This document shows, one piece after another, positions 1 through 64,000 of a stretch of 64,000 bases of DNA; within the stretch, counting starts at the first letter, position 1, and the number at the start of each line of letters is the position of its first letter. A model generated the notes under the pieces. The model saw only the letters and a program-made list of their open reading frames with translations, was not told the DNA's origin and did no database searches. Where the stretch lies: assembly GCA_964350815.1 (NCBI GenBank), contig CAYGKW010000001.1, forward strand, positions 92,120 through 156,119, given 5' to 3'. A program made the translations under genes and the position numbers. The DNA is from an uncultured Rhizobiaceae bacterium (GTDB lineage: Bacteria; Pseudomonadota; Alphaproteobacteria; UBA7879; VGCX01).

Positions 1-831
1 CCATTTTTCCACAAAGATTGATGAACATGCATCCCAGACCCGTTATCATCCATCAAAGGCTTGGGCATAAAGGTGGCTGACTTTCCATGCATATCTGCTG
101 TATTTAATACAGTGTATTTATACTTTTGCATTTTGTCTGCCATGGATGTCAGGGTCGCATATTTAATTCCGATTTCGCTTTGACATGTGGCAACTTCATG
201 GTGATGTTTTTCGACTTCGACACCCATTTCAATCAGATATTCCATCATATCTTCACGCACGTGTTGTGTGGCATCTTGGGGCAGCATTGCTGTGTACCCT
301 TTTTTCAAATCAATGGAATGGCCTGTCGTTGTACCCAGTTCATTTTGCCCTGGTTTATTTGGCATTTCTTGGTCTTCAACAGAATAATAAAGTGCGTTAT
401 GTGCTGCCCCAAAACGTACTTCGTCAAACAAAAAGAATTCAGCCTCTGGCCCAAAATAAGATGTATCTGCAAGCCCTGTATTTTTCAAATAAGCTTCGGC
501 TTTTTGGGCAATACCGCGGGGATCACGGTTGTACGGTTTTCCCGTACTGGGGTCATAAACATCACAAATTAAAACATGGCTGCCTTCTTCCCCAAACGGG
601 TCAAAGCAATAGGATGTCAAGTCAGGTTTTAAAAGCATATCTGAATTATTAATATCGCGCCAACTTGGAATGGATGATCCATCAAACATAATACCTTGTT
701 CAAGTGTTTTTTCATCCACAGCAGAAACATGATAGGCAATGCCATACCACTTGCCATACATATCCGTGAATCGGAAATTTAGATAGGATGAACGTTCTTG
801 GGTAATGATTTTGATTAGGTCGCTTGCTTTC
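1..831 (-). CDS. glnA: Glutamine synthetase type I, N-terminal ~277 aa; C-terminus runs off the window start
   Basis: Reverse-strand translation from the ATG at 831 gives MKASDLIKIITQERSSYLNFRFTDMYGKWYGIAYHV...GSSIPSWRDI...FDPFGEEGSH...PRGIAQKAEAYLK, the GS beta-grasp and start of the catalytic domain. The reading frame is still open at position 1. It is absent from the ORF track because it is partial. Confidence 0.85.
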
Positions 832-955
832 ATTTCTGCCTCTTGAATTCGAAAAGTATTTACTTTCTTATTAAGCCGGAAAAAAGACGTAACCTCAAGC
901 AAAATTCTGTGACAAATTATTTCAACCTTTTAAGCCCCAAAAACCCCTTTAAATT

Positions 956-1501
956 TTGGTAAAAAGTGCTTATATTATGGGTATGAGCAAGTTTAATATT
1001 GTATACGCAACCAACCCATTTTTATCACAGTCTTGTAACGATGTTACAAAGATTGATTCTGATATGCCCAAATTAATCAAGGACATGTTCGATACAATGT
1101 ATAAAGAAGATGGATGTGGACTTGCAGCCCCACAAATTGGTATTGATCAAAATATTTTTGTTGTCGATGTATCTTATGTTGATCCAGATCTAAAACCCAT
1201 GGCCATTATCAACCCTAAATTTACATGGGCATCCGATACCACATGTACTAAAGATGAATACTGTATTTCAGTTCCAGGATCTGGGGTTAAAGTCACCCGC
1301 CCTGAAGAAGTTAAACTGGACTTTTTAAACGAATATGGGGAACAAAAATCCCTTCATGCATCGGGCTTATTGGCACGCTGTGTTCAACATGAAAATGATC
1401 ATTTAAAAGGGGTTACTTTACTTGATTATATGTCTGGCCTGCGCCGCAAAATGGCCACCAAAAAAATCTTAAAAGTTGAAAAATACCTTCAACAAACCTA
1501 A
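956..1501 (+). CDS. def: Peptide deformylase
   Basis: Motifs GCGLAAPQIG, a Cys-containing central motif, and HENDHL (HExxH metal site). The start is uncertain: in-frame Met codons also occur at 977 and 983. Confidence 0.9.
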   Translation: MVKSAYIMGMSKFNIVYATNPFLSQSCNDVTKIDSDMPKLIKDMFDTMYKEDGCGLAAPQIGIDQNIFVVDVSYVDPDLKPMAIINPKFTWASDTTCTKDEYCISVPGSGVKVTRPEEVKLDFLNEYGEQKSLHASGLLARCVQHENDHLKGVTLLDYMSGLRRKMATKKILKVEKYLQQT

Positions 1502-1569
1502 GAAAAAATTCAAAGACTGTTCCTTTAAACTGTTTTTTATTCTAAGATATAAAAAAACAGGGAAAACAT

Positions 1570-2259
1570 ATGGACATATTCTTTATTAAAAACATAATTG
1601 CCTTAGGGTGGCTTGTCATATGCTGGGGTGGATTTTCTTATTACGCCACACTTAAAGAAGACCAAAGCCTTGCCGGACAAATTCAATTTTTTCGGGTACG
1701 CTGGGGCAAACAACTTTTGCACCGTGTGAATTCACGTTTTACAGATGTTGGCATCTTAAACCACCACCAACAAATTGGTTTGTTTTTTGCGTCAACCAGC
1801 ATGCTTATTATTGCAGGGCTTATTACCTTGTTAGGGGCTGAAGAAGATGTCCTTAGTTATCTTAAAAAAATACCTGCTGGGGCACCCAGCCATCAGTATT
1901 GGTATCTTAAAGTACAAACCTTATTGGTTATTTTTATTTTCACGTTTTTTAAATACACCTGGGCCATTCGCCATTGGAATTATTCTGCCATTTTGGTTGG
2001 CGCAGCAAAAGAAGATCCCGCAAAAGCAATCAAGTCAGATAAAGAGCTAAGTGAGCAATTTTCCTATATTGGAAAGATTGCAGCCCGTCATTTCACACAG
2101 GGCCTTCGGGGTTATTATTATGGTCTGGCGACCATGGCATGGTTTATAAATTATTGGGCTTTTATCGTGGCTACAACCTGGATTACAATTGTTTTATATC
2201 GACGGGAATTTCATTCCAAAATTTTACATGCCTTACAAAATGATACTGATGACGATTAA
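1570..2259 (+). CDS. Hypothetical polytopic membrane protein, tentatively DUF599-like
   Basis: 229-aa ORF with about four hydrophobic helices and no catalytic motif. The family assignment is from recollection only. Confidence 0.45.
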   Translation: MDIFFIKNIIALGWLVICWGGFSYYATLKEDQSLAGQIQFFRVRWGKQLLHRVNSRFTDVGILNHHQQIGLFFASTSMLIIAGLITLLGAEEDVLSYLKKIPAGAPSHQYWYLKVQTLLVIFIFTFFKYTWAIRHWNYSAILVGAAKEDPAKAIKSDKELSEQFSYIGKIAARHFTQGLRGYYYGLATMAWFINYWAFIVATTWITIVLYRREFHSKILHALQNDTDDD

Positions 2260-2573
2260 TTAGAAACTGAAGCATCAACCCAATTTAGAAATGGGGTATT
2301 TGTATCTTCGGGTTTTATAATCGTGATACAGGGCGTTTCATACGGATGATTTTTTTCTATCACCATCACGGCTTGTTTTATTTTTTTCCCCGTAGTTTTA
2401 AAAATTACTGGCACTTCTGACTCTTCTTCAACTTTGCCTTTCCATTGATACATAGATGTCATTGGGGCATACATATTTACACAAGCAACAAGGTTTTTAT
2501 TCAATAATATCTGGGCCATTTCCTTTGCCTGTTTTTGCGTTGAAAAAGTTGTATAAATTAGTCTTAATTCCAT
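2256..2573 (-). CDS. cutA: Divalent-cation tolerance protein CutA
   Basis: Translation MELRLIYTTF...LVACVNMYAPMTSMYQWKGKVEEESEVPVIFKTT...HPYETPCITIIKP...FLNWVDASV matches the CutA1 signature (YxWxG...KTT...HPYxxP...L.W...S). The true start is probably the internal Met, about 105 aa, not the 143-aa extension in the ORF track. Confidence 0.8.
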   Translation of the reverse strand: MELRLIYTTFSTQKQAKEMAQILLNKNLVACVNMYAPMTSMYQWKGKVEEESEVPVIFKTTGKKIKQAVMVIEKNHPYETPCITIIKPEDTNTPFLNWVDASVSN

Positions 2574-2616
2574 TGTTTTCTTCCCCTTTTGGACAAACCT
2601 AGACTTTATAATAAAA

Positions 2617-3852
2617 TTGTGCAATACAGTATACATGTCCCATACCATAAAAAAACCATCCGTATGGATTATTGTATTGATTGCCATTATCCCTCAGATA
2701 TCTGAGGCGATTTATTCCCCCGCTTTACCAGAAATTGCAGCAAGTCTAAGAACAACAGTCCCCTTAACGGAACATACCTTGGCCATTTATTTATTTGGTT
2801 TTGCCTGTGGTGTTTTTTTGTGGGGCACACGATCTGATGCGATTGGCAGGCGCCCTGCTGTTCTTATGGGGTATTCGTTATTTGCCGTTGCTTGTATTGG
2901 GTGTTATTTTTCAAAAAGTATTGAGTCTTTACTTGCTTGGCGCTTTGTTCAAGGTTTGGGGGGCGCCGTTGGATCTGTCATGGGACAAACAATTGCACGT
3001 GACAGTTTTAAAGGAAAAGAACGTGGGGTTGTCTTTTCAACGGTTGGTATGGTCATTACCATTGGCCCGGCCTTAGGCCCTGTTATCGGGGGTGTTGTTG
3101 TTCAAAATTTTCACTGGAGTCTTGTTTTTATAATTTTATTCTTATCAAGCCTAACAGTTTTATTTAACGTTTTTACAAAACTTCCAGAAACGCATCCTGA
3201 TTTTGGCAACCGTCATAATAGAATTCGCTGGCCTGCGGCAGCGGCCAAAATGATTAAAGACCCCCAAGTCATGACATGTGGGTTTGCTGTCGGGTGTATT
3301 GTTGGAATTACCTTTTGTTTATACAGTGAAGGGCCCTTTTATTTTATTGATATATTACAGATAAGCCCTTCCCAATATGGATCTATATTTTTAATAATTT
3401 GTACTGTTGCTGTTTTGGGGGGATACGTTTCCCGTGCCATGAACAAAAAGGGGCATACCCCCGTTGACCTTATACAATTCAGTATATTGTTGTTGCTGAT
3501 AAGTTCTTTTCTAATGACCCTGTGTACATATATTGGCCTTATTTCTGTTGAAAACCCAAGACAAGCGATTATCCTTAGTATCGGATTTCTTTTCTTTATT
3601 GATTTTTCCTTTGGTATGGCCATCCCAAATTTATTAAGTTTGTCTTTAACAAAATATGGACATATGGCCGGAACCGCTGGGGCCTTATTTGGATTTTTAT
3701 ATTACATAGTAACATCGGTCGTTACATATGGAATGGGACTGTTTCATAATGGCACTTTAAACGCAATGCCTTTATATTTTACAATTATTTCAGGCCTATC
3801 TTTTGGGGTGTTCTTATTAAATAAGAATAAATTGGAACATGACCACAGTTAA
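2617..3852 (+). CDS. MFS transporter, Bcr/CflA-like drug-resistance family
   Basis: Twelve predicted TM segments. MFS motif A-like GRRPAVLMG after TM2. The N-terminus IAIIPQISEAIYSPALPEIAASL is typical of Bcr/CflA. Confidence 0.8.
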   Translation: MCNTVYMSHTIKKPSVWIIVLIAIIPQISEAIYSPALPEIAASLRTTVPLTEHTLAIYLFGFACGVFLWGTRSDAIGRRPAVLMGYSLFAVACIGCYFSKSIESLLAWRFVQGLGGAVGSVMGQTIARDSFKGKERGVVFSTVGMVITIGPALGPVIGGVVVQNFHWSLVFIILFLSSLTVLFNVFTKLPETHPDFGNRHNRIRWPAAAAKMIKDPQVMTCGFAVGCIVGITFCLYSEGPFYFIDILQISPSQYGSIFLIICTVAVLGGYVSRAMNKKGHTPVDLIQFSILLLLISSFLMTLCTYIGLISVENPRQAIILSIGFLFFIDFSFGMAIPNLLSLSLTKYGHMAGTAGALFGFLYYIVTSVVTYGMGLFHNGTLNAMPLYFTIISGLSFGVFLLNKNKLEHDHS

Positions 3853-3866
3853 GAATGGCAGCTTAC

Positions 3867-4073
3867 CTATTGCGCCTGCCGATTCTTTTCAATTATTTTA
3901 TGCCAATGGGGATCATTTTTTAAGACATATTTTATACATTCTTCGATAAAATAATCTTTCTTTTTTATACCGGCTGACTCACAGTACTTTTTCATATGAT
4001 CAACCGTTGTTTGGGACAAAGTAACTCTTAAAACTTTCTTATTATTTTCCGGTGGATTAATTACAAAGTTCAT
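3867..4073 (-). CDS. Hypothetical small protein (68 aa)
   Basis: ORF only; basic and hydrophilic; no recognisable motif. Confidence 0.3.
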   Translation of the reverse strand: MNFVINPPENNKKVLRVTLSQTTVDHMKKYCESAGIKKKDYFIEECIKYVLKNDPHWHKIIEKNRQAQ

Positions 4074-4119
4074 TTCATCCTCCTTCTTCTTTTGATTCAG
4101 TATACCATTTTCATAAAAA

Positions 4120-4150
4120 AAATCCCCTAATTTTTTAGGGGATTAGCATG
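4120..4150 (-). terminator. Rho-independent terminator downstream of the 4233..5048 gene
   Basis: Perfect inverted repeat aatcccctaa / ttaggggatt around a short loop, followed on the minus strand by a run of eight or more U. Confidence 0.55.
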
Positions 4151-4232
4151 CTTAAAAATGATTAAAGCTTATATTGATTCAAACATGTGTCTTTTTTTGT
4201 GTCAATTTTTTGCCCTGTTTTTTGTACTATTT

Positions 4233-5048
4233 TTATACCAATAATTCGTGTAACTTTTTTAGATACTGTTCTTCAGTCAAGCACGGGCTTGCAGAATACC
4301 AAGATTGGGTATAATGAATACCAATAAATTGGACTTTATCCCCGTATTTTTCTTTAATCATTTTTTCAAATGCTTTTAAATTTTTCAGCCGGTCTTCAAT
4401 AACTACGATGACTTTAGGGGAACTGGGAATAAGTTCTAAAAACTTTTCCAAGGCCGCCATCTTGTTATAGGGCCCCTTTTCTCCATTTGAATATAAAATA
4501 TTATTTTTTAAGGCTGGATGGCCATCATTATATTTCGGCATTTTATTGAAATAGTACACGGTTGGAATTCCGGATTTTCCCTTAAACTGAATGCCTTTTT
4601 TGGCCAAATCTTCTTGACGTAGATCGGTATATGTTTTTCCTGAAACAAAGGATGGTCCGGTCAACATACCTGTAAAACCAAAAATATAGTTTTGATTATC
4701 AAGGATCTGTATTAAATCTGGAAAGTTTGGATCCACCAGTTCTGTTTTACGGGACAACATCATTTTTGCCAAAGTTTGATCCACTTTTTCAGGCGGCATC
4801 CCCTTGTAAAAATCTTTGTATGCCCCAGCATATTTCATAACTGAGGGCATCTTTAATTCTTGTTCCACAGGTTCAATTAATGTGAAATCCACATCAAAGA
4901 AAACCCAACTGCCCTTTTCAATCTGGGATAAATGACTTTTCAGTTCATAATAATTTGTGGCATCCAGAATTTTGGCGTGGGATTTATGACCCGCAAAAAA
5001 CAACCCAATGGTAATTAAGATAGAAACTGTTGTTGAAAAAAAATTCAT
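4233..5048 (-). CDS. Secreted HAD-superfamily-like protein (class B acid phosphatase-like); function unknown
   Basis: N-terminal signal peptide MNFFSTTVSILITIGLFFAGHKSHA. The motif FFDVDFTLIEP matches the DxDxT HAD motif I. The start is taken at the MNFF Met rather than the upstream Met in the ORF track. Confidence 0.55.
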   Translation of the reverse strand: MNFFSTTVSILITIGLFFAGHKSHAKILDATNYYELKSHLSQIEKGSWVFFDVDFTLIEPVEQELKMPSVMKYAGAYKDFYKGMPPEKVDQTLAKMMLSRKTELVDPNFPDLIQILDNQNYIFGFTGMLTGPSFVSGKTYTDLRQEDLAKKGIQFKGKSGIPTVYYFNKMPKYNDGHPALKNNILYSNGEKGPYNKMAALEKFLELIPSSPKVIVVIEDRLKNLKAFEKMIKEKYGDKVQFIGIHYTQSWYSASPCLTEEQYLKKLHELLV

Positions 5049-5186
5049 ATTATTTCCTTTACCAAAATTATTGTACACATATATTGAATGAAAAAATATT
5101 AGAAAAAGGGAAATATGATTAAAAATTCATTGCCTGCTTTAAGTTTTTAATGCAGATTTTTTGTGTATATAATAAAGGGATAAATA

Positions 5187-5795
5187 ATGAAGAATATCAA
5201 TCACAATACTGAGAATACAATTAACCTTGCTTTACCAGAGTGGGTTAATGATTTTTGTAGCTTACCACATGACTTTTCTACCATAGAAAAACGTATGGAT
5301 TTTGCAATTGAACTTTCAAGAAAAAATATTGAAAATAACACAGGGGGACCTTTCGGGGCTGCAATTTTTGATATAGATACGCATGAACTTATCTCTGCTG
5401 GTGTTAATGTTGTTGTGCCACAAAATGCTTGTATTGCACATGCTGAAATGATGGCCATTGCCTTTGCGCAAAAAAAACTTAAAACCTTTAGCCTTGCCAA
5501 TATAGAAAACTGCCAATATGAACTGGTTACTAGTGCTGAACCTTGTTCTATGTGTTTTGGTTCAACCTTATGGTCAGGCATTAAAAGCTGTACTTATGGG
5601 GCAACTGCAGAGGATGTTATCGCCATTGGCTTTGACGAGGGGGATAAGCCTGAAAATTGGATTAAGTCACTCACTTCTAGAGGGATTGCATGCACCGGAG
5701 AAATTCAAAGGGATAAAGCAAAAGAAGCTTTGAATTTTTATGCATCAAAAAGCGGGAAGATTTATAACGGTAACAGTGCAACATCTGTAGGTTAA
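5187..5795 (+). CDS. Nucleoside deaminase of the CDA fold (guanine deaminase GuaD / TadA-like)
   Basis: Zinc-ligand motifs HAEMMAI and EPCSMC. GGPFGAAIFD and GFDEGD resemble GuaD-type deaminases. Confidence 0.8.
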   Translation: MKNINHNTENTINLALPEWVNDFCSLPHDFSTIEKRMDFAIELSRKNIENNTGGPFGAAIFDIDTHELISAGVNVVVPQNACIAHAEMMAIAFAQKKLKTFSLANIENCQYELVTSAEPCSMCFGSTLWSGIKSCTYGATAEDVIAIGFDEGDKPENWIKSLTSRGIACTGEIQRDKAKEALNFYASKSGKIYNGNSATSVG

Positions 5796-5894
5796 TCTTT
5801 AATCGCATAAAATTCTGTTTTTAAATTCTTTGGGGGAGGTTCTTTACTTAGCCCCCCCTTTTCCTTTTGTGCGTATTATTATATAGTCTTAAAC

Positions 5895-7286
5895 ATGACA
5901 GCACTTGTTTGGTTTAAAAAAGATTTACGTCTTAGTGATAATTCAGCCCTTTCTTATGCGGCCCGTAATCATAAAGATATTTTACCTGTTTATATTTATG
6001 ATGAGAAATTAAACATTGGGGGCGCCCAAAAAGTATGGCTTCATCACAGTTTAAAAAAGCTTTCTGATGCATTAAAAGGCAGCCTTGTTCTTAAAAAAGG
6101 ACCACCGGAAAAGGTGATTTTCCAACTTATTAAAGAACTTAATATCAAGGCCGTTTACTGGAATCGCGGCTACACCCCCTATGAAATGGAACGGGATGCC
6201 AAGATTAAAGAAGCCTTAAAAGAAAAGAATATTGAGGTAAAATCTTTTGATGGATACCTGCTGTTTGAACCCCACAAAATTAAAAATAAACAAGGGTCAT
6301 TTTTTAAAGTCTTTACCCCTTTTTATAAATCTTGCTTGGAACATCCAGACCCCCGGGATCCAATAAACAAACCCAAAGAAATCAATTTTGCAAAAGCAAA
6401 AACCGAATCCCTTGATGACTGGAATTTAATTCCATCCAACCCAAACTGGTCAAAAAGTATTGTGGATGAATGGCAGCCAGGGGAAGACGGCGCCAAAAAA
6501 CGGTTAACAAACTTTATAAATTCCCGAATTCATAAGTATGGGAAAGGACGTGATTTTCCAGCATCAGATTTAACATCTATGCTTTCCCCGCATCTACATT
6601 TTGGGGAAATATCCCCCTATCAAATTTGGCATAGTGCAAAAAATGCTGATGCGCCACAAACAGAGAAAAATAAATTCATAAGTGAAATTTGTTGGCGTGA
6701 ATTTTCCTATCATCTTTTGTATCATTTTTCACAACTGTCTGAAAAAAATTGGAACCCTAAGTTCGATAAGTTCCCATGGGATAATGATAAAAAGTTATTA
6801 AAGAAATGGCAAAAGGGACAGACTGGATACCCTATTGTTGATGCAGGTATGCGGCAACTGTGGGCCACTGGATATATGCATAACCGCGTGCGCATGATTG
6901 TGGCCTCCTTTCTGACAAAAGATTTATTCGTGCACTGGAAATATGGGGCCGAATGGTTTTGGGATACGTTGGTTGACGCTGACCTGGCTAGTAATTCAGC
7001 CAGCTGGCAATGGGTTGCCGGATGTGGGGCAGATGCTTCCCCTTATTTCAGAGTCTTCAACCCAATGCTTCAAAGCAAGAAATTTGATACTGATGGGGAT
7101 TATATTAAAAAGTGGTGCTCTGAACTTTCAAAACTTGATAGCAAATATATTCATGCCCCATGGGGGGCACCACAGGAAGCCTTGGAAAAAGCCAATATTA
7201 AAATTGGTAATACCTATCCAAAACCCATTGTTGAACACAGCAAGGCACGTGAAAAAGCCCTAAGAATTTATCAACAAATTAAATAG
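5895..7286 (+). CDS. phrB: Deoxyribodipyrimidine photolyase / cryptochrome-family protein
   Basis: N-terminus MTALVWFKKDLRLSDNSAL. FAD-binding domain motifs TGYPIVDAGMRQLWATGYMHNRVRM and WFWDTLVDADLASNSASWQW. Confidence 0.9.
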   Translation: MTALVWFKKDLRLSDNSALSYAARNHKDILPVYIYDEKLNIGGAQKVWLHHSLKKLSDALKGSLVLKKGPPEKVIFQLIKELNIKAVYWNRGYTPYEMERDAKIKEALKEKNIEVKSFDGYLLFEPHKIKNKQGSFFKVFTPFYKSCLEHPDPRDPINKPKEINFAKAKTESLDDWNLIPSNPNWSKSIVDEWQPGEDGAKKRLTNFINSRIHKYGKGRDFPASDLTSMLSPHLHFGEISPYQIWHSAKNADAPQTEKNKFISEICWREFSYHLLYHFSQLSEKNWNPKFDKFPWDNDKKLLKKWQKGQTGYPIVDAGMRQLWATGYMHNRVRMIVASFLTKDLFVHWKYGAEWFWDTLVDADLASNSASWQWVAGCGADASPYFRVFNPMLQSKKFDTDGDYIKKWCSELSKLDSKYIHAPWGAPQEALEKANIKIGNTYPKPIVEHSKAREKALRIYQQIK

Positions 7287-8261
7287 CCGGAGTATGTTTA
7301 GATAGCCGGGTGTGAACTGGACAGTTTGTAATTCCAATTTCTTTTAAAGATTTATCCCTACAAGCAAAAATCCAATCTATAAAATATTTTGCAAGTTCTG
7401 ACTCTAGGAACTTGCGATCAACTTTTACAAACAGTTCAACACTTTCCCCTTCGATTTCTGGAAGAATTCTTTGAACATCAAACCCCCCAAGTTTAATTGT
7501 TTCTTCCGAAGATGATATAACCCCACCCCCAAGTTCTGACAAACGATCCATGGTTCGTGGGTCTGCTGAATAAACAACATTTAATTCCCGTGCCGATCTT
7601 GCAAGTGTTCTTAATGCCAGATCGTTTCCATACACGTTTTTTTTGGTGTCAGGATTCTGCAAACAATAAAGCGGTGACGCACAAGATCATCCACTTCAGT
7701 GATTTTTCCATGTTTTTCTATGTAGGAATTTGATGCCCACAATTTTTGCTTAAAACTGTAAAAAGGAAAATATTTATAAGATTCGGAATCATCTTCCCAT
7801 TGGCCAATAAAAATACCGTTAATATCTTGTTGATCCAAGTAACGACTTTTGGGAAATAAACTTAAGCGGATATTTGGATTTTGATCCATAAATTTTGTGA
7901 TATGCGTAATAAAGAAGGAATCAAATAAAGTTTGGGTGGTGATAAAAGAAACTTCCCCTTCATTATACTTACTGCCCCACAATATCGTTTTTGTGCGAAC
8001 GCTTTCCCCAAGCCATGCAATTTTTTCCAGCTTAGGAATAACAGATTCACCATACTCAGTAACTGTGACTTCACCTGATCCTTGCTTCCTATTGAAAATC
8101 AAACTGCCTAGTTTCTTTTCCAAACGCCCTAAAATTGACATAAGGGTTGTTCTTGGTATATTAAGTTCTTGTGCTGCCAATGCCATGCTTTTAGTTTCTT
8201 TTACTACACAAACAACTTTGGCTTCATTTGTCCCGATTGAAAAGTCAATATCTGATGTCAT
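7279..8261 (-). pseudogene. LysR-family transcriptional regulator interrupted by a frameshift (pseudogene or sequencing error)
   Basis: ORF 7611..8261 carries the LysR HTH (AKVVCVVKETKSMALAAQELNIPRTTLMSILGRLEKKLG) and the start of the substrate-binding domain. ORF 7279..7662 continues the C-terminal domain in another frame. The two overlap by about 50 nt around a T8/A8 homopolymer at roughly 7636..7644. Combined length is about 325 aa, typical for LysR. Confidence 0.7.
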
Positions 8262-8588
8262 TATACGAATTCTTCGTCTTTTTGTTGTTTCATTTTAGTT
8301 TGACATTATTTTCATAATTATGTAAAGATTTAAATATTAGGGAAGAAGAAAGCATTATATGTATTTTCTAACCTAAAAAAATAAGTATGCACACTAAGTA
8401 CATACTTATGTAGAGTCTAAAAGCTAACATTAAATACTCTACACACCTCCCTGCAAATATGTAGAACACTTAAAAAGAGGGGGCCTAGTAACGTAGGCTC
8501 CTCTACTTTTTTATTATTACGCAATAAAAAGACTTTATTCAAGATTTTTTTGCATAGCTTGGTTGTAAAAAACGCAAATTTAATAAAT

Positions 8589-9080
8589 TTAGATAATTTG
8601 TGTGTAAAGAAACCACATAATTGACGCAGAAATAAGCCCCGCGATAATATCATCAAATATAATTCCAAAAGAAGTTTTTGTTGCCGACCCTTTTATCTGA
8701 TCAGCCCAGCTTATTGGCCAGGGTTTCCACATATCAAAAATACGAAACAAAACAAAACCCACAAAAAAACTTAAATATGTCTTTGGAACAAACCATAAAG
8801 TTACCCACATTCCCAGAAATTCATCAATAACAACCTCGCTTGGGTCTTCTGATGTTTTTTTATATTGAATTAGATAATATCTTGTTATTATCCAAGAAAA
8901 AATAAAAATCCCAAAAAATATAAAACTTTCGTAAGGAATATCTTTTAAAAACCAAAGAATTGGAAGGGATGCCAAAGTCCCCCATGTGCCTGGGGCTTTG
9001 GGCAAAAACCCTGAACCAAATAATGTTACATAAATACGACTGAACGACATAAATGTACTGTAAACCAAATTCACACCCAT
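8589..9080 (-). CDS. pgpA: Phosphatidylglycerophosphatase A
   Basis: Motifs FGSGFLPKAPGTWGTLASLP and DEFLGMW with multiple TM helices, typical of PgpA. Confidence 0.85.
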   Translation of the reverse strand: MGVNLVYSTFMSFSRIYVTLFGSGFLPKAPGTWGTLASLPILWFLKDIPYESFIFFGIFIFSWIITRYYLIQYKKTSEDPSEVVIDEFLGMWVTLWFVPKTYLSFFVGFVLFRIFDMWKPWPISWADQIKGSATKTSFGIIFDDIIAGLISASIMWFLYTQII

Positions 9081-9118
9081 TGGAACCTTGAACCTTTTAT
9101 AAAAATTGCTTATATTTT

Positions 9119-10117
9119 GTGCAGGTAAAATTTATTATGTTAAAAATTGGTTCATTAAATATACAAGATCCTGTATTCCTGGCCCCAATGTCAGGTGTAT
9201 CTGACCTGCCCTTTAGACGCGTTGTAAAACAACATGGCGTTGGCATGGTTATCTCTGAAATGATTGCCAGCCAGGCAATGATACGCGAAACCCGGGATGC
9301 AATGCGCCGCGCCAAATTTGAAAAAGGCGATGCCCCGCATATTGTCCAACTTGCTGGGTGTGAACCTGAAGTCATGGCCGAAGCTGCAAGATTAAATCAA
9401 GATCTTGGCGCCGATGTTATTGATATTAATATGGGTTGCCCTGCCAAAAAAGTGGTTAATGGCTATGCTGGATCGGCCTTGATGCAAGATGAAGATAAAG
9501 CCGCCCGTATTATTGAAGCCACCGTTAATGCCGTTAATATCCCCGTCACATTGAAAATGCGGACAGGTTGGGATGATAACAGCCGCAATGCCGCCGTCAT
9601 TGCAAAACAAGCAGAAGACATTGGAATTCAAATGATTACTGTTCACGGGCGTACCCGTTGTCAGTTTTATCGTGGAGATGCTGATTGGAAATTTATTCGA
9701 ACAGTAAAAGAAAGTGTTAACATCCCCATTATTGCAAATGGGGACATCAAAACATTTGAAGATGTAACCCAAGCTTTGGAAGATTCAAAGGCAGATGGAA
9801 TTATGATTGGACGCGGTACTTATGGTCGCCCCTGGTTTCCATCCCAAGTAATTGAATACTTAAACACAGGAAAAAAACTTGAAAACCCAGACTTAAAATC
9901 ACAATATACTACCATTCTTCAACACCTACATTACATGGTTGAACATTATGGCGAACTTATTGGGATACGCATGGCACGCAAGCATTTAAGTTGGTACAGC
10001 AAAGGACTTTATAATTCTGCAGATTTTCGTGCCCAAATTAATGTTCAAGAAAAATTATCTGCCGTGGAAGAAATTTTAAAAAAGTTTTACTTACCAATTT
10101 TAGAAAACGTTGCATAA
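9119..10117 (+). CDS. dusB: tRNA-dihydrouridine synthase B
   Basis: [22 protein letters not shown] and HGRTR motifs in a TIM-barrel DUS fold. It is followed by a fis-like gene, as in the E. coli dusB–fis operon. Confidence 0.9.
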
Positions 10118-10132
10118 GATAAAGGGAGCCTT

Positions 10133-10399
10133 ATGAGCAAAGAAAAAATGCCACCACTTAGCCAAATTATTGATGACTATCTTACAAGATGTTTCACAGA
10201 AAATCCGGATATAAAAACGATCAATAATTTATATGAAACTATTATTGCTGAAGTTGAAAAACCTTTAATATCACTTGTCTTAAAAGAAACAGGATATAAT
10301 CAATCCAAGGCCGCAAAAACCCTTGGCATTAATCGTAATACACTTCGTAAAAAAATCCAGGATTTAAAATTGGATGTTAAATATAAAAACTCTAATTAA
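10133..10399 (+). CDS. fis: Fis-family DNA-binding protein
   Basis: 88 aa. The C-terminal HTH_8 motif GYNQSKAAKTLGINRNTLRKKIQDL is very close to Fis/NtrC C-terminal HTH. It sits directly after dusB. Confidence 0.75.
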   Translation: MSKEKMPPLSQIIDDYLTRCFTENPDIKTINNLYETIIAEVEKPLISLVLKETGYNQSKAAKTLGINRNTLRKKIQDLKLDVKYKNSN

Positions 10400-12566
10400 T
10401 AAAATATACAGCTTGTTTAACCTTCCGACTTTTCGACGTCGGGTTTCTTACTTCCTTGTCTTTAGTGCAATCCTTCTTGCCGCCCTAACTTTCACAAACG
10501 TAGGAAGAATAAATAATTTTGAACTGGGATCACGTTATCTTCTTGTAATACTATCCTTAGATGTCATTGTTTTTTTATTGCTGTGCATACTAATTGCCAG
10601 AAAAATTATTGCCACTTGGGTACAACGCAAAGGCAGTATTACTGCATCCCGATTGCATGTAAGGTTCACTGTTTTCTTTTCTTCAATTGTTGCAATTCCA
10701 TCAATTATAATGACAATTCTAACCGTTCTTTTTGTCCATTATGGATTACAGGACTGGTTCAGTGAACGTGTGAAAACAGCCTTAAATGAAGCTGTCTTAG
10801 TTTCGAATTCTTACCTTGAAGAACACCAAACTTTGGTTGGCCGCGATGCCATTTTAATGGGCCAAGATTTAAGGGAAAACCTACCAAGATTAATTAATAA
10901 CAGGGAAGAGTTTGATAAGTTTTTAACCCTTGTTACAAATTTAAGATCTTTATCAGAAGCCATTGTTTTTGACGAAGAACATAATGTGATTGCAAAAACA
11001 CACCTTACCTTTGCCCTTGAATTTGAACCTGTTCCTTCTTCTGCTGTTGAACGTGCAAATAGGGGTGAGCCCGCAATTTTAAGCAGTGAATATCATGACC
11101 GTGTTCGTGCCCTTATTCAAATCACAGAAAAACCAAACTTGTATTTATTTGTGGGACGTCCGGTTGATCCCGATGTTCTGCAGCATCAAAAAAAATCACA
11201 AGATGTTGCCAGTGAATATATTAATTTGGAAAACAAGCGCCTTGGTTTTGAAGCCATTGTTATTCTTTTGTTTGCATTGGTTGCCTTCATGTTACTGTTG
11301 GGTGCAATCTGGATTGGTCTTATTTTATCCGATCAAATAAGTCGGCCGATTATTTCTTTGATTGAGGCAGCTGAAAAAATTCGTAAAGGAAAATTGGATG
11401 TCTTTGTTAAAGAAGAAGAAAGAAAAGATGAACTTGGCTTGCTTACAAAAACTTTTAATCGAATGGTTCGCGATTTAAAAAATAACCAGCAAGCCTTAAT
11501 AGATGTTAATCAAAAATTGGATGATCGTCGCAGATTTATCGAAGCCACAATGGCGGGTGTTTCTGCAGGTGTTTTAGGATTGGACAAAACCAGAAAGTTG
11601 AACTTTTATAATAATAAAGCAGATGAACTTTTACATGGAAATCTGCACGGAAAATATCAAAAAAATATTACAAAAATCATTCCTAATTTGAATGAGATGT
11701 TAGATTTGGCCCAATGCACACCAAGAAAAGTTATAGAAGATGAAATCAGTATTTCACATCCAAAACATTCTATATCAACTTTTAGTATCCATGTGATTGC
11801 AGATGAACAACCTGATGGAGATTTAAGTTATGTTGTTACACTTGATGATATTACTGATCTTATATCCGCACAAAAACAAGCGGCCTGGTCAGATGTTGCA
11901 CGTCGTGTGGCCCATGAAGTAAAAAACCCATTAACACCAATTCAACTGGCAGCAGAAAGATTAAAAAGAAAATACGGTCCCCAAATTAAAGATTCACCCG
12001 AAGTGTTTAATGACTGTATTGATAATATTTCCAGACAAGTTGAATACCTTAAAAATTTAATTTCAGAATTTTCATCTTTTGCACGTTTACCAAATCCAAC
12101 CCTTAAAAAGCAGAATATAGTGGACCTATATAAACAAGCTGTGATGTTACAAAAAACAGGATTTAGTGATATTGAATTTAATATTTTAAATTCTCATGAC
12201 TCAATAGATATTGACTGTGATGAAAAACTTTTATTCCAGGCTTTTACAAACTTAATCAAAAATGCCATTGAATCCATTCAATCAAATATTGAAAAAAAGA
12301 AAATTAAAAAAGGAAAACTGAATATTGAATTAACAAAAGGCAAAGAAACGGTCACAATAAAGTTAATTGATAATGGTCTAGGGTTTGAATTTTCTGCTTC
12401 AAAAAACTTTTTTGACCCTTACGTCAGCAATAAAACTTCTGGTACGGGATTGGGGCTTTCTATTGTTAAAAAGATTATTGAAGACCATAAGGGCCAAATT
12501 ACACTTTCAAATAATAAAAACACTCCTGGCGCCTGTATAAAAATCGTTTTCCCCCTTTCCAAATAA
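10374..12566 (+). CDS. ntrY: Sensor histidine kinase NtrY
   Basis: N-terminal multi-TM region, HAMP (KGKLDVFVKEEERKDELGLLTKTFNRMVRDL), PAS, HisKA H-box HEVKNPLTPI and ATPase G-boxes DNGLGF and GTGLGLSIV. Immediately upstream of the ntrX-type regulator. Confidence 0.85.
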   Translation: MLNIKTLINKIYSLFNLPTFRRRVSYFLVFSAILLAALTFTNVGRINNFELGSRYLLVILSLDVIVFLLLCILIARKIIATWVQRKGSITASRLHVRFTVFFSSIVAIPSIIMTILTVLFVHYGLQDWFSERVKTALNEAVLVSNSYLEEHQTLVGRDAILMGQDLRENLPRLINNREEFDKFLTLVTNLRSLSEAIVFDEEHNVIAKTHLTFALEFEPVPSSAVERANRGEPAILSSEYHDRVRALIQITEKPNLYLFVGRPVDPDVLQHQKKSQDVASEYINLENKRLGFEAIVILLFALVAFMLLLGAIWIGLILSDQISRPIISLIEAAEKIRKGKLDVFVKEEERKDELGLLTKTFNRMVRDLKNNQQALIDVNQKLDDRRRFIEATMAGVSAGVLGLDKTRKLNFYNNKADELLHGNLHGKYQKNITKIIPNLNEMLDLAQCTPRKVIEDEISISHPKHSISTFSIHVIADEQPDGDLSYVVTLDDITDLISAQKQAAWSDVARRVAHEVKNPLTPIQLAAERLKRKYGPQIKDSPEVFNDCIDNISRQVEYLKNLISEFSSFARLPNPTLKKQNIVDLYKQAVMLQKTGFSDIEFNILNSHDSIDIDCDEKLLFQAFTNLIKNAIESIQSNIEKKKIKKGKLNIELTKGKETVTIKLIDNGLGFEFSASKNFFDPYVSNKTSGTGLGLSIVKKIIEDHKGQITLSNNKNTPGACIKIVFPLSK

Positions 12567-12614
12567 CATTTTGTGGTGTAGGATGAACACACAATTGTTG
12601 CAGAATTATTACAC

Positions 12615-14009
12615 ATGAAACATGACATACTTATAGTAGACGACCAAAAAGATATTCGAAATCTTTTATCAAGCATCCTTCAAGATGAAGGGTACCACAC
12701 GCGTGAGGCTGAAAACAGCCATCAGGCCCTTGAGGCAATTAAGACCAATAGACCCCATCTTGTTATTATGGACATTTGGTTAAACGACAGCCGATTTGAT
12801 GGTATTGAAATTCTTGATATCATAAAGCAAGAACATCCAAACCTGCCTGTTATAATGATAAGTGGACACGGCAATATTGAAACGGCCGTAAATACCTTGA
12901 AAAAAGGGGCTTATGATTTTATCGAAAAACCTTTTCAAACAGACCGTTTATTAAGTATTGTCGCCCGCGCAATTGAATTATTCCAGATGTCAGAGGAACT
13001 TTTGGAACTTCGATTAAAAAATGAAGTTGTTACAGAATTACATGGCAATTCATCAAAAGTTGTTTCTTTAAAACAAAACATTGAAAAGATTTCAAAAACA
13101 AACAGTCGCGTTATGATTCAAGGAGAATCTGGATCAGGGAAAGAAGTTGCCGCCCGTTTAATCCACCACTTATCTGATCGCCAGAAAGAACCTTTTGTGG
13201 TTTTTAATTGTGCTGGCATTGAAACAAGCAATTTTGAAGAAGAATTATTTGGGTCTGAAAAAAAAGCAGGCACCCCTGAAGTACTGATTAAAATGGGTGT
13301 TTTGGAAAAAGCCACTGCCGGAACTTTGTATTTAGATTGTATCGCCGATATTCCGTATGAAGTTCAAGGAAAACTTGTACGCATATTACAAGAAAACAAG
13401 TTTTTCCGTGTCGGGGGTAGCAAGCAAATAAAGTCTGATGTGCGCATCATTTCTTCCACGAACTTAGACCTAAATTCTTTAATAAAAGAAGGCAAGTTCA
13501 GGGAAGATTTATACTATCGTTTAAACGTTGTTCCTGTTTCAATCCCTTCATTATCCCAAAGACGTGAAGACATTGAACCTTTAACAAATCATTTCTTAAA
13601 TCAAGTATCCGAACAGCATAGTTTTACTAAAAAAACCATGGCAGATGAAACCATTCATGCCCTAGAAGGGTATAGTTGGCCAGGAAATGTCAGACAGTTA
13701 AAAAATGTTATTGAATGGGTTTTGATAATGAATCCAAATGCCTCTGTCATAACACCTGAAATGTTGCCTGTTGAAATCACCAAAGCACAAGCCACGATCA
13801 TACCTGATCCCAGTAAAAACTTTGTTAACCTTCCATTACGTGAAGCCCGCGAAGAATTTGAAAAGAAATATTTAAGTTTTCATATTGATCGCTTTAATGG
13901 TAATATTACAAAGACAGCAAATGCTGTTGGCATGGAAAGAACCGCCCTGCACCGCAAAATAAAAACATTGAATTTAAGCGGTATAGAAAACGAAAAAATT
14001 GAAAATTAG
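12615..14009 (+). CDS. ntrX: Sigma-54-interaction-domain response regulator NtrX
   Basis: Receiver domain (ILIVDDQ...DIWL). AAA+ domain with GESGSGKE Walker A but without a GAFTGA loop (ELFGSEKKAGT), as is characteristic of NtrX. C-terminal Fis-type HTH. Confidence 0.85.
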   Translation: MKHDILIVDDQKDIRNLLSSILQDEGYHTREAENSHQALEAIKTNRPHLVIMDIWLNDSRFDGIEILDIIKQEHPNLPVIMISGHGNIETAVNTLKKGAYDFIEKPFQTDRLLSIVARAIELFQMSEELLELRLKNEVVTELHGNSSKVVSLKQNIEKISKTNSRVMIQGESGSGKEVAARLIHHLSDRQKEPFVVFNCAGIETSNFEEELFGSEKKAGTPEVLIKMGVLEKATAGTLYLDCIADIPYEVQGKLVRILQENKFFRVGGSKQIKSDVRIISSTNLDLNSLIKEGKFREDLYYRLNVVPVSIPSLSQRREDIEPLTNHFLNQVSEQHSFTKKTMADETIHALEGYSWPGNVRQLKNVIEWVLIMNPNASVITPEMLPVEITKAQATIIPDPSKNFVNLPLREAREEFEKKYLSFHIDRFNGNITKTANAVGMERTALHRKIKTLNLSGIENEKIEN

Positions 14010-14018
14010 CATAAATAT

Positions 14019-15380
14019 ATGAAAGCAATTATATATGGGGCAGGACAGATTGGTTATAATATAGCCGCCTATCTATCTGCAGAAGAAAACGATATCGTTG
14101 TTATTGACGAATCTGCGGAACTTGTCAATAAAGTCAACGAAAATCTTGATGTCCAAGCCGTTCAAGGGTTTGGATCGTACCCTGACTTATTAGAAAAAGT
14201 TGGCGCCAACAAAGCAGACCTGATGATTGCTGTCACACCTTGTGATGAATATAATATTATTGCCTGTCAGGTGGCTTATTCCATTTTCAAAATACCCACC
14301 AAAATTGCGCATATCCGTGGGGCACATTATTTAAACCCAGCATGGCAACATATATATAACCCTGACAATATTCCTGTTGATTATATTATTTCCCCAGAAA
14401 AAGAAGTTGCAAAAAACCTTGTTACAAATCTAGAAGTTCCAGGCGCCATTGAAGTTGTAAATTTAGAAACAGATCTTTGTACAGTTGTAGGTTTATACTG
14501 CAGAGAATCTTGCCCCATTGTTAATACCCCTTTAAAGCAAGTTGGGGAATTATTTCCAAATCTAAATTTCAGGGTTTTATGTATTGTCCGCGAAGGTGTG
14601 CCTTTAATTCCTGGACCAGACGATCAAATGTTTAAAGGCGATGAAGTATACGTTGCCATTGAACAAGAAAAGTTACCAAGATTAACCACTTTGTTTGGTT
14701 TGCAAACAGCCCCCCTTGAAAAAGCAATTATCGTTGGTGCCGGGAATGTGGGAATGGCACTTGCAAATGAATTGCTTTCTAAAATGCCTGACCTTGATTT
14801 GAAAATTTTAGAACAAGATGAACAGAAAGCCCAAACAGCGGCCCAAATGATTGAAGATGCCGTTGTCATTCATGGGGATGCCTTGGATGCAAACCGGTTA
14901 AAAGAGGCAAATGTCACAACGACTGACATGGTTCTATCTGTCATGAATAATGATGAATCAAATGTTCTTTGTTCTTTATTAAGTAAAAACTTAGGGGCAA
15001 AGTATGTAATGTCGCTTGTGAATAACGCCACATATCCCAAATTTTTATTATCTTTGGGCGTTGATTCTGTATTGAATCCTGGCGCTGTGACAATGTCACA
15101 TATTTTAAAACATGTTCGACGAAGTGACATTCGTTCCTTGCACGTAATGCAAGGTGACTTTGGGGAAATTTTTGAATGCGATATTGAGGCAGATTCAAAG
15201 TTAATTGGTGAAAAATTCAGATGCCTGAATGTTTCAGAAAAATCAATTGTTGGGGGCGTTGTCCGATCTGAAGAATTTATTATCCCAAGTTCACAAGACT
15301 TTATCGAAGAAAAAGATCATATTATTTTGTTGGTAAAGCGGGACTTTATTCCAGAAATTGAAAAACTATTTAGGAAATAA
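14019..15380 (+). CDS. trkA: Trk potassium-uptake system protein TrkA (two NAD-binding and TrkA-C modules)
   Basis: MKAIIYGAGQIGYNIA and a second IIVGAGNVGMALA Rossmann motif. About 450 aa, conserved downstream of ntrYX in alphaproteobacteria. Confidence 0.9.
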   Translation: MKAIIYGAGQIGYNIAAYLSAEENDIVVIDESAELVNKVNENLDVQAVQGFGSYPDLLEKVGANKADLMIAVTPCDEYNIIACQVAYSIFKIPTKIAHIRGAHYLNPAWQHIYNPDNIPVDYIISPEKEVAKNLVTNLEVPGAIEVVNLETDLCTVVGLYCRESCPIVNTPLKQVGELFPNLNFRVLCIVREGVPLIPGPDDQMFKGDEVYVAIEQEKLPRLTTLFGLQTAPLEKAIIVGAGNVGMALANELLSKMPDLDLKILEQDEQKAQTAAQMIEDAVVIHGDALDANRLKEANVTTTDMVLSVMNNDESNVLCSLLSKNLGAKYVMSLVNNATYPKFLLSLGVDSVLNPGAVTMSHILKHVRRSDIRSLHVMQGDFGEIFECDIEADSKLIGEKFRCLNVSEKSIVGGVVRSEEFIIPSSQDFIEEKDHIILLVKRDFIPEIEKLFRK

Positions 15381-15383
15381 ATA

Positions 15384-16229
15384 ATGTCTAAAATTACTTA
15401 CGTAGATGGTATTTTTGTACCCCACAACCATGCAATGGTTCGCATGGAAGATCGGGGTTATCAATTTGGCGATGGGGTTTACGAAGTTATCTATTTTAAA
15501 AAATCTCACCTGGTGGATATGATCCCCCACATTGAGCGACTTTATCAATCACTGGAATCTATCAAAATAAATTTGGATATTTCCATTCAAAGCATGACTC
15601 TTAAAATCAAAGAATTAATTCGTCATAACAAATATTCAGAAGGGTTTGTATATATACAAGTCACACGCGGTGTCGCCCCACGCGACCATGTATACAAAGA
15701 AGGGTTAAAGCCTGTCTTAACAATGTGCGTGATGAAATTTACATATAGCCATCATGATGGTGTTGAAGTATTCACAGAGCCTGACATCAGATGGCAGCGC
15801 AATGATATCAAAAGCATTTCTTTACTTGGAAATGTTCTTGCAAAAAATTCAGCCGCAAAGCAAAAAGGATTTGAAGCTTGGCTTATTGATGAACAGGGAT
15901 ACATAACCGAAGCCTCGGCCGCAAATTCCTGGATTGTCAATCAACAAGGCACTATCATCACAACCCCCTGCAGCGAACGTATTTTAAAAGGGATCACCCG
16001 ACAACGTCTTCTTAAAATTATGGATGATAATGGTATTAAATATGAAGAACGTAAATTCACAGAAACTGAAGCTTTTGAAGCCTCCGAAGCTTTCTTAACA
16101 AGTTCCACCAAAGCTGTTGTTCCTGTCATTAAAATAAATGGGAAAAAAGTTGGTAAAGGAAACGTTGGCCCAGTCGTCAAAAAATTACAAGATTTGTATT
16201 TAAATTTTGTCGACAGCAAACTAAATTAA
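15384..16229 (+). CDS. dat: Class IV aminotransferase (D-amino-acid / branched-chain aminotransferase family)
   Basis: RGYQFGDGVYEV and EASAANSWIV motifs of PLP fold-type IV; 281 aa. Confidence 0.8.
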   Translation: MSKITYVDGIFVPHNHAMVRMEDRGYQFGDGVYEVIYFKKSHLVDMIPHIERLYQSLESIKINLDISIQSMTLKIKELIRHNKYSEGFVYIQVTRGVAPRDHVYKEGLKPVLTMCVMKFTYSHHDGVEVFTEPDIRWQRNDIKSISLLGNVLAKNSAAKQKGFEAWLIDEQGYITEASAANSWIVNQQGTIITTPCSERILKGITRQRLLKIMDDNGIKYEERKFTETEAFEASEAFLTSSTKAVVPVIKINGKKVGKGNVGPVVKKLQDLYLNFVDSKLN

Positions 16230-16240
16230 AGTAAGAAAAG

Positions 16241-17290
16241 ATGAAATTTTTTAACTATTGTAGGGTTCCTATGAAACTTATATTTTTTACACTAATTTTA
16301 ATTAACATATCACATACTGCTTTTGCCGCAGCTGCGGCTACTTCTTTGGCACCAGACTTGGAAGGTGTTGTTACGACAATGACAGAGCTTGAAGAAAGTT
16401 TTGGCGGAAGGGAAGCTGGAAAAAAAATTGATAAGCCTCTTTCTGCAGTTTATATGAGTACTGTAAGCGAAATTCCCGAAGATCCTGAAGAAGGAGTTGA
16501 GTACGAAACAGATGCAGATGGAATAAAGTATAAAATCAGAAGAAAAGAAATTATTCGATCTTATTACCTTCTTCCAGAATTTTTTGAGAGAGTTCAAACA
16601 GCCTACCCTTTTATTCAATATGATCCTGATGCATTTTCAAACCCAGAGGGAATTAGTTCCATGAGTCATAAAGGATTCATTCCGCAAGGAAAAGGTATGC
16701 TTGTTGATAGTTCTGCAGATTACAGCTTATGCACAAATTTTCTTGGAAACTGTGTGGCTATAGCTGCATATAATCCTGAGACTGGTCAACGGTTTTTAGC
16801 ACACGCCCAGTTCCCTGTTTCAACTGAAGTTCTTGAAAATCTTCTAGAGATACTGAGAACACTGTCAAAGGATGATTCTTCTAGCTTAAAGATGCATACA
16901 AGAACTTCTATTCTTACCCCCGGCAATATTTCCTATGTTGAATTTTTAATAAGCCATGGATATGATGTCAAGTTATCTGCGGCAAAAAGATTAATGATAA
17001 AATATGGTTTAGAACAAATTATTGGCCACGAATCTTTTATACCTGAAAGTGGAATGGATCAGCATCGTGCTTTGGCCCTTCGCCCAGATGGGGAAGTTAT
17101 TGAAATGGTTCATGCAGACACAGAACCTTTATTTCCACATATCTGTACAACAGGATGTGACAAACGTCCTGAAGATGTCAGTGAAGAAAATTGGGCTCTA
17201 TATCTTGATGCACACAAGCCTCTGAGCTCATCAGGCAGAATAATCCGCCCAGGTGTTGCCGAATATTCTTTCACAGAAACACTAAATTAA
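16241..17290 (+). CDS. Hypothetical secreted protein with a possible transglutaminase-like Cys motif
   Basis: Signal peptide MKLIFFTLILINISHTAFA. The central motif CTNFLGNCVAIAAYN resembles the G-x-C-x-x-[FA]-A transglutaminase/cysteine-peptidase core, and downstream His and Asp residues are present. This is weak. Confidence 0.45.
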   Translation: MKFFNYCRVPMKLIFFTLILINISHTAFAAAAATSLAPDLEGVVTTMTELEESFGGREAGKKIDKPLSAVYMSTVSEIPEDPEEGVEYETDADGIKYKIRRKEIIRSYYLLPEFFERVQTAYPFIQYDPDAFSNPEGISSMSHKGFIPQGKGMLVDSSADYSLCTNFLGNCVAIAAYNPETGQRFLAHAQFPVSTEVLENLLEILRTLSKDDSSSLKMHTRTSILTPGNISYVEFLISHGYDVKLSAAKRLMIKYGLEQIIGHESFIPESGMDQHRALALRPDGEVIEMVHADTEPLFPHICTTGCDKRPEDVSEENWALYLDAHKPLSSSGRIIRPGVAEYSFTETLN

Positions 17291-19260
17291 ATATCTAGAT
17301 CATCCACAAATTTGGCATTTTCTTGAATGAACTTGAAACGATATTCTGGTTTTTTCCCCATTAACTCGTTCACAAATTTTTCCAAAGTTTCATCCACCAT
17401 GTTTTGGGCATCATTCAAAGAAACCTGCGCCAAAATTCGTGTATCTTTATTCATTGTGGTTTCCTTAAGTTGGGGAGCATTCATTTCACCCAAACCTTTA
17501 AATCGGCTGATATCATATTTTGATCCCGCCTTAAATTCTTTTTTCACAACGGCATCTTTTTCTGCATCCGAATTGACATAGAAAGCTTTCCCGGACTGGG
17601 ATACCTTGTACAAAGGGGGAAGCGCCAAATATAAATGACCATTTTCAATTAACTGACGCATTTCAAAAAAGAAGAAAGTCATCAACAAAGACGCAATGTG
17701 TGCCCCGTCGACATCCGCATCTGTCATGATAATAATACGATCATAACGCAATTTGGATTCATCATACTTATCCCGGCGGCCGCACCCTAAGGCTTGTTCA
17801 AGATTATTTAATTCTTGATTGGCTTGCAGTTTATCAAAAGACGCACTGGCAACATTCAAAACTTTTCCGCGCAATGGCATCACAGCTTGGGTTGCACGAT
17901 CACGTGCTTGCTTGGCTGTCCCACCGGCAGAATCCCCTTCCACAAAAAATATTTCTGTACCTTCAGAAGATTTTTGACTACAGTCCGCCAGCTTGCCAGG
18001 TAACCGTAGACGTTGCGTTGCTGACTTACGATTGGCTTCACGTGATTGTTTTAAACGTTGACGTTCTTCGGCTGCATCAATAATTGTATCCAACAAGGAT
18101 GTCCCAATATTGGGGTTTCTGCTTAACCAATGATCAAAGTGATCCTTAATGGCATTTTCCACCACACGCGTAACATACGTATTTGATAATTTTTCCTTGG
18201 TTTGCCCTTGGAATTGTGGGTCTGTAATAAATATTGAAAGAACAGCTGTCGCCCCCTTCAGAACATCATCTGCTGTGATTTTACTGACTTTTTTATTTTT
18301 AGAAAGTTCTCCAAAATCTTTCAGGCCTTTAACAATTGCTTGTTTAAATCCACTTTCATGTGTCCCCCCTTGACTGGTTGGAACTGTGTTACAGTAAGAT
18401 CGAATAAATTCTTCATAACCCGGTTGCCAGCAAATTGCCCATTCAATTTTGGCCTGGTGTTCTTTTACTTCGACAGTGCCATGAAAAGGTTCTGGTGTAA
18501 TTGATTTTTCCAGATTCACCGTTTGTTCTAAAAAGTCCAACAACCCATTTGGAAAATGAAATTCATCTTCTGTTGGAACTTTTTCTTTTTTCTGACTTTC
18601 AGCGCATTTCCAGGTTATTTTCACCCCACGATACAAATAAGCTTTTGATCGTGCCATCTGATGAAGAACACGTACATTAAACTTTGCATCGCCAAAAATT
18701 TCTGGATCTGGATGAAAATTGATGCTGGACCCTGTTCCCTTTTCTGTTTTGACTTCAGTCAACTTTGTTAAAGGGGCCCCTTTACTGTATTTTTGCTGCC
18801 AAACTTTTCCATCCCGTTTAACGTTGACCTCTAAATGATCTGATAACGCATTAACAACTGAAATACCAACACCATGCAACCCACCTGATGTTTGGTAAGA
18901 TTTATTTGAAAACTTACCCCCAGAGTGTAATGTCGTTAGAATAACTTCCAAAGCTGACTTATCTTTATATTTTGGATGGGCGTCAACAGGAATACCACGG
19001 CCATTATCTGTAATGGTAATTGATCCATCTTCATTGATAATCACTGAAATTGAATCTGCATGTCCAGCGACAGCTTCATCCATAGAGTTATCTAAAACTT
19101 CTGCCACCATATGATGTAAGGCACGGTCATCCGTCCCCCCGATATACATTCCTGGACGCAAACGAACGGGTTCAAGTCCCTCTAAGACCTCAATATCTTT
19201 TGCGGAATATGAATTTTTATTTTGGGTGTTGGTTTTTTTTTCAAATAAATTATTGTCCAT
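17287..19260 (-). CDS. parE: DNA topoisomerase IV subunit B
   Basis: GHKL ATPase motifs (EVLDNSMDEA, DNGRGIP, GLHGVG), Toprim EGDSAGG, and C-terminal PLRGKVLNV...KLRYDRIIIMTDADVDGAHI. About 657 aa, without the long GyrB C-terminal insert, so parE is favoured over gyrB. The start is taken at MDNNLF rather than the 39-aa upstream extension in the ORF track. Confidence 0.8.
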   Translation of the reverse strand: MDNNLFEKKTNTQNKNSYSAKDIEVLEGLEPVRLRPGMYIGGTDDRALHHMVAEVLDNSMDEAVAGHADSISVIINEDGSITITDNGRGIPVDAHPKYKDKSALEVILTTLHSGGKFSNKSYQTSGGLHGVGISVVNALSDHLEVNVKRDGKVWQQKYSKGAPLTKLTEVKTEKGTGSSINFHPDPEIFGDAKFNVRVLHQMARSKAYLYRGVKITWKCAESQKKEKVPTEDEFHFPNGLLDFLEQTVNLEKSITPEPFHGTVEVKEHQAKIEWAICWQPGYEEFIRSYCNTVPTSQGGTHESGFKQAIVKGLKDFGELSKNKKVSKITADDVLKGATAVLSIFITDPQFQGQTKEKLSNTYVTRVVENAIKDHFDHWLSRNPNIGTSLLDTIIDAAEERQRLKQSREANRKSATQRLRLPGKLADCSQKSSEGTEIFFVEGDSAGGTAKQARDRATQAVMPLRGKVLNVASASFDKLQANQELNNLEQALGCGRRDKYDESKLRYDRIIIMTDADVDGAHIASLLMTFFFFEMRQLIENGHLYLALPPLYKVSQSGKAFYVNSDAEKDAVVKKEFKAGSKYDISRFKGLGEMNAPQLKETTMNKDTRILAQVSLNDAQNMVDETLEKFVNELMGKKPEYRFKFIQENAKFVDDLDI

Positions 19261-19344
19261 AGCTGCATTATGCGAAATTCTTTTATGACAAGCAAGCCTA
19301 TTTATTCTTGAATACTTTATTGGATTATACCATGATGATATAAA

Positions 19345-19860
19345 GTGGATATTATGAACAATTTTTATTTTAAACATCTATCAATTTTATTAATTCTTGG
19401 GGTATTTATTGCTTGTTGTTTTTTCTTTGTGGGAAAATTTCAACACTATATTAATCCCAAATCGAAAGAAGGGGCTTTAAGGCATTCTTCTAGGGGGTAT
19501 TCTGACGGATCCCTTCGTCACACCATTGAAAAAAAATTAATTATTTTGCCCATCAAAGGGAATGAATTAGACCCAAAAAACCTGCGCACCATTTTGCACC
19601 AACTTATGGATGATCATTTTCATGCAAGGGGCAATAATTTACCTATTAATCAAGAGTCTATTGAATGGATGGCCCGACTGCCAAGTGACCATGCTATGTC
19701 TATGTTGCAAATTTTAAGCCATACATCCCCTGTAGACTGGCAAGAGCAAGTTGTTTCACTAAGAAACCTTCCCAAATATGAACAACAACGTGCCTTAAAA
19801 ATTAATCGCTACAACAGCAATGTTTATGACTGTTCTGACCCAACAGAGTGTCGGGGTTAG
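19345..19860 (+). CDS. Hypothetical membrane-anchored protein upstream of ompR
   Basis: One N-terminal TM helix (LSILLILGVFIACCFFFV) and a hydrophilic C-terminal domain. No motif recognised. Possibly co-transcribed with ompR–envZ. Confidence 0.4.
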   Translation: MDIMNNFYFKHLSILLILGVFIACCFFFVGKFQHYINPKSKEGALRHSSRGYSDGSLRHTIEKKLIILPIKGNELDPKNLRTILHQLMDDHFHARGNNLPINQESIEWMARLPSDHAMSMLQILSHTSPVDWQEQVVSLRNLPKYEQQRALKINRYNSNVYDCSDPTECRG

Positions 19861-19863
19861 AAG

Positions 19864-20556
19864 ATGATCACGGAACAAAACTTTCACTTATTAATTGTTG
19901 ATGATGATGAGCGGCTTCGCGAACTTTTATCGAAGTATTTGTCAGAAAATGGGTTTGAAGTTACCTTGGCGGATAGTGCTTTTTCTGCACGAAAAATAAT
20001 GGGGACATTCCAATTTGACCTTATTATTTTAGACGTCATGATGCCTGGAGAAACAGGTATGGAAATGACAAAAAGCTTAAAATCTGAAAATTTTGAAACC
20101 CCTATCTTGATGTTAACAGCAATGGGTGATGTTGATAATCGTATTATGGGCCTTGAATTGGGGGCAGACGAATATCTTGCAAAACCTTTTGAACCCAAAG
20201 AGTTGTTGTTAAGAATCAATGCCATTCTTCGAAGGATTAATAGCAAGAAAAATTCCCATGAAAGTGAAATCCAAATTGGCATGTTTCACTTTAACCCATC
20301 AAAAAAAGCGTTAAGAAAAGGAAGCGAATCCATTTCTTTAACAACCACTGAATCCAATATGTTAAAAGTTCTGGTTGATCATATTGGGCAAGAAATTTCA
20401 AGGGAACACCTTATGGAATTAATTGGCGTTCAAACAACCACAAGAACAATTGATGTTCAAATCACCCGACTAAGGAAAAAATTGGAGCAAGATCCAAAAA
20501 AACCAAAGTTTCTTCAAACGATCCGTAATAAGGGTTATGTTTTATGGGCAAGCTAA
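19864..20556 (+). CDS. ompR: OmpR-family two-component response regulator
   Basis: Receiver domain (LLIVDDDERLRELL...DLIILDVMMPG) and winged-helix C-terminus (RTIDVQITRLRKKLE...IRNKGYVL). Confidence 0.9.
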   Translation: MITEQNFHLLIVDDDERLRELLSKYLSENGFEVTLADSAFSARKIMGTFQFDLIILDVMMPGETGMEMTKSLKSENFETPILMLTAMGDVDNRIMGLELGADEYLAKPFEPKELLLRINAILRRINSKKNSHESEIQIGMFHFNPSKKALRKGSESISLTTTESNMLKVLVDHIGQEISREHLMELIGVQTTTRTIDVQITRLRKKLEQDPKKPKFLQTIRNKGYVLWAS

Positions 20557-21851
20557 TGAAAAAATTCAAATTAAAAAGCTTTATCCCAAAATCTTTATTA
20601 AAAAGAACTGTTATTATTATTGTCACACCCCTGATTTTGGTGCAAGCAATTTCATTTTTTATTTTTTGGGATCGTTATGTGGATTCTGTGACAAGAACAA
20701 ATGCTGATAATATATCAAATTCCATTCATTTGATTTTAAAACTTCGCAGGGACCATAATTCCATCCTTCCCATTGTTCAAAAACGTCTAAGTATAGATAG
20801 TTATTTTTATGCTGAGAAAAACATTAAAGATTTTAACTACAGCAGTACCGATTCGTGGGGAAATGAATATTTATTTAATGCTTTGAAAAGAAGACTTTCC
20901 CAAGAATTTATTATTGATTCCGATGATCAGTTTTTTAAAATTTACATTGCTGTTAAAAAAGGAACCTTAAAATTTAATGTTAATCGGAAACGGCTTATCA
21001 GCAGAACCGCCCCCCTTGTTTTTATATGGGGCATTGGGGCTTCGATCATCTTTCTTATCATTGCAATTTTATTCATGAAAAACCAAGTGCGTCCCATCCG
21101 TAATTTGGCAGTGGCTGCAGAACAATTCGGTAAGGGTGATGATTTTATTGATTTCAAAGAATCTGGGGCAACCGAAGTCAGACAGGCTGGGCTTGCTTTT
21201 AACAAGATGCGTGAACGTATTCGCAAACAAATACAACAACGTACAGAAATGCTTGCAGCAATATCACATGATCTTAGAACCCCCCTTACGCGTATGAAGT
21301 TAGAAATAGAAATGATGGAAAATAATAAGGAAGCAGAGTTACTAAAAAAAGAAGTGACTGAGATGCAAAATATGATTAATGAATACTTAGAATTTGTTAA
21401 GGGCGATACACTTGAATTTGCAGAAGATACAAATGTAACTGAACTGTTAAAAGAAGTTTGCGATCAATTTTCAAAACAAGGGCTGAAAATTAAAACAAAC
21501 CTTAAAAAAAATATCCATGTAAAATTAAAACCGGGGTCCATCAAACGTGTATTCAATAATGTCATTGAAAATGCAAGAAGGTATGCATCAAAAGCTGAAG
21601 TTAGTTTGGATTATGATGACTCTTTTATCATAATTTCTATTGAAGATAATGGTCCGGGTGTCTTAGAAGATCAATATCAAGAAATATTAAAACCGTTTGT
21701 GCGCTTGGATACATCAAGAAGTTTGAAAACCGGAGGTGTTGGCCTGGGTCTAAGTATTGTTGCAGACATCGTTATCAACCATGGAGGGACTTTAAATTTT
21801 GACAAGTCACACTTGGGGGGATTAAAAGTTATAATTCAGCTGCCAAAATAA
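20544..21851 (+). CDS. envZ: EnvZ-like sensor histidine kinase
   Basis: Two TM segments, HAMP, H-box SHDLRTPLTRM, and N/G boxes (NVIENARRYA, DNGPGV, GGVGLGLSIV). Overlaps ompR by 13 nt. Confidence 0.85.
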   Translation: MGKLMKKFKLKSFIPKSLLKRTVIIIVTPLILVQAISFFIFWDRYVDSVTRTNADNISNSIHLILKLRRDHNSILPIVQKRLSIDSYFYAEKNIKDFNYSSTDSWGNEYLFNALKRRLSQEFIIDSDDQFFKIYIAVKKGTLKFNVNRKRLISRTAPLVFIWGIGASIIFLIIAILFMKNQVRPIRNLAVAAEQFGKGDDFIDFKESGATEVRQAGLAFNKMRERIRKQIQQRTEMLAAISHDLRTPLTRMKLEIEMMENNKEAELLKKEVTEMQNMINEYLEFVKGDTLEFAEDTNVTELLKEVCDQFSKQGLKIKTNLKKNIHVKLKPGSIKRVFNNVIENARRYASKAEVSLDYDDSFIIISIEDNGPGVLEDQYQEILKPFVRLDTSRSLKTGGVGLGLSIVADIVINHGGTLNFDKSHLGGLKVIIQLPK

Positions 21852-21858
21852 ATAAAAA

Positions 21859-22512
21859 TTATTCTGGTCTTAATTTTGTAAAACTGTCTTTCCCAAGCCG
21901 TACATTTTTCAAGAAGGCTGTAAGCTGGTCATCTTTTGACTTTTCTTGGAATGCTTTAAACTTATCTTCGGGCAAAGATTTAACTACTTTATCCAACATT
22001 TTTTGTACGTTTATTGTATCAAAAGGTGTTCCACGATAAATAAATGCTTTTTTAAGATTATCCATACCCAGTGATACAATAACATTCATAAAATAATCAT
22101 ACATAAATTCTGTTGATTTCAAAGCCCCCTCACGGAATGATCCGCATCTGTTAAAACACATGCCTGCACTTGTTTTTTTAGCAATACTATTTTTAATAAG
22201 CATTATTGAAAAATAGGGCATTCCAGATACAGGATCTGTTTCCAGTAGGTGCATTGTTGCAAAATTTCTTTTTGTATTTTTTAGTCTATCTTTAAGATAT
22301 TCGTATTTTTTTTGATAGGCCCCTGACATATCTTTTTTCTGTTGTAAAACTTCTTCAATGCCCTCAATAATCTTTTGTGCTGCTTGTTCACCGCCCCAAC
22401 AGCGTGTACGGCATTCAATCATAGATCCATCATCATCTGCAACTGAAGATTTTGAATTAACCATAAATAGTGTTACTAACACCAAACTTAGTTTTAATAG
22501 ATTTATTTTCAT
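21859..22512 (-). CDS. Hypothetical secreted protein (217 aa)
   Basis: Signal peptide MKINLLKLSLVLVTLFMVNSKSSVA. Several Cys residues. No recognisable domain. Confidence 0.45.
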   Translation of the reverse strand: MKINLLKLSLVLVTLFMVNSKSSVADDDGSMIECRTRCWGGEQAAQKIIEGIEEVLQQKKDMSGAYQKKYEYLKDRLKNTKRNFATMHLLETDPVSGMPYFSIMLIKNSIAKKTSAGMCFNRCGSFREGALKSTEFMYDYFMNVIVSLGMDNLKKAFIYRGTPFDTINVQKMLDKVVKSLPEDKFKAFQEKSKDDQLTAFLKNVRLGKDSFTKLRPE

Positions 22513-22566
22513 TTCCCCCCCGGAACTTTTAACTTAATATTAAGTATACCAAGAAAAAAGATTTTA

Positions 22567-23799
22567 TCACTTATTTTCTTCTTGGTCTTTACGTTCTATC
22601 TGAACCCCCACTGGCGTTGTGGATGGTACGTTGACAAAGTCTTGTTTATCGCTTTCTTCATCTGGACGTATTTTACTTCGCATTTGAAAGAAAAAGGCCA
22701 GTGTTCCTGTAAGCAATATAAAGAAAACAAACATACCACGGGGGCCCATAAAGCTCATAAACCAAGATGAAATCAAAGGCCCAACTGATGACCCGATGGA
22801 ATATGCAAACAATAGCCCCTGTGTTGCTGCCAAAATTGCTTTGCCATCAATATTATCACATGCATGATTAATGCTGATGGGATATAGAGTAAAACAAAAA
22901 CCACCAAGGAAAAATGACATAGCCATGGTTGTCGTTAAAAAATTGGAATCTATGAAAGAAATAATCAAACTACAAATACTGGATAATACAGCCATGACAA
23001 TCATTACACGGCGACGGTCAAATGAATCTGAAAATTTCCCAACAGGATATTGCATTACACCTGCCCCAAAAACTGTGGCAAACATAATCAAAGCCACTTG
23101 ATGGGCATCAAATTTTATAGCCCTTAAAAAATAAGGATGAAGCCCATAGATACTTCCTGTAATCATTCCGGCACTGAAGCATCCTAAGACACCTGTAGGG
23201 CTTATTTTGTAAAGCGCAGTAATGCCTAAGGCATCAGGTTCTTCTAACTTTGGATCTTTTGCCCGTGTCATGCAAAGGGGAATTACAGATAAACTGGCCA
23301 AAATTGCAGCCGTTGTAAAATGTAGGATAGAGTCAACTGAAAACAGGTCCAGCAACAAACTTCCTGCTGACTGGCACCCATATAAGGCAATCATGTAAAT
23401 TGATAAGATACGGCCGCGGTTTGACTTATCCCCACTACCAATTAGCCAACTTTCGATTATTAAAAAAAGACCTGAGGTACAAAAGCCCGCAATAAAACGC
23501 ATCAAAAGCCAAACAGGTGCATTAAAAACAAAGCCCAATGCCAAAGTTGAGGCTGCTATGCCAGATGCAAAAACTGCGTAAGCCCGAATATGTCCAACAC
23601 GTGTAATAAAAGGATCAATACGAAACGCACCCAAGATTTGGCCCAAGGCATAAACTGCCCACATCAAAGCAACCAATGTTGCTGTTGTGCCTTGTTGACC
23701 AAGGCGAACGGGAATCAAAACATTCATTAACCCGTTCCCCAGCATAATGATGCTGAGACTTATTAGCGGAGAAACAAATTTTGCGATAAAACTGACCAT
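22567..23799 (-). CDS. MFS transporter
   Basis: Twelve TM helices. MFS motif GKFSDSFDRRRVMI between TM8 and TM9. Confidence 0.8.
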   Translation of the reverse strand: MVSFIAKFVSPLISLSIIMLGNGLMNVLIPVRLGQQGTTATLVALMWAVYALGQILGAFRIDPFITRVGHIRAYAVFASGIAASTLALGFVFNAPVWLLMRFIAGFCTSGLFLIIESWLIGSGDKSNRGRILSIYMIALYGCQSAGSLLLDLFSVDSILHFTTAAILASLSVIPLCMTRAKDPKLEEPDALGITALYKISPTGVLGCFSAGMITGSIYGLHPYFLRAIKFDAHQVALIMFATVFGAGVMQYPVGKFSDSFDRRRVMIVMAVLSSICSLIISFIDSNFLTTTMAMSFFLGGFCFTLYPISINHACDNIDGKAILAATQGLLFAYSIGSSVGPLISSWFMSFMGPRGMFVFFILLTGTLAFFFQMRSKIRPDEESDKQDFVNVPSTTPVGVQIERKDQEENK

Positions 23800-23942
23800 T
23801 TATGACCTAACTCTCTATATCCAGAGTAACAAAAAAGTTATCAGTAATCACCCCCCAGTTTATATAATAAATATAAAGCATGATGAAATAACTGCTTACT
23901 TGTCAGTTATCATTTCCATTTAAGAAAGTAAATAGGGAAAGT

Positions 23943-24794
23943 TTATTTTAATATGTGCCCAAGAAGTTTTTTCAAAGTCTGGTGCAAATTTTTACGTTCC
24001 ACCACCATATCAACCATTCCATGGTCAAGAAGGTATTCCGAAGTTTGAAAACCGTCTGGTAATTTTTCACGAATTGTTTCTTCGATAACACGTTTTCCTG
24101 CAAAGCCAATGGTTGCCTTTGGTTCAGCAATTGCGATATCTCCTAACATCGCAAAAGAGGCAGAAACCCCGCCAGTTGTAGGATCAGTTAATAAAACAAT
24201 ATAAGGCAGCTTTGCCTCGCGAATCATTTGCACTGCAATTGTTGTACGTGGCATCTGCATCAACGAAAGAATTGCTTCTTGCATACGCGCGCCCCCTGAA
24301 GCCGGAATGGTAATGAAGGCAGATTTTGTTCGAACAGCCTCTTCCGCACCTTTGATGATACCTTCACCTACTGCCATCCCCATGGATCCACCCATAAATC
24401 CAAAATCAAATGCGCTTATAACAACTTTCTTTCCACCAATTGTGCCTACAGCCACAGTAATGGCATCATCGCGTTTTGTTTTATCACGATAGGTTTTCAA
24501 TCGATCTGCATATTTTTTGGTGTCTTTAAATTTCAAAGGATCTTGAACAACTTTGCCCAACGAAATTTCTTTATAGGTGCCCCCATCAAATAACAACTCT
24601 AAACGTTTTTTTACAGGGATTCTTAGGTGGTGGTTACAGTATTGACAGACATTTAAATTTTCAACAAGTTCACGATGAAAAAGCATTTGTTCACATCCAG
24701 GGCATTTGTGCCACAGATTTTCAGGAACATCTTTTTTTTCTTTACCCATCAGCTCTTTCAGCCTTGGGCGAACATAATCTGTTAACCAGTTCAT
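23943..24794 (-). CDS. accD: Acetyl-CoA carboxylase carboxyltransferase subunit beta
   Basis: Zn-finger CPGCEQMLFHRELVENLNVCQYCNHH. Crotonase-like CT domain GGSMG...GGARMQE. Confidence 0.9.
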   Translation of the reverse strand: MNWLTDYVRPRLKELMGKEKKDVPENLWHKCPGCEQMLFHRELVENLNVCQYCNHHLRIPVKKRLELLFDGGTYKEISLGKVVQDPLKFKDTKKYADRLKTYRDKTKRDDAITVAVGTIGGKKVVISAFDFGFMGGSMGMAVGEGIIKGAEEAVRTKSAFITIPASGGARMQEAILSLMQMPRTTIAVQMIREAKLPYIVLLTDPTTGGVSASFAMLGDIAIAEPKATIGFAGKRVIEETIREKLPDGFQTSEYLLDHGMVDMVVERKNLHQTLKKLLGHILK

Positions 24795-24951
24795 ACATCA
24801 CCTAATTATTCAATTTTATCTTCTATTTAGTATCAGAAAACACGGTCAGTGGCAAGGTCGATAACAAACCTTAGCAATCAGCCTTCTTAAAATAATAGTC
24901 ATTTATATAAAACTAGGATAAGCTTATTTAAAAATTAATAGGGAATTCATT

Positions 24952-26175
24952 ATGTCAATTTTATCCAATCTTCCTACAATTAACTGGGTCATTATTATTT
25001 CCATCCTTTTTTTCGGCGGAATATTTTTTCAAAAAAGGGTTTTAAATTCCTCTGGATGGCGTGCGGTGGGCACTCCGTTAGCCTCTATTATAGGAAGTGG
25101 GTTTTTAATAGTGGCCCCCCTTTTGTGGATGCTGGTTGGAAAATTTTCCATATGGGTCTTGCTGATCATCACAGGCGTTGGATATCTTATGGGAAATATT
25201 ATGCGATATAATATTAAATACGCAGAACCCCTTTCAAATAAAAATGACAAAACTATGAATCACTTTAATGCCTTAAGTGAAACAGCCTTGGCTTGTTCTT
25301 ATTTCATTTCTATTACATTTTATATTCAGTTGCTAAGTTCTTTCCTTTTAAAAATGGGACATATTACAGATACAACCTATGTCAACTTATTAAGCTCTAT
25401 CATTATATTAACGACAGGATTATACGGAAAATTTAAAGGATTTCGCTTTTTAGAAACAGCAGAAATTTATTCTGTAAATTTAAAAATGACAACCAATGTC
25501 GCCTTCTTAATTGCCTTATTGTATTATGATTCCAATCATGGATTTGGGGCAGCCCATAATAATGAAAACGTTTCGTTTTCAGTGGATACCTTGCGGCGAA
25601 TTGGCGGCATGCTTTTAATTGTGCAGGGGTTTGAAATTTCCAGATATCTTGGGCATAAATACAGCGCTGATTTGCGCATCAAGACAATGCGGTATGCCCA
25701 AATTATTTCCACCTTAATTTATGTTTGTTTTGTTTTTTTGGTGGAAAGTCTTATGACCGATTTCAAAGGCATAACAACAACCCTTGTTATTGACTTAAGT
25801 CGCCAAGTGGCGTTTATTCTGCCATTTGCTGTTATTATTGGGGCTATCTCTAGCCAATATAGCTCAGCCATTGCAGATATGATTGGGTGTGGCGGAACGA
25901 TTAACGAGGTAATACAAGACAGGGTAAAGTTGAAAACGATTTATCTGTTTATCGCCATTGGATGTGTCATTTTATTATGGACAGTTGATATTTTTCAACT
26001 GATCACTTTGGCATCTAGGTCATTTGCCTTTTATTATTTCTTACAGTGCCTCATTGCTTTTTATGTTGCAAAAACCATTTCCCATAAAAATGATTTCCTA
26101 AAACATATTAATATTTTTATTGTGGCGATTCTTATGCTGGCGATAACCTTCTTCAGCCTTCCTATGGAAGGCTGA
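24952..26175 (+). CDS. Hypothetical polytopic membrane protein (407 aa)
   Basis: Ten or more hydrophobic helices. No transporter-family signature recognised. Confidence 0.45.
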   Translation: MSILSNLPTINWVIIISILFFGGIFFQKRVLNSSGWRAVGTPLASIIGSGFLIVAPLLWMLVGKFSIWVLLIITGVGYLMGNIMRYNIKYAEPLSNKNDKTMNHFNALSETALACSYFISITFYIQLLSSFLLKMGHITDTTYVNLLSSIIILTTGLYGKFKGFRFLETAEIYSVNLKMTTNVAFLIALLYYDSNHGFGAAHNNENVSFSVDTLRRIGGMLLIVQGFEISRYLGHKYSADLRIKTMRYAQIISTLIYVCFVFLVESLMTDFKGITTTLVIDLSRQVAFILPFAVIIGAISSQYSSAIADMIGCGGTINEVIQDRVKLKTIYLFIAIGCVILLWTVDIFQLITLASRSFAFYYFLQCLIAFYVAKTISHKNDFLKHINIFIVAILMLAITFFSLPMEG

Positions 26176-26188
26176 AGAATTAATCTGT

Positions 26189-27109
26189 TTATATTTTATT
26201 GGAGCCTAACAACTGATCCCAAGTTGGTAAATCTTTACCACTTTGGGCGCAATCCAATTTGTACTTCAAGACAAATTTATCATAATCATCTTGATCAAAA
26301 ATTTGCACCTTACCGTTTTCAATGCGGGCAACTTCTTTAGAACCGGATTCTAAATTATCTGCCCAATAAAGACGAATTTTATCAGCATTTTTGAAATAAA
26401 CTGGGAAGCGTTCAGGGAACATTTTACCTTTGTTAATGACATCTTCAGGTGTCGATTGATAGTTTGCCTGAGTTTTTGATCGATGCTCAACCGCACCTAA
26501 ACGCAACTTGTCTTGGGCAGAACACAAAACAAGTTCAATACGATACCCATTTTCTTTCAATGTTTTATATAAATTTTCAACAGCAGGGGATGTTGATGTT
26601 GTCCCATGCGCAATATTATAATTTTTGGCAAAGGCCTTGTTAATAATGGTTGAAGCAATATAATTTGATGCCCAACGCCAGCGATTGTAAGCCGCCTTTT
26701 GCGCAATGGCAAAACTTTCCACCTGACTTATTGCATGAAAGGATAAAGATTCGCTGATGTACGTGTTAATCATCAACTTCAACGCACGGGGATCCGGATC
26801 TGCATAAACAAAATTATTGTAGTCAGCCTCTGTTGTTAAAATAGTTTCCAGTGTGGTTGATTTTAAAGCCCCTGGGGCCCCAGCTGTTGCAATATATACT
26901 GGTTTCTTAACAGGTTTTTTATCGCGGAAAGATAGCGTTTCAACATTTTTCAGATCTTCATTGATAAGCTTTATTTCATCGTCACTATAGTTTTTTAAAT
27001 GTTCTGAAATAACAGTTTCTGGAATCAATACTTTATTTGAAGTGTCTTCACAGGCTGCCAAAAATATAAAAACAATTAATGTATTTAATATTTTCATTTT
27101 ATTCTCCAT
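26189..27109 (-). CDS. Lipoprotein with a zeta-toxin-like / P-loop-kinase-like domain (degenerate Walker A)
   Basis: Lipobox LAAC after the signal peptide. YIATAGAPGALKSTTLETIL is P-loop-like (GxxGxxKST). It is followed by NFVYADPDPRALK, which resembles the zeta-toxin/AAA_33 'IDxDxxR' segment. Confidence 0.4.
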   Translation of the reverse strand: MENKMKILNTLIVFIFLAACEDTSNKVLIPETVISEHLKNYSDDEIKLINEDLKNVETLSFRDKKPVKKPVYIATAGAPGALKSTTLETILTTEADYNNFVYADPDPRALKLMINTYISESLSFHAISQVESFAIAQKAAYNRWRWASNYIASTIINKAFAKNYNIAHGTTSTSPAVENLYKTLKENGYRIELVLCSAQDKLRLGAVEHRSKTQANYQSTPEDVINKGKMFPERFPVYFKNADKIRLYWADNLESGSKEVARIENGKVQIFDQDDYDKFVLKYKLDCAQSGKDLPTWDQLLGSNKI

Positions 27110-28450
27110 TTATTTTTCAGTGGCGTAAGGGTTATCGCCTTTACGCATATAGATACGAATGGGAATTCCATCCATATCAAAATCATCCCGCAAGTTATTT
27201 GTTAGATACCTAACATAACTATCTGGTACATCCGTTGGCTTACTGATGAAAATAACAAACGTTGGGGGACGTGATTTAATTTGGGTAATATACCGCATTT
27301 TGATACGACGCCCTGAAGATAAAGGGGGCGGATTTTTATCAATAGTATATTCCAACCACTTGTTTAATTTTCCAGTTGAAATACGGGTTTGCCAAGTTGT
27401 ATAAACTTGGAAAACCACATCAAAAATTTTATGAAAATTACGGCCACTTAATGCCGAAACGTGAAGCACTTTAATATCCCTGACCTGCGATAATGTAAAT
27501 TTTAATTGATTGCGAACATCTTTCAAAAGCTTTTCAATATCATCAACTAAATCAATTTTATTCAACACAAGAATCAAAGCACGCCCTTCGTCAACAACAC
27601 GGCGGGCAATTGTTAAGTCTTGTTTTTCCAAGGGGCACGTGGCATCAACAACCAATAAAACAACTTCGGCATATTGAATGGATCGCATCGTTTCAGAAAC
27701 AGATAAAGATTCAACTTTTTCGTGAACCCGACTACGACGTCTTAAGCCTGCAGTATCAACCAACCTTACTGGCTTTCCTTTATAATCAAAATCAACCGGA
27801 ATGGCATCCCGGGTTGTTCCTGCAACCTCGCTTGTAACAAGTCGATCTTGGCCAATGGCTTGATTTATTAAAGTTGATTTTCCTGCATTGGGTCGCCCTA
27901 CAATGGCAATCTGCAAGGGTTTGTTTTTTTCTTCTATTTCAGGAGGAGCCTCTGAAGCATGAGGTAACATAGCATTGTATAGATCTTCCATCCCCTGGCC
28001 ATGTTCTGCCGAAATACAGATGGGATCACCTATACCTAATTTATAGGCTTCTGAGGCATATGCTTCTAAGTTTTTACCTTCAGATTTATTGATTAATAAG
28101 ATAATGGGTTTACTTTGACGCCGCAGCCAATTGGCAATTTCTTTGTCTTCCGGCAGGATACCTGTTTTACCATCTACTATAAATAAAATTGCCTCAGCTT
28201 CTTTTGCTGCAAATTCTGTTTGATTGCGCATGTGTGTGTTTAGATTTTGATCATCTGAATCTGCACTTAAACCTGCTGTGTCAACAATATCAAGATCTAA
28301 GTCAAACAAAGAACCTTGCGCATAACGGCGGTCCCTTGTAACACCTGGCATATCTTCAACAATTGCCATTTTTCTGCCGGCAATACGATTGAATAAAGTA
28401 GATTTCCCCACATTTGGTCGGCCAACTAGGGCTATTTTTAAATAGGACAT
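27110..28450 (-). CDS. der: Ribosome-biogenesis GTPase Der (EngA)
   Basis: Tandem GTPase domains (GRPNVGKSTLFNRI; GRPNAGKSTLINQ; DTAG twice; NKSE/NKID) plus a KH-like C-terminus. Confidence 0.9.
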   Translation of the reverse strand: MSYLKIALVGRPNVGKSTLFNRIAGRKMAIVEDMPGVTRDRRYAQGSLFDLDLDIVDTAGLSADSDDQNLNTHMRNQTEFAAKEAEAILFIVDGKTGILPEDKEIANWLRRQSKPIILLINKSEGKNLEAYASEAYKLGIGDPICISAEHGQGMEDLYNAMLPHASEAPPEIEEKNKPLQIAIVGRPNAGKSTLINQAIGQDRLVTSEVAGTTRDAIPVDFDYKGKPVRLVDTAGLRRRSRVHEKVESLSVSETMRSIQYAEVVLLVVDATCPLEKQDLTIARRVVDEGRALILVLNKIDLVDDIEKLLKDVRNQLKFTLSQVRDIKVLHVSALSGRNFHKIFDVVFQVYTTWQTRISTGKLNKWLEYTIDKNPPPLSSGRRIKMRYITQIKSRPPTFVIFISKPTDVPDSYVRYLTNNLRDDFDMDGIPIRIYMRKGDNPYATEK

Positions 28451-28547
28451 TTATTTTTCATTCAATTTTTTGCACATTACTTTAATTATTAGATCACACA
28501 GGCCAAGTCAATTGCATCTAGCACATTGCCAGGGTAACTTGATGCGT

Positions 28548-29858
28548 CTATTCAATGGCAATTAATTTACCATTATCCAAAAGTATATACATTATTTTAT
28601 CCACTATGATTGGAGAAAGCAACGCAGATCCAGGCAAATCCATTTCTCGGATAATTTCCCCATTTTCTGGGTTTATGCTGATAAGGTTATTATCACTACT
28701 TGTAAGGAACAGTTTATTGTCTGCCAATACGGGCCCTGCCCATAAAATTGGCTTTTTCTTCTTCTCAGGATCCTCAAATCGATTAAGCTCAGTAACCCAA
28801 GCAATTTGGCCAGTTTCCCGGACAATACCAAGAACTACATTTTCATTTGTTATAAGGAAAATGAATTCAGAGTTTACGACAGGGGTATGTGTGCCCCCAA
28901 AATCTTTGGCCCAAATACGATTTCCTGTTCTATAGTCTAAGGCCACCGTGCGTCCATTTTGTGCTGTCGCAATCACAGTATTTTTATAAACCACAGGCCG
29001 GGCACGAATCTGGGAAAGCATAGAAACAGAACTCATACTCTTTTCAGTCGTTAATGCTTCAACCCAAAGAGGATGTCCATTCTCTGCTTTCAAAGCAAAT
29101 AATTCCCCTGTAGAGTATGGGGCAAACACAACTTGGTCATAAACAGCTGGTGCGGCACCACCCACTAAACCTAGGGCTTCTGGTGTACCTTCGTGTTCCC
29201 AAACTTTTTCACCAGTCACAACATCAAAAGCAACAACGCGGTTGTTATTTGTTAGAACATAAACACGGTGACTGTCCACAGCCGGCGCAGAACGTGCCGG
29301 GTTTAGCATCGGCGTGCGCCAATAGATAAATCCTGTTTCAACATCCATTGCCAATGCTTCTGAATAAGGACTTGCAACATACAAGCGTTTACCATCAACA
29401 GCAACCCCTCCCCCTGGGCGGTAAGGTTTGCTTTCATTCCTATTTTTTGTATCTATTTTCCATTTTAATTTGCCTGTTTTGGCATCTCGGGCTTGGACAG
29501 ATCCATCTGCATCAATTGTAAACACAACATTATTCTTAATAACTGGGCCACCAAGTAGAAATGCTTGAGAGCTTGATCCACTTCCAATGCTTTCGGTCCA
29601 TATAGTTTGGCTAAGATCTCCCGCCTCGGCATTTGGCATGCTGTGGGCACCATTACCCCCCATCTGAGGCCAATCTTCAATATCATAGGGTTCGTCCAAT
29701 TCAATATTAAAATTTTCTGCATCTGAATCCGGTACAATTGTTGTTTCCATTTCAAGAAAAGCTTCGCGATCGCCTTCAAGACGTTCTTTGTTTTTTCCAC
29801 ACTGGGTCAGTGTGATAAGAACTAAACAACAAACAAAATATTTAATAAAAAGATTCAT
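28548..29858 (-). CDS. bamB: Outer-membrane protein assembly factor BamB (PQQ beta-propeller lipoprotein)
   Basis: Lipoprotein signal (LTQCG). Repeated PQQ-like blades. Conserved yfgM–bamB–der arrangement. Confidence 0.8.
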   Translation of the reverse strand: MNLFIKYFVCCLVLITLTQCGKNKERLEGDREAFLEMETTIVPDSDAENFNIELDEPYDIEDWPQMGGNGAHSMPNAEAGDLSQTIWTESIGSGSSSQAFLLGGPVIKNNVVFTIDADGSVQARDAKTGKLKWKIDTKNRNESKPYRPGGGVAVDGKRLYVASPYSEALAMDVETGFIYWRTPMLNPARSAPAVDSHRVYVLTNNNRVVAFDVVTGEKVWEHEGTPEALGLVGGAAPAVYDQVVFAPYSTGELFALKAENGHPLWVEALTTEKSMSSVSMLSQIRARPVVYKNTVIATAQNGRTVALDYRTGNRIWAKDFGGTHTPVVNSEFIFLITNENVVLGIVRETGQIAWVTELNRFEDPEKKKKPILWAGPVLADNKLFLTSSDNNLISINPENGEIIREMDLPGSALLSPIIVDKIMYILLDNGKLIAIE

Positions 29859-29862
29859 AGTT

Positions 29863-30513
29863 TTACTGGTTTCCTTTGATTGATTTGATTAAAGCTTTTG
29901 CCCTAAATTTTGCATACTTAGAAGCCTCTTTAAGATATTCTATTTTTTCAAATTCTTTAATTGCTTCTGCGTTTTGATCTTGGCGCATTTTCAAAAGACC
30001 AACGATTTCTAGGGCAGATGCTTCCCATGGGCTGTCTTTTTTAGCCAGTGGGTGTACAAGTTTCAACAAATCTTCCGGTGCCTGGTTTTCAATATCCATA
30101 TACGCCATTCGAATGATTGCCAAGTTTTTGTAAGTAACATCCAATCCTGTATCATCAATTATGTTTTTATAAACATCGCGTGCAGCATCTTCTTTTCCTT
30201 GCTCTTGCAATATGGCAGCAGCCATGAATCGTGACAGGTCTTTATATGCCCCACGATTTTGGGCAGGAATTTCATCCAATAAATTCAATGCAATTTTTTG
30301 ATTCTTGTGATCTATGGCTTGTAAGGCATTAAAATAAGTGGCGGCAACTTCTTGGCGTTGCCCTTCTTGGTATCTATTCCAAAAGGATATACCCGCCGTG
30401 ACAACCAATATTGCTAAGACAATGGAATAGACATGGTTTTGATACTTTTTCCATAATGCTGCATATTTTTCTTCTTTAAGCTCTTGCTTAATTTCGTTCA
30501 CTAAATCTGACAC
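29863..30513 (-). CDS. YfgM-family tetratricopeptide membrane-anchored protein
   Basis: One N-terminal TM helix (VYSIVLAILVVTAGISFW) then TPR-like helices. Position immediately upstream of bamB–der. Confidence 0.6.
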   Translation of the reverse strand: MSDLVNEIKQELKEEKYAALWKKYQNHVYSIVLAILVVTAGISFWNRYQEGQRQEVAATYFNALQAIDHKNQKIALNLLDEIPAQNRGAYKDLSRFMAAAILQEQGKEDAARDVYKNIIDDTGLDVTYKNLAIIRMAYMDIENQAPEDLLKLVHPLAKKDSPWEASALEIVGLLKMRQDQNAEAIKEFEKIEYLKEASKYAKFRAKALIKSIKGNQ

Positions 30514-30653
30514 GGTATATCTCCTTTACTAGATATAAAAATTACATTTGTTTTAACATGTATATCGCCGCTGTGGCAAACATTTTGTTTATTGCTTTTG
30601 GCTGATTTTATTGTAAAATAAGGAATACACAAATTAACTGGGAAGGATAAACC

Positions 30654-31250
30654 ATGTCTAAAAAATACCTATTGTTATTATCTTTATGTGTGGGAATTTC
30701 CACTGTGCCATTTGCTGCAAAAGCAAACTTTGGGAAAAAACTTGAAGCAATTAAGAACAGCAAAGATCCTACTGTTAATAAGTTGTCAGAAATATATACA
30801 GAAATTGATAATGCCTATCAAAACTTGGATGACAGTAAAATGACGGCAGAACAAATTGGCTTACAACTGTCAACAAAAGCCGCAAAAGCCGCTGCTGTCG
30901 CCAGAGAAATTGCAGAGGCCGATGGGAGCACGGGTGTAAAAGAAGAATTAGACCGTGTCACAGAACATACAAAATTTATCAGTTGTTATGCCTTAAATAA
31001 CAGGGAATATAAAAACCTTATGGAGGCCCTAAACAGCAGCAATGATGTTGGGATACAGGCCATGCTTGGAAAAACTGTGATGTGTCGAAAGATTGCAGGA
31101 ATCGCACGTGTAAAAGATGTGAATGATACAAACTTAATTCTTGAAAATATTGCCGGAACAACACCTGATTCACAAGAATGGGGAAGTGCCCTTGCAGTCG
31201 GGACATATATCATTTTTGATTCAGGAAACAAAACACCTGTAAGCGTTTAA
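30654..31250 (+). CDS. Hypothetical secreted protein (198 aa)
   Basis: Signal peptide MSKKYLLLLSLCVGISTVPFAAKA. Ala/Lys-rich helical region. No known domain. Confidence 0.45.
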   Translation: MSKKYLLLLSLCVGISTVPFAAKANFGKKLEAIKNSKDPTVNKLSEIYTEIDNAYQNLDDSKMTAEQIGLQLSTKAAKAAAVAREIAEADGSTGVKEELDRVTEHTKFISCYALNNREYKNLMEALNSSNDVGIQAMLGKTVMCRKIAGIARVKDVNDTNLILENIAGTTPDSQEWGSALAVGTYIIFDSGNKTPVSV

Positions 31251-31289
31251 ATTATAGTAAATATTAATTTTACTTACTACAATAGGATT

Positions 31290-31530
31290 GTTTCGCGATG
31301 AGCTTTATGGAAGGTAAATCCACTCACACCGTCGTACCCCACCCTCTCTGGCGTCATTACCTGGCTTGACCAGGTAATCCAGGAAAGCATGTTAATGGCA
31401 AACGATGCCCTTTCTGATGAACTCGGCCCTGGATCCCACGGTCAAGCCGTGGGATGACGGCGTAAATAAAATCAATATTTACTATACTATAACTTCTAAG
31501 CTGCAGATGTTTTTTCTGCAGCTTTTTTAT
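31290..31530 (+). ncRNA. Candidate structured small RNA of unknown family, ending in an intrinsic terminator
   Basis: A local rise in GC with no ORF of 60 aa or more on either strand. Perfect helices attacctgg/ccaggtaat and cccacgg/ccgtggg. The terminator gctgcaga–loop–tctgcagc plus a T run lies at about 31497..31530. The gene on the far side, ihfB, is on the opposite strand, so a riboswitch is not a natural reading. Confidence 0.3.
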
Positions 31531-31559
31531 AAATCAATAAAATTGAATAAATAAAAAAA

Positions 31560-31835
31560 CTAGTTTAATTGTTTGATTAAAAGTTTTCCTGCCCGGAAAA
31601 AAGGAATGTGCCGTTCGTCAATTTTGATTGCTTTTCCACTGCGCGGATCACAACCAATTCTTTCGTCTCTGTGCTTTACAAAGAAAGATCCAAATCCACG
31701 CAATTCAACGCGGTCGCCATTTTCCAATGCTTTTGTAATTTCTTCAAAAACAGTGACAATCATCTGTTCAACTTCCCGCTTGCTTTTATCAGGAAATTTC
31801 TGACTTAGCCGCTCAACTAATTCAGATCTTGTCAT
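31560..31835 (-). CDS. ihfB: Integration host factor subunit beta
   Basis: MTRSELVERLSQKFP...RVELRGFGSFFVKHRDERIGCDPRSGKAIKIDERHIPFFRAGKLL is collinear with E. coli IhfB. Confidence 0.85.
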   Translation of the reverse strand: MTRSELVERLSQKFPDKSKREVEQMIVTVFEEITKALENGDRVELRGFGSFFVKHRDERIGCDPRSGKAIKIDERHIPFFRAGKLLIKQLN

Positions 31836-32049
31836 ATCGATAGCACTCCCTAAGTAATTATTTATAGTATACTGTTAATACTGACATTTTTTTAATACCT
31901 AGTCAAGTTATTCAATAATAACAATAAGTTATATTATATATTATATTTTTTAATGAAAAATCGTCTAAAACTGTTTATTTACAGTAAATACAGAGGATAT
32001 ATTTAAAAATAGCCATAGAAATTAAACGTTATAAGACCCTGATTTTTAT

Positions 32050-33327
32050 TTAAAAATCATCAAATGGCCAGCCGCCTGGTGCGGTTGGGCCGGATGGCTG
32101 ACGTTGGGGCTGAGGTTGACGCTGTTGCTGCCCACCCCTTGCACCTTGTTGTGCAGGATTTTGTTGTTGACCTTGTGGCAAAGCCCTTTGCTGCTGGCCC
32201 CCTCCACTTTCTTGTTGAAAACCTAGTAAGCGCTTGATTTCATTTTGCATTATGGGATCTTGAACCAATTCCTGCATAAGATCTGGAAATGATAAACGCC
32301 CCCAATTTGCAGCCCTTTTAATCAAATGTGGGGCTGGGCTATGGGGATCCAACTCTTCCAGAAACTCTGCTGACTCTCTAATAATTTGATAGGCATGGGC
32401 ACGGCTTCGAATAACACTTGTTATATCTATGTTTTTGCCATCAACACCTAAGTCAGCCCCACCTTTGTTCTTTTTTTCGCCAGTTTCTTTAAGTTTTTCA
32501 GAATCTACCCCCCCCTCAGATGCAGGGTTTTCTTCAAAATCAGGTGCCTCTTGATCCATATCAGCACCACGGTAAGATAAAATTTGTTTACAAAACCTAC
32601 TGATATCGCCGACTTTGTTTTTCAAATTATGTAGTGATGTTGCATCTTTTTCTAATTTTTCATCCAAAAATTCTTCAAGCTTTGTTGCAATTTCAATTGT
32701 TGCATTTGCATCTTCCACCAACTCTTTAAAAAATGATGTATCCGTTTTCTCTAAGCTTTTCTCAAAAGAATCCAGGGTTTCAAGCTTACCTTTTGGCATC
32801 GACTTTGAATCATCTTTTTTGCGCCCAATGAAATGCTGTATATCAATATAGGATGCAAAAGTATGAACGTGTAATTCAGGATCATTCGGTTGGGTTGCAC
32901 GTATATTATTAATACGATCTGCCATTTTTTGATTTAACCATAGGTATGGGGCAAGGCGAAACTCTACATCATCCTCTTCCAACTTTGGATACCCATTATC
33001 CCAATACTTTTCAGACAACTTAAGCATTAATTCCAAGCCTGCCTTTAACCCTTTCAGGTTGTATAAATGCATCCAGGCTTCAACCAGCCATGCACATACT
33101 TGCAGGTCTTTGGATTTATTTTTAAGGGCTGGAACACACAAGTTTTCAACTTGTCGCCAATCTGCAGATTTCAGATCTTGAACCCAAACACCCTGAGGCA
33201 AATCATAATCTTGCCTTTGTGATTCTCTAACCTCGTCATAAATTTGACTATATTTTAAATCTTCACCTTCTGGTTTTGATTTAGATATGTCATTTAGATA
33301 GTCGTCAAGTGCCGTAATGTTTTGCAT
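32050..33327 (-). CDS. tssA: Type VI secretion protein TssA (ImpA N-terminal domain) with a Gln/Gly/Pro-rich C-terminal tail
   Basis: ImpA_N signatures SKPEGEDLKYSQIYDEVRESQ and KDLQVCAWLVEAWMHLYNLKGLKAGLELMLKLSEKYWDNGYP. The C-terminal 60 aa are low-complexity (GGGQQQRALPQGQQQNPAQQGARGGQQQRQPQPQRQP...WPFDDF). Confidence 0.75.
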   Translation of the reverse strand: MQNITALDDYLNDISKSKPEGEDLKYSQIYDEVRESQRQDYDLPQGVWVQDLKSADWRQVENLCVPALKNKSKDLQVCAWLVEAWMHLYNLKGLKAGLELMLKLSEKYWDNGYPKLEEDDVEFRLAPYLWLNQKMADRINNIRATQPNDPELHVHTFASYIDIQHFIGRKKDDSKSMPKGKLETLDSFEKSLEKTDTSFFKELVEDANATIEIATKLEEFLDEKLEKDATSLHNLKNKVGDISRFCKQILSYRGADMDQEAPDFEENPASEGGVDSEKLKETGEKKNKGGADLGVDGKNIDITSVIRSRAHAYQIIRESAEFLEELDPHSPAPHLIKRAANWGRLSFPDLMQELVQDPIMQNEIKRLLGFQQESGGGQQQRALPQGQQQNPAQQGARGGQQQRQPQPQRQPSGPTAPGGWPFDDF

Positions 33328-36300
33328 TAGGAACCTCCCTTCCTTTCAGCAATTAATGCCGGGGCTTCTATTGGGAATTCAGGAATCTTAAAGTTAGGAG
33401 ACCGAACACCGTTTGCCGTTAATGGGATAACTTTCATAAATAAGATCGCATTATCCACAGGTGAAAGCTGAGGGTTATAGCCCAAAGGAATATCAAATTT
33501 TAATAACGTATCTGAATTTGTCTGACCCCCTTCTTTTGTTGGTGTTTGGTGGATCATCATTGCACGCAATAGGGCCCAATACCCTTGATAAACATACATG
33601 GCGCGCCCAGCAACAAGTGTCAAAGCTTGTGGCCCTGAATTTTCCACAGGACGTAGAGGCGCATTGACCGCCCATTGGAATCCAAATGCTGTGTTGTTTC
33701 CAAGTTGCCATCTTATGGGCAGTTTTCCCTCTTTTTCACTAAATGAATTTTCACCCAAAATAACAGCCCAATCGATAACCTGGTCACCAAATTTCTCACG
33801 CATTTTATTTTGATTAAATTCAATTTCAACATCCATACCCGGGGCGCCATCTTTTTCTTTTGGCGCAAGGTATTTATCAAAGAACTCACGAACCCTATCC
33901 ATCTTGTTTAAGAAAACTTTTGCTTTTTTCCATGTCTTGGAATAATGCTCCATGCTTTTAATTGATTCACGGGCATTTGCATTAACCAGATCATAAAGCT
34001 TAAAGAACTCTTCTAAAATTTTATCTGATACATCTGCAGAAATAACTGGCTCTTCTGGAACACCCTTCATGAATGGGAAGGCCCCAGCCATGTGTTTGTT
34101 AAAGAAGTTCGCCATTGTATTGTATTGTTCTGCCGCCTTACCTGCTGTCACTTCTTGACAGCGGTGGTAAATACCGCGACGCAATACATTGCGACGGTGT
34201 AAGAAATAATCCCCAGAAATTTGTTCAGCATCATACTTTGTAATTTTTTCAAAACAGTTTTCAAAGGTAATTTGATTTCCCTCTTCAACCATAAAGGTTT
34301 CAAGTATTTTCAAGGTACTGTCTGCTTTGTCGTTGCCATATTCAGCAGCTGCAGTCATCAAGCGTAACCAGCGATCAAATAATTTTACCTCTTTTAAATT
34401 CATTGCAAAAACATCTGATTTCAAGAACTGCATAACAGGGGCTGCATATTCACGAACAAGATGCATTAAGCGTCTAGATTGATTGGCAATATAAGCCTGC
34501 ATTTCATGACGATCTGCCATATTATAAGCGCGGAAGATTACACGGCTTCCTTCATTCCACCAACTAAAGTTTTCATCGCCAATGGAAAAGTAATCACTTT
34601 CCATCAAGATTTTATCAAGCTTCTTTAAGTTGCCGTACATCTGTTCAAACAATAAGTTGCGCAAGTTTGTATATGTTTCAACACTCCCAATGTCATCCAA
34701 CTTAGAAAGCAATTTAATAAATAAAGGCCCAACCAAATTAATATTATCCACTTGTGATCTGGCGGCATCCTCTGCCTGACGACTCCACATTTCTGTGGGC
34801 TCATCATAGAAAGTTTGGGCCCGGCCAAGCATGACGTCAATATTACGCTGCAACTGTTTTAAGCCAACCACGCGTAATGTATCTTGTATGTCTGCAGGGT
34901 ATCCAGGCAACTCTTCTTTAAGAAATTCATTATAAGCCTCGATCAAGCCAATTGAATTTTGAATCATTTGCTTGTCCCAATGCAATAATTCACCTTTTGG
35001 CATTTCTGCGATGAAAGCTTCCCCTTTTACTTGGGCCATAAAGGGCTTGTTTAAGAAAAGGCCCAAACCTTTTTCTAAAGTAACCAACCCGGGGGATGGT
35101 TTTAAACGTTTGGTTTGCCCCGACGTTGTAAAGAAATACCCTGTAACCGGAGACCCGTAGCTTTTTAAATAACGTGTGGCTTTTTCATAAACTTTTTCTG
35201 ATACAACAGCCAAACGTTTAACAACATTTTTATTAAAGGTTTTGGCTTTTTGTACTTTTTGAATGGTTTCATGATATTTTGAACCCGGGTCAAATTCTGG
35301 TTTTGTAAGCCAATTTCCACTTGCCCCTGAAATAAAGTTGACCAGCTGTTTAATTTCAATAAGGGTTTTTCTGAAACTTTGGATATCAGGAATACCACTT
35401 CCATCAACATCATCCAAAGTTTCTTGTAATTGGGAAGCCAAAGCATAAATATATTTAGGGTCTAAAATGCGTTCCAAGAAATTATTATAAAGTTCATACA
35501 ATCTTTTTTCTGCGTATAAACGATAGTTTCCAACATTAAATGGCTTGTAATGTGCCTCACCTATGACACGGGTTTTTAAACTTGATCTATCTTTTAAGAA
35601 TGCTTCGGGGAAAGAAAAATTAAACAAGTATTTTGCAACTTTTTGCAAGGCTTCTGGGTCTTTAGAGTTCGTCAAATTATTATATAAAATTGACCGATCT
35701 TCCAACATTAAAATGGCATCCACAAATCCTTCTAGCGCCAGAAATTCTGGAGTTGATGTAGGATCAAGAACCATACGTTGTTTCCCAGGCAATTCAGGAA
35801 TTTTTGGAAGTTCCGTCCGCATAATTTTTTCTGCTTTCGCATTGAAAGACATAAACATCGGCCGGGCAATAATTAGGTTATAGGTATCGTAAACTTCCTG
35901 ATCAATTTTTGCATTTAATGTACTGAACCACGAAGCTGGTAAAAATATGCTATTAATGCGATATTGTGATGCCTTGGAAACCAAATCCAAAACACTTTGT
36001 GCCCGCTTTTCAAACAAAAAGCTTCCTATTTGGTTTTCAGAAATCTGGTGCCCCCCACGCAGCTGAAGATCATGCAAAATTTTCATAAAGGCAGGCTGAA
36101 CTTTTGAAACATTTTTACGAATACTATTTTGGCCAAAATACAACCCTAAAGTACCCAAAACAACCGCGACAATAACCCCAATTTTTAGATAACTTATAGT
36201 ACGGTTTGTCGTTGTTAAGAACCTTTTGATTGGTGTTGCAATGCCTTCTTCCTCAAAAATTTTCTTTGCAAAAAGGTCTTTTAAGAACAATAATTTTATT

Positions 36301-37505
36301 TTACGTTTCCACGGAGATTCATCCGGAATATCATCCCCAAACTGAACATCGGAAACAGGCTCCATGTTTGTATTTCCCGTTAAGTAAATACCCCTTAAGG
36401 CAAAGTGATCACGGTAATCATCTATTTTAAAAATGCGATCAATATATTTTTGAACCCCTGATTCCAGAGATTCAAAAGATTGCGGGAAAATCATCACATC
36501 ATCACGGTATTCTTCTGTGCGACCCCTGGAAAAAATCTGAAGAACAGATTCAAACAAATACCCATAAATTGTTTTAAAGGCCTCACTTATCCATCTTGGA
36601 TTATAATTCATATCCGTTGTGTAAGGATTTGACCACCCTAAAATTTCTTTATGTGTTTTTGGCAAAAGTTCATTGCAGTATCCTTTAAATCCTGCAATGT
36701 GATCGCATTTGGTAATCAAAACATAAATTGGTAATTTAATCCCCAAATACTTTTCTGTTTTCACAAGCTGGTCAGATAACGCATCAGCCTTTTGACGCAA
36801 TTCTTCATCTGTAAGTTTGTATTTACCCAAAAAATAATTGGCAGGAACCGTCAAAATTAAACCATCCAAAGGACGCTTCCCCCTGATTTTTGACAGGTTT
36901 TTTAAAAGTGTTATCCAATCAGAACCCTTTGAAGCCTTAGGGTCTGAAAAAAGACAGTGCCCAGCAGGATCAATAACGATACCCTTTTCATAAAACCACC
37001 AATTAACAGTTGGGTTTTTTTCAGGAAACCCAAACTTTGGACTGTCAATTGGATGTGGAATTCCCAAATTTTTCAAAACTGTGGATTTGCCAGAAGCCCC
37101 ATCGCCGACCATCATGTACCATGGAACTTTGTAAACATAATCTGTTCCGCCGATGCGTTCTTTTAAACATTTCCTTACAGCTTCAAAAGAATTTTTAATA
37201 GCGCCATCAGGCTGAAAACCTAAAGCTTCTATAATTTTCTTTAGAAAATCTAAAACTTTTGGGAATTTTTCTTTTAGATAGGCCTTGCCTTTATCTAACC
37301 CCCCACCCTTTGTTTCTTCTTTAGTCGTGAAATATTTTTTGTAAAATTCCGTTTCTTTGAAATTAAATTTTCGACGCCCCTTCATGCCTGTACCAGCAAA
37401 AAAAGCGACAACAACAAATATCGCAAGACCTAACAAAAGGACAAACAAAAGAAGTTGGGGTAGATTATTTGTTAGCTGTCCCCCTGTCATTGCTTTTGCA
37501 CCCAA
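33327..37505 (-). CDS. tssM: Type VI secretion membrane-complex protein TssM (IcmF family), 1392 aa
   Basis: N-terminal TM helices. Walker A MMVGDGASGKSTVLKNLG and D-box DGLILTV. Long IcmF-like periplasmic C-terminal domain. Its start overlaps the end of tssL by 19 nt. Confidence 0.9.
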   Translation of the reverse strand: MGAKAMTGGQLTNNLPQLLLFVLLLGLAIFVVVAFFAGTGMKGRRKFNFKETEFYKKYFTTKEETKGGGLDKGKAYLKEKFPKVLDFLKKIIEALGFQPDGAIKNSFEAVRKCLKERIGGTDYVYKVPWYMMVGDGASGKSTVLKNLGIPHPIDSPKFGFPEKNPTVNWWFYEKGIVIDPAGHCLFSDPKASKGSDWITLLKNLSKIRGKRPLDGLILTVPANYFLGKYKLTDEELRQKADALSDQLVKTEKYLGIKLPIYVLITKCDHIAGFKGYCNELLPKTHKEILGWSNPYTTDMNYNPRWISEAFKTIYGYLFESVLQIFSRGRTEEYRDDVMIFPQSFESLESGVQKYIDRIFKIDDYRDHFALRGIYLTGNTNMEPVSDVQFGDDIPDESPWKRKIKLLFLKDLFAKKIFEEEGIATPIKRFLTTTNRTISYLKIGVIVAVVLGTLGLYFGQNSIRKNVSKVQPAFMKILHDLQLRGGHQISENQIGSFLFEKRAQSVLDLVSKASQYRINSIFLPASWFSTLNAKIDQEVYDTYNLIIARPMFMSFNAKAEKIMRTELPKIPELPGKQRMVLDPTSTPEFLALEGFVDAILMLEDRSILYNNLTNSKDPEALQKVAKYLFNFSFPEAFLKDRSSLKTRVIGEAHYKPFNVGNYRLYAEKRLYELYNNFLERILDPKYIYALASQLQETLDDVDGSGIPDIQSFRKTLIEIKQLVNFISGASGNWLTKPEFDPGSKYHETIQKVQKAKTFNKNVVKRLAVVSEKVYEKATRYLKSYGSPVTGYFFTTSGQTKRLKPSPGLVTLEKGLGLFLNKPFMAQVKGEAFIAEMPKGELLHWDKQMIQNSIGLIEAYNEFLKEELPGYPADIQDTLRVVGLKQLQRNIDVMLGRAQTFYDEPTEMWSRQAEDAARSQVDNINLVGPLFIKLLSKLDDIGSVETYTNLRNLLFEQMYGNLKKLDKILMESDYFSIGDENFSWWNEGSRVIFRAYNMADRHEMQAYIANQSRRLMHLVREYAAPVMQFLKSDVFAMNLKEVKLFDRWLRLMTAAAEYGNDKADSTLKILETFMVEEGNQITFENCFEKITKYDAEQISGDYFLHRRNVLRRGIYHRCQEVTAGKAAEQYNTMANFFNKHMAGAFPFMKGVPEEPVISADVSDKILEEFFKLYDLVNANARESIKSMEHYSKTWKKAKVFLNKMDRVREFFDKYLAPKEKDGAPGMDVEIEFNQNKMREKFGDQVIDWAVILGENSFSEKEGKLPIRWQLGNNTAFGFQWAVNAPLRPVENSGPQALTLVAGRAMYVYQGYWALLRAMMIHQTPTKEGGQTNSDTLLKFDIPLGYNPQLSPVDNAILFMKVIPLTANGVRSPNFKIPEFPIEAPALIAERKGGS

Positions 37506-38251
37506 TAATTAACTTGATCTACTATATTTTCCATATCATTTGTTTCAGTCACCCAGACAATTTGCGATAAAATGATGAAGGCAACGACAACACCGCACAA
37601 ACCCATAACCCAGTTACGTGTCATTGGCATTTTCATTGCATCTCGCTGGTCTATTGTATGCTGATAAGCCTGGGGAAACAATTCAGAAACACCATCCAAG
37701 ACAGCAGGTGAATCTTGCATTAACCTTGAAAAAAGTTGATCGCGATATTTTTTCAAAGCCCCTTTACTATCAACATCACGATAGCGTCCTTTAAACCCCA
37801 GGCCAAGTGCCAACAAATACATAACACCAATATCCGTATTTGCTGAATCTCGAACACCTAAAAATTGGTCTAAATTTTTAAACAACTTTTCCCCTGCCAC
37901 CTGGCTGTTGAATATTTTTGATTCCAGAAGGTTATTTTCCCATTCATCTTGACCAACCCATTTTAGGTTAATAAAAATTTCATCTGCCAGCCCCACCATG
38001 ATATATTGTGCTTCACGATAATAACGTGCTGCATAACCACCACCATGCTTTTCAATATATTGGTACTGTGAATCCAACAGATTATACAATCGGTCATGGA
38101 TTTTTTTAGAAAGGGACTCCCCTTCTTTTCCATCTTCACTTGTTGACAAAAATTCTCCAGACAGCGCTGACGCTTTAAGCATCACAACTTCTTCATAAAA
38201 AGTCTTAAAGTCTTTTAATATAAGTGACTTTATAAGCTTTTCATGACGCAT
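37487..38251 (-). CDS. tssL: Type VI secretion protein TssL (DotU/IcmH family), no OmpA-like peptidoglycan-binding extension
   Basis: DotU core motif YLLALGLGFKGRYRD. A single C-terminal TM helix (VMGLCGVVVAFIILSQIVWV). 254 aa. Confidence 0.8.
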   Translation of the reverse strand: MRHEKLIKSLILKDFKTFYEEVVMLKASALSGEFLSTSEDGKEGESLSKKIHDRLYNLLDSQYQYIEKHGGGYAARYYREAQYIMVGLADEIFINLKWVGQDEWENNLLESKIFNSQVAGEKLFKNLDQFLGVRDSANTDIGVMYLLALGLGFKGRYRDVDSKGALKKYRDQLFSRLMQDSPAVLDGVSELFPQAYQHTIDQRDAMKMPMTRNWVMGLCGVVVAFIILSQIVWVTETNDMENIVDQVNYWVQKQ

Positions 38252-38272
38252 AAAAATTCCTCCTAAAAACCT

Positions 38273-39607
38273 TTACCCAGCTGTATACAAAACAATTTCA
38301 GCCGGACGCGTATTTTGCGAGTCAGACAGATTGAATATTTGAAGTTTCTCACCTGTCTTGACATACTCTGAATCCATTTTTACTTTGATCAGCAATCGTC
38401 CTTGACTCATAGTCAGGCCCATTTCAGAAACTTGCTCAACAATTTCACGTGGGGCGCCCAATATCCTTTTCTCTCTGGCACTTTCTGCAACAGATTCAGA
38501 GGCAATTACAGCCTCACGCATCCAATCTGATGCCATTTTTGGAGAAATGTCTGAGCTGATCTTCAAACCCAAAACAAGGTAACCTGCATGCATCCATTCG
38601 GACTGAATCTTTTTTTCAAAAATTCTGTCAGATAATGTGAATGGAATAGAAACTGAGGCACTTTGGACCAAATCTAACATACGATTCACAAATGAAATAA
38701 CAGGGGTGAAAGTCGCCCTTAAATCATTGTGATTGTATGGATCAAATATCGGGGGCATATGCCCTTTACTTAAAGAACAAAAAACACCTGCTGCAATAGA
38801 TAATTCCCGGTACGCCATAAAGGGGTGTGATGTTTCTGCAAATAAAAGAGCCTCAAGCCCCAACAAGCGACTTACAATTATATCATAAGTTTTTTTGTAC
38901 TGGTCCATGATAGGCGCTGTATCTTGGGTTACAGGGGCCTGTAGTCGTTCAGATAAATGGGACACCCTTTTTCTTAGGGCTTTAACCACATTACTTAATA
39001 ATTTTCCAATTGGTCCATCCCTGCGTATCGTTGTAAAGGGGGGAATAAAATCTTCCCTAACAAAAGCATCATCTTTATAGCGCACCCGCATCAAAGGAAA
39101 ACTTGAATATCTTGATGAAATATCATCACCTACAAACAATGAAACTTTTAAAGACAACCGAGGAATTGGAATTGGGGCTTCCCCCGTATTTTCATCCGGA
39201 ATTGTCTTGCCTTCAACTGAATCATAGCGCGGAAAATCGCCTTCACTGTTGGCAGCATCTTCATGACGCTTAACAACAGCCAAATGAATCATCATCGGCT
39301 TTTCTTGAAGCTGATCTTTAAATTCATTAATATCCAGTTCAATTTTCTTTTGTTCGTTAATTTCTTTTTTAACAATACTGCCATCTGGCATAACAGCCAG
39401 TAACTCTTGAATACGAATAATACCACTTGTAAAAGCAGCCTCATCCAATTGCATATAACGCACACCCCAATAAAAAGGTGTCGACATGCTAAGGTAACAA
39501 AGGGACAATTGTTGATATTCCAACCGCATTTGTTGGTAATGCTGTGGATATAACAACATCCCTTCATGCCATTGAACGGGATCGACTATCTTGAAAGTTT
39601 TTTCCAT
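38273..39607 (-). CDS. tssK: Type VI secretion baseplate protein TssK (ImpJ/VasE)
   Basis: N-terminal signature VQWHEGMLLYPQHYQQ (W-x-E-G-M-x-L-x-P-Q-H-F/Y-Q-Q). About 440 aa, the typical TssK length. Confidence 0.85.
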   Translation of the reverse strand: MEKTFKIVDPVQWHEGMLLYPQHYQQMRLEYQQLSLCYLSMSTPFYWGVRYMQLDEAAFTSGIIRIQELLAVMPDGSIVKKEINEQKKIELDINEFKDQLQEKPMMIHLAVVKRHEDAANSEGDFPRYDSVEGKTIPDENTGEAPIPIPRLSLKVSLFVGDDISSRYSSFPLMRVRYKDDAFVREDFIPPFTTIRRDGPIGKLLSNVVKALRKRVSHLSERLQAPVTQDTAPIMDQYKKTYDIIVSRLLGLEALLFAETSHPFMAYRELSIAAGVFCSLSKGHMPPIFDPYNHNDLRATFTPVISFVNRMLDLVQSASVSIPFTLSDRIFEKKIQSEWMHAGYLVLGLKISSDISPKMASDWMREAVIASESVAESAREKRILGAPREIVEQVSEMGLTMSQGRLLIKVKMDSEYVKTGEKLQIFNLSDSQNTRPAEIVLYTAG

Positions 39608-39768
39608 GTATTATGCCTTGGTGCCCTGAATATTTAAATCACTTCATAAATTTTGATACAAAAACCAATACTTTATCCTACATTCAAGTCACCTTAAAGA
39701 CAAGCCTTCTAAGAAAAAAAATAAAGATAAAGGGTTGTTTTGTTTCAAGAATTTGAATACTTAAGAAA

Positions 39769-39845
39769 TGGTAGCGAGGGAGGGACTCGAACCCCCGACA
39801 CGCGGATTATGATTCCGCTGCTCTAACCAGCTGAGCTACCCCGCC
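39769..39845 (-). tRNA. tRNA-Met (CAU anticodon); could be the lysidine-modified tRNA-Ile2
   Basis: Minus-strand sequence GGCGGGGTAGCTCAGCTGGTTAGAGCAGCGGAATCATAATCCGCGTGTCGGGGGTTCGAGTCCCTCCCTCGCTACCA folds as a cloverleaf. The anticodon loop is AUCAUAA, TΨC is GTTCGAGTC, and 3' CCA is encoded. No initiator-type 3×G-C anticodon stem. Confidence 0.85.
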
Positions 39846-39918
39846 ACATTTGAAGGGTGTATGAGACTTCTATACTGTGTTAATATATAGATTGTCAATA
39901 ATAATGTAAGGTGAACCT

Positions 39919-40572
39919 ATGAAAAAACAAGTGAAAATTGCCCCATCAATTCTTTCTGCTGATTTTTCAAAACTAGGAGAAGAGATCAAAGCCGTTGAAA
40001 AAGCAGGCGCTGACTGGATCCACTTGGATATTATGGACGGGCATTTTGTCCCCAACATTACCATTGGTCCAGATGTTATAAAATCAATTCGCCCCCATAC
40101 AAAATTGTTTTTTGATGCCCATTTAATGATTGAACCTGCCTCACCTTATATCGAAGCATTTGCAAAGGCTGGGGTTGACAGTATTACAACCCATGTAGAG
40201 TTAGATGAAGTCGAAGAAAATATAAAATTAGTAAAAAATTACGGCAAAAAGGTTGGGCTTTCCCTTAACCCAGACACCCCCTCTGAACAACTTTTGCCCT
40301 ATTTAGATGATATTGATTTAATCTTAGTCATGACCGTTCATCCAGGTTTTGGGGGACAAAAATTTATTGAATCTCAGTTAGGTAAAATTCAAGCACTACG
40401 TCAAAAAATTGATCAAACAGGGCGTGATATTGTACTAGAAGTCGATGGGGGCATTAATCCTGATACAGCCAAACTTGCAATTGATGCAGGGGCTGATGTG
40501 TTGGTTGCGGGTACTTCTGTTTTCAAAAGTGAAAATTACAAAAAGAATATTAACGCATTACGCTTGCATTAG
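39919..40572 (+). CDS. rpe: Ribulose-phosphate 3-epimerase
   Basis: IAPSILSADF, HLDIMDGHFVPNIT and MTVHPGFGGQKF motifs. Confidence 0.9.
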   Translation: MKKQVKIAPSILSADFSKLGEEIKAVEKAGADWIHLDIMDGHFVPNITIGPDVIKSIRPHTKLFFDAHLMIEPASPYIEAFAKAGVDSITTHVELDEVEENIKLVKNYGKKVGLSLNPDTPSEQLLPYLDDIDLILVMTVHPGFGGQKFIESQLGKIQALRQKIDQTGRDIVLEVDGGINPDTAKLAIDAGADVLVAGTSVFKSENYKKNINALRLH

Positions 40573-41317
40573 AGCTTTCCATAAATTCAGCGTAATCTTC
40601 TTTGCCAAATTCAGGCGTTGAATCATTTGGATCTGCATCTCTTTTTTTGCGCATTTTTCTTATTTTATCGCGAATGCCATATTGAATATTTTTGGCCTCC
40701 TTCGGCCAAGTTATAAATTGGGCATATTTTCTGGCTTGATCAATAAACTGTTTTTCATGTCGGGGGCGTGCTTTTTCAAACGGGCGCTTCATGTCTTTTT
40801 GATACGGCAGGGCCACAGCATCATTAATTTCATCTTCCCCATCTGCATCTATAAGACCAATTTTTCTAAAATGGTTTCTAACTTCGATGGCCAAAGCTGC
40901 AGACAAACTAAATAATACATCCCTGTCATCATCTGATAGTTTTTCATATACTTTTCTGTAAGATTCGATATTTCCTTGCTTCATAAATCCATCAAACAAG
41001 GAAGAATAAAAAGGGGCCCGTTCGTCCAGTGTGTTTAAACTTTCCATAAAAATTATGGCACAATTTTTAGACTCAATAAATGGGCACTTTGACACCACTT
41101 CTGTTACATCTTTTAATGACAACATACATTGTTCAACCGAATAATTTGGACACCCTTTATTTTTAGGTTTCCCTTCAGTCATTGCATGACTTTTAAAGGC
41201 AAGAAGCCCTATAAAAATCACAAAATATTTTTTATGATATCGCCATGACAAGCCAAATAATAGTAACAAGATTGTAAATCCCAACCCGTATGCTGTGAAT
41301 AAATAGAAATTATGCAC
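40550..41317 (-). CDS. Hypothetical membrane-anchored protein (255 aa)
   Basis: N-terminal TM helix or signal anchor, then a Cys-containing region and a charged C-terminus. No known domain. Overlaps the ccmC end by 8 nt. Confidence 0.4.
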   Translation of the reverse strand: MHNFYLFTAYGLGFTILLLLFGLSWRYHKKYFVIFIGLLAFKSHAMTEGKPKNKGCPNYSVEQCMLSLKDVTEVVSKCPFIESKNCAIIFMESLNTLDERAPFYSSLFDGFMKQGNIESYRKVYEKLSDDDRDVLFSLSAALAIEVRNHFRKIGLIDADGEDEINDAVALPYQKDMKRPFEKARPRHEKQFIDQARKYAQFITWPKEAKNIQYGIRDKIRKMRKKRDADPNDSTPEFGKEDYAEFMESSNASVMR

Positions 41318-42035
41318 GTTTATTCCCCGTAATTAATTGAATCCATTTTTCGTGTTGTTTAATTCTAGCACGGCTTATTAAAAAGACGCAATTTAAACAA
41401 AAAATTGCCCATGCAACAGCACAAATCAATAGTGGGTATAACATTGATGAATGAATACTGGGCGCAGATAATTTCATTATGCTGGCTGGCTGGTGCAACG
41501 TATGCCACCAATCAACTGACCATTTAATAATTGGCAAATTAATACCCCCTATGATGGCAAAAATACTGGAGATGGTTGCCTGCTTTGGGTTGAAAAAATC
41601 CAAGCTTGATAAAACAAGATAAATTAAATATGTAATACATAAAAAGAAAACGGACGTTAATCGTGCATCCCATACCCACCAAGTTCCCCATGTGGGCTTA
41701 CCCCAAATCATACCCGTCAATAAACAAACAATGGTTGTTACAATACCCACCAATGCCATCGCATAGGCTGTGTGGTACGCAACCGTGTGTCGCCAAATTA
41801 AATATGAAAAACTGGAAACTACCAGTCCAGTATATAAGCCCATAGAAAGCCAAGCCATCGGAACATGAAGATATAAAATCTTAAAAACATTGCCTTGAAC
41901 ATAATCTGCTGACGTGAAACCAAAAACCCAAAAATACCCTATAAACAAAGCAAGAAACGAAGTCGGAATTCCTATTTTCAAATAGATTCCCGATAAGGAT
42001 AAAAATCGTTTTGGATTGGCAAATTTTGTAATCAT
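41310..42035 (-). CDS. ccmC: Cytochrome c-type biogenesis heme exporter CcmC
   Basis: WWD motif (WGTWWVWDARLTS). Six TM helices. Conserved ccmA–B–C order. Confidence 0.9.
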   Translation of the reverse strand: MITKFANPKRFLSLSGIYLKIGIPTSFLALFIGYFWVFGFTSADYVQGNVFKILYLHVPMAWLSMGLYTGLVVSSFSYLIWRHTVAYHTAYAMALVGIVTTIVCLLTGMIWGKPTWGTWWVWDARLTSVFFLCITYLIYLVLSSLDFFNPKQATISSIFAIIGGINLPIIKWSVDWWHTLHQPASIMKLSAPSIHSSMLYPLLICAVAWAIFCLNCVFLISRARIKQHEKWIQLITGNKRA

Positions 42036-42617
42036 TTAATCCCCCAACTTTAAACACAAAGTTCCAAACAAAACACTTAATGGTAAATATATCAAAAGCA
42101 TTCCTAAAAAAATATAAACCATAGTTAAATATTCAACCATATTCAAAAAATACATATTCATAATTAAAAAAATTGGCACCATAAATGGTAATAAAACCAA
42201 ATGCAGCAACCAAGATACAAATTTTGATATCTGCATGCTGGCCCCCATCACACCTAAGATCGTTATTAAAATGCCTGGTAGGACAAAATCAAAATGCAAT
42301 GTAAAAAGATAAATTAACAATATAAGTGGCAACAAAACAAAAAAGATGTTGGATATAATTTTAGAAAAAATATAAACACTTAAAGATTTTTTTTCTGTTA
42401 CAAGCATATCGGTTACCCCAAGTTTTTGGTCTAGATCAAACGTATCTTTAAAAGTTAAAACCAGAATAAAGAACAATAAAAAGAAAACCGTATTATTACC
42501 GAAATCACTTATATTCATCGTAAATAAAACTAAGAAGAAAAACAACCAGGACGGAAAATATTGACGCCATGCAGCCATGAAAATTTGGGTATCTCTTTTT
42601 AAAAAGACCTTAATCAT
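42036..42617 (-). CDS. ccmB: Heme exporter permease CcmB
   Basis: Six TM helices, about 190 aa. Lies between ccmA and ccmC with a 4-nt overlap onto ccmA. Confidence 0.7.
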   Translation of the reverse strand: MIKVFLKRDTQIFMAAWRQYFPSWLFFFLVLFTMNISDFGNNTVFFLLFFILVLTFKDTFDLDQKLGVTDMLVTEKKSLSVYIFSKIISNIFFVLLPLILLIYLFTLHFDFVLPGILITILGVMGASMQISKFVSWLLHLVLLPFMVPIFLIMNMYFLNMVEYLTMVYIFLGMLLIYLPLSVLFGTLCLKLGD

Positions 42618-43174
42618 TTACAATCCCCCAAATTTATTTCTGTCATTTTAAAAGGAAGTTTATCATGGGAAACTATGGCTATAGCCCCGCCTTTTTGAAG
42701 ATGGTCCTGCATCTTAGAATAAAAAAACTTTACCCATTTTTTATCAAGACTTAACGTTGGTTCATCCAACAACCAAACATTATTTTTTTTATTTATTAAT
42801 CTAGATAATGACAAACGCTGTTTTTGACCTTGTGATAAGTTCTTAATTTTCATTGCCATTAGTTTTTCAAGATCAAAAATTTGAACAGCGGGCTGAAAAT
42901 CTTGTTCATAATAATCTTGCCAAAATCCAATAGTTTGCTGAACAGTCAAGTCATCACTTTGCCAGGACGCACAAGAAATAAACTGACAATTTTCTTGCTT
43001 TATAACCTGACCTAAAGCTGGTGAATGCAATCCTGCCATACATTTTAATAAGGTTGTTTTGCCACTGCCATTTGGCCCTGTAATATGATGTATTTGGGAA
43101 GAAGAAATTGAAAAAGATAAATTTCGAAATAAAGTTTTTGTACTAAAAGCACAAGTTAAGGCACGCGCTTCCAT
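42614..43174 (-). CDS. ccmA: Cytochrome c biogenesis ABC ATPase CcmA
   Basis: Walker A GPNGSGKTT, ABC signature LSQGQKQRLSL, Walker B VWLLDEP. The start is taken at MEARAL... because the 50-aa upstream extension in the ORF track overlaps the preceding gene. Confidence 0.8.
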   Translation of the reverse strand: MEARALTCAFSTKTLFRNLSFSISSSQIHHITGPNGSGKTTLLKCMAGLHSPALGQVIKQENCQFISCASWQSDDLTVQQTIGFWQDYYEQDFQPAVQIFDLEKLMAMKIKNLSQGQKQRLSLSRLINKKNNVWLLDEPTLSLDKKWVKFFYSKMQDHLQKGGAIAIVSHDKLPFKMTEINLGDCK

Positions 43175-43296
43175 TAATTTAGAAGTCACAACAACGCCCT
43201 TTCTTTTCCCAATCTCCATAGCGTGTGGGTTCAAGTCCCTTTGGCCCCCCAACTTCTTTTGGGGTTTTAACCAAAGGTTTTTCTGATTTTTTGTCT

Positions 43297-43857
43297 TTAT
43301 TTTTGGCTGGCCCCTGGCTGCCATAAGACATCTGTTTTTCCTTTGTCATTCAAATAACGTCCTAATACAAATAATAAATCTGATAAACGATTTAGGTATT
43401 TTACTGCAAGTTGGCTAACGCCCCCATTTTCTTGTGCACCAACCGCTGACCGTTCAGCACGCCGACAAATGGCCCGCACCACATAAACGTGTGATGCAAC
43501 TTGGCTGCCACCCGGTAAAACAAAAGAGGTAAGATCCGAAAGTTCTGCATTATATAAATCAATTTTCTTTTCCAACCAATCAACTTGTGATTCAACAATT
43601 CTTAATGCATTTTCCTGATCTTCTGGCATACACAAATCCGCCCCTAAATCAAAAAGATCATTTTGAATCTGCGCAAGGGCTTGATCAATTTCTGCATCTT
43701 TACAGTGATGTCGAATAATACCAAGATATGAATTTGTTTCGTCAACATCCCCAATTGCTTGGATGATTTCAGATGATTTCATGACACGTTGGCCACTGCC
43801 AAGGGATGTTTTACCTTTGTCACCACCTTTGGTATAAATGCGTGTTAACTGAACCAT
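43297..43857 (-). CDS. ATP:cob(I)alamin adenosyltransferase, PduO/MMAB type
   Basis: MVQLTRIYTKGGDKGKTSL N-terminus and the helical-bundle family signature. 187 aa from the internal Met. Confidence 0.8.
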   Translation of the reverse strand: MVQLTRIYTKGGDKGKTSLGSGQRVMKSSEIIQAIGDVDETNSYLGIIRHHCKDAEIDQALAQIQNDLFDLGADLCMPEDQENALRIVESQVDWLEKKIDLYNAELSDLTSFVLPGGSQVASHVYVVRAICRRAERSAVGAQENGGVSQLAVKYLNRLSDLLFVLGRYLNDKGKTDVLWQPGASQK

Positions 43858-44045
43858 TATCTTCCTTTCATATAAAGAATAATTGCAAAAATAATTAAGG
43901 CTAGGCCCTGCAGCCAAATGCGCCAAACCATGTATTTATTACTTAAATTTTTATTTTTTTGGCCGGATTTTAACATATTCAAAAGGCCCATTAGAAGAAC
44001 AACAGCTGTTGCAAGCATCGCAATAATTAGAAAAAATATCAGCAT
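43857..44045 (-). CDS. Small twin-transmembrane-helix protein (HIG1-like)
   Basis: About 62 aa with two TM helices separated by NMLKSGQKNKNLSNKYMVWRIWLQG. Its stop overlaps the next ATG as TAATG, implying translational coupling with the adenosyltransferase. Confidence 0.45.
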   Translation of the reverse strand: MLIFFLIIAMLATAVVLLMGLLNMLKSGQKNKNLSNKYMVWRIWLQGLALIIFAIILYMKGR

Positions 44046-44109
44046 TCTTGTCCCCTTTAGAATTATAGTATGGGGGTTTCCCAGATGTGTCAAAAAGAAT
44101 CTAAGAAGT

Positions 44110-44183
44110 TGGAGCGGGTGATGGGAATCGAACCCACACTACCAGCTTGGAAGGCTGGGGCTCTACCGTTGAGCTACACCCGC
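44110..44183 (-). tRNA. tRNA-Gly (UCC)
   Basis: GCGGGTGTAGCTCAACGGTAGAGCCCCAGCCTTCCAAGCTGGTAGTGTGGGTTCGATTCCCATCACCCGCTCCA. Anticodon loop CUUCCAA. Acceptor GCGGGTG/CACCCGC. CCA encoded. Confidence 0.9.
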
Positions 44184-44267
44184 GAACTGCCCCCATTATA
44201 CATAATAAGATGCTAGGGGCAATAAAAAACCCGCAAAGAAAATTTAAGCAGGTCTTTTATATTTAAG

Positions 44268-44768
44268 TTATTTTTTAGCCGGGGCTTTTTTAGCCGCGGG
44301 CTTTTTTACAGCAGATTTCTTTTCTGGTGATTTCTTTGCCGTAGAAACTTTCTTGGCAGGGGCTGCTTTTTTCGCCGCTGGCTTTTTTGCAACAGATTTT
44401 TTAACTGTTGTTTTTTTTGCTTCTGGCTTTTTTGTGCCAAAATCAACAGAACCTGTTAAAGATGTTTTCTTAAGTTCAGCAAGTTTTTGACTTTCCCATT
44501 CTGGCCTTAGGAAGGGCAACCGATCGCGAATGGAATAAAGCAATCGATAATATGCCCCATCAATTACTTCTAACTTTGATGCCTTAAAAAATAGGGAAGC
44601 ACCCCAAATTACGATGATCCAAATCGGCCAAAAATAACCAGCCCCTGACATCATCCATATTAAAAATGTTCCACCTACAACGGCTAGGTAAGAATAAAAA
44701 CCCATAAAAAAGTTTTTTAATAAGCGAACGTGCTCTTTTATTTCTTGTTCATTTTTGAAAGTTTTCAT
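44268..44768 (-). CDS. Two-TM-helix protein with a Lys/Ala-rich histone-H1-like C-terminal tail
   Basis: Two adjacent TM helices (2TM-type), then KKPEAKKTTVKKSVAKKPAAKKAAPAKKVSTAKKSPEKKSAVKKPAAKKAPAKK. The start is taken at MKTFKNEQ so that it does not overlap rluC. Confidence 0.5.
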   Translation of the reverse strand: MKTFKNEQEIKEHVRLLKNFFMGFYSYLAVVGGTFLIWMMSGAGYFWPIWIIVIWGASLFFKASKLEVIDGAYYRLLYSIRDRLPFLRPEWESQKLAELKKTSLTGSVDFGTKKPEAKKTTVKKSVAKKPAAKKAAPAKKVSTAKKSPEKKSAVKKPAAKKAPAKK

Positions 44769-44787
44769 TAAAGCCCTCCAGCGCCTT

Positions 44788-45765
44788 TTATTTTTGTTCC
44801 TGTAAGAATGATATTGTATCATCTATTTCATTGGATGATACATCAAAGCCAAGCATTTTTAAAGTTGTTTTGTAATGGTCGGGAAGTGCTGTTTTATATG
44901 AATTTGATTTATTTTCCGTGTTTCCAAGTATTAATTTATAAGAATGTAGGTGCAATTTATTTGGAAGTCCATCCATAACAGGCTGTTCTTCTTCATTGTA
45001 TTTTTTATCCCCAATAATTGGGCACCCCATAAGCGACATGTGGGCACGAAGCTGATGGTTGCGCCCTGTGATTGGCATCAAGGCTACAAATGCAGCAGAT
45101 TCCCCGATTTTATCAATCACTTTATAAAAAGTTAAAGCCTTGTCACCTTCTTCATCTCCAATGACTTTTTCAAACCCATCAAACCATTTTTTTGATAAAG
45201 GCACATCTATTTTTCCTTCAGGTAGTTCTGGCACCCCCTGTGTTACAGCCAAGTATATCTTTGTTACTTCCCGAGATTTAAATTGCTGCCCAAGCTTTTG
45301 GGCGGCTGTTTTGTTTTTAGCAATAACCATTGTTCCCGATGTTTCTTTATCAAGGCGATGTACCAGATGATAAGAATTTCCATCTTCATTTCCAAGGGCT
45401 TGAATTAGACCATCTAAATGCTTTGTAAGTTTTGATCCCCCTTGGGAGGCCAATCCAGAAGGTTTATTAATAATAATAAAATTTGGTTTTTCAACAACAA
45501 TAGATTTCTTAAATTCTTCAAGTTCTTGGCTTGTTGCGGTGTATATCTTTTTGGGCTGTGATTCGGTTGGTTGAATATTACCTTCAATAACAACTTTGTC
45601 GTTGTCTTGAACTCGTGTTTTTCCTTCTGCTGGATTTCCATTTACCAAAATCTTTTTTTTACGAAGAAGTTTTGAAACTAAGCTATGCGGCACCCCTGGG
45701 AATTCAGATTTAATCCATTTATCTAGGCGCATTGGCTGCGGTGCATTTGTAATATTTTTTTCCAT
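44788..45765 (-). CDS. rluC: RluA-family 23S rRNA pseudouridine synthase (RluC-like)
   Basis: N-terminal S4 domain (RLDKWIKSEFPGVPHSLVSKLLRKKKILVNG). Catalytic HRLDKETSGTMVIAKN. Confidence 0.8.
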   Translation of the reverse strand: MEKNITNAPQPMRLDKWIKSEFPGVPHSLVSKLLRKKKILVNGNPAEGKTRVQDNDKVVIEGNIQPTESQPKKIYTATSQELEEFKKSIVVEKPNFIIINKPSGLASQGGSKLTKHLDGLIQALGNEDGNSYHLVHRLDKETSGTMVIAKNKTAAQKLGQQFKSREVTKIYLAVTQGVPELPEGKIDVPLSKKWFDGFEKVIGDEEGDKALTFYKVIDKIGESAAFVALMPITGRNHQLRAHMSLMGCPIIGDKKYNEEEQPVMDGLPNKLHLHSYKLILGNTENKSNSYKTALPDHYKTTLKMLGFDVSSNEIDDTISFLQEQK

Positions 45766-45825
45766 ATTCTTTATATAACAAAAAAGTCAGGATTTGACAC
45801 CTGACTTTTAAGTAAAGGTATTAAA

Positions 45826-46101
45826 TTAATCCATTGCTTCCATATCAACTGGAACAGCTTCCCCATCCCACAGTCTTACGACTTGTTCTAGACGATCATG
45901 CTTTTCATCAACCATTCGGGCTGCTAAAGACATTAGATAGTCTGCTTGTCCAGCTGACGTATCATCCATGGATACATGGGCTTCATCAAGTTCTGCCTGG
46001 ATACGGGTATAATTCTCCCCATAAATTCCACGTGCTCTGTCATGGGCAAATTTTTGACCTGATGCCATGATTAATTTAATCATCTTCAATACCAGAAACA
46101 A
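45826..46101 (-). CDS. Hypothetical 91-aa ORF in a relatively GC-rich segment; possibly a gene fragment
   Basis: ORF only, with no recognisable domain. A second stop-free frame without a start codon lies immediately upstream at about 46107..46335. Confidence 0.25.
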   Translation of the reverse strand: MFLVLKMIKLIMASGQKFAHDRARGIYGENYTRIQAELDEAHVSMDDTSAGQADYLMSLAARMVDEKHDRLEQVVRLWDGEAVPVDMEAMD

Positions 46102-46484
46102 AGTCTGCAGCTTCTTCCTCTATAACAACTGATCTAAGCGAGAGCGTTACTGCATGTTCCGAAGCAGCAGCATCTTCTTTAGAATCCCTGGAATCAATTT
46201 TTAATAAATGTCTTTTTCCTGCTAATCTTAACAGTGGGGGGTTTATCGTGAGTACCCCTGGCTGATAATTCTTCTGTTACATCTGTCTATGCTGCAAAAG
46301 AGTTTTGGCTGGAAAGCAGAACGCTTAATGCCGCAACGGATATGCCCTTCATTAAGGGCTCACTACAATTACATTGTCTTATATTTTTTTGCAAATAGAA
46401 AACCATAAAAAAAGTATAGAATTAGACAAATTTTTAATTCCTTGTTTTTTCTGTGGAATTTTTAGAACAAAAAAAGTACTAAAT

Positions 46485-47387
46485 TTAACTGGTTCTGGAA
46501 ATTAAATATGAAACGAAAGTTTCAAGATTGGTGATGGGTTTTTGAAGGTTGTGTAAAAAGGTGTGCAAATCCTTTAAAATCTTTTCTTTATAGTCTTTTG
46601 CCTGTTTTAGTCCTAAAATGGCAACAAATGTATTTTTATTATTTTCACTATCTTGGTTTATAGGTTTTCCAAGGTGGGACACCGTGCCTTCTACATCCAA
46701 AAGATCATCGACTAATTGATATAAAATCCCCAATTTCATACCAAAATTGTATAATTTTTTGCGTTCATCACCTGATGCCTGACCCAGAACTGCTGCTGCT
46801 TCACAGGAAAAAGCCAAGAGGCTGCCCGTTTTAAGCTCACTTAACTTAACGGTATAATCAATATTGGGATTGATATTTTCCTCTGCCAAAATATCCATTG
46901 TTTGGCCCAACATAATGCCGCGTACCCCGGACGCATGACTTAAGATTTTTATTAATTCCAACCTGATATTTGGATCAGAATGTGTTTTTTCATTTTGAAG
47001 AATTTCGTAAGGTAAAATTAAAAGTGAATCACCTGCAAGCAAAGCAATATCTTCGCGAAATTGTTTATGGCAACTTGGTTGCCCACGACGTAAATCTGCA
47101 TTATCCATACAAGGTAAATCATCATGAATAAGCGAGGCACAGTGAATAAATTCAACAGCCGCCGCTACCTGCATTGCCTTATCAAAAGGCACGTCATAAA
47201 GTTGTGCCACACACCACAAAAGATAAGGACGCAGTCGTTTCCCACCCGTTAAAGAAGAATAGGCCATTGCGTCAAACAAGGGTTGCGTCTTAACCTTATG
47301 AAACGGCAAATAAGCAGCCATGACTTTGTCAACTGCCTTGGCAACTTGCGTAATATTATCTTTTAATTCTGTAAAATCTTGGGACAC
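46485..47387 (-). CDS. ispA: Farnesyl-diphosphate synthase (polyprenyl synthetase)
   Basis: FARM motif LIHDDLPCMDNADLRRG and SARM motif GILYQLVDDLLD. Conserved xseB–ispA order. Confidence 0.85.
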   Translation of the reverse strand: MSQDFTELKDNITQVAKAVDKVMAAYLPFHKVKTQPLFDAMAYSSLTGGKRLRPYLLWCVAQLYDVPFDKAMQVAAAVEFIHCASLIHDDLPCMDNADLRRGQPSCHKQFREDIALLAGDSLLILPYEILQNEKTHSDPNIRLELIKILSHASGVRGIMLGQTMDILAEENINPNIDYTVKLSELKTGSLLAFSCEAAAVLGQASGDERKKLYNFGMKLGILYQLVDDLLDVEGTVSHLGKPINQDSENNKNTFVAILGLKQAKDYKEKILKDLHTFLHNLQKPITNLETFVSYLISRTS

Positions 47388-47398
47388 ACGATTATCAA

Positions 47399-47641
47399 TT
47401 AATCATCAAAGTTGGTATCTGTTGTTGAAACAGATCCATCTTGGTTCATCATTACTTTTTCAATTTTCATACTGGCTTGTTTCAACTTGCTATCGCAGTG
47501 TTTCTTCAGATCAATCCCACGCTCGTATGATTTAATGGATTTATCTAAACCAGCTTCACCTGTTTCAAGCTGATGAACAATTGATTCAAGTTCTTGCATG
47601 GCTTCTTCAAATGACATGTCTTTAATTGGTTTATCCGTCAT
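47399..47641 (-). CDS. xseB: Exodeoxyribonuclease VII small subunit
   Basis: 80 aa. SFEEAMQELESIVHQLETGEAGLDKSIKSYERGIDLKKHC matches XseB. Confidence 0.85.
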   Translation of the reverse strand: MTDKPIKDMSFEEAMQELESIVHQLETGEAGLDKSIKSYERGIDLKKHCDSKLKQASMKIEKVMMNQDGSVSTTDTNFDD

Positions 47642-48091
47642 TTATTTTCCTTTCTTACTTGGTAAAACCCAATAAAACCCTTGGCGATATTCTTGAATAA
47701 GCACCCGTGACCCTTGGGGTAAATCTGGCCCCTTAACATACCAGCGCGTTCCATTAATTAACACAGATCCAACACCGTCTTCAATGGCTTCATTTAATTC
47801 CATTTTAAGGCCTACATATTTTTGGGCTGTTCGATCTTGTTGAAGATCCTTTTTGTGTTTTTTCTTCGACATTTTGTGCCAAATAAGTAGGGAAAAAACG
47901 GTTAAAAATAAAAATAATCCAACTTGCCCAGAAACGGCCAACGGAATTAAAAAGACAATTAAACCTGTTACAAAGGCCGCAAATCCAACACTCATAATCA
48001 TAAAAAATCCACTGATCATTAAAGCTGAAATAACCAATAATACTGCTGATAAAACCCACCATTGCCAAAATGTGATAAACAAATATTCCAT
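47642..48091 (-). CDS. NfeD-family membrane protein
   Basis: Three N-terminal TM helices. C-terminal OB-fold-like segment (VGSVLINGTRWYVKGPDLPQGSRVLI). Confidence 0.65.
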   Translation of the reverse strand: MEYLFITFWQWWVLSAVLLVISALMISGFFMIMSVGFAAFVTGLIVFLIPLAVSGQVGLFLFLTVFSLLIWHKMSKKKHKKDLQQDRTAQKYVGLKMELNEAIEDGVGSVLINGTRWYVKGPDLPQGSRVLIQEYRQGFYWVLPSKKGK

Positions 48092-49275
48092 TATATTACC
48101 TCTATGGCCATGGCCGTTGCTTCACCACCCCCAATACAAATACTGGCAACACCCTTTTTCAATTTTTTGTTTTCCAGCGCATTAATTAAGGTTACCAAAA
48201 TCCGCGCACCAGAAGCCCCAATCGGATGCCCCAATGCACAAGCGCCACCATGCACATTTACTTTGTCATGGGGAATATCTAAGTCTTGCATCACAGCCAT
48301 TGGCACAACGGCAAAAGCTTCATTAATTTCAAACAAGTCCACGTCTTTTTTTGACCATTTTGCTTTATCCAAAACAGATTTAATTGCCTTTGTTGGGGCA
48401 ATGGTAAACCATTCCGGTTCACGGGCTGCTGTTGCTTGGGCCACAATTTTTGCGCGTGGGGTTAGCTTATATTTCTTGGCCATAGATTCCCGCATTAAAA
48501 GAAGAACCGATGCACCATCCGACAGACCACTGGCATTCGCAGCTGTGATCGTTCCATCCTCTTTAAAGGCTGGTTTTAAGTCAGGAATCTTTTCAATTTT
48601 CGCCCGTTCGACAGGTTCATCTTTGCTGATTTCTTTGACTTCATCCCCCTCTTTTACAGAAATTGGCACAACCTCACGGATATACCCATTGCCTTTCATA
48701 TATTCCTGGGCACGCTTTACTGATTCAATTGTGAAGGCATCTTGATCTTCACGGCTTAACTTATATTTCTCAGCTGTTACTTCGGCAAATTCACCCATAG
48801 GAGTCCCTTTTTTATAAGCATCATAAAGCCCATCCCAGAACAGGTGATCTTTGGGATCAGAAAAATCTGGTTTTTCTTTTTTACCCGGACGCTTTGTTAA
48901 TAGGGGTGCGTTGGACATACTTTCCATACCACCAGCCAAAACAACTTCGGATTCACCTGCCAAAATTTGTGTAGTGGCCATCATCACCGCGCGCATCCCG
49001 GACCCGCAAACCTTGTTAATTGTTGTGGCTGCTGTTTCATTAGAAAGACCTGCCTTAAGTGCCACTTGACGTGCCGGAGCCTGCCCAACACCAGCCGGTA
49101 AAACACATCCCATAATAACTTCATCAATATCATTGGCGCTTAAGTTCGTCATAAAAACTGCCCCACGCACAGCAACTGCGCCCAGGTCCGTTGCAGATAA
49201 ACGCTTCAAGGAAGAAAGATAGGAACCCATCGGGGTTCTTAAGGCTTCGACAATAACGACTGGATCTTTGGACAT
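48091..49275 (-). CDS. Acetyl-CoA C-acetyltransferase (thiolase II)
   Basis: Thiolase signatures VNKVCGSGMRAV, NVHGGACALGHPIGASGARI and CIGGGEATAMAIE. Confidence 0.9.
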   Translation of the reverse strand: MSKDPVVIVEALRTPMGSYLSSLKRLSATDLGAVAVRGAVFMTNLSANDIDEVIMGCVLPAGVGQAPARQVALKAGLSNETAATTINKVCGSGMRAVMMATTQILAGESEVVLAGGMESMSNAPLLTKRPGKKEKPDFSDPKDHLFWDGLYDAYKKGTPMGEFAEVTAEKYKLSREDQDAFTIESVKRAQEYMKGNGYIREVVPISVKEGDEVKEISKDEPVERAKIEKIPDLKPAFKEDGTITAANASGLSDGASVLLLMRESMAKKYKLTPRAKIVAQATAAREPEWFTIAPTKAIKSVLDKAKWSKKDVDLFEINEAFAVVPMAVMQDLDIPHDKVNVHGGACALGHPIGASGARILVTLINALENKKLKKGVASICIGGGEATAMAIEVI

Positions 49276-49404
49276 ATAGATACTCCTGAATTTCTTAGTA
49301 ATACTAACTTTTTCCCTTAAGAATTACAACTATTGTTGATAACTTGCTATTTATGGTTTATTTGATATAATTTGATTATAATTCGATAAATAGGGAGAAT
49401 AACA

Positions 49405-49785
49405 ATGCATAGTAAAAAAAATTTAATACTCCTAACCACCTTAATTTTAAGCTTAAACTCTTTATACAGCTTTGGTTCATCGAGTGGACATGCAAACGAT
49501 TCAACACCCCAAGGAGCCCTTGATAAGTTCTTACGGGATGGGGGAGATAGGCATTTAGACCCTCAAATCATAGAAGAAAAAGCTTTAGAATGGGTTGATA
49601 ATAATAGACATCTAACAAATAGCATAGACTTTAATAGAGATGAATTCATGAGATTAGTTAATAACCATATTATAGAAAATGCTATTGGCATTTGGGAGTA
49701 TGAAGAAGGTGCAAGTTGGAGAGATCTTAATGACCACCCTATTGACCAAGCCCCTGTTGATATTGACAATCGTGATGCTGGTTAA
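49405..49785 (+). CDS. Hypothetical small secreted protein (126 aa)
   Basis: Signal peptide MHSKKNLILLTTLILSLNSLYSFG. Acidic mature region. No known domain. Confidence 0.4.
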   Translation: MHSKKNLILLTTLILSLNSLYSFGSSSGHANDSTPQGALDKFLRDGGDRHLDPQIIEEKALEWVDNNRHLTNSIDFNRDEFMRLVNNHIIENAIGIWEYEEGASWRDLNDHPIDQAPVDIDNRDAG

Positions 49786-49801
49786 ATACTACCGTAAGAA
49801 A

Positions 49802-50323
49802 TCACCTGCCAATTATATTGGTCGATGAAAAACCTTTGATACGATCCACCACCACTTTCAAATCCGCCCCAACAAGGTTGGCTTGTTTTAATTTATTCTG
49901 TTTTTGGGGATCATCTGCTGTGATCGCAATAACATTTGGGTGGCTGTCTTGAACCAATTGACTGTAATCTTTAAACCCCTTTAGTTTTGGCAGTAACAAA
50001 ACTTTGTCCACATATCGGATGGCCGCAAGATTCTGGGCCCGCTGTTGTTGATTATGAATAGGTGTGCGTTTTTTATACCTTGAAATACTTTCATCTGGTT
50101 CCAATGCCACAATTAAATAAGCACCCTCTAATTTAGCCTTTTCAAGAAATTGCATGTGTCCATAATGCAGTACATCAAAACATCCCCCGACCAGAACTAT
50201 CTTAGCTTTTTTAGGTGTATTTACTTTCTGCCCCAGTTGATAGTTTTCAATGACAGGATTTTTGTTCACATTTGAACAGCTTGATAAAAAACATAAACTG
50301 ACAATTACTATTTTTCTTAACAT
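49802..50323 (-). CDS. Cytidylyltransferase-fold nucleotidyltransferase resembling RfaE/HldE domain II (heptose-1-phosphate adenylyltransferase)
   Basis: HxGH motif in GGCFDVLHYGHMQFLEKAK. C-terminal KGFSSTNII, like the RfaE domain II 'STTNII'. The N-terminal 35 aa of the ORF look like a signal or lipobox and may be an over-extended start. Confidence 0.7.
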   Translation of the reverse strand: MLRKIVIVSLCFLSSCSNVNKNPVIENYQLGQKVNTPKKAKIVLVGGCFDVLHYGHMQFLEKAKLEGAYLIVALEPDESISRYKKRTPIHNQQQRAQNLAAIRYVDKVLLLPKLKGFKDYSQLVQDSHPNVIAITADDPQKQNKLKQANLVGADLKVVVDRIKGFSSTNIIGR

Positions 50324-50326
50324 TTT

Positions 50327-52159
50327 TTACCTTAAATGATCTAAAATTATATGGGCCATATCGCGGCTGATACCATCGACCTTCATAATATCTTTAACTG
50401 TTGATTCAGAAACATGGCGGGCCGATCCAAAATGTTGGAGCAAAGCTTTTTTGCGTTTTGGCCCCACCCCTGGGATGGCATCCAAAACAGACTTTTCAAT
50501 TTTTCGTTCCCGTTTGGCGCGGTGCGTCCCAATGGCAAAACGATGGGCTTCGTCCCGCAACCGTTGCAAATAATACATCAAAGGACTTTGAAAATCGATA
50601 CTAAATTCATTCCGCCCTGGCATAAAAAAACGTTCACGTCCCGCATTACGTTCAGGACCTTTTGCAATGGCCACCATAGGAATATGATCCAAACCTAAAG
50701 TATGCATAACTTTTTCCGAAACAGATAATTGGCCCTTGCCCCCATCCAAAATAATCAGATCTGGATGATTGTCTTTTTCTGCCCCTTTGAAACGCCGGGT
50801 TAAAACTTCTTCCATCATGGAATAATCATCCCCCCCATGACGCAAAGTTTCTTGCTTGGCATTTTTGATAATGAACTGGCGGTAAGATTTTTTATCAAAC
50901 CCTTCAGGCCCTGCCACAACCATGCAACCATAGGCATCAGCCCCTTGGATATGACTGTTATCATAAATTTCGATGCGTTCCGGCACCTTTTTCAAATCCA
51001 ATTCTTTTGCCAAAGATTCCAATATTTTTTTCTGGGAAGATTTTTGGGAAACTTTCATGGCAAGGGCTTCTTTTGCATTCCGTTCTGCCATTTCAATTAA
51101 GCGATAACGATCCCCCATTTTTGGATAAATAAATTTTACTTTGTGCTTGGCATGATCTTCCAGTGATTGATTGACCCATTCTTCTTCCATAATTTTTGTG
51201 TTCAATAAAATTTGGGGGGGCACTTCTTTGTTCAAATAAAATTGGGTCACAAAAGCAGCCATAATTTCTTTCAAAGATTGGTTCGCCCCATAATTTGGAA
51301 AGAAAGATCGGTTTCCATAATTACACCCGTTGCGGAAAAAGAAAACCTGTATGGCTGTCATTCCATGTTCTTGTACCCCTGCAACAATGTCTGCATTTTT
51401 CAAACTATCCAAATGAATTTCGTGGGTTTTTTGAACCGTTGTCAGTGCTTGGATTTGATCCCGCAAAACAGCTGCTTTTTCGTATTGCAATTCGCTGCTG
51501 GCTTGTTGCATTTGGCTGGCCAAAATATTTTGAATATCTTTTGTCCGTCCCATCAAAAAGTCGCGCGTCATTTTAACATTCATATCGTAATCATCTTCAG
51601 ATATTTTATTCACACAGGGGGCTGTACATCTTTTGATATGATACTGCAAACAAGGGCGACTACGATTACTATAAATTGTATCTTTACAAGTTCGCAGGCG
51701 AAAAACACGTGTTAAAATTTCCAAGGTTTGGTAAACCGCGCCAGGTGATGCAAAGGGGCCAAAATAATCGCCCTTTTTTTTCTTTGCCCCACGGTGAATC
51801 ATAACTTTGGGGGGTAGATCATCTTTTGTTAATAAAATATAAGGATATGATTTATCATCTTTCAGCAATACATTAAACCGCGGCATAATGCTTTTTATTA
51901 AATTTGCTTCAAGTAGTAACGCTTCGGATTCTGTTTGGGTAAGGGCAAATTCCATTTTATGTGTTAAGGAAACCATACGCTGAATACGTACAGTTAAACG
52001 ATTTAATTGGGTGTAATTGGATACGCGTCTTTTTAAATTTTTGGCTTTACCCACATATAAAACTTCGCCTTCTTCATTTAGCATACGATAAACCCCTGGC
52101 TTTTCAGCCAAGGTTTTCACATAAGATTTTATAACTTGTACGCCTGATATTTTGTTCAT
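50327..52159 (-). CDS. uvrC: Excinuclease ABC subunit C
   Basis: GIY-YIG N-terminus (GVYRMLNEEGEVLYVGKAKNLKRRVSNY). UvrBC-interaction and RNaseH-like endonuclease domains. C-terminal (HhH)2. Confidence 0.9.
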   Translation of the reverse strand: MNKISGVQVIKSYVKTLAEKPGVYRMLNEEGEVLYVGKAKNLKRRVSNYTQLNRLTVRIQRMVSLTHKMEFALTQTESEALLLEANLIKSIMPRFNVLLKDDKSYPYILLTKDDLPPKVMIHRGAKKKKGDYFGPFASPGAVYQTLEILTRVFRLRTCKDTIYSNRSRPCLQYHIKRCTAPCVNKISEDDYDMNVKMTRDFLMGRTKDIQNILASQMQQASSELQYEKAAVLRDQIQALTTVQKTHEIHLDSLKNADIVAGVQEHGMTAIQVFFFRNGCNYGNRSFFPNYGANQSLKEIMAAFVTQFYLNKEVPPQILLNTKIMEEEWVNQSLEDHAKHKVKFIYPKMGDRYRLIEMAERNAKEALAMKVSQKSSQKKILESLAKELDLKKVPERIEIYDNSHIQGADAYGCMVVAGPEGFDKKSYRQFIIKNAKQETLRHGGDDYSMMEEVLTRRFKGAEKDNHPDLIILDGGKGQLSVSEKVMHTLGLDHIPMVAIAKGPERNAGRERFFMPGRNEFSIDFQSPLMYYLQRLRDEAHRFAIGTHRAKRERKIEKSVLDAIPGVGPKRKKALLQHFGSARHVSESTVKDIMKVDGISRDMAHIILDHLR

Positions 52160-53040
52160 TTATTGGATATTAAATTTGCACGTTTTTTTCTATAGGTTAC
52201 CACCTGCAAATATAATAAACCGGAAAGAATAAGTACAGACCCAATAATTGACTGCAGCGATAATATTTCATGAAATATAAGCCATGATCCTATGATACCA
52301 ATGATCGGAGAAAGCAAAGCAAAGGGGGCCACCAACGCTGGCTCATTTTCACGCAATAAATGACACCATATCCAAAGGGCCCCGATTCCACTGATAATAG
52401 CCAGAAAAAAGATAATTGAAGTTCCTTGAATTGTAAGGTTTTGAAGTGCGAATATCATTGCATCATGTTCGGTAAAATAAGAAAAAAGAAATAAAGGTAA
52501 AGGCGGAATTAAACTGACCCATACCACCAAAGATAATGCATTGCCTTCATTATAATAATTCATTTGAACATTGTTTATGCCCCACAAAAAAGCAGCAATC
52601 AAAAGTAAAATAAATCCAATCATTCCGCCACTTTCAACCCCAATAGCAGAACCTATAACAACAACACCGGAAAAGGCCAGAACCATACTTAAAATTTGTT
52701 GAAAGTTCATTTTATGATGCAATACAACGATTGATAGCAAGGCTGTAAAAAAGACCTGACTTTCCATTAAAATGGATGTCATCCCGGCCCCAACATTTTT
52801 TTGCAAAGCCAACATAAAAGCAATGGTATGAATGGTTAAAACCATACCGATTATAAAAATGTGTTTAAAAGGAATTTGGGGACGTTTGAAAATAAAAATA
52901 AAGGGAATAGAGGCAAATAAAAAACGAAACCCACCAATCATCATAGGGGGGAAATGATCAAGACCAAGTTTACAAATAACTGGAAAGAATCCCCAGATTG
53001 ATACAGCAAGCATTGCCAGTAAAGTATGTTTTGCAGACAT
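52156..53040 (-). CDS. EamA-family (DMT superfamily) transporter
   Basis: Ten TM helices in two EamA repeats, 294 aa. Confidence 0.75.
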   Translation of the reverse strand: MSAKHTLLAMLAVSIWGFFPVICKLGLDHFPPMMIGGFRFLFASIPFIFIFKRPQIPFKHIFIIGMVLTIHTIAFMLALQKNVGAGMTSILMESQVFFTALLSIVVLHHKMNFQQILSMVLAFSGVVVIGSAIGVESGGMIGFILLLIAAFLWGINNVQMNYYNEGNALSLVVWVSLIPPLPLFLFSYFTEHDAMIFALQNLTIQGTSIIFFLAIISGIGALWIWCHLLRENEPALVAPFALLSPIIGIIGSWLIFHEILSLQSIIGSVLILSGLLYLQVVTYRKKRANLISNK

Positions 53041-53104
53041 GCTGCCAGCCTCCCAATTTTTATTTAGGATATCAAAATTACAAACAAAATCAATTTAGAA
53101 AAAT

Positions 53105-54478
53105 TTAAATCAATAAAGTGGCAAGACCAAGGAAAGAGGCAAACCCAATAACATCCGTTGTTGCTGTCAACAGGGGGCCAGAACTTACCGCTGGATCAAA
53201 CCCCAATTTTTCAACTAAGTAGGGAATCATCACACCTGCAAGTGATGCCCAGCACATATTGAAAATTAAAGAAATCGGAATAATGATCGCGATCGAAGGT
53301 TCTTTAAACCAAAAGATTACAATTAATACCAATATCATTGAGAAAACTAAAGCATTCATAAATCCAACCAAAGATTCTTTTATAATTGGTTTCCAGGGGG
53401 TTGTTCCGCCTAAAATTCGGGACGCAATTGCCCGAACAGAAACTGCAACAACTTGCATTCCATTTGCCCCACCCATGGCGGCAACAATGGTCATCAAAGC
53501 GGCCAAAGACCCCTTGCTTTCAATTGTTGCATGATAATGATCGATCACAACAGCCCCTAGCAATGCATTAACCATTGTTACAATAAGCCAACCAACGCGG
53601 CGGGAAGATGTAATATAAAAAGGCGCGTTATAGTCTGTTTCACTTACCCCGGCCATTTGCAAAATATCACGTTCGGCTTCTTCTTCGATAACATCCACAA
53701 CATCGTCCCCTGTAATCATCCCGATGACGCGTCCAGATTCATCAACAACGGGGGCTGAAATTAAATCATAGTGCTGGAATATTTGGGCAACTTCTTCTTG
53801 ATCCATGTTTGCAGGAATGGATCTGAATTCTTCTTTCATAATATCAGAAACTTTTGATTCTGCAGGGTTTTTTAAAATTGTACTGTTGAAAATGACCCCA
53901 ACAACCATATGCTTTGGATCGACAACATATATTTCATAAAACTGTTCTGGCACATCCCTGCTTTTCTGGATATATTTCCAAACATCTTTGATTTTCCAAA
54001 ACGAAGGAACTGCAACAAATTCTTGTTGCATCATACGCGCAGCAGAATCTTCTGGATACGAGGCTAGTTTTTCATAAGTGGCCCTTTGGCTTGCAGAAAT
54101 TTTTCCAAGAATTTCATCTTGTTCTTCTTGAGGAAGTTCATCAATCAAACGAAAGGCGTCATCACTATCCATTTCTGACAAGTGCTTGGCAACTTCTGCT
54201 GTACCCAAAATCTCAACAACTTCATGTTGAACATGATCAGATAGTTCAAGCAAAGCATCATAATTAAAATAAAATTTAATTATATTTATAAAAGTTTCAC
54301 GCTGATGGGCATTTAAATTTTCGATAAGCAGGGCAAGGTCAGCATATTCAAGTGATTTAATGTGTTCTTCAAAATCAGTTGTAATATTGCCGTCAATGGC
54401 ATCTTTAACCAAGGACATTAATTCTTGGTTAACAATGCTGATTTCATTTTCATTATTTTGGGGCGTATTCGCTTTCAT
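53105..54478 (-). CDS. mgtE: Magnesium transporter MgtE
   Basis: MgtE N-domain, tandem CBS domains (SDIMKEEFRSIP...DESGRVIGMITGDDVVDV), and C-terminal five-TM MgtE channel with PLLTATTDVIGF. Confidence 0.9.
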   Translation of the reverse strand: MKANTPQNNENEISIVNQELMSLVKDAIDGNITTDFEEHIKSLEYADLALLIENLNAHQRETFINIIKFYFNYDALLELSDHVQHEVVEILGTAEVAKHLSEMDSDDAFRLIDELPQEEQDEILGKISASQRATYEKLASYPEDSAARMMQQEFVAVPSFWKIKDVWKYIQKSRDVPEQFYEIYVVDPKHMVVGVIFNSTILKNPAESKVSDIMKEEFRSIPANMDQEEVAQIFQHYDLISAPVVDESGRVIGMITGDDVVDVIEEEAERDILQMAGVSETDYNAPFYITSSRRVGWLIVTMVNALLGAVVIDHYHATIESKGSLAALMTIVAAMGGANGMQVVAVSVRAIASRILGGTTPWKPIIKESLVGFMNALVFSMILVLIVIFWFKEPSIAIIIPISLIFNMCWASLAGVMIPYLVEKLGFDPAVSSGPLLTATTDVIGFASFLGLATLLI

Positions 54479-54511
54479 TTAATAATGACCTTTCCTCGCA
54501 TTGTTATAAGT

Positions 54512-54598
54512 TGGTGCGGTCGAGAAGACTCGAACTTCCACGGAGTCGCCTCCACAGCGACCTCAACGCTGCGCGTCTACCAATTCCGCCACGACCGC
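54512..54598 (-). tRNA. tRNA-Leu (GAG), class II with a long variable arm
   Basis: GCGGTCGTGGCGGAATTGGTAGACGCGCAGCGTTGAGGTCGCTGTGGAGGCGACTCCGTGGAAGTTCGAGTCTTCTCGACCGCACCA. Anticodon loop UUGAGGU. Acceptor GCGGTCG/CGACCGC. CCA encoded. Confidence 0.85.
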
Positions 54599-54678
54599 AT
54601 GCCAGAATTATGGCACAGTCCTATCTGAGGAATAACAGAACCACACCCTTAAATCAAGATAGATTCGTCTAATCTATT

Positions 54679-55695
54679 TTAGATCCAGTGCAATGATTTT
54701 AATTTTTGAAAAACATCTGAAACAGGAATATCTTGCACATTGTTTGGAGGGGACTGAACTTCGTCAGAATCTGCCAAGCGCAAGCCTTCAACTTCTGCAT
54801 AATTATGGATAGGCACCTGTGCTTTACCAAGTAAAGTAAGACCATGACTTCCCACCATTGGTGCCGCATGCAAGATACCTGTATCATTTCCAACGATAAA
54901 CTTGCACTGCTGGATCAAAGCAAGACTTTGTTGAATACTTAGATTTGTTACCTTAACTGGATCATATCCTTTTTTAAACATTTCATCATAAATTAGCTGA
55001 GCTTCCTTCGTTTCTGAAGGCCCACCCATTATAAATATTTTGCCCCCTGTTTCAGCCCTAATCCTAGCACCTAGATCTGCAAAATTCTGCCAGTGCCATT
55101 TTTTGTGAGCCTCGCTTGAAGAAATTCCCAAAGCAATCCAAGGACGCTGAAACTTTCCAAATTCTTTTGTTATAAAAGCCTTTGTAGATGGCGCAATAAT
55201 ACAGGGCGACAAATCGTTCCCTAACGATAAACCCTGGTATTTTAATAAAAGACCTGCACGCTTAATTGGGTGCTGTTGCTGCTCTGATTCAGATAAAGAA
55301 TATTTATTTGTAATAAAATGTTTTTGAAACCCATGGCCCTGGGCAATAATATTTTTTACCCCTGCCAATTTACAGGCTAATACATATCTTAGGCTACGGC
55401 TATGTAAAATCCATACGGTATCATACTTACCTTTACGAATTAAATTGGCCAGACTAAATGTGCCAAAAAACCCATCATGACGCCCTGGTTTTACATCCAA
55501 CCACAACACTTCTTCAATGGCAGGATCCGCTTGAAGTATTTTATCTGCCATTGATCTTGGGCGGGTTAACACAGAAATTTTTTTGGATTTTGCTTGCTGG
55601 GCAATGGCATGCATATGACGAACAAACCACATGGTATCCCCAATGCCCTGTAAGTTTTGAATGACGAGTGTTTTTCCATATTTCATTATGGCCAT
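54679..55695 (-). CDS. Glycosyltransferase family 9 (ADP-heptose:LPS heptosyltransferase-like)
   Basis: 338 aa. GT-B fold with a GT9-like C-terminal region ([24 protein letters not shown]). Confidence 0.75.
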
Positions 55696-56543
55696 TTAAC
55701 CTCTGGGGGTAGCGACATTAAAATTGCTTCCACATTGCCGTCTGTTTTTAAACCAAACTCAGTTCCTCTATCATATAGCAAATTGAATTCAACGTAACGT
55801 CCCCGACGAATCAGCTGATGATCGCGCTGTTCTGGTGTCCAAGCTTGATTCATATGTTTTCGAACAATTTTTGGATATACCTCCAAGAAAGCTTTGCCTA
55901 CATCTTGTGTGAAAGAAAAGTCATTTTCCCAGTTTTCTGTATTGTGATAATCATAAAAAATACCCCCTATACCGCGTGGTTCTTTTCGATGTTTTAAATA
56001 AAAATAATCATCACACCATTTTTTATATTTGGCATAGTATTCGGGATCATATTTATCACAGGCTTTTTTAAATGCTGCATGAAAATTTTGGGCATCAGAA
56101 TCATTTTGATACATCGGTGTCAAATCAGCCCCACCCCCAAACCAAGACTTGCTGGTTACAATATGGCGGGTGTTCATATGAACAGCTGGAACCAAAGGGG
56201 ATTGCATGTGGGCCACCAAAGAAATACCTGCAGCCCAGAAATTAGGGTTTTCATCTGCGCCAGGAATTTTTGCAGCAAATTCTTCAGAAAACACCCCTTC
56301 AACAACTGAAATATTCACCCCAACTTTTTCAAAAACACGGCCATGCATTTGACCCATGGTGCCGCCACCCCCTCCATCACGTTGCCAATCTTTGTATTTA
56401 AATTTTCCAGGGGGTTTATCTTTTAAGTGACCAGCATAATCTGTTTCAATAGATTCAAATGCAGCACATATTTGTTCACGCAAAGATTTAAACCAATCTG
56501 CTGCTTTCTGTTTTTGATCTGTTGTGGATGGTTTATTCACCAT
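55686..56543 (-). CDS. hemF: Oxygen-dependent coproporphyrinogen-III oxidase
   Basis: HemF signatures [10 protein letters not shown] and [21 protein letters not shown]. The start is taken at MVNKPST so that it does not overlap trmL. Confidence 0.85.
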
Positions 56544-56550
56544 ACCGTCC

Positions 56551-56997
56551 TTAAAGTTTAAAATTGTTTTGACGAAGGGCTTCACTAAGAACAATAGCCG
56601 AAGAAATTGCAACATTCAAGGATCTGAATCCATTCTGCATAGGAATACAGACCAAATCTGATACTTCTTTTTTAACAGAGTCAGGAACACCACAGCTTTC
56701 TTGACCCAAAACCAAGATATCATCTGGTTGATAGGTAAAATCTGTATACGTTTGTGATGCGGACGTATCTAATAAAATCAAGCGCCCAGGTTTTGTATCA
56801 AGATATACTTGCCAAGATTCATGAATTTTAAAGTCGACTTTATCCATATAATCCATCCCGGCGCGTCGTAACTTTCGATCACTTACCACAAAGCCACAGG
56901 GTTCAATAATATCCACCCCAACACCAAAACAAGCCGCCATACGCAACATCGTACCTGTGTTCTGTGGAATTTCTGGTTGGTAAAGACACAAACGCAT
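56551..56997 (-). CDS. trmL: tRNA (cytidine/uridine-2'-O)-methyltransferase TrmL (SpoU/TrmH family)
   Basis: 148 aa. SPOUT motifs [16 protein letters not shown] and [12 protein letters not shown]...[20 protein letters not shown]. Confidence 0.8.
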
Positions 56998-56999
56998 AA

Positions 57000-57551
57000 T
57001 TATCTGATCGACATATGCTTAAAGCCAGCTTTAAAGTATTGATAGCCAGTTATAACTGTTAATAAGGAAGCTGTCCAAAGACAAATGATTCCAACTTCGT
57101 GGAAGCCCCAAATTAAGTCTTTTGCATCATCTAACAACAAAAAACTTAAAGCAACCATTTGAAGACCTGTTTTCCATTTTGCCAGGGGGGTAACTGGCAT
57201 CGGGATATTTGATTCCGATAAAAATTCTCTAAGCCCCGAAACAATAAATTCACGGCCAATAATGATAATTGCCGGTATTAAAGAAAATCCAACCAAACGA
57301 TCTGTGCCAGCCAACATAATGAAGGTAGTTACAATTAAAATTTTATCTGCAACTGGATCCAAAAAACGGCCAAAAGAGGATTCTTGGTTTTTTTTGCGGG
57401 CAACCAAACCATCCACATAATCTGTAAAGCAAGCATAAAGATAGAGCATAACAGCCAGCCAATTTGCCCATTGCTTTTCGATATAAAAAAGCCCTACAAA
57501 GGGAATAAGTATTAAAATTCTTGTGATTGTAAGTGTGTTTGCCGTGTTCAT
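57000..57551 (-). CDS. pgsA: CDP-diacylglycerol--glycerol-3-phosphate 3-phosphatidyltransferase
   Basis: CDP-alcohol phosphatidyltransferase motif DYVDGLVARKKNQESSFGRFLDPVADK. Confidence 0.8.
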   Translation of the reverse strand: MNTANTLTITRILILIPFVGLFYIEKQWANWLAVMLYLYACFTDYVDGLVARKKNQESSFGRFLDPVADKILIVTTFIMLAGTDRLVGFSLIPAIIIIGREFIVSGLREFLSESNIPMPVTPLAKWKTGLQMVALSFLLLDDAKDLIWGFHEVGIICLWTASLLTVITGYQYFKAGFKHMSIR

Positions 57552-57602
57552 AACCTGTTAGCCATTTTTAATAGTATTACCACACACTTTTTCAAATGCC
57601 AA

Positions 57603-58475
57603 TTAATTGGTTGGCAGTTGCCTCTTTTTCGGTTGGTATTGATTTAAAATCAACCCAAATATAACCAGCGCTGCCCCTAAGAAAACAGAAGGTTCACATT
57701 TTTCTTCTAAAGCAAAATATGAAATAACCATTGCTGATACAGGAACTAACAAAGAAAAAGGGGCCACAACCGAAGCTTGATATCGACGCAATAATCCGCC
57801 CCATAAAATATATCCCAATAAACCTGCCAATAAAGAAGCATAGAAAATTGAATAAATTGTATCCGTGCGAATATTTATTGTTGACGAAACCATTGTGGGC
57901 CATCCCTCAGTTAATAATGAAGCAATAAACAAAGGAATGGGTGCTGCAAGATGCATCCATATTGTTAAATGAATTGCATTAACCCCGCGTGCATCTGACA
58001 TTTTTATGTTGTAAATAGCCCAGGCAATGGCTGCAGCAAGAACAAGGAAAAAACCAATAATTGAAAAATAACAGCTTCCTGTTCCACTTATAAAGACTAC
58101 ACCCGCAAAAGATATCGTTACACCTATGATTTGTAAAATTCTGGGTTTTTCTTTTAGAAAAATAACGGCAAGCAAAAGTGTAAAAAAGACCTGGCTTTGC
58201 AAAATAATGGCGCTTAATCCAGCACCAAGGCCATAACGAATGGCGGCAATAACTAAAGGAATTTTGATCACGTACAACAAAACCCCCAAAAAGGTCAAAA
58301 GCTTCCATGAAATTTGTGGGCGAGGTACAAAAAAAGCAAGGGGAACAACCAGCATTGCCCTTAAAAACATATAATATATTGGGGGAAAGTCATGAACGCC
58401 TATCTTCATAACACTGAAATTTCCGCCCCAAATAACAGCAATTAATATGGCAACAAGTATGTGTCTTTTTTGCAT
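57603..58475 (-). CDS. EamA-family (DMT superfamily) transporter
   Basis: Ten TM helices, 290 aa. Paralogous in architecture to 52156..53040. Confidence 0.75.
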   Translation of the reverse strand: MQKRHILVAILIAVIWGGNFSVMKIGVHDFPPIYYMFLRAMLVVPLAFFVPRPQISWKLLTFLGVLLYVIKIPLVIAAIRYGLGAGLSAIILQSQVFFTLLLAVIFLKEKPRILQIIGVTISFAGVVFISGTGSCYFSIIGFFLVLAAAIAWAIYNIKMSDARGVNAIHLTIWMHLAAPIPLFIASLLTEGWPTMVSSTINIRTDTIYSIFYASLLAGLLGYILWGGLLRRYQASVVAPFSLLVPVSAMVISYFALEEKCEPSVFLGAALVIFGLILNQYQPKKRQLPTN

Positions 58476-58489
58476 TTTTTTATCCTACT

Positions 58490-59548
58490 TTAGACACTTA
58501 ACACTTCTTTAAAGAACCCTGCAACAATATTATCAGGGATATCTTCAATATTTTTATATTGCCAATTTGGATCCCCATCTTTATCAATAATTTTTGCACG
58601 GATGCCTTCAAAAAATTCAGAAGACCTTACAAAATTCTGACTTAAAATAAAATCAAGCTGGCTTAGGAAATCAAAATCTTTTTTAGATGCTAACTTTAAT
58701 AATTCAAAAGTTATTTTTAAGCTTAATGGGGAAACTTCTTCTAACCTATCTAAAACTTTATATGCCCATGTGTTTTTATGTAGTTGAAGTTCTGTTAAGA
58801 TATTCTGTAGGTTGGTTTGTGAAAAACATGAATCAATCAAATCTCTATTTTTTTGTAATTCAGAAAGCATTGGAATTTCACCGCCGGCAAACATATCCAA
58901 CAATTCAAAAATAATTTCTTCTGCGCGACCGGCCGTGTCAACTTTTACTAAAGCTTCTAAAAAAGTATCAAAATGTTCTTTGGGCATAAAGTGTGTTGCA
59001 ATTCCTGCATATACTGCATCAGCTGCATTCATGTACCAACCTGTCAAACCCAAAAACATCCCAAGGCTGCCAGGGGATCTGGAAAAAGCATAACTGCTGC
59101 CCACATCCGGAAAAAAACCAATGGCTGTTTCGGGCATCGCCAAACGAACATCTTCACAAACAATACGATGACTGCCGTGCATTGAAACACCCAAACCACC
59201 CCCCATGGCAATGCCATTTATCAGGGCTATATAAGGTTTTTTATAATGATGAATAATTCTGTTTAATTCATATTCTTCCCAGAAAAACTGGCGAAATTTT
59301 GGAAGTGCTTCTTTGTCTTCATGATCTTGGCGGTAATTATAAAGAGATTTGATATCTCCCCCTGCACAAAATGCTTTTTCATTATCACTTTTTATGACTA
59401 CTGCATCGATGCTGGAATCTTCTTCCCATTCTTTGATATAATGACGCAGCACCGTAAACATTTCATAATTGATGGCATTTAACGCCCCATCACGATCTAG
59501 GGTAATAATGCCAATTCGATTTTGGATATCAAATTTAACCAAGGACAT
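58490..59548 (-). CDS. Enoyl-CoA hydratase/isomerase-family protein (3-hydroxyisobutyryl-CoA hydrolase-like)
   Basis: Crotonase fold (FCAGGDIKSL, ALINGIAMGGGLGVSMHGSHRI) with the long C-terminal helical extension typical of HIBCH. Confidence 0.8.
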   Translation of the reverse strand: MSLVKFDIQNRIGIITLDRDGALNAINYEMFTVLRHYIKEWEEDSSIDAVVIKSDNEKAFCAGGDIKSLYNYRQDHEDKEALPKFRQFFWEEYELNRIIHHYKKPYIALINGIAMGGGLGVSMHGSHRIVCEDVRLAMPETAIGFFPDVGSSYAFSRSPGSLGMFLGLTGWYMNAADAVYAGIATHFMPKEHFDTFLEALVKVDTAGRAEEIIFELLDMFAGGEIPMLSELQKNRDLIDSCFSQTNLQNILTELQLHKNTWAYKVLDRLEEVSPLSLKITFELLKLASKKDFDFLSQLDFILSQNFVRSSEFFEGIRAKIIDKDGDPNWQYKNIEDIPDNIVAGFFKEVLSV

Positions 59549-59551
59549 ATA

Positions 59552-59818
59552 TTAATCCTTTGGCCATTTATGTTCATTCAAAGGCTTCCATCCAAAGTTT
59601 TCAAGAACACTTGGGTTATCGTCTTTTTCCCCTTCAGGCATAAGACGGCGCAAAGAACATCTGTTATTGCCCCACACACACGGCGTTCCAGGGGATTCAC
59701 AAAGAAATTTTGTGCGCCTTTGTTGACACCCTGCTTCTGCATGAAAACTAAAAAGTATAGCGACTAAAAGTAGACAAGCTTTGGTGCAAAAGTTATTAAA
59801 AATATATTGTTTTTTCAC
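59552..59818 (-). CDS. Small Cys-rich secreted protein (88 aa), hypothetical
   Basis: Signal peptide (CLLLVAILFSFHAEA). Six Cys in the mature part. Confidence 0.35.
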   Translation of the reverse strand: MKKQYIFNNFCTKACLLLVAILFSFHAEAGCQQRRTKFLCESPGTPCVWGNNRCSLRRLMPEGEKDDNPSVLENFGWKPLNEHKWPKD

Positions 59819-60414
59819 TAAAAAGGCCTCCGGGCTGATAAGGCTGCTGATATTGTTCCGTCATCAAGATAATCCAATTCTCCTCCAACGGGAACACCAT
59901 GGGCTAAACGCGTTACAGTGATATCGTAACCTGATAATTTTTCCAGCAAATAATGGGCCGTTGTCTGGCCTTCCAAAGTTGCATTCAACGCAATAATGAT
60001 TTCCTTTATATCGTCATTTTTGACACGATTTTGGAGTTTTGATATGGTCAAGTCATCCGGGCCAACACCGTCAAGAGCTGATAAAACACCGCCTAAGACG
60101 TGATAGTGCCCTCGGTAAGAGTTAGATCTTTCCATCGCCCATAAATCATCAACCCCTTCAACCACACAAAGAATTGTTGTATCCCTTTTTGAATCCATGC
60201 AGACACTACAATTATCTCCAGCCGAATCTAAATTGCCACATTTTACACAAGGTTGAACTTTATCCCCCACTTCTTGTAATGCCGCAAGCAAAGGATCCAT
60301 TATAGAGGTTTTTTTCTTAATAAGATGCAAAGCCATGCGTCGTCCTGATCTTGGCCCAAGACCTGGCAACTTTGAAAGCAGCTTAATAAGGCGATCTATT
60401 TCTTGGCTAATCAT
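59818..60414 (-). CDS. recR: Recombination protein RecR
   Basis: HhH N-terminus, C4 zinc finger [19 protein letters not shown], and Toprim domain. Confidence 0.9.
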
Positions 60415-60419
60415 GATAT

Positions 60420-60734
60420 TTAAAATAATCCGGGTGGTAATCCCATACCACCTGTCATTGCCTTCATTTGATCTTGGGTTTGGGCTTCCACTTTTTGTTT
60501 GGCATCATTGTATGCTGCAACGATCAAATCTTCTAGAACCTCTGTATCTTCAGGATCAACTGTGGCTGAATCTAATTTCAAGCCAACCAAATCACCTTTA
60601 CCATTTAAAGTTACCTTGACCATCCCTGCACCTGATGTGCCTTCAATCCTAAGTTCTGCCAGCTTTTCTTGCATTTCGGCCATTTTGGCTTGCATTTGCT
60701 GGGCTTGCTTCATTATGTTTCCAAAACCTTTCAT
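60420..60734 (-). CDS. ybaB: Nucleoid-associated protein YbaB/EbfC
   Basis: 104 aa. [49 protein letters not shown] is typical of YbaB. Lies between dnaX and recR. Confidence 0.85.
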
Positions 60735-60743
60735 ATTTTTCTC

Positions 60744-62333
60744 CTATTGAATTGTATTAATTTTGGCGTCTGGATACGCCTCTAAAATTTTTTGAATTTC
60801 TGGGTTTTGCCTCAGCCTATTCATTAACTCTTGCTGCTGAACTTTTTTTTGGTCAGCTAGCGTTGTACCAGATGCATCATTTTCTTGTACAAATTTCCAA
60901 TTATGACCTGTCCACTGTGTCAATTTTTCACGAACTGTACGTATGAATGTTGATGGTAAAGTTTTTGGAATAAATAAACAAATTTCCCCCGGGATATATT
61001 TTGTAACACGAACATCATATTCTAAATGACTGGCTAAGATAGGTTCTTTTTTATCCGAAAATAATTGCACTACATCCGCAAAATTATGGGGCAATTCAAT
61101 AGGCTGTTGCTCAGCTGGCTGTGTCGCCTGCATTGCCTGTTCAGTTTCCAAAGGGGTTACTTTTTGCACGTCCTGTTTTGATTGGCTGCCTCCACCCGAA
61201 GCTGCTGAAAGAACAGCCTTTACATGCATGGCCCGGATAACAATCATTTCCAATGTTTGGGTTGTTAGTACTGTTTGTTTTAATTCTTGCTGTCCTTTAA
61301 CCAACACTTGCCAGACCATTGAAATGTCAGGAACTGACAGTTGTGTTGCTGTCTCTTGCGCCCTTTTTATTTCATCAATTGGAATGGCCAATACTTCCGC
61401 ACTTTTTGGATTTACCTTTAAAGCCGTTAAGGCATGCATCATTTCCATTAAATCTTGAACTATTTTTAAGGGCTCAGCCCCTTTGTTTAAAAGATTTTTC
61501 GTACCTTCCAAGGCTTTTTCAATCTCTCCCTTTAAAATGGATTCTGTTAAATCAAGTAAATCTGATTTATCATTTAAGCCTAGCATTTCCTTGACTGAGA
61601 CTTCTGTAATTTTTTCATCCGCACTATTAATGGCTTGATCCAATAAGGATAATCCATCACGCACAGATCCATCCGCTGCTTTGCATAGTAAGGCTAAGGC
61701 CGCATCTTCAAATGAAATTTTTTCTTTTTCTAAAAGTTGAGAAAAATAATCTTGCATAACAGGAACTTCAACCCGACGTAAATCAAAGCGTTGACAACGC
61801 GACAATACAGTAACGGGAACTTTACGAATTTCTGTCGTGGCAAAAACAAATTTTACATGGGCAGGCGGTTCTTCCAATGTTTTCAGCAATGCATTAAAGG
61901 CACTTTTTGATAACATATGAACTTCGTCAATGATGTATATTTTATAACGTCCAAAGGATGGTTTGTAATGTACCCCATCAATTAATTCACGCACATCATC
62001 CACCCCCGTACGGCTGGCTGCGTCGACTTCGATAACATCAACATGCTTTTCTTGGGAAATGGCTGTGCACTGTTCACATGCACCACAAGGTTCTGTTGTT
62101 GGGCCGGATTGTCCATCACTTCCAATACAATTAAGTGCACGCGCCATTAATCTTGCTGTTGTTGTTTTACCAACACCACGAACACCAGTTAGAATGAAAG
62201 AATGTGCCAGGCGACCTGTTTTTAAGGAATTAGAAAGTGTGCGCACCAAGACGTCTTGCCCAATGACTTCGGAAAACTTTTTGGGGCGATATTTACGTGC
62301 AAGGACTAAGTAATTTTCTTGTACTTCTGCCAT
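60744..62333 (-). CDS. dnaX: DNA polymerase III subunit gamma/tau
   Basis: AAA+ clamp-loader motifs GVRGVGKTTTARL and YIIDEVHMLS. Zn module CGACEQC. The start is taken at MAEVQENY. Confidence 0.9.
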   Translation of the reverse strand: MAEVQENYLVLARKYRPKKFSEVIGQDVLVRTLSNSLKTGRLAHSFILTGVRGVGKTTTARLMARALNCIGSDGQSGPTTEPCGACEQCTAISQEKHVDVIEVDAASRTGVDDVRELIDGVHYKPSFGRYKIYIIDEVHMLSKSAFNALLKTLEEPPAHVKFVFATTEIRKVPVTVLSRCQRFDLRRVEVPVMQDYFSQLLEKEKISFEDAALALLCKAADGSVRDGLSLLDQAINSADEKITEVSVKEMLGLNDKSDLLDLTESILKGEIEKALEGTKNLLNKGAEPLKIVQDLMEMMHALTALKVNPKSAEVLAIPIDEIKRAQETATQLSVPDISMVWQVLVKGQQELKQTVLTTQTLEMIVIRAMHVKAVLSAASGGGSQSKQDVQKVTPLETEQAMQATQPAEQQPIELPHNFADVVQLFSDKKEPILASHLEYDVRVTKYIPGEICLFIPKTLPSTFIRTVREKLTQWTGHNWKFVQENDASGTTLADQKKVQQQELMNRLRQNPEIQKILEAYPDAKINTIQ

Positions 62334-62471
62334 TATTATAAACCCTTTGTGCAAACGCGCTGTTTGCTTAGAAACTTAACAACAGTTTAATTTTGATATC
62401 ACTAGGCATAAGTGAGGCTGCCTATGGATAATAGGCAACGAGCGCCATAACGACGTGATAGCTTAATTAAA

Positions 62472-62594
62472 AGTGAGAGACTGAACGCACGACCCGAAAG
62501 AGGTTGCTGCGGCTGCTTTCTTCCGAACCTGACCGGGTTCACAACTGATCCGCCCATGGTCAGTCCCTCAAACAGAAATATAACATTCCCCCCA
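62472..62594 (-). ncRNA. ffs: Signal recognition particle RNA (4.5S / ffs), small bacterial type; ends approximate
   Basis: The minus strand contains CCGGUCAGGUUCGGAAGAAAGCAGCCGCAG, which matches the universally conserved SRP RNA domain IV (..CAGGUC..GGAAG.AAGCAGCC..). The flanking sequences UGAGGGACUGACC and GGUCG..UCAGUCUCUCA pair. It lies immediately upstream of dnaX, as ffs/scr does in many bacteria. Confidence 0.75.
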
Positions 62595-62615
62595 TAAATA
62601 GCAAGGGGGAAGTGC

Positions 62616-63629
62616 TTACTTCGCCTCACACCTTAAAACATCCCTTAACGCCAGCATGTCTTCCGGCACATCGCTGGTAAATGACATTTCTTCTTTGCTG
62701 ATTGGGTGAATGAAATGAATTTCTTGGGCATGCAATGCTTGGCGGTCATTTTTCCACAGGCAATCCGGGTTTTCAGATAACAAGCGATTAATGATTTTAT
62801 TACGGTGACCCTTACCATAAGTTTGGTCCCCAATAATTGAATTCCCCATATAGGCCATGTGCACACGAATTTGGTGGGTGCGCCCTGTTTCCAATTTGCA
62901 CTTTACTTGGCTGGCAATAATGGCTTTGTCCGCTGTATATAATTCAATCGTTTCATAGTGGGTAATCGCTGTTTTTCCCTTACCTTCAACGGCAGCCATT
63001 TTCTGGCGGTTACGATCACTGCGTATAATATTTTTATCGATCGTTCCTGTTGCAGGCGAAAGGTGCCCCAAAACAAAAGAAACATAAGTACGGCTTAAAG
63101 ACCTGTCTTCAAATTGTTTTGATAATTCTGTGTGGGCTTTATCTGTTTTTGCCACCACCATTAATCCACTGGTATCTTTATCAAGGCGATGTACAATACC
63201 TGGGCGCTTAACGCCACCGATACCAGATAAAGTATTCCCACAATGATGAAGCAAGGCATTAACCAATGTTCCTGATGGATTCCCCGCACCGGGATGAACA
63301 ACCAACCCAACAGGTTTATTTATTACCAATAAATAGTCATCTTCAAATAAAATTTCTAGGGGAATATCTTCGGCTATTGGGTCTGGTTCATCTGCCTCTG
63401 GAATGCTTATTATATATACCTCATCAGCTTTAACTTTTATTGAGGGGTTTGTAATTATATCCCCATCTTCTGTTTGAAGGTGACCTTCTTGGATCAAGCC
63501 AGTAATGCGCGACCGCGTTAATTGACCCATGCATAAAATGGATAATGCTTTGTCCAGTCTGGATTTTTCTTGATCTTTTTCTATTACTAATGTCAGCTGT
63601 TGCACGAATTTTTTTCCTAAATTTGACAA
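62616..63629 (-). CDS. rluD: 23S rRNA pseudouridine synthase D
   Basis: S4 domain (RLDKALSILCMGQLTRSRITGLIQEGHL). Catalytic HRLDKDTSGLMVVAKT. About 337 aa. Confidence 0.85.
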   Translation of the reverse strand: MSNLGKKFVQQLTLVIEKDQEKSRLDKALSILCMGQLTRSRITGLIQEGHLQTEDGDIITNPSIKVKADEVYIISIPEADEPDPIAEDIPLEILFEDDYLLVINKPVGLVVHPGAGNPSGTLVNALLHHCGNTLSGIGGVKRPGIVHRLDKDTSGLMVVAKTDKAHTELSKQFEDRSLSRTYVSFVLGHLSPATGTIDKNIIRSDRNRQKMAAVEGKGKTAITHYETIELYTADKAIIASQVKCKLETGRTHQIRVHMAYMGNSIIGDQTYGKGHRNKIINRLLSENPDCLWKNDRQALHAQEIHFIHPISKEEMSFTSDVPEDMLALRDVLRCEAK

Positions 63630-63678
63630 TAAAAATTATATTGTGGCACTATGGTTAATATAAGGATAATAAAGACAT

Positions 63679-64000
63679 ATGTCAGGTATAAAACAACAAA
63701 ATCCAAAATTTATCGTTTCTAACGTGTTTAGTCGCATGCTTATTCCTTTTGCTGCAGTCATGTATACAGCCTTAAAAGAAAGCATTCTTTCGCCACAAGC
63801 AGGGGGCATGATGGATTCATGGGTGTCGATGGCATTCAGTGTGGTTTTCTTTTATATGCTACAAGTTTCTATGCTTAAAGACAGTAGCCACCGATTTTTA
63901 AGAAAAGATCTGTGGGTTCTTGGCTTTGCCTGGCTTGGCTTGGGGATACTGTGCCAACTTGTATTATTCAATCTTGTTTATGATATCTCTTTTAAAACAA
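63679..64000 (+). CDS. Hypothetical membrane protein, N-terminal part; continues past the window end
   Basis: An open frame from ATG 63679 (MSGIKQQNPKFIVSNVFSRMLIPFAAVMY...) with several hydrophobic helices and no stop before 64000. Confidence 0.35.
   Translation, partial: MSGIKQQNPKFIVSNVFSRMLIPFAAVMYTALKESILSPQAGGMMDSWVSMAFSVVFFYMLQVSMLKDSSHRFLRKDLWVLGFAWLGLGILCQLVLFNLVYDISFKT

Follow-up and report, generated by a model that had tools for sequence, protein, structure and literature searches.

In the window (the whole 64-kb stretch of DNA that was analysed), the gene of a putative secreted protein and ihfB converge on an intergenic gap of 309 nt, most of which had been put forward in the initial annotation as a candidate sRNA gene ending in a terminator of its own. 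The host genes and signals at this locus are as follows.

30654..31250, + strand: gene of a 198-aa protein with a signal-peptide-like N-terminus and no Pfam family (from the ORF list; sister strains have an orthologue of the same length)
31248-31250: stop codon TAA of the 198-aa gene
31498..31530, + strand: intrinsic terminator assigned to the 198-aa gene, outside the element described below and pre-existing (directly 3' of the stop codon in the empty-site contigs L007 and L009-L012)
31560..31835, - strand: ihfB, integration host factor beta (PF00216), the convergent neighbour and the anchor for the comparative loci

The gap differs from its surroundings in composition and in structure, and on these points the initial annotation was accurate. 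The G+C content is 52% at 31278-31461 versus 37.6% for the whole window, and 100-nt windows across 31300-31449 contain 51-54% G+C versus 27-43% in the flanks. The several perfect helices that had been noticed include two perfect 9-bp hairpins, ATTACCTGG-CTTGA-CCAGGTAAT (stem 31356-64/31370-78, full span 31356-31378) and ATCCCACGG-TCAAG-CCGTGGGAT (stem 31433-41/31447-55, full span 31433-31455), both enclosed by a 32-nt imperfect outer inverted repeat (31352-83/31428-59). There is indeed no ORF of 60 aa or more on either strand: the longest ORFs touching the region in the ORF list are of 49 aa (+ strand) and 37 aa (- strand). The short frame beginning MAND is also present (M(LM)ANDALSDELGPGSHGQAVG followed by a stop, 31389-31457), but was rejected as a chance reading across the spacer between two repeat units. 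The region had been called structured, and its folding energy is beyond chance when compared with shuffled sequences, with z = -4.1 (+ strand) and -5.6 (- strand) for the core, and z = -6.4 (MFE -90.8 kcal/mol) for the whole 3'UTR from the stop codon to the terminator. In the predicted fold of this 3'UTR, the two ends of the element would pair together, enclosing both hairpins.

Relatives' loci were compared after fetching contigs that encode IhfB (anchor 31560-31835, - strand). Five contigs from different samples (L007, L009-L012), here called sister strains, encode an identical IhfB protein together with the 198-aa neighbour, and are 93-94% identical to the window at the DNA level over 10 kb on each side. 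The gap between ihfB and the 198-aa gene is 76 nt in all five versus 309 nt in the window. A single clean block of 229-232 nt is missing from their alignment to the window and the terminator is kept, so that the sister strains read ...GTTTAAATTAT|TATAACTTTAAGCTGTAGATGTTTCTTCTGCAGCTTTTTTT..., with the terminator almost immediately 3' of the stop codon. More distant relatives (L001-L004, L013-L017; DNA identity of L002 to the window is approximately 76%) have the same gene order (T6SS genes, ihfB, secreted protein, DUF2659/TPR, bamB, der) and possess the terminator only, the block being absent. Because neither the sister strains nor the distant relatives have the block at this locus, it is evidently an insertion in the window's lineage. 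An assembly artefact is excluded because run ERR3534985 supplies two independent Logan contigs that extend into the element: L141 enters from the left, up to 31364, and L008 enters from the ihfB side on the right, down to 31457. Thus, what had been proposed as an sRNA gene is a 230-bp block that sister strains and distant relatives lack, and its structure is unconserved at the same locus in related genomes.

Precise excision or deletion of an ancestral element in all other sampled strains is the least probable of the alternatives considered here. Cut-and-paste transposons can excise, and one odd base in the window (C31487) is readable as a difference made on excision, but losses would be needed in five sister-strain contigs and in three more distant clades, and at the empty sites both the TA context and the terminator are intact, with no footprint.

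The same comparison bears on the terminator (AAGCTGCAGA-TGTTTTT-TCTGCAGCTT and then a T run, 31498-31530). Its existence was correctly reported in the initial annotation, but the loop is of 7 nt rather than 8, and the terminator is not the region's own, being kept in strains without the region. Because it is retained directly after the stop codon in strains lacking the block, it is assigned to the upstream 198-aa gene and evidently predates the insertion. A consensus scan found no promoter-like (sigma-70-like) site within the element or just upstream of it, and a TTGAC in a hairpin loop is followed by no acceptable -10 element. Having no detectable promoter and sitting between a stop codon and a pre-existing terminator, the element is therefore probably transcribed within the mRNA of the 198-aa gene, as a predicted structured 3'UTR. 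As a fallback, the initial annotation had listed a long, structured 3'UTR belonging to the upstream gene; it is now the most likely transcript, with the difference that a mobile element has been inserted into the 3'UTR. The insertion would expand the 3'UTR about sixfold, from approximately 45 nt to approximately 275 nt of strongly folded RNA, and might thereby alter the stability of the mRNA. A stabilising effect of 3'UTR REP hairpins on the upstream mRNA has been hypothesised (PMC3733652).

Alignment of the filled site with the empty sites, together with the repeat structure of the interior, divides the inserted block and its flanks into the following features.

31253..31254, no strand: left TA of the putative target-site duplication (filled versus empty site comparison)
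31255..31277, + strand: left terminal inverted repeat, TAGTAAATATTAATTTTACTTAC (chance expectation zero, even allowing 3 mismatches; end of an IS630-family IS in L138-L140, with 1 mismatch)
31278..31349, no strand: left internal segment of 72 nt, with no detectable relative (GGATT...AATCC hairpin; an extra CGTC at 31330-33; absent from empty-site strains)
31350..31381, + strand: CGTC-tagged REP unit 1 (tag CGTC at 31352-55; stem 31356-64/31370-78, from AT; loop CTTGA at 31365-69; tail CCA at 31379-81)
31382..31429, no strand: dimer spacer of 48 nt (small GGCA/TGCC hairpin; the MAND frame starts here)
31430..31461, - strand: CGTC-tagged REP unit 2, inverted (tail TGG at 31430-32; stem 31433-41/31447-55; loop 31442-46; tag GACG at 31456-59)
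31462..31484, - strand: right terminal inverted repeat, reverse complement TAGTAAATATTGATTTTATTTAC (21 of 23 positions agree with the left repeat; L008 reads in from ihfB)
31485..31486, no strand: right TA of the putative target-site duplication (the next base, C31487, is T in empty-site strains)

The element as delimited here (230 bp, 31255-31484) starts with TAGTAAATATT and ends with AATATTTACTA. Its 23-nt terminal inverted repeats, which bracket the GC-rich core, had been missed in the initial annotation. If the element is placed at the first TA in the empty-site sequence AAAT-TA-TTATAAC, the window is rebuilt except for the one base at 31487 (C versus T); alternatively, a 232-nt insertion without duplication fits with no substitution. 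Other models, for instance with ends starting at GTAAAT or a duplication of 3-4 bp, would require indels. Elements of the IS630/Tc1-mariner group insert at TA and duplicate this 2-bp target, with which the TA flanks seen here agree.

The terminal repeats resemble those of such elements. Metagenome contigs scanned with TAGTAAATATTRATTTTAYTTAC yielded three contigs (L138-L140), in which an IS630-family IS carries the 23-mer, with 1 mismatch, at either end. An ORF coding for an HTH_Tnp_IS630 domain (E=2.4e-14) comes after the repeat in L140, and the repeat in L138 and L139 comes after the C-terminal part of a DDE_3 / IS630-family transposase (...PYSPDLNPIEQQW...; Pfam E=6.4e-21; NCBIfam transpos_IS630 E=4.5e-23). 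This identifies the 23-mer as the terminal inverted repeat of an IS of the IS630 family. TA precedes two of the three IS ends in these contigs, and the IS630 copy of a Rickettsia endosymbiont (L105) has the terminal TAGTAAAT in common. The IS with matching ends was seen only in these three metagenome contigs (L138-L140).

No IS630-type transposase is encoded within the 64-kb window; with IS630 ends and no ORF longer than 49 aa, the element is therefore non-autonomous, i.e. a MITE. Beyond the ends, its interior has no similarity to the IS630-family IS, which indicates that it is not a simple deletion derivative. BLAST found no match to the left internal segment (31278-31349) in 0.98 Mb of fetched loci, and eight short ORFs or partial frames of the element, each looked up by exact match, returned no genes on record within it.

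The 64-kb window contains no second copy of the element detectable by BLASTN or nhmmer. The terminal-repeat pattern matched IS ends only, and no further full MITE copy, in the metagenome contigs, and the left-end pattern had no match in viral contigs. Both L141 and L008 end exactly 30 nt inside the segment 31335-31486, the right edge of which is the flanking TA; this distance is k-1 for Logan contigs, which are built with k=31 (bioRxiv 10.1101/2024.07.30.605881). The contig ends give a hint of a second, partly shared copy in the ERR3534985 sample, which local variants would fit equally. As proof of a repeat at 31335-31486 they were rejected, because local variants give the same picture.

The GC-rich core of the element is a pair of CGTC-tagged REP units arranged head-to-head, with the tags outside and 48 nt between them; the pair is a heterodimer, as the two stems differ. 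According to Di Nocera et al. (2013, PMC3733652), CGTC-tagged REPs combine an unpaired tag (CGTC or TGTC) with 8-9-bp stems that start from AT, 4-5-nt loops and a CCA tail; they occur mostly in head-to-head dimers with spacers of 20-100 bp and predominate in Alphaproteobacteria, including Rickettsia and Wolbachia. The CGTC-3 and CGTC-4 families are given 9-bp stems and 5-nt loops; CGTC-4 of R. conorii is equated with RPE-4, its CGTC-1 with RPE-6, and CGTC-1 of Neisseria with dRS3; and neither an associated transposase nor a RAYT is reported there for CGTC REPs. The two units in the window have every attribute of CGTC REPs set out there: the tag, a 9-bp AT-starting stem, a 5-nt loop, the CCA tail and a spacer of fitting length.

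The wider family was sought with the motif GGYGTCAT-N9-TGAC-N6-ATCCAGRAA, derived from the window versus the consensus of the Rfam family WsnRNA46, in a scan of one genome per species. At least 120 stretches matched. Among the matches listed, nearly all are from Rickettsia, Wolbachia and unclassified Rickettsiales MAGs, where a single genome often has many (more than 18 loci in the Rickettsia endosymbiont of Polydrusus and approximately 10 in that of Argas persicus), and a few are from other MAGs (the Rhodobacteraceae L048, plus L077, L081, L111, L117, L121, L132 and L069); the matches in L038, L068, L102 and L123 are unpaired and attributed to chance. The recurring unit is (C/T)GTC-AT-[7 variable]-CTTGA-[7 complementary]-AT-CCA, usually with an inverted second unit after a spacer of 10-90 nt.

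Covariation could not be assessed on orthologues, all relatives lacking the block, and was instead assessed across the repeat family, on 57 distinct units in which the variable stem positions were unconstrained by the search pattern. Standard pairs occupy 87.5% of stem cells, versus 68% after column shuffling and 22-44% with slid partners. Changes on both sides occur in six of the nine stem pairs, with 106 double-change cells (39 expected), and the covariation score of 0.487 versus 0.140 in shuffles was reached by 0 of 500 shuffles. The hairpin is evidently under selection across the family, at the DNA or the RNA level, between which covariation does not distinguish. The high G+C and the helices of the region may be accounted for in the same way, because selection on REP units preserves a 9-bp hairpin whose loop and flanks are constant.

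No other CGTC unit was found in the rest of the 64-kb window or in approximately 60 kb of relatives' loci; the dimer would therefore have arrived as the cargo of a MITE and not as a member of a numerous local set of REPs. Packaging of this kind looks like an exception. Of 128 other CGTC units that were fetched, none has termini of the type TAGTAAA or TTTACTA nearby, and the ends of the Rickettsia copies differ, so that a general rule by which CGTC dimers ride in IS630 MITEs was rejected.

It is very doubtful that a REPIN-like doublet was moved here alone by a RAYT or another single-strand transposase, with the AT-rich inverted repeats present by coincidence or as a target. A head-to-head REP dimer, such as forms the core, is the mobile unit proposed for GTAG REPs (PMC3733652), and the stems covary as recognition of hairpins predicts; however, the inserted block is not a bare dimer of 110 nt but 230 bp including the 23-nt repeats and a 72-nt non-REP segment, its 23-nt repeats match the ends of an IS630 IS with 1 mismatch, the same source as cited gives no RAYT associated with CGTC REPs, and neither the rest of the window nor the relatives' loci supply another CGTC unit.

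RNA families were searched across the window and, permissively, around the element. At gathering thresholds, Rfam identified three tRNAs and the SRP RNA only, all elsewhere in the window. With permissive settings (31150-31650), the single notable match was to WsnRNA46 (RF02625), at 31339-31473 and over model positions 1-151, with a score of 27.8 bits (E=0.0017) that is below the gathering score of 65.3. The covariance-model scan thus gave nothing for tmRNA, 6S or RNase P, even at E<=10 over 31150-31650, and a sub-threshold match for one sRNA family. ARAGORN likewise detected no tmRNA in the window and three tRNAs only, elsewhere. The initial annotation had considered a tmRNA unsupported, which agrees with both searches, and had offered a 6S-like RNA as an alternative, which the Rfam result contradicts.

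The match to WsnRNA46 is apparently due to shared repeat architecture and not to orthology with an sRNA gene. Among the Wolbachia copies retrieved with the motif, several loci exceed the gathering score of WsnRNA46, with matches on both strands (L055, 90.6 and 65.4 bits; L027, 71.2 and 68.5 bits; L018, 67.1 bits), from which it appears that the Rfam family models the Wolbachia version of the CGTC dimer repeat. WsnRNA-46 has been reported as an expressed sRNA of Wolbachia (PMC12796755, PMC5105140), which shows that such repeats can yield small RNAs (PMC12796755).

It is accordingly improbable that the region is a genuine trans-acting sRNA gene of the WsnRNA46 kind, transcribed from a promoter of its own as far as the terminator at 31498-31530. 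The attractions of this reading are the full-length, though sub-threshold, match (27.8 bits, model 1-151), the strong folding, the terminator downstream and the reported expression in Wolbachia. Against these, the block is absent at the locus in sister strains and relatives, the score is far under 65.3 bits, no sigma-70-like promoter was found inside or just upstream, the terminator is already present in empty-site strains, and WsnRNA46 matches repeated loci on both strands, as expected of a repeat architecture rather than of a conserved gene.

The region is, in all likelihood, a 230-bp IS630-type MITE (31255-31484) that carries a CGTC-REP dimer as cargo and was inserted in one strain. According to this model, an IS630-family DDE transposase supplied in trans would have bound the 23-nt ends and pasted the element into a TA located 3 nt past the stop codon, between the 198-aa gene and its terminator, with duplication of the TA. 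The unit moved would have been the whole 230 bp, comprising the ends, the 72-nt segment 31278-31349 and the REP dimer. A bolder proposal, to be held only tentatively, is that the element is a working vehicle with which an IS630 transposase moves the CGTC-REP dimer, that it has seeded a genome otherwise without such repeats, and that the dimer could be processed into a WsnRNA46-like RNA. If the vehicle reading is true, a superfamily without a known transposase of its own would have one concrete way of spreading, between lineages as well.

The value of this case lies in the clean pair of filled and empty sites. A CGTC dimer that moved as one block with IS630 ends represents one documented route of relocation, and not the general one (0/128). 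The case also calls for caution in sRNA prediction, as elevated G+C, stable folding, a terminator and a weak Rfam match may all derive from a mobile palindromic repeat, and comparison with sister strains decides the matter. The identity of WsnRNA46 as a dispersed repeat, matched at several loci in Wolbachia and on both strands, bears on the reading of reports about that sRNA. For the host, a strain-polymorphic insertion in the 3'UTR of a putative secreted-protein gene is a possible source of differences in expression between strains.

The element may be compared with several known systems. REPIN/RAYT systems, in which GTAG doublets are mobilised by IS200/IS605-like tyrosine transposases, are similar in having an inverted doublet of hairpins that folds separately or as one long hairpin, but the tag here is CGTC instead of GTAG, the CGTC superfamily has no known RAYT, and the ends of the element suggest a DDE transposase. 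WsnRNA46 (RF02625) resembles the element in being a long hairpin of two inverted CGTC units that aligns over the full model (1-151); in contrast, the score is 27.8 versus 65.3 bits, the stems, spacer and flanks differ, and the host is not Wolbachia.

The CGTC REPs, as described in PMC3733652, share with the window's units the tag, the 9-bp AT-starting stem, the 5-nt loop, the CCA tail and the head-to-head dimer, and the intergenic position 3' of a coding region, between convergent genes, is typical of such repeats. Unlike REP families, which usually have tens to thousands of copies, only two units occur in 64 kb here, and the dimer lies inside IS630-type terminal repeats with TA, whereas that source describes CGTC REPs without an associated transposase. 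The Rickettsia RPE of approximately 173 bp (endosymbiont of Polydrusus) has the same CGTC head-to-head dimer core, GGTGTCAT-ACCGTGG-CTTGA-CCACGGT-ATCCAG ... ATGACA, but these copies have 18-nt ends of their own (GGCGTTGTTGCGTGGATC / GATCCATGCAACAATGCC), which are unrelated to the IS630-type ends and have no consistent TA flanks. MITEs of the IS630/Tc1-mariner group, such as mISOt2a/b of Orientia tsutsugamushi, share terminal repeats with an IS (ISOt2; PMC2575882). The present element is like them in its small size (230 bp), its lack of a transposase, its IS630-family terminal repeats, the flanking TA and its presence or absence among strains, and differs from them in that its interior is unrelated to the IS, being largely a REP dimer, and in that there is one copy in 64 kb. 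The element thus joins two known kinds, an IS630-type MITE and a CGTC-REP/RPE-like dimer that is its cargo.

The 23-nt terminal repeat of the MITE (TAGTAAATATTAATTTTATTTAC) also forms the ends of an IS630-family insertion sequence in metagenome Ga0316204, and a related insertion sequence is located on the contig of a Rickettsia endosymbiont:

L138:2212-2491, IS630-family insertion sequence end, metagenome Ga0316204
L139:1083-1290, IS630-family insertion sequence end, metagenome Ga0316204
L140:63-459, IS630-family insertion sequence end, metagenome Ga0316204
L105:5100-6050, IS630-family insertion sequence, Rickettsia endosymbiont contig

No complete copy of the Ga0316204 element was recovered among L138-L140 because these contigs terminate within it; L139 has only a truncated 3' remnant, adjoining an rpoD-like gene. 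At their C-termini, the transposases of L105 and of the Ga0316204 element share 69% identity, and the first 8 nt of the L105 ends (TAGTAAATTAAGTTGAGG / TGGTAAATTAAGTTGAAG) are common to the ends of the MITE.

Within the MITE, CGTC occurs a third time at 31330-33, immediately to the left of REP unit 1 and with GT-ACCCCACCC-TCTCT after it, and the sequence 31330-31349 partly duplicates the start of that unit (CCGTCGTACC versus GCGTCATTACC); this may be a decayed third REP unit. Both Logan contigs of run ERR3534985 break off inside the element, L141 at 31364 and L008 at 31457, leaving 31365-31456 unassembled. The overlap of each contig with the segment 31335-31486, the right edge of which is the TA flanking the element, is exactly 30 nt (k-1). 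These end points are compatible with either a second, partly shared copy in the sample or local variants at the REP dimer.

Directly past ihfB is a block of type VI secretion genes (32050-39607, minus strand), of which ImpA_N, IcmF-related, DotU and VasE members were called by Pfam on the 94% identical genes of the empty-site sister strain (L007). The source of the window is an A+T-rich alphaproteobacterium, and the Rickettsia-associated DUF2659 family is also present. Across the 64-kb window, no RNAs passed Rfam/ARAGORN thresholds other than these:

39769-39845, minus strand, tRNA-Met(CAT)
44110-44183, minus strand, tRNA-Gly(TCC)
54512-54598, minus strand, tRNA-Leu(GAG)
62473-62568, minus strand, SRP RNA (55.6 bits)

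Well-formed head-to-head CGTC dimers with the same CTTGA loop are also found in MAGs labelled Rhodobacteraceae, Eubacteriales, Planctomycetia and unclassified Pseudomonadota, including the best overall match to the window core (L048, 70% over 111 nt):

L048:765-856, dimer
L077:979-1090, dimer
L081:6791 region, minus strand, dimer
L117, L111, L121, L132 and L069, dimers on other MAG contigs

This means either that repeats of this type extend beyond Rickettsiales or that contamination affects some of the bins.

The Rickettsia endosymbiont of Polydrusus tereticollis (NZ_OZ032142.1; L021-L126) possesses at least 21 copies of an RPE-type element of ~173 bp, in which 18-nt terminal inverted repeats (GGCGTTGTTGCGTGGATC / GATCCATGCAACAATGCC) enclose the same CGTC dimer. 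Two copies (L072, L110) have a 9-nt direct repeat (ACGCGGGAA, CTGCGGGAA) in their flanks, which suggests that they either inserted into another palindromic repeat or duplicated 9 bp of the target. In different Wolbachia genomes, several loci match the Rfam family WsnRNA46 (RF02625) with scores that exceed the gathering score:

L055:2578-2706, both strands, WsnRNA46 match
L027:7726-7834, both strands, WsnRNA46 match
L018:1443-1613, WsnRNA46 match

What WsnRNA46 describes appears to be a palindromic repeat with dispersed copies, namely a CGTC-REP dimer, and not an sRNA gene at a single locus.

What the first reader, a model, noticed from the sequence alone, without database searches (positions are those of the whole stretch)
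32050..39845. Stand-alone tssK–tssL–tssM–tssA module with no other T6SS genes in the window
Four minus-strand genes encode T6SS parts: TssK (VQWHEGMLLYPQHYQQ), TssL (DotU-type), TssM (IcmF-type with Walker A, 1392 aa) and TssA (ImpA_N). tssL and tssM overlap by 19 nt; the rest are tightly spaced. A tRNA-Met lies directly upstream and ihfB downstream. None of the 64 kb encodes TssB/C sheath, Hcp, VgrG, ClpV, TssE/F/G or TssJ. Either the rest of the system is elsewhere in the genome, or this is a reduced or repurposed anchoring module that uses membrane-complex and baseplate-docking parts without a contractile apparatus. The TssL has no peptidoglycan-binding extension and no TssJ lipoprotein is nearby, so a divergent membrane complex is plausible. 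Placement next to a tRNA gene suggests island-type acquisition.
Basis: partly seen in the sequence, partly recalled or inferred. Interest (0 to 1): 0.8.

Follow-up and report, generated by a model that had tools for sequence, protein, structure and literature searches.

The report
Split-off piece of a scattered T6SS
The four genes are real and intact, but they match the published tssK-tssL-tssM-tssA block of a type VI secretion system whose genes are normally scattered around the chromosome in Holosporales-type symbionts, so the finding is ordinary rather than a stand-alone or repurposed module.

Summary
Four tightly packed minus-strand genes encode TssK, TssL (short form), TssM (Walker A) and TssA. 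No other T6SS gene lies in the 64 kb. One correction: tssM most likely starts at the ATG at 37490, giving 1387 aa and a 4-nt ATGA overlap with tssL, not at the TTG with a 19-nt overlap.

The "stand-alone or repurposed module" and "tRNA-linked island" readings are not supported.
- The same isolated K-L-M-A block, set among housekeeping genes, occurs in every relative examined (42-88% TssK identity), including MAGs titled Holosporaceae.
- The literature describes exactly this layout for Holosporales families: [tssK-L-M-A], [tssB-C-hcp], [tssG-F] and [ywqK-vgrG] at separate loci.
- Base composition is flat across the block.
- rpe and tRNA-Met are conserved neighbours in distant relatives.
- dN/dS is 0.03-0.05, like the neighbouring rpe gene.
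- The long TssM aligns end to end with TssM from complete, contiguous T6SS clusters.

I could not search the rest of this genome, so the sheath, tube and baseplate loci are inferred, not shown. Verdict: already known; interest is low.

The parts
38273..39607 (-). tssK: baseplate subunit that links the baseplate to the membrane complex (444 aa)
   Evidence: PF05936 E=8e-42. TIGR03353 205 bits against a cut-off of 100. The N-terminal 310 aa match solved TssK structures 5M30 and 6GIY at E=1.5e-11. dN/dS is 0.035 against conspecific L015.
37487..38251 (-). tssL: short-form DotU-family inner-membrane subunit (254 aa), with one C-terminal transmembrane segment and no OmpA/PG-binding domain
   Evidence: PF09850 E=1e-26. 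TIGR03349 80.5 bits, just under the cut-off of 90. Matches V. cholerae VCA0115 (4V3I) at E=1.5e-6. Transmembrane segment at residues 213-235. dN/dS 0.026.
33327..37490 (-). tssM: IcmF-family inner-membrane NTPase with a ~930-aa periplasmic region. Probable ATG start at 37490 (1387 aa); the longest ORF starts at TTG 37505.
   Evidence: PF14331 E=1e-46. TIGR03348 198 bits (cut-off 388), aligned only over residues 105-459. Walker A GDGASGKS and two transmembrane-like segments. Aligns end to end (residues 66-1368, E=1e-123) with the TssM of complete T6SS cluster L011, and likewise with L005. ATGA overlap with tssL. dN/dS 0.031. The periplasmic region has no Pfam or PDB sequence match.
32050..33327 (-). 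tssA: ImpA_N-type TssA with a ring-forming C-terminal domain plus a 55-aa Q/P/G-rich tail (425 aa)
   Evidence: PF06812 E=3e-34. TIGR03363 257 bits against a cut-off of 161, model covered 3-353 of 353. Matches B. cenocepacia TssA N-terminal region 6HS5 at E=6.5e-25 and its C-terminal domain 6H8F at E=2.7e-6. dN/dS 0.051.

Best explanation
This is the tssK-tssL-tssM-tssA operon of a type VI secretion system whose core genes are dispersed over several chromosomal sites, the normal layout in Holosporales-type alphaproteobacterial symbionts.

Proposed mechanism, inferred from what is established for the homologous T6SS-i proteins:
- TssL and TssM build the envelope-spanning membrane complex.
- TssK docks the TssE/F/G-VgrG baseplate onto the cytoplasmic face of that complex.
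- TssA primes and caps polymerisation of the Hcp tube and the TssB/C sheath.

The sheath (in close lineages a fused TssB::TssC), an Hcp-like protein, TssE, TssF/G and VgrG are expected at other loci of the same genome.

Shown here: gene identities, intactness, strong purifying selection, vertical inheritance at a conserved chromosomal site, and the lineage-wide split architecture.

Inferred: that this particular genome carries the remaining loci, and that the four genes are co-transcribed (4-nt and 1-nt overlaps and a 21-nt gap).
For: 1. Identity. The four proteins match the TssK, TssL, TssM and TssA profiles and solved T6SS subunits.

2. Same isolated block in relatives. The four-gene block sits among housekeeping genes in L002 (55% TssK identity), L003 (44%), L004 (42%) and L015-17 (conspecific). 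L006 (42%, contig ends inside tssM) and L007 (88%, ends at the 3' end of tssM) show the same upstream context. L008, L009 and L010 also carry all four genes; the last two are titled 'uncultured Holosporaceae bacterium'. tblastn finds no tssB, C, hcp, E, F, G, clpV or vgrG in the up to 10 kb of DNA held on each side.

3. Literature. [quoted passage not shown] PMC11909080 says the T6SS is conserved in almost all Holosporineae genomes.

4. Partner loci exist in the lineage.
   - Fused TssB::TssC proteins are found in Ca. Cytomitobacter, Ca. Nesciobacter, NHP-B and Holosporaceae/Holosporales MAGs.
   - L014 has tssBC plus an Hcp-like ORF, with tssG-tssF 3 kb away among housekeeping genes.
   - L018 and L019 have an isolated tssBC plus Hcp-like ORF.
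   - Of the first 80 of 92 metagenome loci carrying the lineage's TssC motif, 35 also have tssE and only 3 have any of K, L, M or A nearby.

5. The long TssM belongs to complete machines. L005, L011-13 and L112 have contiguous clusters with a 1369-1404-aa TssM. That TssM gives the same single Pfam hit, and the window's TssM aligns to the L005 and L011 copies end to end.

6. Function is maintained. dN/dS is 0.026-0.051 for the four genes against 0.054 for rpe, at dS of about 0.28.

7. Vertical inheritance.
   - GC is about 0.38 throughout.
   - The tetranucleotide correlation of the 32-40 kb chunk with the whole window is 0.951, within the range of the other chunks (0.949-0.972).
   - rpe and tRNA-Met lie upstream of tssK in L007 and L003 as well.
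   - TssK and Rpe identities run in parallel: 88% and 86% with L007, 44% and 46% with L003.
Against: - The rest of this genome could not be searched.
- I found no sheath, tube or baseplate locus demonstrably from this species. There were no shared contig lengths and no shared samples. The best tetranucleotide match among TssBC loci was r=0.84, against at least 0.95 for conspecific DNA.
- The organism is an unnamed MAG. Its placement in Holosporales rests on record titles of relatives at 51% and 37% TssK identity and on symbiont-type gene content, not on a phylogeny.
- No TssJ-like lipoprotein is adjacent, although one precedes tssK in the contiguous clusters L005 and L011.
- The periplasmic part of TssM matches no Pfam or PDB entry. 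The outer part of the membrane complex is therefore not understood.
Confidence: 0.86

Rival explanations
1. Truly stand-alone module. This genome has lost, or never had, the sheath, tube and baseplate genes. The conserved K-L-M-A set then works alone as an envelope-anchored platform with some non-contractile role.
For: - No other T6SS gene lies in 64 kb.
- None lies in the up to 10 kb of DNA held on each side of the block in any relative examined.
- The genes are under strong constraint, so they do something.
- I could not find this species' sheath locus.
Against: - The published genomes of the lineage that carry the same K-L-M-A block also carry tssB/C, hcp-like, tssE/F/G and vgrG at other sites (PMC8163844; 10.1101/719211).
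- Dispersed tssBC-hcp-tssE loci are abundant in related low-GC MAGs.
- TssK and TssA have no known role other than coupling the baseplate and sheath to the membrane complex.
Confidence: 0.06
2. Recently acquired genomic island, integrated at the 3' end of tRNA-Met and carrying a partial T6SS.
For: The block begins 161 nt downstream of the 3' end of a tRNA gene on the same strand, which is the classical island geometry.
Against: - GC and tetranucleotide signature cannot be told apart from the flanks.
- No direct repeat of the tRNA 3' end occurs anywhere in the window.
- No integrase or transposase family was found in the window.
- The rpe-tRNA-Met-tssK neighbourhood is shared with relatives at 88% and 44% TssK identity.
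- T6SS proteins have diverged in step with Rpe.
Confidence: 0.03
3. Decaying remnant of a T6SS that is being lost during genome reduction.
For: - The lineage consists of reduced symbionts.
- Holospora species have lost the T6SS altogether (PMC11909080).
- A neighbouring patatin-like gene is a remnant in this strain.
Against: - All four ORFs are full length, including one of 1387 aa.
- The translationally coupled gene junctions are intact.
- dN/dS is 0.03-0.05, at or below the value for the housekeeping neighbour rpe.
- Gene lengths are conserved across relatives.
Confidence: 0.02

Closest known systems
Dispersed T6SS of Holosporales (Ca. Bodocaedibacter vickermanii, Paracaedibacteraceae, Caedimonadaceae; Midha et al. 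2021, PMC8163844)
   Same: Same four genes in the same order as an isolated operon among housekeeping genes. No adjacent TssJ. Low-GC symbiont-type genome. Relatives of the window's TssK come from MAGs titled Holosporaceae.
   Different: This species is an unnamed MAG. Its other sub-loci ([tssBC-hcp(-tssE)], [tssG-tssF], [ywqK-vgrG]) were not seen here. Its family-level placement was not established.
Contiguous T6SS-i clusters with the same long TssM (L011-13 Alphaproteobacteria MAG; L005; L112)
   Same: Same K-L-M-A order. TssM of 1369-1404 aa gives only the IcmF-related_N Pfam hit and aligns over its full length with the L005 and L011 copies. The L005 and L011 clusters carry a TssA that aligns with the window's, which is TIGR03363-type; the DNA held for L112 ends inside tssM.
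   Different: In L005 and L011-13 the block is preceded by a TssJ-like lipoprotein and followed directly by tssB-C-hcp-E-F; L011-13 continue with tssG-clpV-vgrG, while L005 ends inside tssF. In L112 tssBC-hcp-tssE-F-G and a TssJ-like ORF come before tssK. In the window and its clade none of these genes is adjacent.
Canonical TssJLM membrane complex and TssK baseplate connector of enteroaggregative E. coli Sci-1
   Same: The TssK N-terminal region matches the solved EAEC TssK (5M30, 6GIY). The TssL cytoplasmic domain and the TssM cytoplasmic NTPase domain belong to the same families.
   Different: No TssJ was identified. The TssM periplasmic region is about 200 aa longer and has no detectable sequence similarity to the solved TssM or to PF06761/PF06744. 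Two hydrophobic segments were detected here; three is what I recall as usual for TssM (for the count here, the comparison value is from memory).
IcmF/DotU (IcmH) of the Dot/Icm type IVB secretion system
   Same: TssM and TssL belong to the same IcmF and DotU superfamilies.
   Different: The type IVB-specific models score far below their cut-offs: IcmF_IVB 28 bits against 1000, and IcmH_DotU_IVB 24 bits against 50. TssK and TssA are T6SS-specific as far as I know (not tested here). No dot/icm genes are present in the window.

Membership tests
T6SS core component TssK | Match to the TssK equivalog model above its curated cut-off | tested here: met
   TIGR03353 205.5 bits against a cut-off of 100. 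PF05936 143.9 bits against 23.4. Matches solved TssK structures.
T6SS core component TssA (ImpA_N type with ring-forming C-terminal domain) | ImpA_N domain plus a full-length match to a TssA equivalog model | tested here: met
   TIGR03363 257.5 bits against a cut-off of 160.85, model covered 3-353 of 353. 6HS5 and 6H8F (B. cenocepacia TssA) are matched.
T6SS core component TssL (short form) | DotU domain, a single C-terminal transmembrane helix, no OmpA-like extension | tested here: met
   PF09850 94 bits against a cut-off of 27. One transmembrane segment at residues 213-235 and 254 aa in total. The NCBIfam models fall below their cut-offs: TIGR03349 80.5 against 89.95, and TssL_short 39.5 against 180. 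The protein is therefore divergent.
T6SS core component TssM | Full-length match to the TssM equivalog, including the periplasmic IcmF-related and IcmF_C domains | tested here: not met
   TIGR03348 197.7 bits against a cut-off of 388, aligned only over residues 105-459. PF06761 and PF06744 gave no hit, even at E up to 1 in nine orthologues. No PDB sequence hit.
T6SS core component TssM | Orthology to the TssM encoded inside complete T6SS gene clusters, with a Walker A NTPase domain between transmembrane segments | tested here: met
   End-to-end tblastn alignment with the TssM of L011 (E=1e-123); the L005 TssM aligns with L011's in the same way. Both lie in J-K-L-M-A-B-C-hcp-E-F... clusters. 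PF14331 159.8 bits. Walker A and transmembrane segments at residues 11-33 and 436-456.
Dispersed Holosporales T6SS (PMC8163844) | tssK-tssL-tssM-tssA as an isolated operon flanked by housekeeping genes | tested here: met
   Seen in the window and in the relatives whose DNA spans the block: L002, L003, L004, L008, L009, L010 and L015. L006 ends inside tssM.
Dispersed Holosporales T6SS (PMC8163844) | Separate [tssB-tssC-hcp], [tssG-tssF] and [ywqK-vgrG] loci in the same genome | not testable with these tools
Indirect attempts failed: matching contig lengths, samples and accessions, tetranucleotide signature, and a motif scan of metagenomes. Such loci do exist in related lineages (L014, L018, L019).
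Dispersed Holosporales T6SS (PMC8163844) | Host organism belongs to Holosporales | tested here: inconclusive
   Two of four GTDB-representative relatives are titled 'uncultured Holosporaceae bacterium' (51% and 37% TssK identity). The other two are titled only 'Alphaproteobacteria'. No marker-gene phylogeny was run. Supporting hints: GC of 38%, DUF2608/DUF2659 proteins in the window, and LRR/Sel1 proteins in relative L006.
tRNA-associated genomic island | Atypical composition, an integrase, a direct repeat of the tRNA 3' end at the far border, patchy distribution among relatives | tested here: not met
   GC is flat. Tetranucleotide r=0.951, like other chunks. No integrase family was found. No repeat of the tRNA 3' end. 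Synteny is conserved in L007 and L003.
Type IVB (Dot/Icm) IcmF-DotU pair | Match to the IVB-specific IcmF and IcmH/DotU equivalogs | tested here: not met
   NF038226 28.4 bits against a cut-off of 1000. NF038228 24.4 bits against a cut-off of 50.

The most novel reading that the evidence does not exclude
In this species the K-L-M-A set may be all that is left of the T6SS, kept under housekeeping-level selection. It would then be a self-sufficient envelope complex with no TssJ, a TssM periplasmic domain of unknown fold, and TssK/TssA used for something other than docking a contractile tail. A weaker version would still be of some interest: the machine is complete, but its membrane complex is built without TssJ around a structurally new TssM periplasmic domain.
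Probability: 0.06. Interest if true: 0.7.

Novelty: already known. Interest (0 to 1): 0.15.

Why it matters
As found, it matters little. It is one more instance of a published gene arrangement.

It does serve as a caution: in Holosporales-type symbionts, T6SS genes must be searched genome-wide, because cluster-based detection will report "incomplete" systems.

The lineage's T6SS is itself poorly understood.
- No TssJ has been recognised.
- Hcp is highly divergent.
- The sheath is a natural TssB::TssC fusion in many members.
- The TssM periplasmic region matches no known domain.
- There are no experimental data.

Structural or imaging work on any member would therefore be informative. That interest belongs to the lineage, not to this window.

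Tried and rejected
1. Search with a canonical TssC (L005) to find the clade's sheath gene. The top 120 hits were all at least 74% identical soil-type TssC and did not discriminate.

2. Matching 'longest contig' values between the TssK-clade hits and the TssBC hits, to catch both on one contig. No matches inside the clade.

3. Accession proximity within NCBI MAGs. The closest case was MFN7710413 against MFN7662644, which are not the same MAG.

4. Sample matching. The window species occurs in JGI 3300023296, SRR7528804, ERR3534985 and ERZ27316027. The TssBC candidates looked up (P0265, P0415, P0512) come from other samples.

5. DNA-pattern scan of metagenome contigs for the lineage-specific FCW...[IV]RGVEGGG motif in TssC. 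It returned 92 loci, none from the window species' samples. That collection evidently does not hold every sample that the protein database draws on.

6. Tetranucleotide signature to pick out a conspecific TssBC locus. The best was r=0.84 (L038), against at least 0.95 for conspecific DNA and 0.925 for the sister species.

7. Using the Hcp-like ORF as a lineage-specific probe. It is too divergent and has no shared 8-mer.

8. Structure of the TssM periplasmic region. The single-sequence model had pLDDT 35 and was unusable, so no fold search was run.

9. TssJ candidates next to the block.
   - The 198-aa secreted ORF at 30654..31250 has no family match.
   - The 255-aa ORF at 40550..41317 has a weak CcmD-like N-terminus and follows ccmC, so it is probably unrelated to the T6SS.

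10. Literature search for orphan tssKLMA modules turned up nothing relevant. A search for natural TssB-TssC fusions also found nothing.

Full report
**What is there**

Four minus-strand ORFs lie at 38273..39607, 37487..38251, 33327..37505 and 32050..33327. They match the TssK, DotU/TssL, IcmF-related_N/TssM and ImpA_N/TssA profiles with E-values from 1e-26 to 1e-46.

- TssK and TssA exceed the curated NCBIfam equivalog cut-offs: TIGR03353 205 bits against 100, and TIGR03363 257 bits against 161.
- TssL falls just under its cut-off.
- TssM is matched only over residues 105-459: TIGR03348 198 bits against 388.
- TssK, TssA and TssL also match solved T6SS subunits. These are EAEC TssK 5M30, B. 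cenocepacia TssA 6HS5 and 6H8F, and V. cholerae VCA0115. TssM matches nothing in the PDB by sequence.
- TssM has a Walker A motif (GDGASGKS) and two hydrophobic segments that bracket the cytoplasmic domain.
- TssL has one C-terminal transmembrane helix and no peptidoglycan-binding domain.

The sequence shows an ATGA stop/start overlap, and gene calls on identical public contigs start there, giving 1387 aa. tssM and tssA overlap by 1 nt, and tssK and tssL are 21 nt apart. Co-transcription and translational coupling are therefore likely, though inferred.

tRNA-Met (39769..39845) and a probable ihfB (31560..31835) flank the block as stated.

**Nothing else of a T6SS in the window**

- Every non-overlapping ORF of at least 70 aa was scanned against Pfam. 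Only housekeeping families appeared, such as def, photolyase, ntrYX, trkA, parE/gyrB, accD, der, bamB, ccmABC, ispA, uvrC, mgtE, hemF, recR and dnaX. A few ORFs had no match.
- tblastn with the complete protein set of a contiguous T6SS cluster (L011) hit only K, L, M and A in the window.

**The same isolated block recurs in a whole lineage**

The TssK search found a tight clade of about 40 proteins at 42-88% identity, almost all from unnamed alphaproteobacterial MAGs. Below that, identity drops to about 38% for generic T6SS.

I examined L002, L003, L004, L006, L007-L010 and the conspecific L015-17. In each, tssK heads the same block, preceded by housekeeping genes. No other T6SS gene lies within the DNA held, up to 10 kb on each side. 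L006 and L007 end within tssM, so only their upstream side is informative. Two of the four GTDB representatives are titled "uncultured Holosporaceae bacterium".

**The literature describes exactly this**

- Midha et al. [quoted passage not shown]
- George et al. (10.1101/719211) and the 2025 review (PMC11909080) describe the Holosporaceae T6SS as conserved but "modified", with no recognisable TssJ or Hcp.

**Partner loci in the lineage**

I started from contiguous clusters of the same subtype:

- L005 runs TssJ-like lipoprotein, K, L, M, A, B, C, hcp, E, F.
- L011-13 run the same order and continue through G, clpV and vgrG.

A representative search with their TssC led to a fused TssB::TssC protein in a 558-kb MAG (L014). 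There it is followed by an Hcp-like ORF, and tssG-tssF lie 3 kb away among housekeeping genes.

Homologues of this fusion include Ca. Cytomitobacter primus, Ca. Nesciobacter abundans, NHP-B and MAGs named Holosporaceae or Holosporales. L018 and L019 show another isolated tssBC plus Hcp-like locus.

A DNA-pattern scan for a TssC motif typical of these proteins returned 92 metagenome loci. Of the first 80, 35 carry tssE after tssBC and only 3 have any of K, L, M or A nearby. Some of these loci have separate tssB and tssC, so the motif is not restricted to the fused form.

L112 is a contiguous cluster that combines a fused TssBC with a 1404-aa TssM. This ties the two kinds of locus to one machine type.

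**The long TssM is a subtype trait**

The window's TssM aligns from residue 66 to 1368 with the TssM of L011, and likewise with L005. In all nine orthologues tested, including those from complete clusters, the periplasmic region of about 930 aa has no Pfam hit.

**Not an island, not a remnant**

- GC is about 0.38 across the window.
- The 32-40 kb chunk has the same tetranucleotide correlation with the whole window (0.951) as the other chunks (0.949-0.972).
- There is no integrase and no repeat of the tRNA 3' end.
- rpe and tRNA-Met lie upstream of tssK in L007 (88% TssK identity) and L003 (44%). cobO and a homologue of the 255-aa ORF lie upstream in L004.
- TssK and Rpe have diverged in parallel: 88% and 86% identity with L007, and 44% and 46% with L003.
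- Against a conspecific contig (dS about 0.28), dN/dS is 0.035 for K, 0.026 for L, 0.031 for M and 0.051 for A, compared with 0.054 for rpe.

**What remains unproven**

I could not search the rest of this genome. All indirect routes to its sheath or baseplate loci failed, as listed under Tried and rejected. The claim that the remaining genes are elsewhere in this genome is therefore an inference from close and distant relatives and from the literature. I put it at about 0.86. A genuinely stand-alone module remains possible at a few per cent.

**Verdict**

The exciting interpretation is not supported. This is the known K-L-M-A sub-locus of a dispersed, Holosporales-type T6SS. Interest is low.

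Noticed in passing
window 45829..46364; L015 2132..3799: The window carries only fragments of a patatin-like phospholipase gene, matching residues 19-62, 78-121 and 470-555 of 555. A conspecific metagenome contig has the intact 555-aa gene (PF01734) at the same place, between ispA and rluC. This looks like a strain-level loss of a possible effector.
   Followed up: partly
L014 10001..12052; L018 10001..12022; L112 10001..12049; proteins P0408-P0526: In Holosporales-type lineages the sheath is a single fused TssB::TssC protein of 630-720 aa, with VipA and VipB domains in one ORF. More than 100 clusters show this, including Ca. Cytomitobacter, Ca. Nesciobacter and NHP-B. A set of 683-aa Pseudomonas aeruginosa entries looks fused as well. 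I found no paper on this fusion in the library.
   Followed up: partly
L014 12064..12606; L018 12038..12610; L112 12083..12688: The 180-200-aa ORF directly after tssBC has no Pfam hit in L014 or L018. It shares a TTGG...EIK motif with Hcp, and in L112 it is PF05638-positive. This is probably the Hcp that genome papers report as missing in Holosporaceae.
   Followed up: partly
window 33327..36113 (TssM residues 460-1387): The periplasmic part of TssM, about 930 aa, has no Pfam or PDB sequence match in this protein or in eight orthologues, two of them from complete T6SS clusters. The single-sequence AlphaFold model was unusable (pLDDT 35).
   Followed up: partly
window 40550..41317 (-): A 255-aa ORF after ccmC has a weak CcmD-like N-terminus (E=0.015) and an extension of about 200 aa with no family match. 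A homologue at 27% identity sits directly upstream of tssK in L004.
   Followed up: partly
window 32050..32214 (TssA residues 371-425): TssA ends in a 55-aa Gln/Pro/Gly-rich low-complexity tail that lies beyond the end of the TIGR03363 match (residue 369).
   Followed up: no
window 26189..27109; 4233..5078; 44268..44822; 16241..17290; 21859..22512; 30654..31250: Several genes have the look of an intracellular symbiont. They are a lipoprotein-like ORF with a Zeta_toxin domain, a DUF2608 protein, and a 2TM protein with a Lys/Ala-rich Hc2-like tail. Three further ORFs with signal-peptide-like N-termini have no family match. The relative L006 carries giant LRR and Sel1 repeat proteins near tssK.
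   Followed up: no
L054; L044: A few metagenome contigs show partly intermediate layouts. In L054, tssB-tssC-tssE lies a few kb from tssM-tssA on the opposite strand. In L044, tssK, L and M lie about 5 kb upstream of tssB-tssC. These may be stages in the break-up of the cluster.
   Followed up: no
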